DNA of 63,998 bases, filler included, from Dimargaris cristalligena (lineage: Eukaryota), in NCBI GenBank assembly GCA_003614675.1. It is 3 parts of 3 records of this genome, joined end to end, with 100 filler letters (N's around TTAATTAATTAA, not from the genome) between each part and the next. Parts side by side here need not be neighbours in the genome. Positions count along the whole stretch, not along the records: positions 44,262 to 63,998 come from ML002717.1; 2 more parts are not named here. One strand, written 5' to 3'. Positions 1 to 63,998 of this stretch are shown piece after piece (position 1 is the first letter of the stretch; every line of letters begins with the position of its first letter). Under the pieces are notes generated by a model. The model was given only the letters and a program-made list of their open reading frames with translations, did not search any database and was not told where the DNA came from. The position numbers were made by a program, and so were the translations under genes.

Positions 1-1030
1 GAGTGAAATATAATTGGCTAACATGAATGATCTCATGATAGCAGAATAAACTAACGTAATTGAGTAAAAATAGGATAGAATAAAGAACACATAGGAACAT
101 ATTCTTCAACACTGTTAAGAGCCCAAGCCCGGTGCCACGGGTGAATGGTAGTTTTATACTATTGTAACAGCCGACTCGGGCAATAACAGGGCTAGTTTAA
201 CTACTAATAGGGCGAGCGGGGTTACCCTCGTTGGTTATTATCAAACCCGGATGTTCCAGACACCCCCTAGTTCCGGGAGGTAATCCTCTTTATTATTGCT
301 ATGCAACAAACCGTATATACTCTGTTGCATTTGACCGCTATTATCACCGCACACCACCCAACTACTTTAAAATGAGGTTTATTTACAATATATATTATTT
401 TATTATGCCACAATTATGTTAAAAATCTTACAATCACCTAAGGTCCATATTGGTAAATATATCTCAGGCCCAAGAATGTCAACTTCGTACTCTGGCAGCG
501 AGTAATGGAATACCAATACATAGGCCCGCATTAGGTGTTGGCAGTATGATTAAGCTTTATATTTCACTCAAAAGAACCCAACAAGGCTACTCGGGACACT
601 CCTAGTAAGACACCTATACTCTTATGCAATTTGACGATCATGGTCAATGTACTTTAATAAATCAGCAGGGACTAGTTCTTTTAAAAAAGTAGCAACTTTC
701 TTGCTTTGAACAGTTTATTTCTAATCTTGACGACAGCACTGAAGAGCCTATACATAGCCTCGAACCGGGTATCTTACCACAGTAGTTCTTTCATAATATG
801 ACTTTCACAATAGACTACTTATTTAGCAACCGTTTATTTCAAACCAGCTTAACGTTCTGGGTAGAAATATGGTTTGGTGCTTAATATTAAGAGATATACT
901 ACTTGCCGGGGAGGGGGGGTGCCATACGCCTGGAACCCCGGCCCACACTATTGCGGCGAGAGAATTCACTATTTCTCTAGAAAGTGAAGGACAGGGATTA
1001 GCATACTACCAGTTGAAAGTACCAATATAA

Positions 1031-1171
1031 TGTGGGAGAAGTTCATCCAAGCTGTATAACGAAAAATCCATTAGATTCGGCCAATATTATGGTTAAAAAT
1101 ACATTTCCCATATATTTTCCCATATACGTATAATGTAAACCCTTATATAGCTGGGCCGAATTCCACCCATG
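1031..1171 (-). mobile_element. MITE family copy 1 (about 143 bp, imperfect ~28-bp TIRs)
   Basis: Ends TGTGGGAGAAGTTCATCCAAGCTGTATAA ... TTATATAGCTGGGCCGAATTCCACCCAT; colinear with the other copies. Confidence 0.8.
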
Positions 1172-3727
1172 TTGATGTCTTAGTTATATCATGTACTCCA
1201 GGGTACAGCTAACTAAGTGATTTAAATATAAATATGGCTAATCATTCGGAACCACTCCTATGAATATTCTTGGTGGCGACTGCACTGGTGGGCATCTTAT
1301 TAGATACCCGAGCAAGTTAGTGTATTGCTTTAACAGTAATCGGAGTTTATTTTCAAAGTGTATTGCATGTAAGATCCTGCATGGTATATTTAAATACCTC
1401 CTGGGAGAGAGATAATAAATGCGGAAAGCTGGACCTGGAATTCCCGTATGCGGCATTAGTTGAATGGCGCCTCATGGCTGGTGCCCAGCATCGTCTTAAA
1501 AAATGACATGGCTACACGTGGTTGAAAATGCCACAACGATTGGCTCCGTTATTAAACCGAGTGCCAGCTACTGGAAAAATATGCGTAAGACAGCTATAGG
1601 ACTTGCATGAAGATCGAAGCAGGTATTTTTGGCGACCTTGACCATCTAACATTTAGGTTGGAGCAATGAAACAATACGGCTTACTCTCCCATTTGACTAA
1701 GGAGACGTGGCTACTCGAAACCTTAGCGAAATAACAATGGATAGTTATAACAGTACATCAAGTCCAGTCGGCGATATTAGCAGGATTCATTACAGTACCC
1801 AGTCTCATTGTCTAGCAATTGCAGTGTTCATGACATGTTTATGAAAGGGGAAGCCATGTTTCGAGTGAGGGAGTCATAAAATTATGTTATTCATCTGGAC
1901 CAATGGGGCTGTATTTTTGGCCCCAGAAAGGCATGCCTCTAACACGAGTATACTAAAAATAGGTATTATTTTCATGCACACTCAATCAAAGGGGGATGGA
2001 AGGAAATTAGGGCGGTGGTGACTACTTGGATTTCAAGTATGTAATTTGACATGGGAATACCCCTTCCCGCCTACGATGCAGCCTATGGATAGAAGTGCAC
2101 ATATCAAAAGAAAACTGCACGTTTAATATTACTACATCGACCATTCCAAAAGTGCGTAAGTGCATCCAACACTAACGTTTAAAAAGGTTTCAATGGTAAT
2201 ACTTTTCCCAACGGATTGGTATAACCATAGGACCATATATTATCCTAGTAGTGGGGGGGGATGCCTAGTTGGTTTCAAAAGGAAATAATCTATAAATAGC
2301 CGTTTAACGGGGATAATATTATACGGGGGTATAGAATAGCAGTTCCTCCAGTGAGGATTCAAGTTTTGGATAGATAGGTTACTCATCTTATTATTGACCT
2401 CGTACTTATTGAACTGCCTAAAAAGCAGTATTTTCGTGGCCATTCGTTCTACCTATGCAATAAATGTAAGGTAAAGTAATTGGTGGGTCAATTGGGTTGG
2501 CCAAGGGTCCCGTATGGAGCTTTAGCTACCTACCAGTTTTAATGGATTTAAATAATACCACAATTGCAGCCACGGAAAATAGCTTCCAACATACCATACT
2601 GGTACTGAGTCTCCTAGATAATAATCATGGAAAGTGAGATCTATTAATCCAACAACTGCCACTAACCAGGCGAGGGGATGATGCGATAATACAGACCGTC
2701 CCTGTAGGTCCCCTTTCCCTAAGCCTATCTAAGACCCATACGGTACGGCTACTCCATTAATATGGAGTGTGGGGGGGGGGGTTCTATAATGGCCCAGCTA
2801 TCCACCAATGGTATGTTACAAGGGGATGAACGAGGTGGAGGAAAGGGCTTCACTAGGAAACAAAGGTACCCCTATCGAGAAGAGATCTTCATTATCGCCC
2901 TTTTCCAATCTCTTCTCCCCTTTGGCGCTCATATAGGGCAGGGAAAGAGGGGAGCTCATTCTAACCTATAGTATAATTATAGAAAACGAGGGGGGGGGAG
3001 GACAAGCGAGGAAGGTATATTATAATTGAAAACCATCGTGTCGGTTAAAGAGAAAAGGGGACTATTGTCCAAATGAGGTTTGCGGTATTCATCGATTAAG
3101 GCATTCCATTGAACAGCGAAGGACCAAGCGGAGGTGGCTCAAGCCCCCCTCTTCCCTTATGGCCGGCCAATTGCGGTGCTGTCAACCGACCAGAGAATGG
3201 GGGAGCGAGTATAGCATCCCATATCCCCGCTAACGTCTTTCCTGCTCTTTTCCACATTGGGTATAACACTTAGTTAGTTCATGACGATTGATGTCCCCGG
3301 CTTCGTTACTCTTATTTTCGTTTTCTCATCTTGCTATTTTTCTTAGCATATTAATGTCTTTAACTTGTTTTACTTATCACTACCATTCAACAACACCCGT
3401 TAACTTAAACGCAAAATACCTTGTCACCTGTTTTACCCATCTCACGTGTATTTGGGTTTAGTGTTACGCGATTTTGCATATCCCTTGATAGGAAATTTAG
3501 CTGTTATCATATTCAGTCCTAGTCACGTATCCGTATAGTTCACCGACTAACCTAGCCAGGTTCACACTCACCATATTTATTTGTTGCCTAAGAGCCGTAG
3601 TTCCCATACATAAACTGGAGAACTAAGTAGCCCAGCAATATTCAGCCCTGTAGCCCCTCCTCCGTACCACGCCCAAGTCCCTCGCGATTAGAATATCAAA
3701 TTCGGTGGTTGACATAGTACCTCGACA

Positions 3728-4618
3728 ATGTTTCCCATGCAATTTGCACTGAAGCGGGGCATGAAGGCCGAGATGCCCGACATGGACATAGCGCGCAACC
3801 TGGACATCGAAAAGCCCCGGAGCCGGAGTAACTCGCACAACGAAATTCTAACGAAGGATATTGCCGGCGCGCTACTCGATGTCATCCGCGACCTCAAGAG
3901 TACCCTCGAAGATAGCCGCAAATCCCTGAGTCATTCGGCGGGGGCGGGGTGCCGCTGCTCCACGACAGGTACCACGTTATCCACGCTGGATGAATATTCC
4001 ACCAGCGGACCACGGTCGAGTGACATGATGGGCATTCCCCCCGAAATTATGAGTTACGTACGTACCTTTGGCCACGAACCAGCGACGGCATCGGACCTTA
4101 TGGACTGGCTCACGGAGTTCGAAGACACGATGGAAATCCTGGGCCTGGACGGCCAGAACGGCACTCTCGATAAACGGTCCGTGGTGGCCCGGCTGGCCCT
4201 GAAGGGTAAGGCCCGCAAAGTAGTGCTAGCCAAACGGGCGTGGCTAGCGCGGCAGGGTCAACAACTTAGTTGGGCTGAGGTCCAAAAATCGCTCCGGTTG
4301 GCGTATCGGGCCCATATTCCCGAACACGCCATGGAAAGTCGGCTGTGCCGGTTTAACCCCCAGGAGCATAGCGAAGAGGGAACCGGCCTGTTGATACAGC
4401 GGGTACTCGAAATCATGAATATGGGCGAATCGCATGACAATGAGTATCGCTTGTTCTACATCATTTCGACGCTTCCCGACGATATTAAGGATATTCTTTT
4501 GCGACGACCTTGTCCCACCGACGAGGTAGAACTTATCGGTCGGGTCGAAGATATTGAACTACTCAAGGTGTCCATGGCGATGAATGGTCGCGAACAGGGA
4601 AAGGGGCGCAAGCGGTGA
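3728..4618 (+). CDS. Stand-alone Ty3/gypsy Gag capsid-like protein, 296 aa, intronless; candidate domesticated Gag
   Basis: Capsid-type pattern: 'TFGHEPATASDLMDWLTEFEDTMEILG...ARLALKGKARKV...LSWAEVQKSLRLAY...LFYIISTLPDDIKDILLRRPCPTDEVELIGRVEDIE'. N-terminal coiled-coil-like segment 'LLDVIRDLKSTLEDSRKSLS'. No CCHC knuckle and no downstream pol ORF. Confidence 0.7.
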   Translation: MFPMQFALKRGMKAEMPDMDIARNLDIEKPRSRSNSHNEILTKDIAGALLDVIRDLKSTLEDSRKSLSHSAGAGCRCSTTGTTLSTLDEYSTSGPRSSDMMGIPPEIMSYVRTFGHEPATASDLMDWLTEFEDTMEILGLDGQNGTLDKRSVVARLALKGKARKVVLAKRAWLARQGQQLSWAEVQKSLRLAYRAHIPEHAMESRLCRFNPQEHSEEGTGLLIQRVLEIMNMGESHDNEYRLFYIISTLPDDIKDILLRRPCPTDEVELIGRVEDIELLKVSMAMNGREQGKGRKR

Positions 4619-5302
4619 CCCCGGCCAGCCGGGGCACTTGGCGGAATCAACCACCGTTCCCATTCGACTACCCCTCCCTTTTACTTCCGCTTATCATGAT
4701 GAGTCTTTCAGCCATACTTCATGGGCGATTGGCCAATGAGTTGTCTGGTCTCGCCTCGCCTTCCACACATACCCGCATTTCTTCACTTCGGCCTACCTTG
4801 AGCAGGGGGTCGACGTTGCACTTTTCATTAACGAGCTAATCGACAAAATTATAGAGAATAACCCGTTTATTGTAAAAAGACGAAGTAGTTCTTTGGTTGG
4901 TTTTTTTAAATATATAATCAAAATAATATTAATAATGGATTGATTTGGTGGTGCGGGGTCAGCGACATATATATCGACGGAGTTTGAACATCAGGCGGAG
5001 GGTGTTATCCGCACTGCCTTGTGTTTCCCAAGCATTGGGGTGTGCTATAAGGTACGGGTCGGATAGTTTAAATGAACACTTTGGATTTCAGGGTAGGTCT
5101 GACTAAGGGGTGTAACCGGTCCCAGAAAATAACAGTCTACAGACGGGGCGACCAAGGACCAAGTCGGCCAAGAGAATGGGCTCCCATTAATTACTGTAAT
5201 CAGGCAAAACCAAGGGTACGAACAGGTTCTGGATGGTCGTTAACTATTAGAGTCAAAAAATATCTGGGCTCCATTATAAGGATACCAACCGACAGTTTCT
5301 TT

Positions 5303-6138
5303 CTAGACCGAAAAAGTAGTTTCTCCACCCTGGGTGTTAATTTTAACCAAAGAGCCCGAGGGCAAACGGTGCCGCCCCGACGCCCATTCGAACAGCTCCT
5401 TGGCGATGGAGCTTAAGGGAGTCCACGAGCTAAAATCGGCGTCGGGCATGCCGGCGCGGTTGGCCGGCGTATCCAGAGTAACGGGCAGGATGGCATTGAC
5501 CCACGCACCCTGGGGGAGGCCACTCGCGGGATCGGCTAGACTGGCAGTAAGTTGGTGCACAGCCGCCTTGGCCATACCGTAGCCCAGCATGCCGGGGGTA
5601 CCCCCCTGGGCCGCCTGCGCACCGGTCAGAGTCAGCAGACCGCCCGCGCGCAGGTGCTGGCTAGCAATCCGGGCGGCAATTAGGGAGGACTGGACGCTTT
5701 GCTTCCACATGAGATCGGTGGTGGCAAAGACGGAGGAGCTGGTGACGGAGCCGCCGGCCCAGCCGCCCGCCACGCACAGGACAGCCTCGACGGGTTTGTC
5801 CAGACGGGGCTGCAGACCGCCCAGCACTTGGTGCGCCTGGGCCTCGAGCGACAGGGCGGAGTCTAGGTTCACCGAGTGGTCGGCCTCGGGGTTAGAGCGA
5901 AGGTCCACCGAGATAACGCACTGGGCCGAACGAGGGCGGGGTAGCAACAAAGGCGGTGGTAGAGGCACTGGGGTTAATGAAGATATGGTTAACAGCCTTT
6001 AACGACGGCCAGGTCGATTACCAAGGACAGTGGATTGGAAACACGATTAGTACTTACCCAACTCTGGGCCTTAAAGAACTTGACGAGGGCAGTGCCGAGG
6101 GCGCCGCTACCGCCGTAGACAATGACTTGGCTGGCCAT
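5303..6138 (-). CDS. QDPR: Dihydropteridine reductase (atypical SDR); exons 6138-6058 and 5920-5303, about 232 aa
   Basis: Exon 1 reads MASQVIVYGGSGALGTALVKFFKAQSW with a GTAAGT donor; CAG acceptor at 5921. Exon 2 has the QDPR motifs 'LCVAGGWAGGS', 'MWKQSV', 'GYGMAKAAVHQL' and 'LPVTLDTPANRAGMPDADFSSWTPL'. Confidence 0.93.
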
Positions 6139-6417
6139 GGTTTTCCGAAGCGTATGGTGTGCAGGGAATGAGAGGGGAGTGGTGGGTAGATGGGATGTTG
6201 GATACTTAGAAGGATGGAAGGTTTACGCTGCGAGGAAGCAAAGGCAATGAAGGTCGGGGAGGGTGTGACTGCCTCTCTCTCCCCTGGAAAAAGGTGTAGC
6301 CCACATTGTCCCATGGTAAGTACTTTTATTTAATCAATGGGACAATATACAATGGCAGTGTGATAAGCCCAGCGTATTCGCTGGTTTTATAAATCTCTTA
6401 CTAGCTATGTACTACAC

Positions 6418-6419
<2 letters not shown>

Positions 6420-6454
<35 letters not shown>
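6420..6454 (+). repeat. (CT)n microsatellite in the QDPR/MEX67 divergent promoter region
   Basis: Seen directly in the sequence. Confidence 0.95.
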
Positions 6455-6456
<2 letters not shown>

Positions 6457-6724
6457 ATAGTTCTTGGCCCTTCTATGTAAGAATTGAAGAACCGCCCAGG
6501 CCGGCCCTTTAGGTTTCACTGGCCCTCTTTTTTTTAAGGCGCGTTTTTCTCATGCGAATCAATCTGACCAATTGTCGGCTCTCGTCTTATTCTATCTACC
6601 ATTCCCAGCTACCTATTGCAGTTTATAGCGGCCGGTTTTTTATATTTTGTTTTCTTTTATATTTTTTTCGGCGAGAATCCATTTAACTACCCGGTAACAG
6701 TCGTCATTGATCCAGTCCTGCCTA

Positions 6725-8869
6725 ATGAGTACACCAATCACTCACGAATCCACCGGCTCTTCCCGCCACGGAAGTGGCCGCGGTCGGTCTGGTGGCCGGG
6801 TCCGCGACAATCGATCACGGGTAGGTCTACGTTCGGCCATCCGGTCGAGTGACGACGTGGACGGTGACATTGGCATGGGCGAGGAGGCCGCGCCCGCCCG
6901 TAAGCGCTTTTCCCCCTACAGTGCGGGCAAATCCACGCGAGCCGACTCCCCCGCCCTCCCCCGGGGCGGCCCTCCGTCCAGGTCGGGGCGCCAGGGCACC
7001 GCCGATGTGGTGATCAAAAACCAGGACAAGGCCGTACTTCCGAAACTCAAGGAGTTTATCCGTAGGTTCACGGGGTTGCCAATCCCGGACAGTAACGTAC
7101 GGCACTGGGACAAATTTGTATTCATCACGCTCGACACCCTCCAGGACGCCGAAACGGTAATCAAGCTTAACGGTATGGAATTCAACGAAGACCGGCTGGT
7201 TGTGGATCATGCGAAGCCCATGAAGTCCGTCCACCCCGCCACAAACCCCATTCCCAAGGAAGTCCGGACGCAAGTCAAGCTCACTGTCATCGATGAACTT
7301 AAGAAAATTATCCGGTCCCGGTTCGACTGCGCGAACAATGAACTTAATTTGGGCCGTATCGACCAAATCACCGATCTACGTCGCGACTCGGCCGCCACCG
7401 AGACCCCTGCTAAGAAATCGAACTTCTGGCCGGCCATCATCAAAATGGCCAAGGATCTCTATCCCCATGTCAAGACGGTTTCATTGGCCGGTAATGAGCT
7501 GAAATCGCTCGCCACCATCGCCCACTTGGGTAACTATTTACCCGACCTTGAAAACCTGTCCCTCGAGGATAACATGATTGCCACCTTCCGGGACCTGGAC
7601 TACCTGGCCGACTGTACCCATCCCCTGAAGAAGCTGCGCGGACTCATACTTCGGGGCAACCCCATCCAGGCGGCCGAACGGGCCAAAACGGGGGACGATA
7701 GCCTGTTTTACATACAAATCCTCAAACGCTTCCCGGGGCTGACTACGTTCGACGGGATGACCATCACCCCTGAAATGCGGGCGGTCGCCGCCCCCGCTGC
7801 GCCACCCCTGGGCCTGAGTAATAACACCGAATTCCCTCTTTTACCGCGTCCCGTGCAACCCACCTTTTTCGATACCGATGCCACCATGCAGCTGGCTAAT
7901 CAATTCCTGGGACAATTCTTCCAATTGTTCGACCACCAGCGGTCTGCCCTCATGGACTGGTATGACCCCAATGCCACCTTCTCCCTGATGATCAACCGGG
8001 AACGGCCCAAGCGCACCGTCTCAGCACCTTCGCCGCCCAACTCGTACACGGAGGCTTTCCAAAAAACTGCTCTAGCCAAAAGACTGACACCCAAAAGGCA
8101 CCAGGGACCACCACCCTTCAACCCCAAGATGAAGGGGGCCGAATGGACGGCCTACACAAACCGCAACCGCAACCGCAAGCGGATCAATAAACCCACTAAG
8201 CAGACATCCACCCTTTGTACGGGGCCCGCCGAAATTCTGCACCAACTCAGTCGATTCCCCACTTCCGTACATCCCCTCGATGACATGTCACGCTTCAGCG
8301 TATACGCCTGGCAAATTTCCAACCTGCCTCCGTCCGCCTACCCCGGACCCGGGCAACCCGCCCCCGCCAATATGCCCCCGGCTATCCAGATTTCCGTCAC
8401 GGGCGAATTCTACGAGCCCCAAGAACATACCATGCGCTCCTTCGACCGGATCTTCTTTTTGGTACCTTCGTTGGTGGGCTCCAAGGCTCAGTTGGCCGGC
8501 TGCCCCTTCAGTATCCGCAACGATATGCTCACTCTTCGCATATACGCCGGATTCGACGCTTGGAATCCGAGTAGGTATCCCATCCTTCCCCAGGCCCACC
8601 CAACCGCATTTCCGTCTATCGTGCCGTCACCCGTCGTGCCTATCGCCCCACCCACCACCATCACTATCGCCAATGCGCAGGGCGTTGGGGTGGCTGTTAA
8701 TCCCATCCAGCTCGGCCTGGTAGAACAACTTCAGCAGCGTACTCGTCTCGCACAGCCGTTTGCCGTACAGTGTCTTCAGGAGCATAACTGGGACCTTGAG
8801 AAGGCTGCGACGGCCGTTCTACAGCTACAGCAATCTAATGCAATCCCCTCCCAGGCCTACCAGTCCTAG
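6725..8869 (+). CDS. MEX67: mRNA export factor Mex67/NXF1 (RRM-like, LRR, NTF2-like and C-terminal UBA/TAP-C domains)
   Basis: LRRs 'VSLAGNELKSL', 'LSLEDNMIATF', 'LILRGNPI'. NTF2-like 'FLGQFFQLFDHQRSALMDWYDPNATFSL...RSFDRIFFL...IRNDML'. UBA 'TRLAQPFAVQCLQEHNWDLEKA'. First ATG is at 6725. Confidence 0.92.
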   Translation: MSTPITHESTGSSRHGSGRGRSGGRVRDNRSRVGLRSAIRSSDDVDGDIGMGEEAAPARKRFSPYSAGKSTRADSPALPRGGPPSRSGRQGTADVVIKNQDKAVLPKLKEFIRRFTGLPIPDSNVRHWDKFVFITLDTLQDAETVIKLNGMEFNEDRLVVDHAKPMKSVHPATNPIPKEVRTQVKLTVIDELKKIIRSRFDCANNELNLGRIDQITDLRRDSAATETPAKKSNFWPAIIKMAKDLYPHVKTVSLAGNELKSLATIAHLGNYLPDLENLSLEDNMIATFRDLDYLADCTHPLKKLRGLILRGNPIQAAERAKTGDDSLFYIQILKRFPGLTTFDGMTITPEMRAVAAPAAPPLGLSNNTEFPLLPRPVQPTFFDTDATMQLANQFLGQFFQLFDHQRSALMDWYDPNATFSLMINRERPKRTVSAPSPPNSYTEAFQKTALAKRLTPKRHQGPPPFNPKMKGAEWTAYTNRNRNRKRINKPTKQTSTLCTGPAEILHQLSRFPTSVHPLDDMSRFSVYAWQISNLPPSAYPGPGQPAPANMPPAIQISVTGEFYEPQEHTMRSFDRIFFLVPSLVGSKAQLAGCPFSIRNDMLTLRIYAGFDAWNPSRYPILPQAHPTAFPSIVPSPVVPIAPPTTITIANAQGVGVAVNPIQLGLVEQLQQRTRLAQPFAVQCLQEHNWDLEKAATAVLQLQQSNAIPSQAYQS

Positions 8870-9952
8870 TAGTTTCCAGACGGCTGGCCTTTATATTAAA
8901 ATATCTTCGCATTTTCTTTTTTATTTCTATATGGTTATTATAAATTCAATTATTCCTATATTCACATAACTTCAGTCGAAAATTTTAATTATTTAAATAC
9001 CATTTATGGCACCCGTATTGTCCTTGGGTAGTCGCTACCCTACAATTATCCATATTTTTCTTCTGTTTTTCAGCCACTCGCCACACATTTGGCCATTTCG
9101 CCATTGAAATAATCGTTGGCCAAACCATGATTTTAAATCTATCCCCACCCCTCCTCCATCTTTTTAACCTCTGCATGCACATAGAATCACCCTATTCCCC
9201 CCCCCTTTATTTTTTGGCAGTGTTATAGCAGAATTTAGTATCCCCCTAAAATAAACCCGATAACCTTAGGTTAGCACCTACTGTAGCAGTGACAACGTCT
9301 TTGGGAACCAATATCTCGGGAGGAAAACTCGCACTCGGCGCAGACTGCTCTGGTCTGGGCTCCGGACAAGGACAGCCTGAGCAACTGAAAGTCACTCGTG
9401 GATCCTACTGGTACGTGGCGGAGACTGGGCTCCATGGTTGGGCTTGGGGTAAGCGGCGACGTGAATAGGATAATACCGGGTGTCTGTAAAATTAATAATA
9501 AATCAATTGTTATAAGACCGCTTGTTTCTATTGAGAGAATACCCACAAAATATTTATAGATCATCAAGAATATAGGAAACCCAAAAATAGTAGCAGCAGC
9601 CTAAAAGTGCACGAGACCCACCTTGTTAATGGGCGAGGACGGGTACTGCTCTATGGTGCCAGGATACTCTCAACCCGGTGGTAATTGATAATGAAGAGAA
9701 CTTATTTGGCTGATAAGCTATCAATGAAGACCGCTCATGACGGTGGCTACAGATAACAAGGGTTGGGGATAACCTCCAACCCCCTACAACTCGGAATAAC
9801 AACCCAAGATACTAATGCATAGTGGAAGCAACTGCCAAAATCAAGGTTGATTTATCTGACCTAGCCGTCCAAAAACAAATGGAAGGTGGCCTGCTGATGA
9901 AAAACTATTACCATTGCTTAGCCGTGGACTTTACTATAAGACGCTGCTAAAG

Positions 9953-10050
9953 ATAGATGAAAATCGGCCCAGCTGTATAAGGCTTTTAATAATACGTGTT
10001 TGAAAAACCTGACGGAGGATTGACTGTCAATACACAAATACAATATTGGC
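9953..10050 (+). mobile_element. MITE family copy 2, partial and degenerate
   Basis: GATGAAAATCGGCCCAGCTGTATAAGGCTTT...AATATTGGC matches the left two-thirds of the consensus. Confidence 0.5.
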
Positions 10051-10171
10051 TACGAAGCGGCCACCCCAATTCCCAGTAATTGATAATAGTTAATAGCCGC
10101 AGTTAAGGGCGAATACGTCACCAAACGGGGTGTTTCACACACCAGAGAAGCTCCAAGCCCATTCCCTTACT

Positions 10172-10173
<2 letters not shown>

Positions 10174-10206
<33 letters not shown>
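10174..10206 (+). repeat. (CA)n microsatellite upstream of the calponin-like gene
   Basis: Seen directly in the sequence. Confidence 0.95.
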
Positions 10207-10211
<5 letters not shown>

Positions 10212-10319
10212 TCCAGCTCATGAATGGTACCATCCAGTTTACCTTTCTACCTCGACTATTTTACGGACGACCCTTCATTTCCCATTTTCCGGGCATTCCA
10301 TTACTGAACCCCTTCAAAC

Positions 10320-11342
10320 ATGGCCTCCCATCAACCCGGCAACGAGGACGACGGCCCCCAGCTGTACGGCCTGGACAAGGAACTCCACCACCGTATGATG
10401 GCCAAGTACAGTCCCCAACGTGAACTGGAGGCCCGTAGCTGGCTGGAGGCCGTGCTGAACGAGCCCATTGAAGGCGACTTTATGGATTGTCTCAAGAACG
10501 GCGTCATTCTATGCAAGTAAGACCACCGAGCACTTTGGTTTATGAGAGGGATATTCTAACCACTATGTCATTTGGACCTAGTAACTTAAAATGCAGGGGC
10601 TTCTCTCTGCCGGATGAATGGGGTCGGTAGTTTATCGTGGCTGGATTTCGCCGACTCGAACCCCCGACATTAACTAATACCACTCTCTCTCTCTCTCCTC
10701 CACCGGACTCTCTTCTATACTATACGGATTCATGTTATCACACTGCCCCTCTATAGGACCCTCAATGCGATTAAACCAGGAATGGTCAAATTCTCCACTT
10801 CCAACATCGCCTTCAGACAGGTAACTAGTCCTCCTACGGGCCTATTTACGCATTAGATGGTCAAAGGTTATGCGCCCTACTTGCAATGAGCCCGATTCGT
10901 GTGCCCCCGCTATGTGTACACCATTCTGACCCTAACCCCCCCTACATTGATTGGACCCTCCCCATACACACACACACACTCTCTCTCTCTCTAGATGGAA
11001 AATATTGGCAATTTCCTAACCCAGGCCCAGGCTCTCGGCTGCCGTCCCCACGAGTTATTCCAAACGGTCGACCTATATGAACGGAAGAACCCCGGCCAAG
11101 TAGTGGATGCCATCTACGCTCTCTCGCGACAAGCCCACTGCGCCGGGTTCACTGGCCCTCTCATTGGACCTAAATTGGCGGAACAACGGCGGCGCCAGTT
11201 TTCGGAACAGCAGCTCCGGGCGGGCGAGGGCATTATTAACCCGGTTCAAATGGGCTATAACGGAGGGGCTAACCTCTCCGGAACGCAGTTTGGGGCCCGA
11301 CGGGATCCCGTGGGGAAAGAGGCCAAGTGGGAGAGACTCTGA
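10320..11342 (+). CDS. Calponin/transgelin (SM22/Scp1-like) CH-domain protein; exons 10320-10516, 10757-10820, 10995-11342, about 202 aa
   Basis: 'LYGLDKEL...KYSPQRELEARSWLE...LKNGVILCK', 'MENIGNFL...LFQTVDLYERKN', and the C-terminal calponin repeat 'QMGYNGGANLSG'. GT-AG introns are phase-consistent. Confidence 0.92.
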
Positions 11343-12916
11343 GTATGAAACCTGAAACTGATACCTTCCCATCGCAGCGTTGGCTCAACAACCGGAAAAG
11401 GAGTGGTTTGGTGGGCCGCATACTCTACTGGCGGTGTCTGCTCCAGGCTTGGCCGGGAAGGAGTCAGCGGTACCTAGCTCCTCTTTCGAACTACCGCCTA
11501 TGATGTTTGCACCTGTTAAAAATAAATATTGATGTGATTTGTAACCCAAGCACTTTCGTTGGTCTATTCTAATATAGTGGCCGCTGAACGGGGGTGGTAA
11601 ATGTACGAACTGTGAATTCAAGGGGGGGGGGGGTGTTAAGTGGAAAGCCACCAATACAATTAAGTCTACCGCTGAGGGCGGCTGATCAGGCCAAGTTGGC
11701 TTACCCTTAAGCTGCCTAATTGATGAAATCATGACGTACTTGGGATGCAAAATCGCCCAGGCTGGAATGCATTAGCACTCTGGGTATGCAGAGTCAACAC
11801 AGCGGTGCCAAGGCCAAGGCCAAGCCGATGCCCTTGACCCGAGAGCGGGGTGATATTGAACGGGAATCCCTTAATGGGGGAACAGAGTGCCCGCTAGGCT
11901 CGCGGTATGACGCTATAATGGCCTAGGGAATCTCGGTGCTTTCGGAAAGGATCAGCCTACAATGACCTAACTATCGCATACCGGTTCAGACAAGTGCGTA
12001 GGGTGGTGGTGATATATGTAAAGAAATGTCGTTTTTGCCTGAGTCAGGTCAGTCTCAAACGGTTGAAACGGATATCAGTAATGCCGGAAGGGGGTTGATT
12101 CGGAATGATTGGTGTTTCAACCCAAACACACGGTAACGGTAACAGTAACAGTAGCGAATGCCGTCTAGTAACCAGAAATTCCAGAACCGAGCTAGCTCAT
12201 TTACAGCAAAGCTACCCTATGGGGTGACTATAGTAGCGACCAGTGAAAAAACCGAAACGGGGTTGGCAAGGCCATCCTCCTAAAACGTAGGTGAGGTGGT
12301 AGCCATACCATCAAGGCCCGTGGCCCACCCACATCGTATACCTACATATATAATAGTACCAGAGCTATGGTTGGCTGGTGAACAGAGTGGAAGGGGTTAA
12401 TCATCTCACCCCAGACAATAGCATCGCGATCGGTTGTATATCCGAAGTTTAAAGAATGAAATAACCAATGGCGGGCATAAAGGGCTTATTCGGTGGGTAT
12501 TCGGAAAGGCTTATCAGGCCCAATGGGGTGTTTAAAGTGGTGATATGCCCCCCTTCTCCGCTTATACGATTAAGTGCATGATTGCGGGTGGGACGGCACT
12601 GTCGATATATACAATTGTCCACGAGGCAGGTGTCGACGGGAGTGTCTCCACTTTAGCCCTAGATATGCCTGTCGGACCATTTTAAAGTCACCGATATCGA
12701 CGAACACCCCGATACCGCCTAGGTTCTAACCCAATTAGTCCATGTCTTCTCCATAATAGGAATATTAGCGATGATACATGCAAAACCCCCTGCTCTATAC
12801 AATATTCACAGCCCACCGCCAATAAGTACATGGTCCTCCGCATGGAAACGATGTCGTGGGTACAGCCACATACATAATTCGTTCTCGCCCCCCCTACCTC
12901 CATGTACGAAAACCAA

Positions 12917-13058
12917 TATGGGTGAAATTCAAACCAGCTGTATAAGGTTTTACATAATACATGTATGGTTGAATATATGTGAGAATGGCTTTTAACCAGT
13001 AATATTGGCCTCATCCAATGGATTTTTCATTATACCGTCTGAATGAACTTCTCTCATA
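12917..13058 (+). mobile_element. MITE family copy 3
   Basis: TATGGGTGAAATTCAAACCAGCTGTATAAGG ... TTATACCGTCTGAATGAACTTCTCTCATA. Confidence 0.85.
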
Positions 13059-15636
13059 TCGATTTAGAATCGCTCATGCGCCCATGGCCATTGTATTCCT
13101 CGAATGCTATTTCCACTTTTAAATGGGAGATGGTGTAGGAGGGAGAGATACGAGATTATCCACTTCCAACAATTGTCATCGTAAGTCGTTTGATGGTTTC
13201 CAATGAGAATCGCGCTACTCTAAGAATGGAGATGGATAATCCCGAGCCACTCCACTGGGCCAATTGGTAGAAATGCTTATAGTCAGAGGAAATCCACCCG
13301 TATCACACTACTGCATCTCGCCGCCCCCATCTATCTCTGGGCCATGGAATTGGGAGGTACATATGGGCACAGGAGGGGGTTATACACTCGTATATACCCC
13401 CCCCCTTATCTATACGATTTTTCAAATAAAAAATAAATCGGGCGCTTCCTATACGAGATCAATTAATACAAAGCAACAGCAATCCTTCCTTCCTAAATGG
13501 CCAGATGGCTCTAAACTATCCATATTTTTAGGAGGACTAGGTCGCCTATTGGTATAGACTCTTAGTTGTAAGCCTACCCTACGCAAACCCATCCGGCTTT
13601 CGCAAATGCCAATTGGTACCACGGTTTTATATTTCGATTTGTTCGTGGTTAGTTCATTCAAGCGAATGCAGCAAGGATTGCTTAGGGAATGAAACCCATT
13701 GGCTGTCACTACTGGGAAGGAGGCTCCCCTGCAACCCTTCCCCGTCTCTTCCACCCGCGCACCACACAGGGCCCCTCCCACTGAAATGGATAAACCCGCC
13801 GTTCCCTGCCATGATTATAGAGCACCGCCATATAGGTAGAGGTCCCAGACTTGGTGTAGAGGAAGAGTGGTTCACTCCCCGGTCTCTGCTCCCGGGACCA
13901 CCCGCCTGCTAGTTTAGCTGCATTATACATATAAGCTGGACTGCCCTCCCCTGTCTCACCGATTCCACTAGCGACATTATAGTCCCGCTTTTTATTTGAG
14001 TTTGGATATTCTCCCCTTTTCTATTTACAAGCTACCGATACTGCTTGCTCTAGGTATGTTATATTGCCCCCATCTACCCAATACCTTTTATTATCCAGTC
14101 GCACTGACACCACTGGCCCCCTGTCCCGTTTACTACCCAAGTCTACATACTGAGCCCTGTCGCCCACACGTGCTGACAGTAACGGGTTTGTACTACGGCA
14201 GCATTGAATTAAACAGTCTCTACTGAATTCTATTCATTACTACCACAATCAATAGCTTACCGGTTACGAACTGAGCGCCCCTTAATCCACCGCCAACTCA
14301 CACTAGCACCGCCCTTTGTGCCTTCTAATAACTTAGCCATCTTCGGTTAGGCCCCTGTACAGAGTCTCCTAGTAGTGCCTCATTTTCTCCACCTCGCCGT
14401 AAGACCGGAGTGACCTGTACTTTTCCTAGGCCCGCCGTCTCTACCCACCCATTCCGCCCCCTACTTCCCCCCTCCCCATTTTCGAGGTGCCCCTGATTGC
14501 CGTGCCCCCCGTTATCGGCCCTCATCTATATTTAAAACCTCCCCGAATTCTCTCCAGACTGATCGAGTGGTTTCAGCATCCGTGCCTGAAAAGAGAGACT
14601 CTAGCGACCCCCAGACCTGGTGTATGAGCAATACCATTTAACCCCCTTCCCCACACATTTTGTTTTGCCTTCTTACTTTCTTTGGATTTCTACGGTGACA
14701 CCGCTGGTTTCTGACTTTCATTCATTTAACGACCGTCCTAATCACATCAACCGGTCCTTGCACAGTTCCTAAACCGGTCTGGTTTTATGAGGTTTATTAG
14801 AGCCTGTCTCGCTCTGCATCTCACTACCCTTATTATAGGATAATAATTACTGACCTTGGCCTGTCCTCATCTGCTTGTTTAGGTGACCAGTGTCTCTTTT
14901 TTTTACACTACCGCGTCTCTTTCTTCCTTTAATTTGGTGTTATCACTCGCTTGGTGGTTCACTGTAGCTTTGCCTTTAGTGCACTTGACGTTCCATTTCT
15001 GCATTAACGCAGACGCTTTCATCGACGAAGCCGCTTCTAGTGCCCCCCCCACCACGACCTTCCAACGAAGTTTTCCATTGGAGCCTACGCCCGTCATTTT
15101 GTTAGGCTCGAACTATTATTATATTGGTCTGGTTCGTTGTTCCAACGTCCATCGCCCCTCCTGAACCTGATATTACAAAATCGGCCATTGGCCTAACCCT
15201 TACGACTCAATATAAAGACTTGCGTATTCGGCATCGCTAACCAGCTGCCCACCAAACCCACTTCCTGACCATTTGACTGGCGCAGTTCGCCTTTTCTTGT
15301 GTCCCTTTCGACTGATATATACATGTATATCACCCTTTTGTTTCGTCATCATCGCCCTATTTAACCCCCTAATTCTGAACAGGGGCCTCCCTGTATTGCT
15401 ATAACCACCTTATTGAAACTCCCTCCCCCCTGCCCGGGTTATCCTTGCGAGTTGAAATTTACCGCACCCCACTGACCTCATATACCCCAACCATTTTTCG
15501 GGCGAACGGACAAACTCGCAGCCTACTGCTATTCCTCGTTTACACATTCCAAACCACCGATCACTTCCATCCATTGCCGCCCGACTTCCACGGTCAACAA
15601 CCACGCCGACAACGATAAAAAAATACATCATTAAAT

Positions 15637-17439
15637 ATGGATACCATGTCAGTTCAAGCACACTCAGTCAATCCAACCCTGTACAGCGTAGCCATGGGTC
15701 CCGCTGCAGCCTCCCACAACCACCACCACCACCGCCCGGAGAAGCTGGCGCTACTGGGCTACGATACACCCGATGACACGGGCAGCCCTAATGCATCGGA
15801 GCTTTACTCCTGCACCTTGACCAATGAGTCGACCCCCTCTTTGTCGCCCACCTGCTCCCTCCACGACGGTTCCGATCGCCACTTGTCAACCAACGTCAGT
15901 AGCAAGTCCCTTCCCCCATCTCCAACATCCCTCCGGTCCGTCGGCGACGACGACCTTCTGACCCAGGAGGAGGACGTATCCACTACAGATACCTTCATTA
16001 TCAAGGCCAGTGAAGGCCCTGGCAACAATACCCCTGCACCGGGGACGGCTGCTTCTATTGGTGAAACACTGGTTCATAGCCGCAGCGTGTCACCCGACCG
16101 ATGGAAGGATGAGTTTGTTCGTATCGTCGGCCACCTTCCGCCATGCGGACGGACTTCTTTGGAAACCGATGTCCCCCAAGAGGCATCATCATCCACGCCA
16201 GCTCCGAAACGGCGTAGTAATGGAAGCAGCGGCCATCACAGCCAACACCCAATCTGGACGGGTCGACTTTCGAAGTTGGGGAACAATTACCAGCCGTCCC
16301 CCTTGACCCGCAATTCGTTCTCCAGCTCCGATGAATCGAAGCATGTGCCTGGTACTAATGGCGCTCACGATACCATGACCAACGCCATCCCCCATCCCGC
16401 TTTTTCAGTTCCAGCCGGCCCCGCCTCAACTCGATCCGAGCCTATCCAAAACTCATCCTCCCGAATGGCCGCCATCGAGCGCTCGGCCACTAGTTTGCCG
16501 GGCGCGGCTCGTGGTCCGGTCAAGGATGCCGCCCTGTTAGATTACCTGCCGTTCAAGTACTCGGGGGATAGTGCCAAGCGGTCGAATCTCAAACACGCTT
16601 ACTTGGCCCGGTCCACCCATGTGGGTTTGCCCGAGGATGAATTCCCGCTGCTGTTTCAAACCGCCGAACAGCGGTCTCGCTCCTTATCCGCCGGTAATGC
16701 CAGACGCCTCGCGTTGGAATCGGGCCGTTCCCTGCCCAGTCGACAGCGGCCGAATACTCTCACAGACCGGTCGATACCCAAACCTATGCAACGCGCTCTG
16801 GGTTGCGAACCTAACTACCGATTGGTGATGAACTATCCCGAGATGGTGGATACCCCCAGCTTGATTAATCCGGACGGCCAGCAGGCCAAGAACAGCTACT
16901 TCGCTGGTTATGTGCGCAAGCGCTCGGGCATGGTCCAGGTAAGCTTATATCCCAGCGTGTCTTTATATATAAAAAGCGGAGATGCCAGTCTAGAGGTTTG
17001 GCCGTCGTTGAACATTGCAGTTGGACTTACTCAGTAAGCGGCCTTCAGCCGTGCGCTAACTCTGCATCACCGTATCGACTTGTGATTCTAACCCTGTGAC
17101 CATACATGCCTTGTTTGAAATATCCCATATATCTAGTACTTCATCGGCTCTCTCTTCGCCCATGAGCGATGGATTCTGGAGGGAAACGCCAAAATCGCCG
17201 TGGGTCGGGCCCAAATGCACCTGGCGATGGAACTCAAAGCCAAGAGGCCCCAACAAACCGAGGACCAGTCACCTGACGGGTCCACTAACAACCGCCTGAG
17301 CCACTCGGTGCCGAGTCCCCAACTAGGCCCTGCCCGGCAGACTCGGCCCCCCATCCCTCCAATGGCCCACCAAGGGCTTGCTAACATTGGCGGGTCTCAG
17401 CCCTGCGCTATGCAATCCATGGCCGCCTTAGTGGTGTAA
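15637..17439 (+). CDS. Hypothetical Ser/Pro-rich protein with a C-terminal CsbD-like motif; exons 15637-16938 and 17137-17439, about 534 aa
   Basis: Long ORF with a CAG|GTAAGC donor at 16938/9 and a TAG acceptor at 17136. The phase-0 join reads 'FAGYVRKRSGMVQYFIGSLFAHERWILEGNAKIAVGRAQ'. Confidence 0.7.
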
Positions 17440-19096
17440 TCAGGTAGTTGTATAAACATTCCAATTTTGCTGGAATGTTATTACACCACTACCACTTAAA
17501 TTGGGAAATGGTTACTGAACACGCCCACCTGTCCTGATTTACCCTGCCTTTTATAACATACACCTATCCGTGGGTTCGATCCCACCAGCGCGCTTTCCCC
17601 CTGGAGTAATTCCCAGTAAATATAACCACTTCATCTATCACTCGGGGGCTCCACCCCATCCTAAAAACCTACCATATACATTATATATACCCTTAGGCCC
17701 TACGACCCCATATCCATTCTGCATGACTTTATTACGACAATTTTCTGTTATTTGATGAGCTCTGATCTCGTAATGTTGATTATTTGCGCGGACCTGCGGG
17801 TTTATACTGCTGTTTGCTATAAAACCTACCGGGACGCGCACTGCACCTATTTTATGTTATCTTTTTATACCTCCTCCCTTATCGCTCATGTCAACCAGTC
17901 CGGTTTATCTCAATTATTACCCCCATTAACACCCCAAAGTCGGTGACAGTTACTGCGTTGGTGATAATATTGGAACGAATATTCCCCACATATCTTACTG
18001 TTTACTCGACCTATCTTTACGCCTTAATGTACATTAGGATTATAATACAATATCGTTTAGCGACTACTTCGGCAATCACTTCCCAATACAATCCGCATTT
18101 TCCATTGCTAGGCTGGACGTCGCACTATTTATAGACCGGTGGAGTGGTCAGGGCACTGTGGAGGTGTGGTAGTTTGACTGTTGCCAAGTATGGTGGGTAA
18201 TTTCCGGACAGTCGGTTTGTAGTGTTGCATAGTACGGAACTTGGGCATACGGGGATGGACCAGGAAAGTGTATTACCTGACCCAACTCGCTAAGGGTTGC
18301 CGGCTTTATTTACTTTAACGTGATTGTATGGCCATGTCGCGTTATGCGGGGCCAAGTCAGCGCCCCCACAGTACACAGTCCACTGACCCGCAGGTAGTTG
18401 GGCCCTCGCCATACAGACCGCCCTGTAGGTCACCATTTGGCTAATTATTTTGGGTGCCAGGCAACTGTCGACTGTAATCGAATCGATAGGCCAGCAGGGT
18501 GCAAGAGGGTGAATGGGCTGGGGTAGTTACGTGTGCCGCGGCTGTGAATGGCTTCCCCTGGGGGGGGATGGTTAATGGGGCCTGGTTGACCTGGGAGGCC
18601 ATCCATCGACCTTAGTGTGCACATTACAATGGGGTGAGGGAAGCAGCCACAGGCCCAGTCAAGTACAAGAATAGTATAACAGGATACACCCCGAGCCGGG
18701 GCAATACTCCATGTTTTAGGGTTTAAAAATACTCTTCGGCGGAGGACAAGTGGGCTGGTATGCTCCTTTTCTTCACTTTAAATAGAACCCTAGACGGATA
18801 CTAATATTGGTCAGTTTTGGCCGCCTAATTTTTGCTGTTTACATACCTTTCCTTTTCTAGTTATATATACTACTGCCCCATAAGTTGCTTAATATTCTGT
18901 GTCTCAAACCGTTACTTTACCACGCTGCTTCTCCAGAAACACCTCGATCGCCCGGCTACCCTTTCCTCGCTGGAATTGGCGACAGCCGCCACTGCTACCT
19001 GGGCCATTCCCTTCTAAAGTGGCATTCACCCTGCACATAAATCGTACCATACGACACGTGCTCCGTTATTTCAACCCCAGCCTTTTCAGGTCAACC

Positions 19097-20028
19097 ATGC
19101 TAGGTAAAATATGCGCCTTCAATTAGTCTAATACCATTTCTTAAGACATTTTTTTAGCATAGTATCCTATTTTCGTGTGGGCGTGGAAGCGTGTGTACCA
19201 TGCCATACATTTGCACCACCCTGGGCCATCAACGTGGGATTGCCCTTCCTCCCACCCCCACCCACACTCGCCATCTCCACTTAACTGTACTGGAACTAAA
19301 ACTGATTCACATTGAAAGGGTCATATTCCTGTTAATCACCACTAGGTACCGATTCACTCAACCGGTTCTTCGGATGCCGACCGGGACGGCCCACGCAAGT
19401 CTACAGCGTTAAACGAAAATCCCTATTCAGTTCCACCAAGTATTTTTATAACGAGAAAAAAGCACTCGTCTACATCAAGGAGGAGCCCAAGCAATTCGAG
19501 AATCTCAAGACTCTGCGCCTAGCGGATAACCCGCGGGCCATTTGGGACATCTCCACCCACCCGTTCGACAAGTACTGTTTGGATACCCAGCCGGACATTG
19601 CGCCGCTGGATCTCAAAACCGCCCGCAAGCGCCGGCCGGAAGACCAGCCCAAGCGCCACGCGCCCGTCAAATGCCCCACCGAGCAGGACTTTGACGAGCA
19701 GGTGTACACAAATCGACTCACCAACGACCAGATCACGGTTACCCGACACGTGGACTGGTTCACCCTTTATTTCGTGTTTATGTGGCAGTCCGAGGAGTAC
19801 CGCTGGGAAACCGGCATTACCCTGACCCACTACAAGTGCGTTCGGCGGCGTACGGGACGGACCGTGGCTGAGTTTAGCCGGAACCCATTGTTCGGTAAAA
19901 CCCATGGCAAACTAAAATTCTACACGAGTCGGCGCATGACCTCCCAGTTTCGGGAATTTCTCATGATTACGCTACTAAACGTGTTTGAGCTGGCCGAGGA
20001 TAACCAGCTGATGGCTTTCGGGTGGTAG
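19097..20028 (+). CDS. Hypothetical protein, possibly Tubby-C/LURP-one-like beta-barrel; exons 19097-19103 and 19346-20028, about 229 aa
   Basis: ATGCTAG|GTAAAA micro-exon spliced to the TAG acceptor at 19345 gives an open frame with coding-like codon use. Beta-rich pattern 'YFVFMWQSEEYRWE...YKCVRRRTGRTVAEFSR...GKLKFY' followed by a terminal hydrophobic helix 'FREFLMITLL'. Confidence 0.7.
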
Positions 20029-21804
20029 GTGCCTTGTCCATATCGGCAATAGAAGTTTCGCGGCGCTAGTGGAAGACTACTCGACAGTTATTTTCTTTCG
20101 TGATTTAATATATAAGCTCATTATTAAGGAGCAGCACCGTTTTAGAGTAGCTTACTTTTCCACCTTGACTATGATACATCACCCAATGTCCACTCCAACT
20201 AATTTGCAACTATAATAAAATATACCATAATCTCCCAAGCCTCGATTAATCCTGTGCGCCAGCTATTTATATAGAATTCCTGTGGCAGTTTAAAGAGGCA
20301 TTCATTTACAGAGTGAGGGGTAGGGAAATGGTGATGGTAGCATCCTACCTGGATTTGATTGACCGACCTTAATTCATACATATCACTGATGTCACCTTGA
20401 GGCTATACCTTTTTGCATCCCCGACTTGAAATAACAAAAACTCATACAACAGATATATCCCATATCGAGCCGCAATTTTAAGGTGAGTCCAAACCTACTA
20501 ACACTAGGCATTATAACTATTATCGGTGCAGCTCACTGGAAATGTTACGACATTAGCCAAGTTTAGGACCCTGCCCCAACATCCCACGTCAAAGCCGAAA
20601 ACCTTCCAACAGCTCTTAGCCGAGAAATATATATCGTCGGGGTGACTCTATTTCTATTTCCACATTAGCCTACAGCCCATTCCTAGAAATAATGGACCTC
20701 GGAATCAAGCGATCACCTGGTAATTTCTCGGGCGTTATCTCCCTCCCTTTGGGGCTAATACATAATATATTATTGGAAGTCCCTTTCCCATGCCACTGTT
20801 GCTACATATGACACCGATCATTAGTTTTGGGCAACTGTCCCCTTGGTTAGCGTCGTCGACCTCCGTGCAGTCGCGGGCTTACTAATGCCCCCGCATACAA
20901 CAATGCGGAGGTACTTACTAGTCTGTTGTATTACCGCTGGGAATTTGAGTAATTATGTGGACATTTTTTGCATTAGACTAATTTCCGTTTCCATATGGCC
21001 AAATGGAACCATCGAACACTACACCCACCATTTATGGAAGCGGCAATCGATATAATGAAATGGCTAGTGTGGGAATTAATCCCAGTCTTAGTAAGCAGTG
21101 TAGCAGATATTTTGCTTGGCGATAATTTTTTATGGCCAAGTGAGATTTTACCCATAACGAGCTATACGTAGCAGAATATCAAAAAGTGATGGAGGATAAA
21201 GGTGGCAATAGCGACTACAAGTCTAGCGAGTGTACAACATGGCATCGTCACCCCTCAGCCTCACACTAGTCAGGCCTAACTATATCAGGGGCAATCAAAT
21301 TGTTTCGCCGCAAGCAAACTTACACGCCGGCGATAGTCGCCTAAATCTATTCAACAGTATAACGGGGTGTCAAAACTAGTGGACCAAGTGCTTGGATTAA
21401 TAAGCACCTGGTCATCTCGAACAGATGATCAGCCAACGCAGTTTATATTTTCCGCATAAGCGAGCAACGGGCTACGGCCGACAAGTATGTGGGGATAACC
21501 AACTTACGGTTGATCTCCCTAGACTAATGGCGCAATCCTTGTTGTTTTTTGGCTATTCCTGAAACAGGTCGCGGAGTATAAAATGACCGATGAGTACCGT
21601 CTCCCTAGCCATCACTATCTCCGCATCGCTTAAGATTTATTGTAAACGAAACCGCAATTATTTTCTCAGCTCGACCATATTACACTTAACTTTTCTGCTC
21701 TATTACATCCAACCCTACGTTTATTAATCGGCTTTTCCCTACCTTGGCAAATTCTTTGATTCACCGCTAATTACCTACCTGTATTCCCACATTCATTTCA
21801 AAGT

Positions 21805-22040
21805 ATGTCCTCCCAAAGCACCTATACACTAAACTCCGGGGCTAAAATCCCTGCTGTTGGATTTGGGACATGGCGTTCGGGGGAGACGAAGGACATTGTC
21901 AAAGAGGTCTTGCGCATTGGTTACCGGCATATCGACTGCGCGGCGATCTACGGAAACCAGGAAGAGGTGGGCGAGGCCCTTCGCGAAAGCGAGGTGCCCC
22001 GTGATCAGATTTGGGTCACCTCCAAACTGTGGAACACCGA
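21805..22040 (+). CDS. Aldo-keto reductase, 5' part only (cut by contig end)
   Basis: '[16 protein letters not shown]...[21 protein letters not shown]...[13 protein letters not shown]' contains the AKR catalytic Asp, Tyr and Lys motifs. The sequence runs into Ns. Confidence 0.93.
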
Positions 22041-22140
22041 NNNNNNNNNNNNNNNNNNNNNNNNNNNNNNNNNNNNNNNNNNNNTTAATTAATTAANNNN
22101 NNNNNNNNNNNNNNNNNNNNNNNNNNNNNNNNNNNNNNNN
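22041..22140. other. Artificial contig spacer (N-TTAATTAATTAA-N)
   Basis: N run containing a six-frame-stop linker at 22085-22096. Different genes are truncated on each side. Confidence 0.97.
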
Positions 22141-22142
22141 AC

Positions 22143-24071
22143 AATAGTACTACGCCCACTACTCGCAGTAGCAGTAGCAGTCCAGTTACTCGCCCGGTAG
22201 GAGGGGGCAGCAGTAGTAAAGATACTGCAACTACTCACAGATCACCGGTTCGACAGTCATCCCGGCGGATCTTGCAGCAACAGCAACTGAATCATGCTTC
22301 CTCCCATCCGCTGGCCCTATCATCGTCGTCGTTGTCGACATCTTCAACCACCCCTGACTCGGCGGTATCCCCGTTAACGGTGATGGTGGCGGCAGCAGTA
22401 GGGGAGCGACAGCAACAGGGCGAAAAGGAGGCTACCCCTGAAATGACACTACTCGCTTTAGATGACGGTAGTGGCGGGGCCTCCTCCTCAAATAGTGGGG
22501 CGGAATCGGCCGACGTAGTGGACGGGTTTAGTTTAACCGATGGGGAAGACGAGGTGATGGCCAGTCAACATCACCACAACCACCATAACCATCAGGAAGT
22601 GGGGGGGCGGACCGGGTCCCAACGTCGCCGATCCCCCCATCCGACTACGGTAACCGCGGGATCCGCCGATGATACCGCGTCATTTACTTCAAGTAGTGAC
22701 CGAAGCAGCACGAGTGGTGGTAGTAATAATGGTGGTGGATCGTCCGCTTCCTCCTCCCCCGTCGTGGCCGCCCGGAAAACGACCGCGTCGTCCGGTCGCC
22801 GATCCTGCATTTCCTGCAAAAGCTCCAACACCCCCTGCTGGCGTCCCGGTTGGGATAATAACATTTCCCTGTGCAACTCTTGTGGTTTACGGTAAGTAGT
22901 AGTGATATAGAGGCCAATCTACAGATGGATTGGGTTGGATTTGATTTGATTTGATTTGATTTGGTTATTATTTTTTTGGTTTGATTTGATTTGACTTGGC
23001 GTACTTTCGGAGGGGGGGTGTACCATGTTGTGGACGGGCGGAGGGAAGGAACGAAGGGGGCATTGTGATGTAGGGAATGTGTACTTTCTGTTCTTTTCTT
23101 CTCCTCCCCTCATACCCTGGACGAAGGAATGTGCTATTCTTCTATTCTAGTCGGGACCATCGTTATTCTCCGTCAAATCTCTTCACTTCTAGACTCCTAC
23201 CCCTCCTCCTCCCGTACTCGCGCTCCGTGCCGGCTTGCGCTATTTTTCCTCCGAAGTGGTGCAAATGGGCTTTGATTCACATTGGGAGGCATTCTTGTGC
23301 GACTCTATTACTCTTTCTAGAGTGGTGAATCGGAGGGACGATGGTGGAGGAAGAGAGCAGGGCAGGGCAAGGATATAGAGACCGGACGGGACAGGATGGT
23401 GACCCCGAAAAAAGCACGCGGCCAATACACGATCCCCATTGGGGTGTGTGTGTGTGTATTGGTCCGCTGGTTGTCAAATGATCTGAAATTGGGGGAAGGG
23501 GGTATTGCAAGTTCCACAACCACCATTGATAGGAAGTGAGAGTGAGGGTGGATAGTGGTTTGGAATCATAGTCGGTGTTGTGTCTATCGATGGATCATCG
23601 ACAGTGGCGTGCCTTTTACCCTTCCCCCTCGCATTCTTCGCTCCCCCTCTCTCCCTGATCCTTCGTATCCGGTCACTTGACACATTCTTGCACTTGAAAC
23701 CTTTGGCCATAATAATAATAATAATAATAATGGCGACATCCCCCTCTGTTACGCCACTATTTACTTCCACCGTTATGAACGGAACCAGCAATCCTGGAAA
23801 CCCTAAATCATGACCTAAGGACTGCAAACGATGACACTAGATATGCTTAATTGTCATCCGAACTGTACTAATTACCTATCCCCACATGTATCCTACTGTA
23901 TTTCTTTCCAATCCATTGATCTTGATACAATCTACAATTACCGCGGATCCGAATCATTACAGCTACAAGAAGTCCAAGATCTACTGCAAGAAGTGTCTCT
24001 ACGTTCCGCTCAAGAGTGAAATCCAGCCCGGTTTAAAGCATACTTGCACTAAATGCTCGCACGTTTCCTAA
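22143..24071 (+). CDS. Ash1-type GATA zinc-finger transcription factor, 5'-truncated; exons <22143-22891 and 23963-24071
   Basis: 'CISCKSSNTPCWRPGWDNNISLCNSCGLR|YKKSKIYCKKCLYVPLKSEI...CTKCSH' is joined across a 1071-nt GTAAGT...CAG intron. The frame is open back to the contig edge. Confidence 0.85.
22936..22993 (+). repeat. (TTGAT)n pentanucleotide repeats in the GATA-gene intron
   Basis: Seen directly; two blocks interrupted by a T-rich spacer. Confidence 0.85.
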
Positions 24072-25648
24072 ATTGTTTCACGATTGATAACAACGAAATA
24101 ACACCGTCGCTGATCTCCCCCTCCATCGTCTTCCACTCTACCTTAATTGTGTACTATTATTGTGCTTATATCGACTTCGTATACCATTTCCTCCCCCTCA
24201 CTCATCCTATCCCCTAGACTAGATTGATTTATTTTTATATTATATATATATATATATATATTCCACTCAAACTCAGCTTAGGTGGCTGTTGTTGTATTTT
24301 TTTTTGGAATTTAGCGTGTTTTCGGCACCACCCCTCTCCTATATTGTTTGTATACTTCTCACTTTATTTTTATCTCTTGATCTTACCTTGTATTTCCCCT
24401 CCCCTACTCCTCTATGGCCATTGCTAAGTCGTTTTGAGGAGCCGTGGTTCTTTATATATATATATATATATATAGTTCTAGGTTGTTATCTTTATGGATG
24501 TTCCTTTGGCCCGATTCTATTAGCCGAAGGATTGTTTGTTTTACCATATATTTATATTCCCTCTATATATTTATGATGATGATTTTTGGCCATTGCAGTT
24601 GTACACCCCGGGTGAACTATACCTTGTTTTACTATCGTTTCAATATCCTCCTCCCCCCACACTACCACCCACCCCTTAAACGGATCGCACCACGTCTCAG
24701 TCTTCGGTCATTTTCGATGAATCGGAGTTTTGGTCTTCACTTGAGACTGTCTGGATCATGATGAGAAGGTGAGGAGAGCCCCTTGATCTCCTTGTAAACC
24801 TACCCGTTTATTGCTAAGGTTGGCCTCCCCCCTCCAAACCTTGTATCTCTTTACATCGTTGAGGGAGGATGATCTATAACTTACATCTAGTCGAACAGTC
24901 GAAACCCCCCACTCTCACATCCCATCCGTACACCCCATGTACATTATCTACCATGATTACTACCGCCATTATCTTTGTATCACAGCCTCTTTTTTATAAC
25001 CCTTCCAGTCATTTTATAGCCCGCTCGCCTTTATGACCTTATCTCTCTCCCCCTCTTATTATACACTAGTATAGTACCCCTTATTATAATATATAGTCTC
25101 CATTTTAACTAGATCCGCCCCATTTTTGATCCAATAAACCTATACTGTATTCCTACCCAACCCTTTTGCCCTGCCATTGACATTTTGGACTAAGTTTCAT
25201 TTAAATGTATTAATTGTACGTTGGTCGTTTCCGTCGGCAATTCTTTTATTGGAGGGGGGCATAAACAAGTGGCGAACAAGACGCGCGGGGGTTTGACAGG
25301 TTGTAAGGGGTGTATGTGTGTGTGCTTGTGACCCTTGTCAAATGAAATTGGAGGAGGATTGTCCGCAAGGGCCCAATGTCAATGGGGGGTGGAAGGAGAG
25401 AACAACGGATGATGATGGGTCAATGAAATCATCAATGGAGAAATGTAAAAAATAGGCAGGCCTTCTTCACATTTAAAAGTGGGAGGGGGTGCCCAATAGG
25501 TTTGTCGTGTTTCCTTTTTGAAAGTTCAATTGCGCTCTTCCAATGAGGGATGGAGAATGTGAAAGGTGATTATGTCGGATCAACCCCATATAATTTCGCT
25601 TGTCTATAATATGGATTGATTTAAACATGCATAAATAATATAGAAGGG

Positions 25649-25680
<32 letters not shown>

Positions 25681-28367
25681 CTTTATGTTTATATGTATAC
25701 GCCCTACACAGACACAGATACTGACATAGTCACACATGTATCGAGAGAGAGACTGACCTTATATATTCATTTACTTACTTTTCCACGCATCCCCCACACA
25801 TCATCATATGATCCGTACTGTCCAACCCTGGCCATATAGCCGTTTCATATTTCCATGCCCTTCATTATCCCTTCTTCCCTGACCAAGATAGATTGAGATA
25901 CCAAAGTAGATATCATTCGAAGGGTGTGTGGTTCATCCAACCACGCACACGAGCACGCGGGAGTGTGTATGGTCTTTTAAATGTGGAAGACCGTCCCCCT
26001 TAGTCCCTTCACGATAACGAGAAATCAGCCCGGCACCCCCCCCCCCAAAAAAAAAGAGGCTGGTTCGAATGATCTCATGCATTATTCTAACCTAGGCATC
26101 GTTCAAAGTGGAAATGTTGGTTTGGGTAATGAAGAGGGTGGGTATGTATTTACCACCACCCGATTTGAGGGCTTCACCCAACTATCGGGACGGGGATTGA
26201 AAAGGCTGACGGACGGACGGGGGGTTACCGGAATTGGTCAGAATACGTAAGGATATGTCACGACGGGCTTCCCCGATGGGTCCACCCCCCTACTCCTATT
26301 TAAATCACTAAGGATGATCTGGCGGATCCCGAAGAATTCCAATTAAACAAACATACCTAGCCCGATTCTCCACCGAATATTTCACTATTATTTGGCTGGT
26401 TCTTTCGAGGGGTACCCGTCAGTGTCCCTTGTTATTGTTTATTATTATTTTAAAAAAACGGGGGAGGGGGGTGATTCCGTGATAAAGCGGGTGTAATGAT
26501 TTGATGGATTGTCTGAAATCAAAATTATTTCGGCTCAGGGGGTTTAATGAGCTGAGAAAATGACCTTGACGGATCCGACTGCCCCCAACTTCTCACCTGA
26601 TATCAATAGAGGCGGTGGGTGGGACATTCCCTCCCCCCTCCCTTAGGACATGTGTTGTGGTGAGAATGGACATGGTCAGCCCGTTTTATTCCAAGTGGAA
26701 TAGCCGTACGCAGCGTACTATTCATTCGGTAGTTCACTACAGGTAATTTACAACCGGACCAATGCTTTCAAAATGGAGGGGGGGGGGTATGTTGATGAAA
26801 GTCCCATATAATAATTGAATAGATCCCGGAGATTAATAGTGTAGTAGGTGAGCGGGAAGGTGTCCAAAAGGGGTGGAGGTGCGGAGTGAGGAGGTAAATA
26901 CCCTAGAATGATGCTAACCTGACTGGATGTGAATGCGGAGTATACTTACAGAAAAGATCAACCACATTACCTACCTTGGGAGGATTTTTAATGAAGGTAC
27001 TAGTGTCGCAATGGTGGGGTTATGATGAACCACGTCAGGTGAGTTGGTGAGAGTGTATATATTAAGGATTTTAGTAGGTACTGGGTTTCGGATCAACTTT
27101 GGCGGATAATTCTGTAAGAATTCGCCTCCTCTTCACCGCGGTCGGTTTATGGGTTAGCGGAAGACCAGTTTGAATTGGGGTTAAAATTATTAAATGAAAT
27201 ACTGCAGTAAAACGCTTGGCTGCGCCCAGTTGGCCAAACGAAAGTGGTCCTACTATGCTATAAGCTCACTGATTTCTAACACCATCGTAACGACCAAATG
27301 AAACATGAAGAATAGCACGAATCGCCTTTATCGCAGTTCCCATGGAGGCAAAGTCTGCGACTGATCCTCCACCTACTCCAAAAAGGAGGGTTCTTGACAG
27401 GGTTAATCAGTTCCCTTCTTACCTCATGCATTACGATTGTTTGTAGGTTTGTGTTGGGGAAGAAGGGGGGAGTGGAGAAAGTGAATTTTGGGGTATCCCG
27501 ACTGAGTCGAACAATAATATCAACGGTAATTAGCGGATCATAGTTTAACAATAGATCATATCCACAGGATTTACGAGAGTCTGGTAAATAGTAGTAGTGA
27601 CGACCCAGCCGAACCGGAACGATGACAAGGAAGTGGTTGACGAACACTCTGGACCGATCAGCCGGGGTATACCATGGGGTTTATCCCTGATCCGAAGCTA
27701 CTTTGGCACAGCTACGAATGATCCAGATACTGCCAAATATGAAGCAATTCGGACATGCTGCGTTCACCACTGATCGTCTAGTTAAATAGGGTATTAGTTC
27801 AATATAGCCCCCCCCCCCCACGTTTCTGATTTGGGGAATAATAAATCCAAGAACAAGCCAGCATAATGTTTATGTAATCAGTAAAATCCGAATCTAGACC
27901 GAAATACCTGCATATATCGCCACGCTAACCTAATTAGTGAGTAATCCGGGTTATTCAAATCATTGACTGTATACCGTCTCCCCTAGCCATTTTCCAATGA
28001 TCCGGGAGATAAACCACATTTGAAAATCAGGCATTTAATGTGGCGGCAGAGCAAGGTAATGAACGAATGGGCTAACTATGCCATCCCTCCCAGATTAATG
28101 GCATTGGGTTTTGACAATTCTATTATATATTAAATAATAAACTGATTTATATGACACGAAACCTAGGTTGTAAGCATTTATTATCGAAGACCTGAATAGA
28201 AAGAGGGAGAGTGAGATAGAGCGAAAGGTCCATAACTAATAGATTATATAGCTTCACCCCCGGCCATTGTGAGAGCTGATCAATGGTGCACACGGACAGC
28301 GTGGTTAAACACATAATAACTCGCCAAAAAGAGGGGTGCAAGTGGAGAGGGTGGCCTATTTGACCGC

Positions 28368-30360
28368 TTATTCCCATTCAATAGTACTCGGGGGCTTCGA
28401 ACTGACGTCGTACACGACCCGGTTCACGCCCTTGACTTCATTGATGATGCGGTTACTGATCCGTTTCAGGACGTCATAGGGCATGGGGAACCAATCGGCG
28501 GTCATGAAATCGGTACTTTCGACGGCGCGCAGGGCAATGACCTGTTCATAAGTCCGTTTATCACCCATGACGCCGACGGACCGGATGGGCAATAAGGCGG
28601 CGTAAGCCTGGGAAATCGAGCGGTACAGACCGGCTTTCTTGATTTCTTCGATATAAATGTGGTCGGCCAAACGGGCGATTTGCACCTGGGGACGGGATAC
28701 TTCGCCGAGGCACCGGATGGCGATACCTGGGCCGGGGAAGGGATGGCGCCACACCAACTCGTCGTCGATGTTGAGGAGTTTGCCCAACGCACGGACTTCG
28801 TCCTTGAAGAGTTCGCGGAGGGGTTCGATGAGTTTGAGGCGCATGTTTTCGAGAAGACCGCCGACGTTGTGGTGGGTTTTGATGGTGGCGGAGGGACCCT
28901 TGAAGGAAATGGACTCAATCACGTCGGGGTACAGGGTGCCCTGGAGCAAAAAGTCGATTTTACCGTGACCGGACAATTCGCTTTGTTTGTCAATGATGGC
29001 GGCCTGGTCCTCGAAGACTTCAATGAAGGTGTTGCCGATGATCTTACGCTTCTTTTCGGGGTCAGTGACCCCGGCCAAGCGGTCCAGGAAGAGGTCACTG
29101 GCGTCGACTACTTCGAGGTTGATACCCAGGCGGTCCTTGAGGATGGCCTTGACGCTCTGGCATTCGTTGAGGCGCATGACACCGTTGTCAACCAGGACAG
29201 CGTGGAAGCGGTCCCCGATGGCCTCCTTCATGAGGCGGGCGGCGACGGTGCTGTCGACGCCTCCACTGACGGCACCGACGACCTGACCGGTGGGGCCCAC
29301 GACGGCCCGGATGCGCTCGATTTCCTTGTCAATAAACGAAGCCATAGTCCAGTTCGCCTCGCACTCACAGATGCCCAGGACGAAGTTACGCAGGACCTGT
29401 TTGCCATCCACGCTGTGGGTGACTTCGGGGTGGAACTGGATACCGAAGATCTTGGCGTCATCGTGACCCACGGCGGCGTAGGCGGAGGTGTCGGTGGAGC
29501 CGATGATGCGGAAGCCGGCGGGGGCACTGTCCAAGTGGTCGCCGTGGCTCATCCACACCTCGCTGGTCTCGGGGAGGCCTTCGAACAGCTTGTCCACAAA
29601 AGGGTGCTCGGCGTGACGCACGATGTTCAGCTTGGCGTAGCCGTATTCGCGGCGTTCGCAAATGCCGATTTTGCCGCCCTTGTTGCGGGCAATTTCCTGC
29701 AGGCCGTAGCAGATGCCCAGCACGGGCACGCCGAGCTGGAAGACCTTGGGGTCGACGTGGGGGGCACCCTCATCGAAGATGGAGTAGGGGCTACCCGACA
29801 GAATAATACCTGAAGGGGAGTGGTGGTGAAAGGATATTATTACATGGTTAGGTTAGTTAGGATTGCCATGGGTGGATCAGTTGCAGTCGGAGCCGGTTAA
29901 TATTAGGGGGAAATGGAGTGTAATTATAATAATAATGGCTTTTCATGCCCTGTGGATTTCCCTATTTTTAGGGCTAGTGATATCCCAGGGCAGAACTATA
30001 TATATAATGATAGGGGTGAAGTTCAGCTCGGCTGTATAAGGTTTTAACTGATATGTGTATGGGAAAATCGGTGGGATATGTATTTTCACCTAATCGTATT
30101 GAATTTGCCTTATCAAAAGGATTTTTTGTTATACAGCCTGGTTGAACTACTCCCATATGTATTATCGGCTTATGAGAAGAAACAGTGTGCTTACCCTTGG
30201 GCTTGAAGTGCAGGTCGTCGATTTTCTGGGTGCAGGGCAGCAGCTCACAGTAGACACCGGCCTCGCGAACGCGACGGGTGATGAGATGGGAGTACTGGGA
30301 GCCGAAGTCCAGAATCAGGACGGTGTCGTAGAGAAGGTGAACCTCGGTGACGGTATCCAT
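28368..30360 (-). CDS. GUA1: GMP synthase (glutamine-hydrolysing); exons 30360-30195 and 29809-28368, about 535 aa
   Basis: '[18 protein letters not shown]', '[10 protein letters not shown]', 'LGICYGLQ', 'QFHPEV', 'SGGVDS', '[10 protein letters not shown]' and C-terminal 'KPPSTIEWE'. Confidence 0.97.
30011..30157 (+). mobile_element. MITE family copy 4, inside the GMP synthase intron
   Basis: TAGGGGTGAAGTTCAGCTCGGCTGTATAAGG ... TTATACAGCCTGGTTGAACTACTCCCATA. Confidence 0.85.
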
Positions 30361-31632
30361 GCTGCAGGGAGATCGGTTAATTGGGAGGAAATGGGGTTCT
30401 TATAGAGAGAGGGTCGCAGTTGGAGGACTCGACCGAGAGATAAATTGAATTGAATTGAATTGAATCGGAAGTATAAGCGGATATAGTACAAGCAAGTCAA
30501 CTCTCTCTGCGAGGACCTGGCCCTGGCAACTATAAAGTAATAGTCACAAGTTTTTTTTACCATAGTCCTATTTTTTTTCTGTGTATAGTTTTAGCTGAAT
30601 GATGATGGTAGTAAATAGTGTACAACCCGCCCAGGTCTTATCGATGCCCACGGCTGTAAGCCAATAGCAATTGAAACAGTTGATGATTGATATGTGGAAT
30701 AGAGAGGGTTATAAGGTTGATAACGACAATAGTCACGCTGTGTGGGCCACAGTAGCCGTAGACTGTGGAGGAAGGAGGAAAAAAAGCAGCCATTAGTGGA
30801 CATGGTTGGTCGAATCGAATGCGCGTATTGCCGCCATTGGTTCGTTCGGCCGTAGGTCAACAACGGGGAGAGAGAGGCTTGGGCAGAGCCATGATGTGCC
30901 GCCCTTAAATAGAGCGAGATGGTGTTAGGTATATTAATTATATCGTAGAGGGCATATTGCTTCGGTTGTTGTTGGGGGGAAGCGCACAGCACAACTGAAC
31001 CTCCAGTATACTATTGTCCTTAAAACTGTCTAACAGGCGGTCTAAAAATAGGGTATATAAGTTATATTATATATACATTCTGATCGAGGCTCTAGGGCTA
31101 TAGGAGTTTTGTCAGTGAACCTATCAATTTCTGCATGATCCCCACACACCAACCGGATTTACCCCAAACTCGGCTTGACGAGTGGTGCTCGTTTCAAATA
31201 TCAATGAAGCCGAAACACTACAGCAACCCGTTACCTTGGGCGAGAGGGAACGGGTATATCGGGTTGGGGCAATGGAAGTCGTCGGATGAAACCGCCGGGA
31301 ACACTATTGCTTCCAGCTGTGGCAACGAGGAGGGGATATATATAGATTATGACAGAGAGGGGGGATTCTCCTCCTCTTGCAGAGGATACATGTAGAGAGT
31401 GTATTTCGGTAGTCAGGTGAGCGGATGAAACGTCCCAAAGAAGAGAAAACACCCTTGCCGGCTCGTTCTCGGAAATAGCCGACCGAGGCGTGGCACACGC
31501 CATAAACCGCATGGACTTCATATCCGGTAAGGGATACCAGAAGGGCTAGTTAGATTGGGTTCGCCCGGACTATAAGTGCTAAATCACTCCACCTGTTAAT
31601 ACCACCACCAAGCAACAGATCCGTTAAATCGC

Positions 31633-31711
31633 ACCAATATCCAGTACCCTGTTGCTTCTCCGACCATTTACCAATACCCAGTACCCTGTTGCTTCTCCAA
31701 CCATTTACCAA
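31633..31711 (+). repeat. Tandem duplication of a 37-bp unit (2 copies)
   Basis: ACCAATAYCCAGTACCCTGTTGCTTCTCCRACCATTT starting at 31633 and at 31670. Confidence 0.9.
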
Positions 31712-32387
31712 CATCTGGGCATGGAAAATGGAGCGCCTCTAAGCCGTCTCCTCCGCTTACCCCAAAAGGCCGGGTGGTGGTTATGGGGGTGGACTGTTAA
31801 ATTAGGTATATGGATGCGAATGGGGCCAATCCTCTCTTCTTCCAGGAGGACTGTTGTAAATAGCCCAAGTGTTTCAAAAAGGAGGAGGGTGGTCATCCGA
31901 CTGACCCTCCCTCATATGGCTCGGATGTAGTTGGTGGGGCCGGCAGCGAAGTGCCAGTCACAGCAGCACCTGGTATTATTTATTACTCGACTTGCCGGCT
32001 GCAGAGTGGAGAATTGGCTATAGGGCGAATAGCAGTATAGTACAATTAGATACAAGAGCCCGGGCCAATAATCATCCGACGTTTAATCTGGAAAAATAAG
32101 AGAGTCATCATTAGGGCCTAAAGGAGAGATTAATCATTAGCCGGCAAATAAGACTAGTGTAGCCAAGCGGGGGAAAACCCCAAGTCTCTTTGTTCCACTC
32201 CCACTCTACTTATCGTTTTTCTGTGCCACCGAGTTTTCCCTGACGTGGGCGAATCTTCCTTCCTTTTTGGTGAATCTCCTCATCTGCTGCCGCTCCATTT
32301 CCCGGAACAGACTCCCCATTCCCCACAGCCCGGGCCGTATAGTTTAGTTTAGTTTAGTTAGTATTCACCACCCCCTTCTAAACCTCA

Positions 32388-32459
32388 CCCAAAACCACCC
32401 CCTCCTAACCCTCTAACCCAAAACCACCCCCTCCTAACCCTCTAACCCAAAACCACCCC
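32388..32459 (+). repeat. Tandem 29-bp repeat (about 2.5 copies) containing TAACCC, just upstream of the ALT start codon
   Basis: CCCAAAACCACCCCCTCCTAACCCTCTAA repeated. Confidence 0.88.
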
Positions 32460-32470
32460 ACTCCCCCACA

Positions 32471-35049
32471 ATGCTCAGTCGGTTTACAGTCTCTGTGCGC
32501 CCTCGGCGCTTAGCCGCCCCTGTCCACCACCACTCCCGCTGGCCTTTATATTCCCGGTCCGCCGCTGCCTTCCCGCTGCTGCCGCTATTATCCCCTTCTT
32601 CTTCTACCTCCTCCCTCCTTCGCCCGTCCGTTGTTCCTACCCGTGCCTTCCACCCCTCCCCCTTCGCTTCCAAGTCCAAGTCTAAGTCATCTTCGACCGG
32701 TCCCTTCAACACTGCCAAGTCAAATATGGCCTCCACCGCCGCTCCTTCTATCGAAACCCCCCCGTCGTCGAAGGTTCTGACCATCGACTCTATCAACCTC
32801 CGTATCCGCAACGTCGAGTACGCCGTGCGTGGTGAGTTGGCTATTCGCGCCGAGGAACTCAAAGCGGTATGTATTTGTATTTATCATCATCATCGTCATT
32901 CCATTCGGTTTATCAATCGGCGCTCGGTCAGGGGCGGTATGGAATATACACATGTACGTCCGGGGCTGGGCCATATGCTGCTTTACCCCCGATATAGATT
33001 ATTAACCCCACCTTCGCTTGGTATAATCCTTTTACGCCATCGCCATGCCCCTTATCTGGCCCCGCTCACCAGCGCATTGAAAAGGGCGACAAGACCGTCA
33101 AGTGCAAGAACATTGTCAACTGTAACATCGGCAACCCCCAGCAGCTCAAGCAGCAGCCCATCACCTTTTTCCGACAGGTAATAACCATTCCTTGATTGTT
33201 CATTGGGGCAGCTGCTTCTCTTAATCGTCGCTCCCCTTTCGGATCATCACCCCACCACTACCTTTAAGAGTGGTGTGCACCTCGACTATGGCTTGGATCA
33301 CACCATTTCCGAACTCTTTAACGATTTTCCGGCCCTGCAATTGCCCCAATCTACCCTTTATGAACAGCCCTGATATACCGGCCCATTCGACTTGTGCGAC
33401 CTTTCCACCCAAAGGAAGAATGGGTGGTTTTTTGATGGTGCTACCGGTCTACTGACCTCGGTGTTCCCCGAGTAGATGATGTTCCGTAAAAGGGGGGAGC
33501 TGTCCCTATATACCATATATTTTCCCATTGAATTGCCGTTTTGTGCATAAGGAAATGCCTACCCCTACCCATTCTACCCCCAACCAATATACCCCCTCCC
33601 CACGTACACATTTCCTTAGTCTGGGATTACCAAATGCAGGGTCTTGTACATTCATTAATCGGTCCCTCTAACCCTCTAACTAACCCCCTTTTTCACAATT
33701 CTTACCAACCCTTCCCATCCTAACCCTCTAACCATTTGATTCTCCGACCCTATTCCCATACCATATACCCTTCTTCTCCTACTTAACCTAGGTGGCCGCG
33801 CTTACCGAATATCCCGAGCTACTCGACCCCAAACATGCCGACAAAGTAACCCCGCTGTTCCCCGCCGACGCCGTGGAACGCGCCCGAGAGATCCTGAACA
33901 GTGCCGGTGGAGCCATCGGCGCCTACAGCCACTCCCAGGGCATCCGGGCCATCCGGGATCACGTGGCCCAATTCATCGAAGCCCGCGATGGCTTCCCGGC
34001 CGACCCCAACCTTCTGTATCTGACGGCCGGCGCTTCCTCCGGTGTCCAGCAAATCCTCCAGCTGCTGATTAGCCACCCCAACGTAGGGGTGATGATCCCC
34101 ATCCCGCAGTACCCGCTCTACACCGCCAGTCTGGCCCTCAACAACTGCCACGCCGTACCCTACTACTTGGACGAAGCCCGGGAATGGTGCATGGACCTGA
34201 AGGAACTCGAGCAATCCCTCACCGAAGCCCGCGACCGAGGCGTCGAAGTCCGGGCCCTAGTCATCATCAACCCCGGTAACCCCACGGGCCAATCCCTGAC
34301 CTGGAACAACATGGCCGAAGTCGTGGAATTCTGCCACCGCCATAAGCTGGTCCTCCTCGCCGACGAAGTCTACCAAACCAACATCTACCTCCCTGAAACC
34401 CGCCCGTTCCACTCTTTCAAAAAAGTCCTGCGGTCCGCGAAGGACCCGGCCATTCGCGATGGCCTCGAGCTCGTCTCGTTCCACTCCATCTCCAAGGGCG
34501 TGGTCGGTGAATGCGGCCGGCGCGGCGGCTATTTTGAATGCACCAATTTGGACCCTTTGGTCCTTGAACAAATCTACAAGATGGCCTCCGTCAACCTCTG
34601 CCCCAACGTCCAGGGCCAGATTTTGGTGGACCTCATGGTCAAGCCGCCCCAACCGGGTAGTGCCTCTTACCCGCTTTACCAATCGGAAACCCAAGGCATC
34701 TACGAAAGCCTGAAACGGCGTAGCGTGCGGCTCCATACCGCGTTCAACTCCATGGAAGGGTTCAGCTGTAACCCGGCGGAAGGAGCCATGTACCTGTTCC
34801 CCTCCATCACTCTGTCGCCCAAGGCTATCGCCGCCGCTGAAGCGGCCGGTAAAAACCCCGACGACTTCTACTGCTTGGCTATGCTCGACGCTACCGGTGT
34901 GTGCGTCATCCCCGGTTCCGGGTTCGGCCAAAAGCCGGGCACTATCCACTTCCGGTCCACTTTCCTGCCCCCCCGAAAATCTGTTCGATAGTTTCATTGC
35001 GGATTTGAAGAAGTTCCATTGCGAGTTTATGGATAAGTACCGGGATTAG
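32471..35049 (+). CDS. ALT1: Alanine aminotransferase (PLP, class I/II); exons 32471-32866, 33073-33177, 33792-35049, with an apparent +1 frameshift at 34968-34974
   Basis: 'VEYAVRGEL', 'NIGNPQQLKQQPITFFRQV', 'GAYSHSQGI', 'INPGNPTGQ', 'ADEVYQTN', 'SFHSISKG..GECGRRGGY', 'HFRSTFLPP'. The expected C-terminus 'ENLFDSFIADLKKFHCEFMDKYRD*' lies in the +1 frame. Confidence 0.95.
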
Positions 35050-38000
35050 ATATTGGGGAATAGTGCGCACCTTATTTACAATTTTGTTGTAGATGTACCC
35101 GTACATAAATATATGTGTGCGTCGATTATATTGAGAGCGCTTATTTTTTCGGAAGGGGGGGGGGCTTATATATATTCGTCTAGTGTTGCCTTGTCAACCC
35201 CCATAAGTATTTTAGTAACATTATTACTATTTTTGTTTGAAAATCGTCGGTTCGTGACTATACCCCACGTTCTGGGACGATATTACCCCCATTTGAGAGC
35301 AGACTCTTATAAACCATTACATTTTAGGTTTCTAGCCGTTAATTAAATGGGTGATTTCGCAGATGCGTTCCAGGGATTAAGACTAGGTATAGATCTCCAC
35401 AAATGAATTTACTTAGTGCATAATTACTCACTGGTAGTGAGCAGGATATGCGATGGAAATTTGACGAGAACCAGTTGAAGGTGGGGGGGGGCAACTATTG
35501 ATGATAGCACTGGTAAACTAGTCGTTGGTCGGAAATAGATCCAGGGATTTAAATATCTTGTTGCCCGGATTTAATGTGTAAAATTATTTCATGAACCTAT
35601 GTGTGGTTTTTTTTTGCACAAGCTGCCATTGTGATTTGGAGAAACTAGGAGTGGAAATTTGCCCTTTCCCTATGGTTCTGCGATTATAGCTAATAGACCA
35701 TCAAAACAACATCTGTCCTACTTGTTTATGCCTCACTGGATATATAGGAGGGTTTAAGGGTCATCAACCCCTCTTTTTCATGTTCACTGTGTTCGGCTAG
35801 GGACCGTTTGTTTCCAGAAATAATAATATCTTAGCCAATACTTTTTGGTATCAGTGGTATAGTCGAGTGGGCTAATGTGCATGTCATCATTGGCCAAATG
35901 CATAATACTGGACCTTCATTCGAGTAAGAAGTCGAGCGGAGGGTTGTAAGGTTCGGGACCCTGTAACAATATATATATATATATACATGTAGGGATTATT
36001 GAAAAACAGTGAGGAATCCGTCGCCGGGCGGGCCGCTGTTACATCAAAGTCTACACCTAAGTATCCCTAATAATATGCAAGTCTGAGTAAACGGACTGAC
36101 TAGGCCGTAGGGGGTAGCGACAGGGCATTGCCTAGGAAAATAGGAAAGTATATCAAATGTGGGAAATGGTGGTTGGGACGTCAGTTGGGGATTTTTCAAA
36201 AAAAAAATGTTCATCGTTGATGAAGTTATCGGAAATCATTTAGGGTGGGGTAAAACAGGGACAATGATAGAAATGTATGGCTTGTTCGCCTCATAGATAA
36301 TGTAACAGACATTGCAATTTTAGTAAATTCGAAACGAAGGAGCTGGTGATCTGACGAGTACAGGATACCAAATACCATGTACGTATTCTAACATTAACCC
36401 CCTCCACCCGGCCATGATCATTCCGTTTTTAGGATTCTGGGGCCCCCCAGAGATTGATATGGTCTAAATCAGTCGGGATTTCTAGGCGATAAGATGTATT
36501 AGATGACTTCCCCAACTCTTCTGCTATAGGACCAACATCATGTTGGGGAAGCAGGTATGATGGATCCGGCATAAGAACGCGTATTTCCAGAATATGACTG
36601 GTAAATAGATGGCGCCTTTCGTGGGGTCATTGGGTGCCACACTGGTCCTTATGAACGTGGACCACCCCATCTGTCCTGTCTCATAAAATGTATGTATTGC
36701 TGGTGCCGCTGCTCATTTCCGATGATTGACCATTCTTGTTGTAGACGCGTTAGGCCAATCCCTAACCTTCAGTGTCGTTTCTTCCAGCTACCACAAATCT
36801 ACTGTCCAACTTGGTGCCATCAAAATATTTTATTAAACCTACTACATATATATATATATATATATACCCTGAGGATCGGATGAAATAGTAGTGCACGGGT
36901 GCATCCTTTTCGAGATATCAATTCAGTAACTTGGGAGAAAATGGCCATTGGTATTCTTTGAAAAATATTCCGAATATTCCGGCGATAACCAGCTTTCCGC
37001 CCCATCTAGAGTGCCTCCACTTGGGGCATGCCATCAATATCCACTCCTTTTCGGCCCCTTACTTACTTACTTATTTATTTACTCCTAAGCAATACGGTCT
37101 GTATATTTTTACCACCCCTTTTCACATGGGAGTATTCTGTTACCCACCTAAAAGTATTATCCCGGTTCCACCTGGCATTGCATGAGGGAGGGGGGTGAGT
37201 GAGTGAGTGTACTCTAATACCCCCGCGAGGGTCTCATTACATGCAATGTTCTGCGCATCACACGCCCCCCTCTCCCCAGCTCAGCCCCATTCTCATTTCC
37301 GCTCGACTTATTTTGAATATATCTAAAGCTTCCTCCTGGAATCCAAATGTACAGGGGTGACGGGCCGCCCATACCCTTCGGGGCTCGAGTTCCCCGTATG
37401 TCCGGTTATGCCATATCGTAGCGGGATCGCGTGACTGGCCGAAGCTAATGGCGTGCTCTCCGACTGTTCAAACATAACCAAAAACCGAGGCCTGGTTGGA
37501 TCGATGGTTGAACACCAATATCCTGACCAGCCCTTTATTGAATCCACCGTTAATTCCGGTGAATATTCTTCGCGTTCACCCACAGCCTGGATTGCCAAGA
37601 CTTATTCCCATGCGATGTGGGACCGCCTTACACTGTCGACATATACTATGCTTCTTGCTCTGAAGCAATTCCTTGACAATCCCGGTCCCCCTTTCAACGA
37701 CCTTCACTTTAGGTACCCAGTCAAAGTAGCAGTTTGTGGACTGCCCCCCCCCCATAGGGCCACTTCTTGATTTGGTTTCCAGCAATAGTTTGCCACTCCA
37801 TTGATTGACTTTCACTTGCTATTACACCTAAACTTGCGATTACTATGGCCTGGATGTTTCTCGGTCATTTTCGTAGGGTTTATTCTTGGGATATTCACCA
37901 CACACATACACATGACAAGCTACGACTTAATGCTAAGAATTTGATTAGTATAATACTGTTCTACACTTTTCTTTCAGCAGCATCGTTGTAGTTGTAATGC

Positions 38001-38244
38001 ATTTTAACCTAATGATCCAAAACCACCTTGGAGCATAAGACTTAGGTGGCCGTTAAGTATGCCCGGGAGAACGTAGAGTTTATATTCCGGCCGTCTTCGT
38101 ACCCTTTGTTGACGCCCTTGATCAGCTGTCGGTTGATATTCCCAGTTAAATAATGGTGTTGTAAATGGGAATACTCGCAATATTTTGCTTGGTATATTCG
38201 AAAATGTGGTGACTGGTCAGTTAGTCTAGTCCAGTTGAAATCAA

Positions 38245-38386
38245 TATGGGTGAACTTCAACCCAACTGTATAAGATTTTACACAATATATGTATGGGATA
38301 ATATGTGGGAGAATAACTTTTGACCAGTAATATTTACCTCATCAAATGGATGTTTCGTTATACAGCCTGGATGAACTTCTGCCATA
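38245..38386 (+). mobile_element. MITE family copy 5
   Basis: TATGGGTGAACTTCAACCCAACTGTATAAG ... TTATACAGCCTGGATGAACTTCTGCCATA. Confidence 0.85.
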
Positions 38387-40634
38387 TGCAGTCCTTACTG
38401 AAATGTAAACTCTCAAATACCCATGTAATCGCGACTAACTCTACACTAAACGTTGTAACCGAAACTTGACCCTGGACATATCCCAATCTGACTCAGACGC
38501 GCATCAGTAAAACTATACACACTTAAATATGTCGATGTTGATTTCACCTGCATCCTTTGGTTGCGAGTTTTTTTTTACTAATGAGCTGGTAACCCCTGGT
38601 GCGGTATGGTGTCCATTAAAATGCGAGTATTGCGAATCCCACAGCCCTTTTTGGACAAGGCGTATAGGCGGCTTTCAGGTTTTTTCTCATCGACCTGAGT
38701 ACTTAAGAACTCGCGCTGTACTGATTATTTACATGGGCATATGTATATAGTTTATTTTATTATGATATAGATATCTCATTAGAGCTTAGTGTAATAAGTT
38801 GTATATACTTAACGCCCTTCCCAACTTTTCCAATCTTGACGAGCATCGGTCAGGCCACCCCTTCTATTGGTCAAAAACAGGTTTTAGTTGATTTAGGGGC
38901 AGCTGAAAAACCATGTGCGATTCAGTGGCGGCGGCAGGGTTAATGTGGGTGAGAAACGCACCTACATTTATATGTAAAAAGCCGAGTCATTGCCTAATAG
39001 ATACACCCCCCCTCCCATCAGCCAGGGTTAGAAAACTAAGGCGAGTGGCGGAAAAGCGGCCCTGCTCACCAGCTTCCCACGTCACATGGGCGACTTCAAA
39101 GAAAAATTGATCAGTCAGTTGACCAGCCAAAAACGAAAATATATTAGGGCGGCCAAGCTTCACACCCAAGACGGGGGACCATAATGTTTTTAATTAAACT
39201 AGGAGGACCCTCGGACGATACCTTCCCGACATTTTCCCAGCCTATAGGGGTAGCAAACACCAATTTGTGGACGGATAGTGGTTCTTGTTCATAGTAGGGA
39301 TATCCTGAGTAAGCTGAATGTCGGCTTTTTGAAATACCATGCCCTCGGGGTATAACTTAGCGAGCGTGGCTAAATGTGGTACGGTGGGGTATTAAGGCTA
39401 TCTACCTAACCCAATTGATTGTTATAGTGTTTTACTAACTCACTCAACGAAATCAACAACCCGAAAAGGTGCGTTGTAGGGGCTCTCTGGAATTTTTTAC
39501 ACTCGCACTCCAATAGGGAAGGCAGAAGTCCGAAAAGGGAACAACCAACTCCGAGAGACACTAGAACACCTCGTATCACCCCGCCTTACCGAAGTAGAGA
39601 GGGATGGATCAGTGTACTGTAAAAAAGAGGGTATTTCCTCTCGATTCCATTCCTTCTTAATTCTCCGATTGGTGAAGGAGGTGGCCCACCCTAATAAAGA
39701 TCATCCCCACCCTCCATCCCTCATTGGGGGGCTGATGCAGTCAACTCCGGCAACTTTAATAATAATATCAGTGGCCACTGCCATTTTTAAGGAAGAAAAT
39801 GGTCGCTGGGCGCAATATTAGAGACACAACCTTACTATAGATTTAGTCACACCCTAGCACCGCATAAGCTATTTACAAGGATGGAAACCCCCGAAAGCTA
39901 TTGCCCCACACCCCAACGGCGAAATACAGAAAAAGTCGTGGTACTATTTTTGCGCGACCATTTGCCACTCCATTTCGACCCAATCTCATTCATTCGATAA
40001 AGGGAGAGAGAGCCCCTTATCGCTTTATGTGACTCCTTTCTGTCAAGCTCCCCACCCACGTTCACTTGCGTCTCTTCTCATTATTCCGAGCCCCTAGGGG
40101 TTACATGAATATATATATATATATATATATATAGAGTGGGCTGCCCGCCTTCTCCTTCTCTAATATATCCTCAGTGCATCTTACTTGTTATCTCCAGGTT
40201 CCTTGTCCAATACTTAAAAGGTACGGTAATGTATGGTTCACCCAATTCCCGTGCCTCTCCGCTTCCCACCAATCTATTAGTCTTCGTATTATCGTAAAAC
40301 AGCTTGAGCCAGTTATCTATCTACCCCTTTTTTTCCAATACTTTCGATAAACCTCTATATTCCCGTTTACCCAACACTACATTATTATCCTGCCTTATTT
40401 CTTCGGTATTATTTATAATAGAGTCTGGACGGGTGCCCGTGTTTAGTTCATTATATCTAGTTACTCAAATCCATTGTACTTACCTGGCAAACATTAATAC
40501 TATATACCCTACGTTTGGGTTGGGGCAATAATTTCTCAAAAAAGCTTCTCTATACTTCTTTTCTACCAGCATATATAATACCCCTCGGCTCCCAATTAGC
40601 ACCCGAACCACCCTACCCACTCCACTCACCCGCC

Positions 40635-42579
40635 ATGGCCGCCAGCTCGCCCCCCCGCAACCACCCCCATTACCCCTCTGCCCTGGCGACAGGTGACGGT
40701 GCTGTTGCTGTTCCGAATCAGCGAGCCCATCAGCTTCACCGTCCTCTTTCCCTTCGTGTACTTCATGGTACGCGATTTCCACGTGAGTGACGACCCGAAA
40801 GAAATCGGCTTCTATGTCGGAATCGTCGCCTCGGTGTTCTCCATTGCCCAGCTTACCACGGGCATGCTGTGGGGTTTCCTGTCCGACCGTATCGGCCGTC
40901 GACCCATTCTGCTCATGGGGGTCATGGGCACTGTGGTGTGTTCGGTTCTATTCGGTCTGAGTAAGTCGCTCCTGTGGGCGGTGCTGGTGCGGATTTTGTG
41001 GGGCACCCTGAACGGCAACGCCAGCACCTCCAAAACGATTATGGCCGAAATTACGGACGAGACTAACCAGGCCAAAGGGTTTAGTCTGCTGCCCATGTGT
41101 TGGAACTTGGGCAGTATTATGGGGCCCATGATAGGGGGTCTGTTGTCGAATCCCGTGGAAAATATTCCTAGTATCTTTGGGGACAGCGTACTGTTCGCTG
41201 AATACCCTTACTTGCTGCCCTGTCTGTTTTGTGCCGTCTTGAGCATGGGTAGTTGGTTGATGGGCTTCTTCTTTTTGGAGGAAACGCTCCATAAGAAATT
41301 GCCCCAAACCCGGTCGGGGTCGTTGGTCTCGGTGCCTACTTACGTGGGCCAGTTCCCCCAGAAGGTCGGCTTAGGTTTGGGTGGTTCTCCGACATTGTCA
41401 TTATCTTCGTCGTCAATGTCGGCGGCTTCGGCCTTAGTCTTGGCAGTGAAACCGAATGAGCGTCAATCCCTACTTGGCCGGACGTCGCATGATGCCTCAT
41501 CCATTACCATGGCGGCCGACTACCACGCCATCGGGGCCACCTCGTCGAGTAGTTCGGCCCGGGGTGATATTGACAGCGATGTTTGTATTGACGATATCGA
41601 TGACGACGGCTGTCGTATGGATAAAAGCACTACCACTACCCCGTTATTGGCCACTTCATTGACAGTCGACTCCAAAGCTCCCGTGAACGTATCCTCCTCC
41701 AATGACGATGGCGATGACGATGACGACCACTTGAGCGCTTGGTCGTCTCTAAAGGTCGCTTTTAACCGCGACTCGCTCAAGTGTATCGCCGGATATTTTG
41801 GCATGTCCCTGCTGGCTACCATCCTGGACGATATCTACCCCATCTGGTCCGCCACTGAGCCGGAACTAGGCGGCGTGGGCCTAAGCACCCAAGCTATTGG
41901 GTTTACGTTATCCATTTCGGGCCTGTCCGTACTTTTCATCCAAATCGTCATTTACCCCAAAGTCCAACGCGTATGGGGCAGTCTTCTTTGTTTCCGGTAC
42001 GGTACTCTCCTTTACGCCGGTCTGGCCTTGGTCTTCCCATTGATTACCTTATTGGAAGCGGGTCGTCATGCCCAATTCTGGGACCCCCCCTCCCTGCTTA
42101 CTCTTTTAACGGGATCCGAACTTGAACCCGAACTCCCCAACCTTCCCGTGCATCAGCCTATCCGGACCGTTACTTGGATCGCCCTTATTGCCGCCCTCAT
42201 CGCCCGGGTCTGCGGTAGTACGTTTGGTTTCACTAGCGTCAACATGCTCATCAACAATTCGGTGCCGAACCGCGAAGCTTTGGGTACCGTGAATGGGTTT
42301 GCGCAGAGTGTGGGCTCCTTGGCCCGTGCCATTGGCCCCATGTTAGCCGGGGCGGCCTGGAGTTGGTCCCTGGTCAATGGACGGCCATTCCCGTTCAACT
42401 CTTACTTTATTTTCCTGCTAACTTCCCTGATTGCCCTGGCGACGTATTTGGTCACTTTCACATGGCATCCCCGGATCAATCAACGGGCGTATGCGGCGGA
42501 ATCGACTGTGATCATGTCCGTGGCTGGGACTGGGACCGGCCTCGTTCCCCATACCGTTAAATCACCTAGTCAAGTATGA
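40635..42579 (+). CDS. MFS transporter (ZIFL/TetA-like, DHA1 group), with an apparent +1 frameshift at 40650-40656
   Basis: 'TPLPWRQVTVLLLFRISEPISFTVLFPFVYFMV', MFS motif A 'WGFLSDRIGRRPILL', 'GPMIGGLL', 'LGTVNGFAQSVGSLARAIGP'. The strong-context ATG at 40635 (CCGCCATGG) is one base out of frame with the main ORF. Confidence 0.92.
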
Positions 42580-44161
42580 CTCCTAGGGGCAAATAAGTCC
42601 CCTTATCCTTCTACTCTGATTTTCTATTCCGGACGCAGTGCCCGGCTGGGCCTTGTATAAATACCTGTATTTTTCGTAAATTAAATATGGACTTGGTGGA
42701 TCTTCATGTAGGTGGATGTGGGGCATGCTGTGATTGACATAGGGTAGGCCTGACTCAATTATACTCGGGTTGGGTGTATCTTGCTAGATTGGCTGTATAT
42801 TATAGTGGGGTTAGAAAAAGAATCTGGGCCCGGACTGTTCGATTGAATCAATATTGGAACTTCCAATAGTTATTGATTTGACCAATAATGTATGCCAAAT
42901 ACTGGGGGGGCTATCCCCTGGCCTCGGCTTTACTGGCACATACCACCTATTGGGTTCTGTTGGACTGAAGGGGCGGGCGGGGTCGGCGACACATGTCCAA
43001 GTTAAAGAGGGAAGGCAATCGGCGGAGCCTGGCGAGCCTTTCGAAAGTACCCGAGTCCCCTTACTTTAAAATGTATGTCTTAGGGGCGGGCCAGAGAAAT
43101 CCACCCCTTCCATTAATTATAATATCAATAATGGGTTGATAAAACATTATTATTTTGGCGGCGGTGGTGGTGGTATTGGAAGAGGCGGGGGGTTAAATAT
43201 CACATAAATACACAATCAATTCATCATTAGCAATACCTTTAATTTCGGGGAAATGGAAAGAACAAATATTCCCAAGGCGGCACGTTTGTGTTGGTAGGCC
43301 AATAAGGGTCTTCCCAAGACATTACTGCAGATACTGCTCTATTTAGCGGAGGATGGAGTTCTCTGCATAGGTCAGATCAAAACCGAAGCAAAGGAATGAC
43401 GCAAGCAGGCAGGGTAAACGAAGGGATCACCGTAAGTTTACAAGCGGGGTGGGGTGTGAATGGAATGGAATGGAGGCAATCTGAAATTTTAGTTCTAAGA
43501 ATAGTTTTCCCTTGACCACGGCGTCTACAAAACACACCATCCAAAAGGGTTAGAGAAATTTGACTGGCCAATCAGATTCTTTGGCCAATTTCAACCAAAC
43601 CAAATTTGATTGCCAAATTTCAAGAAACTTCTGTAATGATTGGGCAGAGGGTGGCAGATAAATCTCACTAAGCAATGCCAATAAATTCCCCAATACATGG
43701 AAGCGTGGTGAATACAGCTGTCAAGTAGCTGGCAGATATCTGCACTGAAGCTGGTAGACTTGGGAGATGGGTAATAGTAGTATGCAGTGACTGTGATATG
43801 CAATGTGGTCAATAAAAACCTGAAGTCTTCCATGTGCCAATTTTGCCCACTTATTTAATGCATTACCCAGAACCATGAGAGAGTCAACTGACATGGCTTA
43901 TTACATCAGTAGTGATAAAACACTTGATTAATATTCCTGAATGGATGGCCATTGTAACCAAAATTGGTTCAAAATAGTTTAACTTCCTTATTGGTAGCTG
44001 GCTCTGGCGCCCTCTCCCCACACTCAATAGTAATTCAACCATTTCTTAACCCCTACACTGATTTCACTATTGTAGTAAACTTACCACATTTTTTACCTAC
44101 TTTTATTTTTTATCTATTTTTCGCACTTATCGGAAGTACGCCCCTGACGAGTGAATGAGCC

Positions 44162-44261
44162 NNNNNNNNNNNNNNNNNNNNNNNNNNNNNNNNNNNNNNN
44201 NNNNNTTAATTAATTAANNNNNNNNNNNNNNNNNNNNNNNNNNNNNNNNNNNNNNNNNNNN
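44162..44261. other. Artificial contig spacer (N-TTAATTAATTAA-N)
   Basis: N run with the linker at 44206-44217. Confidence 0.97.
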
Positions 44262-44265
44262 TATA

Positions 44266-44407
44266 TATGGGAGTAGTTCAACAAGGCTATATAACGAAAA
44301 ATCCATTTGATGAGGCAAATACTACTGGTTGAAAATAAACATCCCGCCGATTTTCCCAAACACATAACGGTTAAAACCTTATACAACCAAGCTGAACTTC
44401 ACCCATA
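44266..44407 (-). mobile_element. MITE family copy 6, at a contig start
   Basis: TATGGGAGTAGTTCAACAAGGCTATATAA ... TTATACAACCAAGCTGAACTTCACCCATA. Confidence 0.85.
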
Positions 44408-45870
44408 TGCAAATGGAATTTCCTAATATAAACGACCAGAGGATTTATTTGACATTAATGAAATGCATCGCCCTGGCCAATTCCAAGTTCAAATCGGGTA
44501 AACAATCCGCACCTGCACTGGTTCCGGGCCCAAATAAACAAACGCGCTACTTTATCGGTGACAGGTATGTCAATTAAGTTTAAATGGCCATGGCTTTGTG
44601 ACAATGGGCAGTGTAAGTAAGTTTTGTTAATGCAACTGGGTCACTCTGTCCACACGCTCTTTATTCGGGGTCTTTTATCTATAGTAGTGTGGCGGGCAGT
44701 CGCTATGCTCCCTGTGATTCAAGCGTGACCTCTACCTGCCCCACTGCTCTTTTACCTGACATGCCACCCAAATGATTGGACAGGCACTTGGAAGCCCATC
44801 TTTTGCTATGAGTGGGAAATTTATATTTGGCCTTCCCAGCCACAAAAACTACGGTCCTCACTTTACTATACGCATTTTTATAAATATACGTGTATACTGG
44901 AGTACTAAGACCAGATATGATTAGAATACTGCACTTCAGGTATCTGGACGCCGTAGTTATGAAGGTATACCCTCCCATCCTGGGTGGAGAAATGGGAGAG
45001 GGCGGATTCCTAAACCCCAGCTTACCCTCCGCTGTTTCTCGCCAGCTGGGGTTTGGTTCTTGCGTAGGCCACGCCCTATGTTTTGCTTCCCCAGATATAT
45101 ATTTTTATTCACAGGCTTCCATTGTTTACTATTCTGACTGACAGCGCCTCGTTTTCTTATAATAAGGAAAGATAAGGTAAACTAAAGTCCCGCTTCGGGG
45201 ATTGTTAAAATCCCGCCTCTTTATGACAGCTGCCTATTTCCATCCCCCAGAGGTTTGACAGGTCTAGTTCCTGGCTTTATGAGTCGAAACAGTCGGATTG
45301 GCAAATACAGCCCCCCTACTCTTTTATGCCCGTATTATTATTGTTTTTTTTGGTGGAGGTTCCACCGATACTAAAATACTAACAATCCATTTCGTGGCTC
45401 AATTCATCCATCTGAGTATCGTGAAGCTATCGGTAGAGTACATCTCCAACGGGTGGGTCAACTCCCCCCCCCCCACCACCACTTCAAGTCAGCTAGCCTT
45501 CATAAAAGAGCCATTTATAACGGGGGTCCTTTCCGCCCCCACTTCACCTCATATAGTATTGTGCGCCACACATGATCCGATATGCTGAATTCTTCTCCAT
45601 CCTACTGAACCTCTTTCCTAAGTTTTCCCCCACCAAAAGATTTGCTGGCCATTTCAACTGGCATACCTGTATCTACCAAATACATTTATCGCATAGTTTG
45701 GCACTTCACGCCCGCTGCTTATATAAATAGGGGTTTTTTGACCAACCGACACCTTGCTCAGACTGGACCTATTCCTATTCCAACCTAAGCTACTTTACCC
45801 TATATAATCCCTTTTGGGCTATCCCTAATTGTTTCAATTTCATTTCTCTTGATTTTGGGAGGGAACAGCC

Positions 45871-46329
45871 ATGTCTGCCTACTACACCATCTCGACTTCC
45901 GCCCACCGAACCTACACCCACGTACCGGTGGACCCTTCCATACGCTACCAAGTATACTGTAAACACCTCAAGCGACTTCTCCGCCGGGTACCCGGTATAG
46001 TCGCCTGTTCCCGCCGCAGCGGAATCCCCGACCTGGCGGAAGTCCCGCCGCTGGATGATAGCCAAATGATGGTGGTGGCCTTTATGTTAGACATGGCCAC
46101 CGATACCATTGAAGTGCTGGCCCGGCGCTACGATGATGACCAAGCCGCCCGGAATCCGGGCAACTCGCGGCAAGCGGCTTATCACGATTTATTACAGGCG
46201 GTCGAGGAACGCCGGGCGCGGGCCCGGTATTACTTAGTGCAGGGCCAGGCAGCTAGTAGAAAATTCGGCAAGTTTATCCGTTGGGTGGATACGATGGAAT
46301 TCATCTTGAGTCGGCATATTCTTGCTTAG
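45871..46329 (+). CDS. Hypothetical protein, 152 aa, intronless
   Basis: GC-rich ORF with a GCCATG start context inside AT-richer flanks; TATAAATA at about 45722. No family recognised. Confidence 0.65.
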   Translation: MSAYYTISTSAHRTYTHVPVDPSIRYQVYCKHLKRLLRRVPGIVACSRRSGIPDLAEVPPLDDSQMMVVAFMLDMATDTIEVLARRYDDDQAARNPGNSRQAAYHDLLQAVEERRARARYYLVQGQAASRKFGKFIRWVDTMEFILSRHILA

Positions 46330-47240
46330 AGCCAATCCCTACCCTACGCATTCATTCCCTCGGCATACACTATCCTTAACCGACTCCCCACTTTGACCTA
46401 TTGCTTCGCTTTACTTTTTTACAGAGGAGGGGGGGGGTTGAGAATGACCCCTTTGTTAGCGGTTACTGCATTCCCCGGTTAAACAATTAACCCGCTACCG
46501 AACTAGTTGGTTTACGACGTTCTCATTCACATCTCGTGGGTGGCCGTCTTAACAAGTCTGACATTCAGGTATTAGAAACCGCTCTAGTGAGCCACGGATA
46601 GGGCTCCTCTCGTGCATCATTAGTTATTCGCCTTCGGGGGGTGGCTTTACGCCTTTATCATCCACATTCCTCTCTCTAATATCACTCACGACTCGCCTCC
46701 TTCTACCTTCCACAACAGACAGTTCACCCAGAAACATTCCGCCTACGCCTCATTTTCTTTATTAGTAGCCAATGTAACTAATATACATATATATGTATTT
46801 ATATGGAGGGGGGTAAACTTCTGCCAATTGTTTTACTTTATATTGCCAATCGGCAAATTCCGCTATCACTGCACCTTCCCTGTAACATTATTGGGACTAC
46901 AAAGTGAACTCAAGTCGCATAGTTGGCAATTATTATTATGGACTGTATAAACGCCCCCGTCGCGCCTGATTTTTGTTAGTATGTCTATAACCCCGGTTAT
47001 TCATATCGTCAGCGGTGTTTTAGGTATACATGGTTAAGGCTTGGCATACTATTCAATCATTCCGTGTTTATTGAATTTCCTAACATCCGATATTCCAATT
47101 AAACTTTAACCGTAAATATTGGTTTTGCGTGATTCTCCTCCATTGGGATTCCATATCAGTGACCATATCCCGCCATTCATTTTGCCTTTACCAAATAGCA
47201 CTTACCCGAATAGACCTCCCTGTGGGTCTTCCGGGGCTAT

Positions 47241-50038
47241 TCAAATAGTATTAGACGTGGTCAGCTGGCGTTTGCGGGTATTTCGAGTCGGGTGAATGGT
47301 GGGAGGAAGCGATGGTGATGGTTTGGAAACTGGAAAAATATGGCACTTCTGGGCATGCTTCCACCAATATATTTGCCGAACATTGACGGTGATAATTTTG
47401 ATGCTCTCCAGCGGGATCCATTGGCTACATTGGTGACAGTATCCCTCCATCATAAGCCGAGTCGTCAGTACCTCAGACCCCTCCGATGGTGAATTGGAAC
47501 CTAGATGATTAGTGTCTAATAAACCTAATCAAACAGAAATAAAATTAGAGGTTACCATGTTTTCCCTCATACTAATATGCAATAGTAGTAACATTTAGCA
47601 GGGGAATGCGGCACTATCATTTAGTAAAGGCGGGGATTGTGGCACGTCAGCCCCATCCCCATCGCGCTTCTATTGCATTTATATTTCACCAAATGTACCA
47701 TATTCCCCTTAGACTATCCAGTCCAGTAGTGTAGGACCATCCACTTATTTGCGCATCTACATACCTTGACCATTGGCTGGATTGAGTTTACGTTTGTTTC
47801 TTGACTTGCGACTCCGAAGTGGCGCCTTGGGTGTACTGTTCGGTATCGCTATAACCACTTGGCGTACTGCCCGGGGGGGTTCGTACGGCTGGCATGTAGC
47901 AGACGAGATGCCATGAAAAAAGTTCATATGGTACCTAGATGAGCATTGCAAGAATGGTAGAAAAGCACTTAGACCGGAGTTGATGAGGCGACGACAGAAA
48001 TTGGTAAATGGCAATGAAGGTGTCCCTTTTTCTTCAGAAAAATAATGTAAAATGCATATGTAAAGAAAGATAGCGGGTGTAGTAGGTAAAGTAATAAAGC
48101 TCACCAATATGCGCTGACCTTGGTCCGGAAGGTCCGCAACTCGCCATTGATCCAGCATAGAGGGCACACGCCTTCCTTTTCTACACCTATCCCGCTTGTC
48201 CATCGGGGATTATACATATCATCAAGGGCAATGGGCTTATTATCTACCATACTCCGACGGACCAGGGTGTTACCCGGTACCCGACAATCGAGCGACTTGA
48301 CCTGGGCATGAAACCGGTTAATGAGATCCGGGGGCGTCATAAAATCACTTGGGGCGAGCGGGGGCGCCTTTTCCAGTATGCCAACGGGGCTATTGTTACG
48401 GTCACCACGACTCCGGTCCGTTTTCGGCGATGGCAAAGGGGATAAGGAAGCTGTTGGTACTCTTGACTGTAAATTACAAGAGTGGGCGGCATCGTGGCTA
48501 TTTTTAGATACAGCGGTGGGTGGCATAGCTTCCAGCGTAGTGGCAAGATCCCCCACTAAATTGGCGGATATAGTCGGGGGATCACCACAGCTGAAAGAAT
48601 AAGTGCTATAGTGCCGATCCCACGTATCTTGTTTAGGTACCAAGCGAGGCGTGGGCAAGGGGCTTGAATTTCTAACACTGGTCTTGCCGATGGAAGTCGG
48701 CGGTGTAAGATGATGGGTAATAGTTGGGCTGGATTCGCCTGTTTGAGACTCCTAAGCGGCAACAGCAGAACCGGTGTAAATCCAAATGAAAGATAATTTG
48801 GCGACCGAAACATTAAAGGGCGATTAAAAAACACAATTATGTGATATGGCCACGCAAGCAATAGATTTACATCTAGAGAGATACTAACAACAATTTTTAT
48901 TCAGACAGTCATCTGGTTGTAAAGGATCACCTATACTTACATCGGAATAATCACTGAGACTGCCATTATCACAGTTTGAAGCTGGTTCGTTGGCGGTCGG
49001 GGATATCTGTAAAGGCCAACTGGCTTGGGATTGGGAACTGAGTTGGCATGCCTCTTGTTGTCGAAGGAGTTTGGTTGGTGTGATGCATCCTGACGATGAA
49101 AAACGGATTAAAAAATACATTATTAAATGTATTGGATTAGATTAGGTTTAAAACAGAGCAGCCCAGTTAAGCAAATATGGGATAGTAAAAAAACCCACAG
49201 CCGAATATAACATTACTCAATCCCATTACAAAGGCCAGCTTACGTTCTACCGGGGCGGTGTCAGAGGGCCAGGATTGGTCCCCCGCTTTCTCTAGAAGTC
49301 TCTTGGCGGCATCCCGAAACGATTCTGTTTGGACGTCGGGCAATTCCGCAACTTGGGCCAAGGCCACACCAAATTGGCACCAAAAGGCATGATCAATGGG
49401 CGAGGTAGGTGGTGTCATAGCAGCCACTATTGATGAGCAGGGCGTCGTCAGACTAGTGGTATTGGGGGCCGGTAGTGATTGGGAAGCCATGGGTATCGGC
49501 GGAGCATTAGAAACCACGGGCGATTCCACCCCGTCACCTTTTTCACTGCAACCTACGGTGAAAAAGCTATATAGTGGATATTCAGTGTCCGTTGGTGGAT
49601 GAAATGAGGAGAGTTGCGATAGGGGCAATGATGTGGATATCCACAGATTGCTCGTCAAACCGGTGTCCTCAATAGATACTGGGTGCGAAAGCTCGGACGA
49701 CGGCGGGAGATGGCAAGGTTTCACCAGGTCATTTTGGTGAATTGCAGTCGGTTCGCTCGAATAGGCGTTGAACAAATCGGGGGCAGGTATGGGATGAGTT
49801 GTCGTGGACCACAGCTCACTGATCAGCGGGTCCGCAGAAATCGGGCAGTCTACGCGTGGATAAAGAGAGGGACATGTCCAACGTAAGCGATATAAGCAGT
49901 GCGGTAAATAAGCCCATGGTTAAAACAATACCACCTACAAGGGGACACACGTTCCGTACTTAAAGTTCGTCTGCACCTTTGCATAAACTAATTACCTTTA
50001 CTAGATTCAAAGTCGATGGAAAAAACGAAGGAATCCAT
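47241..50038 (-). CDS. Rua1/Meu26-like (DUF4451-type) putative transcription regulator; multi-exon (3' exons ~48680-48105, 47934-47765, 47500-47241; 5' exon boundaries tentative)
   Basis: Spliced product contains 'DMYNPRWTSGIGVEKEGVCPLC...KVSAYW|YHMNFFHGISSATCQPYEPP...EGYCHQCSQWIPL...YWWKHAQKCH'. Phase-consistent upstream exons lead back to ATG 50038 (MDSFVFSIDF). Confidence 0.8.
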
Positions 50039-50684
50039 CGCTTAACTTCGTACGGTATCGGGCTAAGTTTATATATAACAAACACGCCGGGTCGGGATCA
50101 CAAATGAATGCACCGGCAAGGGTAGGGCTAATCAACAAGATGGGGATTAAGGATGCGAATGGGACGCATATGCATTTATACAAACGGAGCCGGGCCATAT
50201 CCCCCCTCGAAGTAGCATTCAGTGTTTATATGCGTACTAGCGGAAGAACGGCTTGTAAAAAAGGTGTAGTTAACATAAAAATACACACTGCCGGCGCAAT
50301 CGATCACCTGTCTTTATTTTGAATGTTTATTTGTTTAGTTTCTCGACAAGCAAGGTTTTCTGTGTCGGCTTAGAGTGGCGTGTGGTATGGCCAACGGGTA
50401 TTAATATACACCAATCCATGCTCATTTAGCTTTTGACCAGATACCTCGCCGGCTCTTGACAAATCCACCAGGGTTGTTAATCCATTATATCCTTAGCTTA
50501 CACCCTCCCCTGATGATGAGCAGTGGTGTTTGGGGTTTTTAAATGATAACATGGGGAAAATAGGGGAGCGAGCAGTAGGCCAAGGGTGGTATTCGGAGCT
50601 AAGGGATAGTCGCCCACCTGGCTTGTTTTCCCCTATAACAGGCCAGCGCCATCGGTATATTCCAACCAAACCCTACCACGTCAC

Positions 50685-53003
50685 CTAGACCAAGCCCTGA
50701 TCCACGTGAAATAGCTTTTGGTAGTGGTCGAGATTTCTTCGGAGATTGGTAAGTGAAAATTGGGCGACTTCCTGACTGCGAGTTAGTACCGTTTCGAGCG
50801 ATTTAATATACCGGTCGCAGTTCGCCAGTAGTTCTATTTCGGCCGGTTCCAATCCTACGTAACAGGCCTCCGGGCCGGTCTGAACACCCATCACCGACAC
50901 CGACGCCGACGCCGACGTTGACCCTGACGTGGCCCTGAATCTGGATATTGATGGGGTGGACGCGCCCATGATAGTCCCACTGGTCCCTCGGTTAATCACG
51001 GCGGGACCTCCTCTCCCCTCACAGCCGGGTCGCATCCGGCGTGGCGACCACCATTTGCTAGCGAGGTAACTTTCCATTAATTCGACTAGTGCTAATACGA
51101 CGGTCTGGGTCACCCGATTGGGATCCCGGGGGGCCGTTTCCCGCTGGGATTGCCGGCGGGTCGTGGGTCGAGTAGGCGCCCGGAGTAGCGCCGCCACCGC
51201 GGGAAAATGGCGGTGACAGAGCTGGTTTAGGTTGGGGCGTTGGTTTCCGACGGCGGTGGGGGAGCTCCCACTTCCCTGGCGGCCCCCCCTGAGGCGGGTC
51301 TTGGTATCCGTGGCGGATGATGACGACGACGACGATCTCGTCGTTGGTTGCGGTAGTGGCTGTGGTGGTTGGGGCGGTGATTCGGGTTGCGTAGCCTTAC
51401 CGGGTTTCCGACTAGACGTCGCTGGGGTTCCGCCCACCCCCGAACATTCATTTTGTAGTAGGGTATCCAATAGAATCACCTTAAATGTCGGCGACTGTAG
51501 CGTCTCCACGAACCGCCACTGGACCTCCGGGGAGCTTTGCCGCTGCAACCACTGTGCAATAGGACTAACGAGGGAATTCATGCTGATGAGATTGACAAAT
51601 GCCAGTATAACGAGCATATGTAGCAGTTGGTGGAGCAGGGCGTTGCTTTCACTCGATAAGCCAGGGCGAGCACAGCCCCCTAGTAAACTATCCAGGGCCG
51701 GTTGGATATGAGTGACCGCGTATTGGTCGTACAGTCGAGGAAATGTGCGAAGGAGCTGACAATTCTGAATGGAAGTGGCATCTAGTAGAACATATATAAC
51801 CCCCAAGCAATATATATTGTTAGTAAATGGCCCAATGAAGGGTTGTAGAATCCAGGCAATCAAAGGAGATTTAAGAATTGCTAATGAATAGAAATAGTAG
51901 ACAGGGTAGCATTTTGCTCCCTCTTTCGCACACGAATTCGACTTGAACGGCCTTATAATGCGATGCTAGTGAAATATTTAACCTACCTTGGTTGGCCAGC
52001 ATATCTTGGTGGAGCGCATTCACCAAAAGTTCCAGGAGTATCTCTTGAGCCGTATCGCTTAGGGACTGATCAACTTTGCCGTCCGTCCCCGTTACCAACC
52101 GTCCCAGCAGCGACCAAAATCCATGCGGACCCGACTCCCCGAAAATCTTCCCCAGGGCTGGAAGAAACACGTGGTGGGCCTGCTGCCGCTGAATAGTAAA
52201 TAAGTCTCGCAAGTACTGGCCCATGGCCCCCGCCAAGTCCGCATCCGCGCCTGGATCGAGAATGCACTGGAGTAGGGCCAGGAGAGTCGAATCACTCGGT
52301 ACAAATCCGGGGCCCTGCAGTCCATCCAAGAGTTGGAGGGCACTGTCGAAATGCCCCTCTTCAACGAGGCCATCCACCCAGTCCTGTAGAGTTTTATAGG
52401 GCAGACCCGGCAGAGTTTGGGTCGCCGTAGGGGAAAGCGCAGCGGAAGGGGAGGGAGGGGTAAAAAATTGCCAAACCTCGATGCGTTCGGGGTGTTGCTG
52501 AAGCGACGTTCGCCAGAGCTCGGGGTCAGTCGAATAAAGGTGGGTTTGCCCCTGGAAGGACACCACAATCGAAGGGAAATATAATCCGCGGGGGAGGGAT
52601 AGGATAAATAGGGGTGAAAATAGAACATAGAAAATATAGGCATATTGAAATTCTTATTAGTGCACCATAGGGGGCTTGCATAACCGGCCAGCCCCACTAA
52701 AGGCCCCGCAACCCAACGCAGGTCGAGCTGCCATAATTGGTGGATAATTTGATCAACGAAGGTCTACCATTGTGACCGTCTATTGGTAAATAAAGGACTG
52801 ATACCTATACTCAACTACCTATTGGGGCCATATAAATGCCTCGAGGCCCGATGCGCTTTGCCATTAGCCTATTCCACCAAAACCCCATGCTGTGTTGAGG
52901 GTTTCGGACTTTGAAATGGGCGGTGACGGTGCAAAATATGGGCGGGTGTAATGGACTTGAGTGAAATTACCTGGGAGCACCAGCTGATGCGGTCAATAGT
53001 CAT
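50685..53003 (-). CDS. Alpha-helical protein, tentatively SIMC1/Nse5-like; exons 53003-52971, 52551-51987, 51781-50685, about 564 aa
   Basis: Phase-consistent GT-AG model. Segment 'LVEEGHFDSALQLLDGLQGPGFVPSDSTLLALLQCIL...FWSLLG...ILLELLVNALHQDM' resembles the SIMC1 Nse5-like domain as recalled from memory. Gene existence is well supported; the family call is weak. Confidence 0.55.
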
Positions 53004-53861
53004 GGGTGGACAATGGGGATGCGGGTGGGTGGAAGACAGGCCAGGTTGGGTTGGAGTGGGTTGAAGTATACGCAATAAAAATACACCGAGGCAAGAAGCT
53101 AAAATGGGCCGAATCAGAGTAGATTGGGGTCAAAATACAACTATGGTAAATGGGGCAATTCCGGTAGGAGAAAGAGATTCCGAAGCGCAGTATTATGTTG
53201 GTAGTCTGTACAAAAGAGGGTAATATAACACATGCAAAACAGTACGATGCATTTTTTATATTAATAGGTATATATATTGTACACACATAGTCTTCCATTA
53301 CTTCTTATTCCCAAACACCAGGCCTAGGATATAGATAAGGCCTGCGTTACCTAATATACTCTACCTTTTATGGATTTAAAGTCAGATACTACCATTCAAT
53401 ATTTTAATTTGATGCTCCCGTCGAATCGATAGTATACAACCTGATCCCCCCCCCAGTAGCCTATATTCATTTATATGGCCTCGAATAAAAACTCCAATCC
53501 CCCACTTTAATGCAATGCCTTAGTAAAAATGAATACCGATATAGAAAGATGATTCTTATGGTCGAGCTATTAGCCAAGCCGGCAGTATTGGCTGGGCGAG
53601 TAAACGTGATTGGCGCAGTGAAATAATATGAATAATAGCCGATACTGAGTTTCAAAAATATACAGGTTGGTTGTGATAATAGTGTATAAAGGGATATAAG
53701 GAATTAGCCAACTACGGGCTATTCTTTAGAAAAGCAGGGTGCAGAGAGGATGGAGGTACCTCAATTAGAGCAAAACAACCAAATGGAAAGCAAGGGTAGG
53801 GGATATAACACTGTGGAGCCCAGTACCAAGACTACGCGTACCAACATTTAACGGTATTTGT

Positions 53862-55041
53862 TTAATATACGGTTTCTTCTGCCAGCTCGAAAGCATCGAT
53901 TTCGGCGAACTTTTGTTTAATTTCGTCATTCGCCCGTTCGGTTTCCTGGTCAGCCGTGCAGAAAACCAGTGGACCCATGGTAGAAATAATGGATTCAGTA
54001 CAGATACATTCGTTAGTACATTATTGAATGGATAAACCCGCTAAGGCTAGGACTTCTCAGACAAACACGACCGCTCTTACCCATCAGCTGACCCAATAAG
54101 GTAGCCCGAAATGAATTAATCATAAATCCAACTGCTAATCACCCATTAAATCAAAATCGGTTAAACGGCTTTGTCGAATTTCCGCTGACCAAGATCTTAA
54201 TATATATACTCATATATAGGGGGTCTACCTCACTTTGCTCATTGGGAGCTATTTCCGGCTGGTCCCGCAGTCTAGGATGCGAGCGTGTCGATGGGGCGCG
54301 TTTAGACGGATCTGATTTGGTATTCCGGGCGCGGGCCACTTCAGTTATTGCTGACTCATCCAACGATTGTCCCCGGGTCCGGGTTGGACGGGGCTGCCGC
54401 TTCCGCTGCGACAACCTGGGTGGATCGTCTTTCAAGTTCTCGAGCGAGGATTTCCGGGTGGGAATAGTGGTGACGGCGGATGCGTCGAATTTGAGCAGTT
54501 TGTCGTATTGGCCGAGTCGTTCGAGCGAATCTTCATCCACCCCGCGGGACCGATACAGGGGCTGCGGGAGCGGTGATGAAGTAGGGGGGGTGGTAGAGGT
54601 TGGACGGGATGATACTACAATAGACGACTCCTCGGCACCACCGGGGGCATCGGTGGCAGCGGGAGGGGAAATGGGCTCATTGGTACTATTGTTATTGGGT
54701 TTTGTCCGCCGGGGTCGTCGAGTAGTAGCTGGGACTTGAGGAGGGCGGGGCTTCGATCGAGCCTTGCCTTTCGGCTGGGTAGCACCAGTGGAATGCCGCC
54801 GAGGCGAAGAGGTGGTGGTGGTGGTGGTGGCGCGGGCGGGCCTCGAGCGAGCCGAGGGAGTGGCTTTTGCTACCTTGGGGGGTGAGACATGGGAGGAGTC
54901 GGCTGGGCCCAGGGAACGTCGTTTTCGTGGTGACCGTATAGGAGTCTCGGAGACCTTGCCCTTAGCCTTGTCAGTCAACGGTATAGTTGCTGCGGCGGCC
55001 GCTGGTGGAGGCGGTTTAGTGCGAGAACGTAGTGTAACCAT
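53862..55041 (-). CDS. Sororin-like protein; exons 55041-54229 and 53945-53862, about 298 aa
   Basis: Disordered, basic, S/T-P-rich body. The small terminal exon encodes 'ETERANDEIKQKFAEIDAFELAEETVY*', matching the Sororin C-terminal F-x-E-x-D-x-F-x-L-x-x-E motif. Confidence 0.7.
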
Positions 55042-56258
55042 GGGATGAAATGCACACCAAAAAGACGGTTACAATAAAAAGGGGCAGTTTGGATACTAAG
55101 ATAAAGGTGCGGAATGTCGGACTGGTGGTAATAATGTAGAGAAAGGGAGGGGGGACTTGGCGACGCTGCGGTATGGGTTTTTGTATGAATGAACGGCGGG
55201 AGGTGTCTTGGTTTCGGTTGACTCGATAGTGTCTGGACCTAACTGGGTATGCCTGTGGGAGAGGTATCACTTGCTGAACTTGGGGGCCGAGTCGACGGTA
55301 TTTAATAAAGTATATATATTGAACAGTAGATAGCAATATAAACGCGCGGAAAATAAGTCAAGAGTGCAGCGGAGAATTCGTTTGGGAAGGAAGGAGTTTT
55401 ATATACCCCGAGGGGACTCGGGCTAACGAAGGGAAAGGGGTGGGGTGTGGGATACTCCTCCTCCTCTCCATTGTTTGAGGGGTTTCACTTGAAGGGCGAG
55501 AGACATGGGGCGGAATGGTGCAAAGGGGGGAGATTAAAGTGACTGGGTCGCTGCTCTACATAGCGAGGCTGCAAAACGACGCACCATCGCCAAACACATT
55601 GCGCAACACGCCTCCTCCGACTGACAGTGCTAGTAGGACTTAGTGGAACTTAATTCAGGACGTTGCTTCCAACCAGCTTTAATATAGTAACTCGTTCAAT
55701 AGTTATAGTTAGTTCTATCACCTTTTAGTAAGGAGATGGACCCTTGTTGACCGTGTTTTCGATATTCACTTTGCACGTGGGGGTCAAGAAGATACCTGGT
55801 GCCTGTGAACCAAGCCCCTGCCCTGCTACATACCTCCTCTTTCCTTGCTATTGTTATGGCTGGCCTTGAATTCTCTCCCGCTCTCCTCAGGCCTACCACT
55901 ATACAAGATTCGCCCTTCCAAAGTCCGTTCCTTTGGCACTACTTCTTCCCCACCCTACTATCGCTAAGCCCTCTTTATATCCCTGCACTTTAGTTGTGCT
56001 GGCTAGAGAGGCTCTTTACTCTAATTCTACTACAATTCACTCCCATTAGACTTTTGGCTGCTCCTCCTCCTCCTTTTTTCTAGTACTGTCCTTTAATTAC
56101 CACGCGTGCCCAGCTGTCGCTTCTTTGAGGCCTTCTGTCTATAGGCATATTTCTTATTTAGTTCTAGAGTGCTTTGGCTATACGCATCCACCTCGCTACT
56201 ATACCTACTACTACTCCCCTCCCCTTACCTTCTCAGTCTAGCGTTTTAAATCGCGTCC

Positions 56259-58175
56259 ATGGCCTCATCCACAACTGACAAGGCTGCCGCTAAAAAGACC
56301 AACGGTGCCGCCACCCCCGCTACTTCCAAAAAGCGCCGCCGTGGTCCCAGCGTTTCCGAGGCCGCAGCCCAGCCGGCCGATGACTCCCACAAGGCGGAGG
56401 AGGTCCCTGGAGAGGATCCCGAAGAAAAGCCGGTTCCCCTCGATCCCCAGGGCGAAACCAAGATTACCGCTCTCGGTGAACTGTTGGGTGGCCGCCGCTT
56501 CCGCTTCAGTGCCTTCCAACTTCCGACCCGGCACCCTGGTCGCTTTTACGCACTTTCCATGGATGTAGTGAGGTTCAGCTCGGCCCGCGACACGTACATT
56601 CTCTTCCAGAAGAACCCCCAAATGGTGCGGCTTATCCTCACCGACGAGGAAAAGTTTCGTCTGATCGACGAAGGTGTAGTGCCCAAGAATTTCCGAAGCC
56701 GGACCATTCCCTTCATCACGGCGCGGAGTGCCTTTATTCGGTATGGACATTCCCTAATTGAAAAGGGCAAGCCGGTGGTCGATGACTACTATGAGGCCGA
56801 GGCCCAGCGGGAGAAGGCGGAACACGACGCCGAGCGAGCCGCCGCCGGTGGTAGTGGTGGTCTGAGGGAGAGCTCACCCATGAGTCCATCCACAACCGGT
56901 ACTTCCGATGTCCGTCGCCGGTCGCACACCCCCCGCCGATCCTCCCCGCATGGTGGTCCCCCCGGCCTACCGCCATCCGATGATGCGCAGTCCTCCCTGA
57001 CTGACCCCAATACGTTTTGGTCGGCCTCCCCTCCCCCTGTAGGTCCTGTCCTCATGAGCCCCTCGGTCTCCCAGCAGCACCTCCCGGGGGGGTCCTCTGC
57101 CACCAACGGGGGGCGTCGCCACACCCCCTCCGAACCCCCTACCAAGAAGGCCACGCCGACGACGACGACACAGGGCCCCAGTGGCAGCGGTGGAACCGCC
57201 GAACCCCGGGACGGCGGCGAAGACGAAACGAAATCGACCCCAGTGGATACGGCGGCCATCGAGGCCGAAGAACTCGCCGCGCGATTCGCGCCCCACGCCG
57301 ATCGGGACGCGTGGCTCTTTAACGCCTGCCAGTCGGTGTGGGAATACAACACCCGGCTGCGGATGGATCGGCGCAAGAAGCCCAAATTCTGGGACCCCCA
57401 CACTTATGTGCATCAGGTCCCGGCCGCCTCACAGCCCACGCGGGTAGTAGCTGTGCGCGAGTCCGGCGGCCCTGCAGCAGCTGCCGCATCTACCGCCCTA
57501 CCCCCACCCATTGTATTCGTGCCCGCCCCAGACATGGACGGGTTATTACTCAGCCACGGTCTTGGTCACAACCATTCGCTGCCGCAGGAGAAACCACCCG
57601 CCGCCTCACGTGTCACCTACACTTACTCTTCTGGACTGGCTCGACCGGATTCGGCGGTGGCAGCATCCCCTGAATTATCCCCACTGCCGTTAGCGGCATC
57701 ATCATACGCATCATCCACACCACTACTATCTAACCCCGCTGCCGCCGCCCCCGGCTACGATGAGTTCCCGCTGGCCGTCATGCCCAGTCAATACCAGGGC
57801 TACGTCTCTACCCTACGCACACGCTTTAACCAACCCCTCCCGTTCCACCCCCAACTGGGGGTCGACCGGGCTGCCCTCAAGTCCCAGGTGCTTGCCCAGG
57901 CGGCTGCCCAGATGGCCGCCCTAGCCAACAAGCCCACCCCCATCCCTGCTTCTACCCCCGCACCTGCTCGTAATATCAAATCCCTTACCGTGAGCCAACC
58001 CCATTTGGCATCGGCCCCTTCACCCCTGCCCAGTGCGTCCGTCGCGGGGCCGCTGACCGCCCGATCCACCGATGGTCTGCGGAGTCCCCTCGCCCATACT
58101 CTATCCAGCAGTGTGGCCGCGGGCCTGACCTCGCCGAATGCCCGCATGTCCCCCAAAACCCTATCTTTTTCGTAG
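56259..58175 (+). CDS. RSC7: Chromatin-remodelling complex subunit Rsc7/Npl6/Swp82-like, 638 aa
   Basis: CRC_subunit-type domain 'DPQGETKITALGELLGGRRFR...RDTYILFQKNP...LIDEGVVP...ITARSAFIRYG...GKPVVDDYYE', plus a second conserved block 'WLFNACQSVWEYNTRL...WDPHT'. Confidence 0.87.
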   Translation: MASSTTDKAAAKKTNGAATPATSKKRRRGPSVSEAAAQPADDSHKAEEVPGEDPEEKPVPLDPQGETKITALGELLGGRRFRFSAFQLPTRHPGRFYALSMDVVRFSSARDTYILFQKNPQMVRLILTDEEKFRLIDEGVVPKNFRSRTIPFITARSAFIRYGHSLIEKGKPVVDDYYEAEAQREKAEHDAERAAAGGSGGLRESSPMSPSTTGTSDVRRRSHTPRRSSPHGGPPGLPPSDDAQSSLTDPNTFWSASPPPVGPVLMSPSVSQQHLPGGSSATNGGRRHTPSEPPTKKATPTTTTQGPSGSGGTAEPRDGGEDETKSTPVDTAAIEAEELAARFAPHADRDAWLFNACQSVWEYNTRLRMDRRKKPKFWDPHTYVHQVPAASQPTRVVAVRESGGPAAAAASTALPPPIVFVPAPDMDGLLLSHGLGHNHSLPQEKPPAASRVTYTYSSGLARPDSAVAASPELSPLPLAASSYASSTPLLSNPAAAAPGYDEFPLAVMPSQYQGYVSTLRTRFNQPLPFHPQLGVDRAALKSQVLAQAAAQMAALANKPTPIPASTPAPARNIKSLTVSQPHLASAPSPLPSASVAGPLTARSTDGLRSPLAHTLSSSVAAGLTSPNARMSPKTLSFS

Positions 58176-59635
58176 CCAGTTTGACAGCCCCTTCCTGTTA
58201 GGGTGATACTACCAACGATTTCGCTAGACGATAGTGGAGAACGTCTGAATGGACATCCATTTATATATATATTCAGTGACATTCAACAGAATTTCATTCC
58301 CCCCTCTCCCGCCCATTTCGGCCTCATTTATTTATATTACCATTATGATATCTCCTATTAGTCGCCATCATTAAGTTCACTCCTGGATGAACATTCTTAG
58401 TTGATTTATCCCTTCCTGTCGTGCCCGCACAAACAATACATTCTACTATATTCGACACTATATACCTACTTATTTACTATTTTCGGTACGTGTCCATTAA
58501 CCTCCTATACTTAGAATATTTTCTAATATCCCAAGCTCTGTACTCTTTATCACGTGTAAAATTCGATAATTATTATTTATAAATAAAAGCCCCCTACGTA
58601 CACCACAACAACCCCCTTGTTCATTAAGCCGACCATGTCTTGTACCAAGCCGTCGCCTTGATTGTTAGTATATAGTGTACCTCCCACCAGACCAAACAGC
58701 AATGGTGGAACCAACTTTTGGAAGCGGCTCTATTCTGTAGTATCGAAAAATATGTTAGCAGGGCCGAATACTTTTAACGAACAGGGTTTTCTACCAGCCA
58801 TGTATCATATCCATTGGGTCCCAAATTCGGTCCAATGATTTGGAACCTCTCCTATACATATTCCCACCAAATTAGTAAATTAATTAGTAAACAGCATATA
58901 GCCACCGCACTAATAAGTCAGTAATTACAAGTTCATCAGTAGAGACTCGGGCCAGGGTTTTTTCACTGTTTAACAATGAGCCCTGAATGCTTGACAACCA
59001 AGTCTAATGCCAATAACCTTGTACTCAGATACCCCATAAAGTATTCGCCAGTGTGCTTAGCACCTTACTTGGATAGCCCCTTGAGGCTATCGGAGGCGTA
59101 AATCGACTTTCCACTAAAGATTGTCTTGTAACCACTAACTTGTAACCCAGCATCAGTGTAATTAAAAGGTGCCCAGAGCTCAGGGTAAACGGCATCACTT
59201 GGTGGTTGTATATCCATAGTGGTAAATGGACGGAATCAGTTAGGAGTATCTTGGCCCCACATTAGCGTGCATTATCCCAAACCCCGGTTTCCCGGAATTG
59301 TATACTATTTGATGAATTCATGGTCATTCTGCATTCATGAATTCCGGCGTACGCTGGGCCAATCTGTCATCATCTTATTGTATTGAGATTTTTATAAGGA
59401 AATAAAAGTAGAAACTCGATAAAAAACTAACTAAAAGAGAAAGTGAGGGGCATAGAGACAATAAATTGTGACCCCCCGTTAAGTAGGACTGGATACGAAG
59501 TAGATGACACTTCTGCCTTTAGGACCAAGCCAAACGCAAAGAAAGAGATAAATAAATAAAACGACCATAACGTATGTAAAACAAAAACAAAACAAACCCA
59601 AGTAAATTTCAGAGACATTCGAACGCCAGCCCCAT

Positions 59636-61182
59636 TTACTGCTGGCTGGATGGTCTCGGAGGGGGGAAACCCTCACGATATTTAATCAAGTACAGCTGAT
59701 CATCTAGAACGGATTTATCCAATACAAGTGTCTCGTCGAGATCGAGCCAGTTATCCTTGAGCAACTTTCGGGCGACCGGCAGGCGAACTCGAAAAGCTAG
59801 CTCGGGCTTGCCACTAGAATTACGACGTACGTACACTAGCCCTCTACCTGTCATTTCGGATAGAGTATCAGTATCATTAAACCGTACCCGAGGAGCCCTG
59901 GTGCACTTTTCCTCGGCCATACTGAATCCTAAAGCATCGGCATAACCACAGTTAGTTGTAATTCCACCGGCTATTTTGACCTCTTGGTCAGGGGGGAAAT
60001 CGCCAAACTCCAAAAGCAGCATGGCCGCGTAACTGTACCATCTAGGTTTGATGTACTGACGGTTTTTTTCCATCAGACCCCGCACTTTACCGAACTCACC
60101 GGCGATGACCAGGACCGCACAGGCACTGGCCCAGAGCTGACCGTCTTGTCGCCACTTGATTCCATACTTCCATTGATTGACGATGTTATGGGGGCTTAAT
60201 TGAAGTAGTGGGTCGTCTTGATACATGTTTTGAACATCCATGGCCAGTGTTTTATCATCAAAAAAATCTGAAACCTTTGAGATGGTGCTGAAGATGTAAT
60301 CCACGGACAATTCTGGTAATACCTGCAACATGGGAAAAAGAACCCGCTTGTGGGCATCGCTCATTCGCGTATAGTCCAGGTACGCCCATTCCTTTTTAAT
60401 ATCTTCCAATATTGTAGGATCTAATCGGAAGTGCGATAAAGGCCGATCGAGATAGGCTCTCTCAGTCAAATACTCAGCTCTTTCCGTAATGCGGCCACCA
60501 CATATCTCCCAGACCACTGTTGTAAGTAAACCCAGCGGTTGCATTGGAAGGAGCAAATGTAAAGTACTCAAGTTGAGTGGTTGGCCATCCAATATCAGCT
60601 TTATGGAGCCCTCCACGAGCTTTCCAAAGGTGGAAAATAAGACAATACAAGAAAATGACAGCATAGCATTGGGATTAGGAATAAGTAATTAGTCAGTGAT
60701 TCATTCAATAGAGGTCGGCTATGAGATAGAATATACAGAGCTACCCCGATCGCTTGCCTGTCATTCAGCGGGCCATCGTAGTTCCGACGAAGTTGACATA
60801 CAGGGTGGCTAGATGAGGAATAGTATGTCTGGTAATTCATTTTAGATAATTCCAGTGAACTTACTTGCAAATAGTCTTGGCTTCCTTTATGCTGCTCGAT
60901 AGTATTATGCAAATGCCGATTGACCTTAGACATTCGCGCCAGGTCTTTAGCTGGCAAACGGTCTAGTATCTTACCGATTGTTTCCTGAGGAGTGTTGCTA
61001 AATGGATTAATCTTAGTTGAAAAATTGCTATCTATTCTGTAATCAGGCAGGTGTTCTGGGGCATCGTAGAAGATATCATTGTCACCATCTACTTCTTCCC
61101 CATCCAGGGGCTTAGGGCGACCGACCGCTGCATGAGCCAAAGCCAGGCCTAACAGAGTGATGGGAGCAAGGTACGGCCTCAT
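59636..61182 (-). CDS. Predicted secreted F-box protein; exons 61182-60865 and 60619-59636, about 433 aa
   Basis: Signal-peptide-like 'MRPYLAPITLLGLALAHAAVG' and F-box-like 'FSNTPQETIGKILDRLPAKDLARMSKVNRHLHN'. A CAA|GTAAGT donor, CTGAC/CTAAT branch-like site and AAG acceptor join the two listed ORFs in phase 0. Confidence 0.72.
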
Positions 61183-61648
61183 TATCAACGAACGGAAACA
61201 AGGGAGAGGGAGGGGTGGGCGAGGGGTTGAAAATAGCTATAATAGAATGGCCAATGGCGAATTATCCCAAATAGCAGACTATGGTGGTGAGAAATGGTTG
61301 TAAAAGATGGTGTAAGCCGAAACTGATGAGAATCCAGTGAGTGGGGTGTGGATATGGTATATTGAAACAAGGGGGGAAACCGTGAGGTTTTATATTCGAG
61401 GCGGGGGTTGAAGAGGAAGTGACGCTAGGTAGAGACATATCCACAGAGCAAAACATATGAGCGACTCGCTTGTAAATGTAGCACAGACCTAACGCACCTT
61501 ACACAGACGTGATGCCACATTGGAAATATGATAGGCTAATATGCTAATGTCCTCTGCGTGTCCCTTGCCAGAGAAAAAAGGGGGAGGTGCTACAAGAGTG
61601 CAACGGGAATTCTCCAGCCGACCTATTGGGCCGAGTCTACCGCTGCCT

Positions 61649-61792
61649 CTAGGTGAAATGTGGACTAGTTGTATGAGGTTTTACATGGTATGTGCATAGG
61701 GAAATAAGCGGGAGACCCATTTTTAACCAATAATATCAGTCTTATCCAACAGGGTGTTTTCATTTTACAGCCCCGTCGAATTTCTCCCCCAT
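61649..61792 (+). mobile_element. MITE family copy 7, degenerate
   Basis: AGGTGAAATGTGGACTAGTTGTATGAGGTTTTACA ... TTTTACAGCCCCGTCGAATTTCTCCCC; the internal sequence is colinear with the family. Confidence 0.65.
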
Positions 61793-63998
61793 CTTTAAAT
61801 AGATCAAGAGAATCATTCCGGGAAGTTGTGACACAGGCAAGAGACTATAGGCTATTCAGCGAGAGGTCTCCCCCATTGGTAATTTATTTACCTGGCACCT
61901 ACCTACCTACTCGACCACACTGCCAAACTGGTGGTGCAGCCACTGCCCTAGGCAAGACTTGCCACCAAGAGAACCAGGCCACCTATCTTTCAAGTGATTG
62001 GAAGGTGCACCAAAAAACCATCAAAGAAAAAGGGTCGGGTTTATAAATAGGATGGTCCCTGACCAATACCTCAAAGCCCCCATTCACCATAGCCTTCTAT
62101 AATTACACCTGAGTACCCCTTGACCATCTTTTTTCAAGCCTAAATACTATTTATCATGTATATTGGCCTTCCAACAAAAAAGGAATTCATAAATGTGATT
62201 TTTGGGGAGAGGGTGATAATTTCCCTCGTCCTCCCATTCGACTCCCTCATACATTTCAGGGAGGGAAGTCATTTCCCCTCTTCCTATCTGCCCCCGGAAT
62301 TGATGACTTTGAGTGTTCCTCATAAACCTTTTTTCCTCTTTTGAGTATATTGGTATAACAAAAATGGGTGACTCATCGAGTTCCCCTGGGAAGAAAACGG
62401 TCCTTGCCCTTGAAAAGCAGGACTACTAGTTATTACACCCCCCCCTAATATATTCACTATACGTACCACTAGTATTTGCACCTTGGCTCCATTAGCCATT
62501 GTATTCAGCCAATGTCCTTTGATATGGGTGGATTCCAGAATTGAGCCAAGTGGGGCTCTCTCAATCCCCTTTTGGCTTGAAAATTGGGCTGCTTGATATT
62601 AATTAGCTGTTTTGACCATTCAACGTACAACCATTTCATGTACTGTGTGTCCCATGGTAGCTATAAGGATAGAGTCAACTAATTGTAATGGTTGTCGAAC
62701 TACCTAGGTGGAACGGTCTATCTAGCCAATAAAAGAGCTGGTGTAACAACCAGCTGGACGGAAGGATTTATCCCCTCCAGATTATTATCAAAACCAAGTG
62801 CTCCCGCCTCCCCCTAGTTCGGGGAGGTTCCTTCTTTTACAATCCCTATGTAACCAACCCTTTATACACTTAACCCACTGGTCTTATATTGACAAGTAAT
62901 AACGAAATAATTCGAAAGTCAATTGACAGTCGAATGGGAACCATCACTCTCCCCCCTCCTGGGATCCCCACCACATTGTTCGCAGGAGCAGACCTAAAGG
63001 AATTGAGCATAAAAATCAATTATAATAGTAGAGGGGGAGGTAAAAGATTGTAGTGCGAAAATGGGTATCCTATCTTCCTCCTTCTGTTATTCCCTCCTAC
63101 TAACCAACCCACTATATTTTCGTTGATTTTAAGCTGAAATACATATTCTGCTGTGTTCATTACACATGGACACTACACATTTTTTGGCAATTGTAATCAG
63201 CGAATTTGTCCACCAAGCATAGTAAGTAGACCTACTATATAACAAAACGTCAACAGTATCACCTGGGTTAACCACTCTTAATCCATTAAGAGTCCCAGGG
63301 ATAGGCTTCTAATGGTAGGCGGGGCTCAGGCTCAGCCAAGTGGGCTACTAGCATTAGGGAAGGACCAGTACTAACCAAAAAAGGGTGAGTGCAGGCTAAT
63401 GCAAGGGACATACAGCAGGCACACTTACTGGCTAATATAATGGGTGAGTATATAAGGAGTTTATTGGGGTAAACTATGGGGGTAAGAAATAAGCTAAGGA
63501 ACTAAACCAGTCCCAGAGGGGCCCGGTTATTTATATGTAGAGACCACTCATAATGAGGAGTCTTTAAGAGCAATGGGATAACTAAAGAAGAGGTGAGGGT
63601 CAGGGCCTTGACTGGGAGGCTTGCATATGGAAGACTCCACTAAGAAAGGAGGAACATTGGGTCAGCTGGTGGAGTATTGCATGAGAAGCATTGGGGCCCA
63701 GTCATAGTGGATTATATAGCAAGGGAAGAGTAATATGGTGCAATAAGGCAAGATCAGATGGGACAATTAGTATTCCTGTATTTAGAGAGGATTAGGTGGG
63801 CCGACAGATAACATCTATTAATAATAATCCACCTTGGTGAAAAAAATTGGAAAGGAAATAACCCAATTGTACAACTTACATTCTGTAAAGAACTGAACTC
63901 AAATCCTTGAAAACTGAACTTTATTTGAAAAGGTAGGTGATAAAAGGGAAAGGTGATGATAGACTTGCTGTTCCAAGAGGTGGCAGTAAGGGGGAGTA

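Follow-up and report, generated by a model that had tools for sequence, protein, structure and literature searches.

A gene of Dimargaris cristalligena encodes a protein in which a predicted signal peptide is followed by a linker, an F-box and a C-terminal domain for which we found no clear match (Table 1; positions count along the window, that is, the whole 63,998-nucleotide stretch of DNA that was analyzed). The chances that this gene, hereafter the query, specifies a lineage-restricted secreted F-box adaptor of a Dimargaritales-type mycoparasite, aimed at the Skp1 and SCF ligases of the host, appear to us about even. This interpretation is favored by an F-box that exceeds the Pfam cut-off in the query and in one relative (P0003), and, in seven sequences chosen for an intact F-box, by an invariant Pro-x-Glu core and by conservation of the F-box to the same degree as the C-terminal domain. 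It is favored also by a −3/−1 cleavage pattern common to all 10 N-termini aligned, a co-varying cysteine pair, the lack of an alternative Met, and membership in a divergent family of 20 with two subfamilies and relatives in a haustorial mycoparasite. Family profiles that match F-box chains first, low GC3 and eroded repeat DNA nearby point the same way. Other observations weaken it: a single relative of 19 exceeds the Pfam cut-off, the F-box is lost or shortened in three of nine, the profile matches to the PDB are weak with NEK2 close behind, the F-box of the P0003 model is of low confidence, the query has Thr for Leu and no Trp, and the database model of the gene has 201 aa.

The mechanism that we propose has four steps. 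The signal peptide would carry the protein into the parasite ER and be cut after residue 21, as features of the N-terminus predict. The protein would then be released at the haustorial interface and enter the cytosol of the host hypha; entry is invoked because the cytosol and nucleus are where Skp1 and Cullin1 reside, and we know of no host-entry motif. There the F-box, on its flexible linker, may bind host Skp1 and join a host SCF ligase. Finally, the C-terminal domain may hold a host protein for ubiquitination, with different targets for different paralogues, a step proposed by analogy with F-box-LRR effectors.

Table 1. Features of the gene and its surroundings, in window coordinates.
Feature	Position	Strand	Basis or remark
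Gene with two exons and a 433-aa product (signal peptide, linker, F-box, C-terminal domain)	59636..61182	-	tblastn, intron-model scoring
Predicted cleavable signal peptide, residues 1-21, X-Pro dipeptide after	61120..61182	-	Hydropathy; aligned N-termini
Acidic tract and FFAT-like core, residues 27-43, in unconserved linker; query copy only	61054..61104	-	Matrix score 1.5
F-box, residues ~61-98	60889..61002	-	PF00646, 28.6 bits; weak family-profile matches to solved F-box chains
Phase-0 GT-AG intron, 245 nt	60620..60864	-	Best of 81 models; acceptor could lie up to 7 codons away
Exon 2, 327-aa mostly helical domain with small beta-sheet	59636..60619	-	Pfam, AlphaFold2, fold searches; presumed target-binding part
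Possible disulfide between the Cys at exon-2 residues 224 and 239	59903..59950	-	Subfamily alignment
TATA-like hexamer	61389..61394	-	~210 bp upstream of ATG; sequence only
Decayed MITE copy, ~150-bp family (context only)	61652..61792	.	Repeat comparison; ~470 bp upstream of ATG
CpG-depleted DNA, probably old repeat (context only)	61901..63998	.	CpG o/e 0.26

A Divergent Family of Paralogues

A search of 1.84 billion representatives at E ≤ 0.001 returned 20 matches, namely the gene itself and 19 relatives. The family is divergent (median pairwise identity 27%), and a tree of the C-terminal domain separates it into groups of 13 and 7 with 100/99 support. Two relatives carry a species name; both are from Dimargaris cristalligena and they fall one in each subfamily, so the species has at least two deeply diverged paralogues. 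The initial annotation had supposed a parasitic, possibly mycoparasitic fungus, and these two relatives agree with this, D. cristalligena being a biotrophic haustorial mycoparasite. Dimargaritales parasitize fungi by means of appressoria and haustoria, according to the available parts of PMC9866270. No second family member was found within the window. A single-protein query, which reaches close relatives only, gave 35 pattern matches in bacterial and archaeal genomes, of which none was confirmed as a relative. The gene appears to be one paralogue of a lineage-restricted, divergent family.

The F-Box Is Recognizable in the Query and Drifts in Its Relatives

The F-box-like motif proposed initially is matched by PF00646 over residues 65–98 at 28.6 bits, above the Pfam cut-off of 20.5 (E = 1.3e-6). 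Among the 19 relatives, P0003 alone also exceeds the cut-off (25.0 bits), P0009 has a weak match (E = 0.21) and 17 have none, ten of the 19 beginning within or just before the C-terminal domain and so lacking an N-terminus for F-box comparison. By alignment, an F-box-like segment is present in seven of the nine relatives that have an N-terminus, in shortened form in one of them (P0014); in P0004 and P0017 the N-terminus is present and no F-box is recognizable. Conservation was measured in seven sequences chosen for an intact F-box, with P0004, P0014 and P0017 dropped. In this chosen set the Pro-x-Glu core is invariant, and the F-box and the C-terminal domain have 26% identity each (BLOSUM 0.81 and 0.83 per column, respectively). 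The linker has 15% identity and a BLOSUM value of 0.02 per column.

A family profile searched against the PDB had the F-box chain AnkB (5k35_A) as its top match, a weak one (E = 0.037) centered on the F-box. In a second family-profile search FBXW7, AnkB and Dia2 led, again weakly (E = 0.12–0.31), and NEK2 came next at 0.58. A kinase-like reading based on NEK2 chains (E = 0.58–0.88) was dropped, these matches being non-significant and no kinase domain being prominent in the fold lists. Exon 1 used alone as a query returned no match, and none of 206 candidates matched when exon 1 was compared with longer proteins, a null result that is weak evidence. In the model of P0003, the corresponding block forms helices at 75–84 and 87–106 with low confidence (pLDDT 56–71), and no F-box chain appears among the top fold matches of that model. 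PDB alignments show that the query F-box has Thr in place of the Leu before Pro and lacks the Trp, both of which we take to be usual F-box residues. To judge from sequence, the F-box is real in the query copy and is drifting across the family.

This drift can also be read as loss. The protein might be secreted and act by its C-terminal domain alone, either extracellularly or in the host, with the F-box reduced to a relic, or to a pair of structural helices in the course of being lost. The absence of the segment from two of the nine relatives with an N-terminus and its shortening in one, the single relative of 19 above the Pfam cut-off, and a possible disulfide, which suits an extracellular protein, all fit such a history. 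The F-box segment is nevertheless as conserved as the folded C-terminal domain across both subfamilies, and the Hessian fly effector family SSGP-71 likewise includes F-box-less members, as far as the available parts of PMC4617103 and PMC10317074 describe it. We consider an F-box relic unlikely, and of the alternatives it is the one that survives best.

The C-Terminal Domain

The region initially described as some 330 unrecognized residues is 327 aa long and has no Pfam match at E ≤ 1. The AlphaFold2 model of exon 2 is confident (mean pLDDT 88.1, pTM 0.89) and mostly helical, with three short strands. Fold searches with it gave no clear match, whether by Foldseek against the PDB (best E 0.17), against a viral library (best E 0.29) or by VIA-align (best Z 5.0, rmsd 4.0, 133 aligned), and searches with the P0003 model were similarly without a clear match (best E 0.18; best Z 5.8, rmsd 3.7, 149 aligned). 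Scores of this kind reflect common helical packing and are no proof of a new fold. Exon 2 had no usable match in the ESM Atlas, where P0003 gave leads under 0.9 only, two F-box clusters at 0.79 among them. Among 21 members, NCBIfam provided one weak match (E = 0.052) and PHROGs none (0/21). The Pfam search, which picked up LRRs in a different gene from the window, found none in the query at E ≤ 1 and no ankyrin match in the query or its relatives; the exon-2 model is not a repeat array. Several of the conserved positions are arginines located on the C-terminal strands, and our guess is that they bind an acidic or phosphorylated target. Because the domain folds confidently in the model and has no match, a solved structure of it would be informative.

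A domain of this kind need not hold a substrate. The protein could enter the host and occupy Skp1 as a decoy, blocking host SCF ligases rather than delivering anything to them, with the C-terminal domain contributing stability, entry or a separate activity. Retention of the F-box beside a domain unlike known substrate-binding folds would agree with this, but a decoy would have no need of numerous paralogues whose C-terminal domain is large and divergent, and we consider this outcome quite unlikely.

The Linker and Its FFAT-Like Motif

In the P0003 model the linker is disordered, residues 16–73 lying below pLDDT 50. An acidic linker resembling an FFAT motif had been proposed, and both attributes are present in the query, where residues 37–43 score 1.5 with the matrix of Table EV4 of PMC7705450, its position 4 altered to the conventional acidic residue. 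A score this good arose in 0.2% of 20000 shuffled linkers and in 0.6% of 3000 random 433-aa proteins, and we estimate the chance of one occurrence among ten full-length members at roughly 6%. The resemblance did not extend to the linkers of the nine relatives, distant paralogues rather than close orthologues, which score 4.5–8. Conservation of the motif had been put forward as a check; with none of the nine linkers scoring below 4.5, a conserved FFAT motif was rejected, and ER tethering is thus not a family trait. The query copy may have acquired the motif, or chance may have produced it; the motif is at most an add-on in a single copy, able to act only if the query protein reaches a cytosol. 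A weak FFAT-like stretch (2.5) also occurs at residues 433–445 of P0010, in a C-terminal extension, with a chance expectation of ~6% per protein.

FFAT-motif proteins and pathogen mimics of the motif are known (described in the available parts of PMC7705450 and PMC12411717). The query resembles them in having, within a disordered linker, an acidic tract followed by an aromatic-aromatic-Asp-Ala-x-Glu core, and differs in the Ile at core position 1 and in the absence of the motif from its relatives. The full proposal, in which haustoria of Dimargaritales mycoparasites deliver an expanded family of secreted F-box adaptors with a new target-binding fold into the cytosol of fungal hosts and a working FFAT motif, gained by the query paralogue, docks the hijacked SCF ligase on the host ER, is decidedly improbable. 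Without the FFAT clause, the same delivery proposal has roughly even prospects.

Predicted Signal Peptide and Possible Secretion

The N-terminal signal peptide of the initial annotation is upheld by a rule-based check of n, h and c regions, −3/−1 residues and hydropathy. Residue 2 is basic, the hydrophobic core reaches an 11-residue Kyte-Doolittle mean of 2.22, and small residues occupy −3 and −1 before position 22. In each of the 10 aligned N-termini a basic residue close to the beginning precedes a short hydrophobic core, −3 and −1 are occupied by small residues, and +2 from the predicted cut is invariably Pro. Signal peptide, cleavage pattern and start codon are kept in every one of the nine relatives having an N-terminus, and the signal peptide is the most conserved region of the protein (45% identity in the seven sequences compared). 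The hydropathy scan and the C-terminus revealed no ER-retention tail or further membrane anchor in the query protein: the best 19-residue hydropathy of exon 2 is 1.43 and the C-terminus is polar. On the same measure, six of the 19 relatives reach 1.6–1.8. In the C-terminal domain, both cysteines of the pair are found in 12 of the 13 members of the gene's own subfamily, and the six proteins of the other subfamily with sequence at this site have neither. Because the two are kept or lost together, the pair suggests a disulfide and passage of the protein through the ER.

Dipeptides of the X-Pro type resemble substrates of Golgi dipeptidyl aminopeptidase. In six of the 10 N-termini two of them follow the predicted cut (residues 22–25; window 61117–61119 onward), and the double X-Pro could be a targeting mark.

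An F-box requires Skp1, which lies outside the secretory pathway. Ordinary fungal F-box proteins (PF00646) resemble the query in having an F-box near the N-terminus and a further domain downstream; they are typically cytosolic or nuclear and are not known to carry a signal peptide, and the C-terminal domain of the query differs in being neither WD40 nor LRR nor any Pfam family. Since Skp1 is found in cytosol or nucleus and both signal peptide and F-box are conserved, delivery into host cells is predicted. The protein might alternatively stay in the parasite, its N-terminus serving as an uncleaved anchor or being bypassed, so as to form an organelle-bound SCF adaptor in the parasite's own cytosol that the FFAT motif would link to the parasite's own ER. 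F-box and FFAT motif would then be cytosolic without any host entry, and in several relatives a Met does lie shortly before the F-box. Against this stand the shortness of the hydrophobic core, the −3/−1 pattern of the 10 N-termini and the co-variation of the cysteines; in addition, Met is absent from the query copy between residues 1 and 84, which leaves no later start codon from which a cytosolic form could retain the entire F-box. Such an anchored protein is very unlikely, and we retain the secreted adaptor as our working interpretation.

Gene Structure and Database Models

On the minus strand the gene runs through two reading frames from an ATG at 61182, the first Met of the upstream frame, to a stop at 59636–59638. 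We scored 81 open single-intron models against four full-length relatives. The top-scoring model has an intron at 60864..60620 (GTAAGT..AG) and divides the protein into 106 aa from exon 1, comprising signal peptide, linker and F-box, and the 327-aa C-terminal domain from exon 2. The second- and third-ranked models use the same donor with the acceptor moved by 3 or 7 codons. P0003, P0009, P0010 and P0014 align to both exons by tblastn.

The protein database entry for the gene, P0001, spans 60241..59636 and has 201 aa, beginning at an internal Met and lacking signal peptide and F-box. We read it as truncated because relatives match both exons as well as the part of exon 2 that is missing from P0001. 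The database models of P0002, P0005–P0008, P0011–P0013, P0018 and P0019 begin within or just ahead of the C-terminal domain. The models of P0001 and of 10 of the 19 relatives are probably shortened, and the size and architecture of the family are probably under-annotated as a result of such models, which may have concealed the combination of signal peptide and F-box. That the exons are separate ORFs rather than one expressed gene, or a copy in decay with the 201-aa model as the true product, is extremely unlikely: P0001 does start at an internal Met and the flanking DNA is eroded repeat, but both exons have open frames and align in order with full-length relatives, the best alignment comes from a canonical intron, and exon 2 is modeled at pLDDT 88 with the P0001-missing part included.

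Comparison With Known F-Box Effectors

Bacteria and one insect are known to use F-box mimicry, and we found no report from a fungus or from a fungus–fungus interaction in the searchable literature. The insect case is SSGP-71, whose proteins combine a signal peptide with an F-box that binds host Skp1-like proteins; the available parts of PMC10317074 and PMC4617103 describe 426 members with ~13 C-terminal leucine-rich repeats, acting on wheat, with Skp binding shown. The query probably shares with it an origin in a eukaryotic parasite, and it has in common an expanded family, a predicted signal peptide with an F-box, and some members that are F-box-less. If the adaptor interpretation is right, it would act in the manner of SSGP-71 and of bacterial F-box effectors. 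The two differ in that SSGP-71 belongs to an insect on wheat and has LRRs, whereas the query is fungal, probably acts on fungi, has a non-repeat, unmatched fold and is known from its sequence. Bacterial F-box effectors (Ralstonia RipG/GALA, Legionella AnkB) likewise place an N-terminal F-box before a presumed substrate-binding C-terminal domain; these effectors address host SCF. They are delivered by type III or IV secretion and carry LRR or ankyrin domains, in contrast to the signal peptide and intron of the query. Lacking LRR and ankyrin repeats, the query is no member of the SSGP-71, RipG or AnkB families. A candidate F-box effector of Mycetohabitans faces a fungal host, according to the available parts of PMC7482071.

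A literature search of titles and abstract openings, with subscription papers mostly outside its scope, returned no description of the present family. The available portions of PMC10406608, PMC8146833 and PMC7482071 describe no secreted fungal F-box protein. The Dimargaritales genome papers discuss proteases, chitinases and secondary metabolites in their available parts, and the term F-box is absent from the main text of either; 11 supplement files of PMC6784888 gave no match, and those of PMC9866270, outside the search, may list such domains. The family of predicted secreted F-box proteins with its unmatched domain is real, apparently undescribed, and probably that of a mycoparasite.

Genomic Context

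The AT-richness noted in the initial annotation holds: GC is 46.5% and 47.8% in the two exons (GC3 0.45 and 0.51) versus 55–64% in six Pfam-identified housekeeping ORFs (GC3 0.66–0.77), and the exons lie below all 13 other measured ORFs in both GC and GC3. The gene was also said to be bordered by a MITE and CpG-eroded DNA; both were found, on its 5′ side only. The CpG-depleted DNA contains 25 CpG against 95.7 expected, compared with an o/e of 0.64 and 0.86 in the two exons, and none of the seven short ORFs that overlap this DNA has a credible match in Pfam. The MITE family, which a local repeat scan did not detect, has six copies in the window (1030–1174, 12910–13059, 30010–30161, 38238–38387, 44262–44408 and 61652–61792) and a fragment near 9950–10002, with ~30-bp terminal inverted repeats and 69–85% identity between copies. 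The copy upstream of the gene is the most decayed (~69% identity). The copy at 30010 sits between two GMP synthase coding parts and is probably intronic in that gene. Effector genes are often repeat-adjacent, and low GC3 in an eroded repeat neighborhood fits such a setting. This context is weak evidence for an effector, since the MITE also lies near housekeeping genes.

The Pfam-identified neighbors are ordinary eukaryotic genes. Downstream and convergent is an Rsc7/Swp82-type chromatin remodeling subunit (PF08624; 56250–58175, +). The others encode a short-chain reductase (5303–5998, −), a Mex67/NXF export factor (6698–8869, +), a GATA factor (22089–22895, +), GMP synthase (28368–29852, −), a class I/II aminotransferase (33792–34991, +), an MFS transporter (40600–42579, +) and, by a weak match, a Rua1-like regulator (48101–48751, −). 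GC-rich ORFs of 230 and 158 aa at 19336–20028 (+) and 45853–46329 (+) have no credible Pfam match. An intronless ORF of 301 aa at 3713–4618 (+), beside CpG-poor DNA and without a Pfam match, gives the impression of a domesticated retrotransposon capsid-like protein. A second dispersed repeat is present at both ends of the window (235–323 and 62782–62870), its copies being 75% identical over 91 bp.
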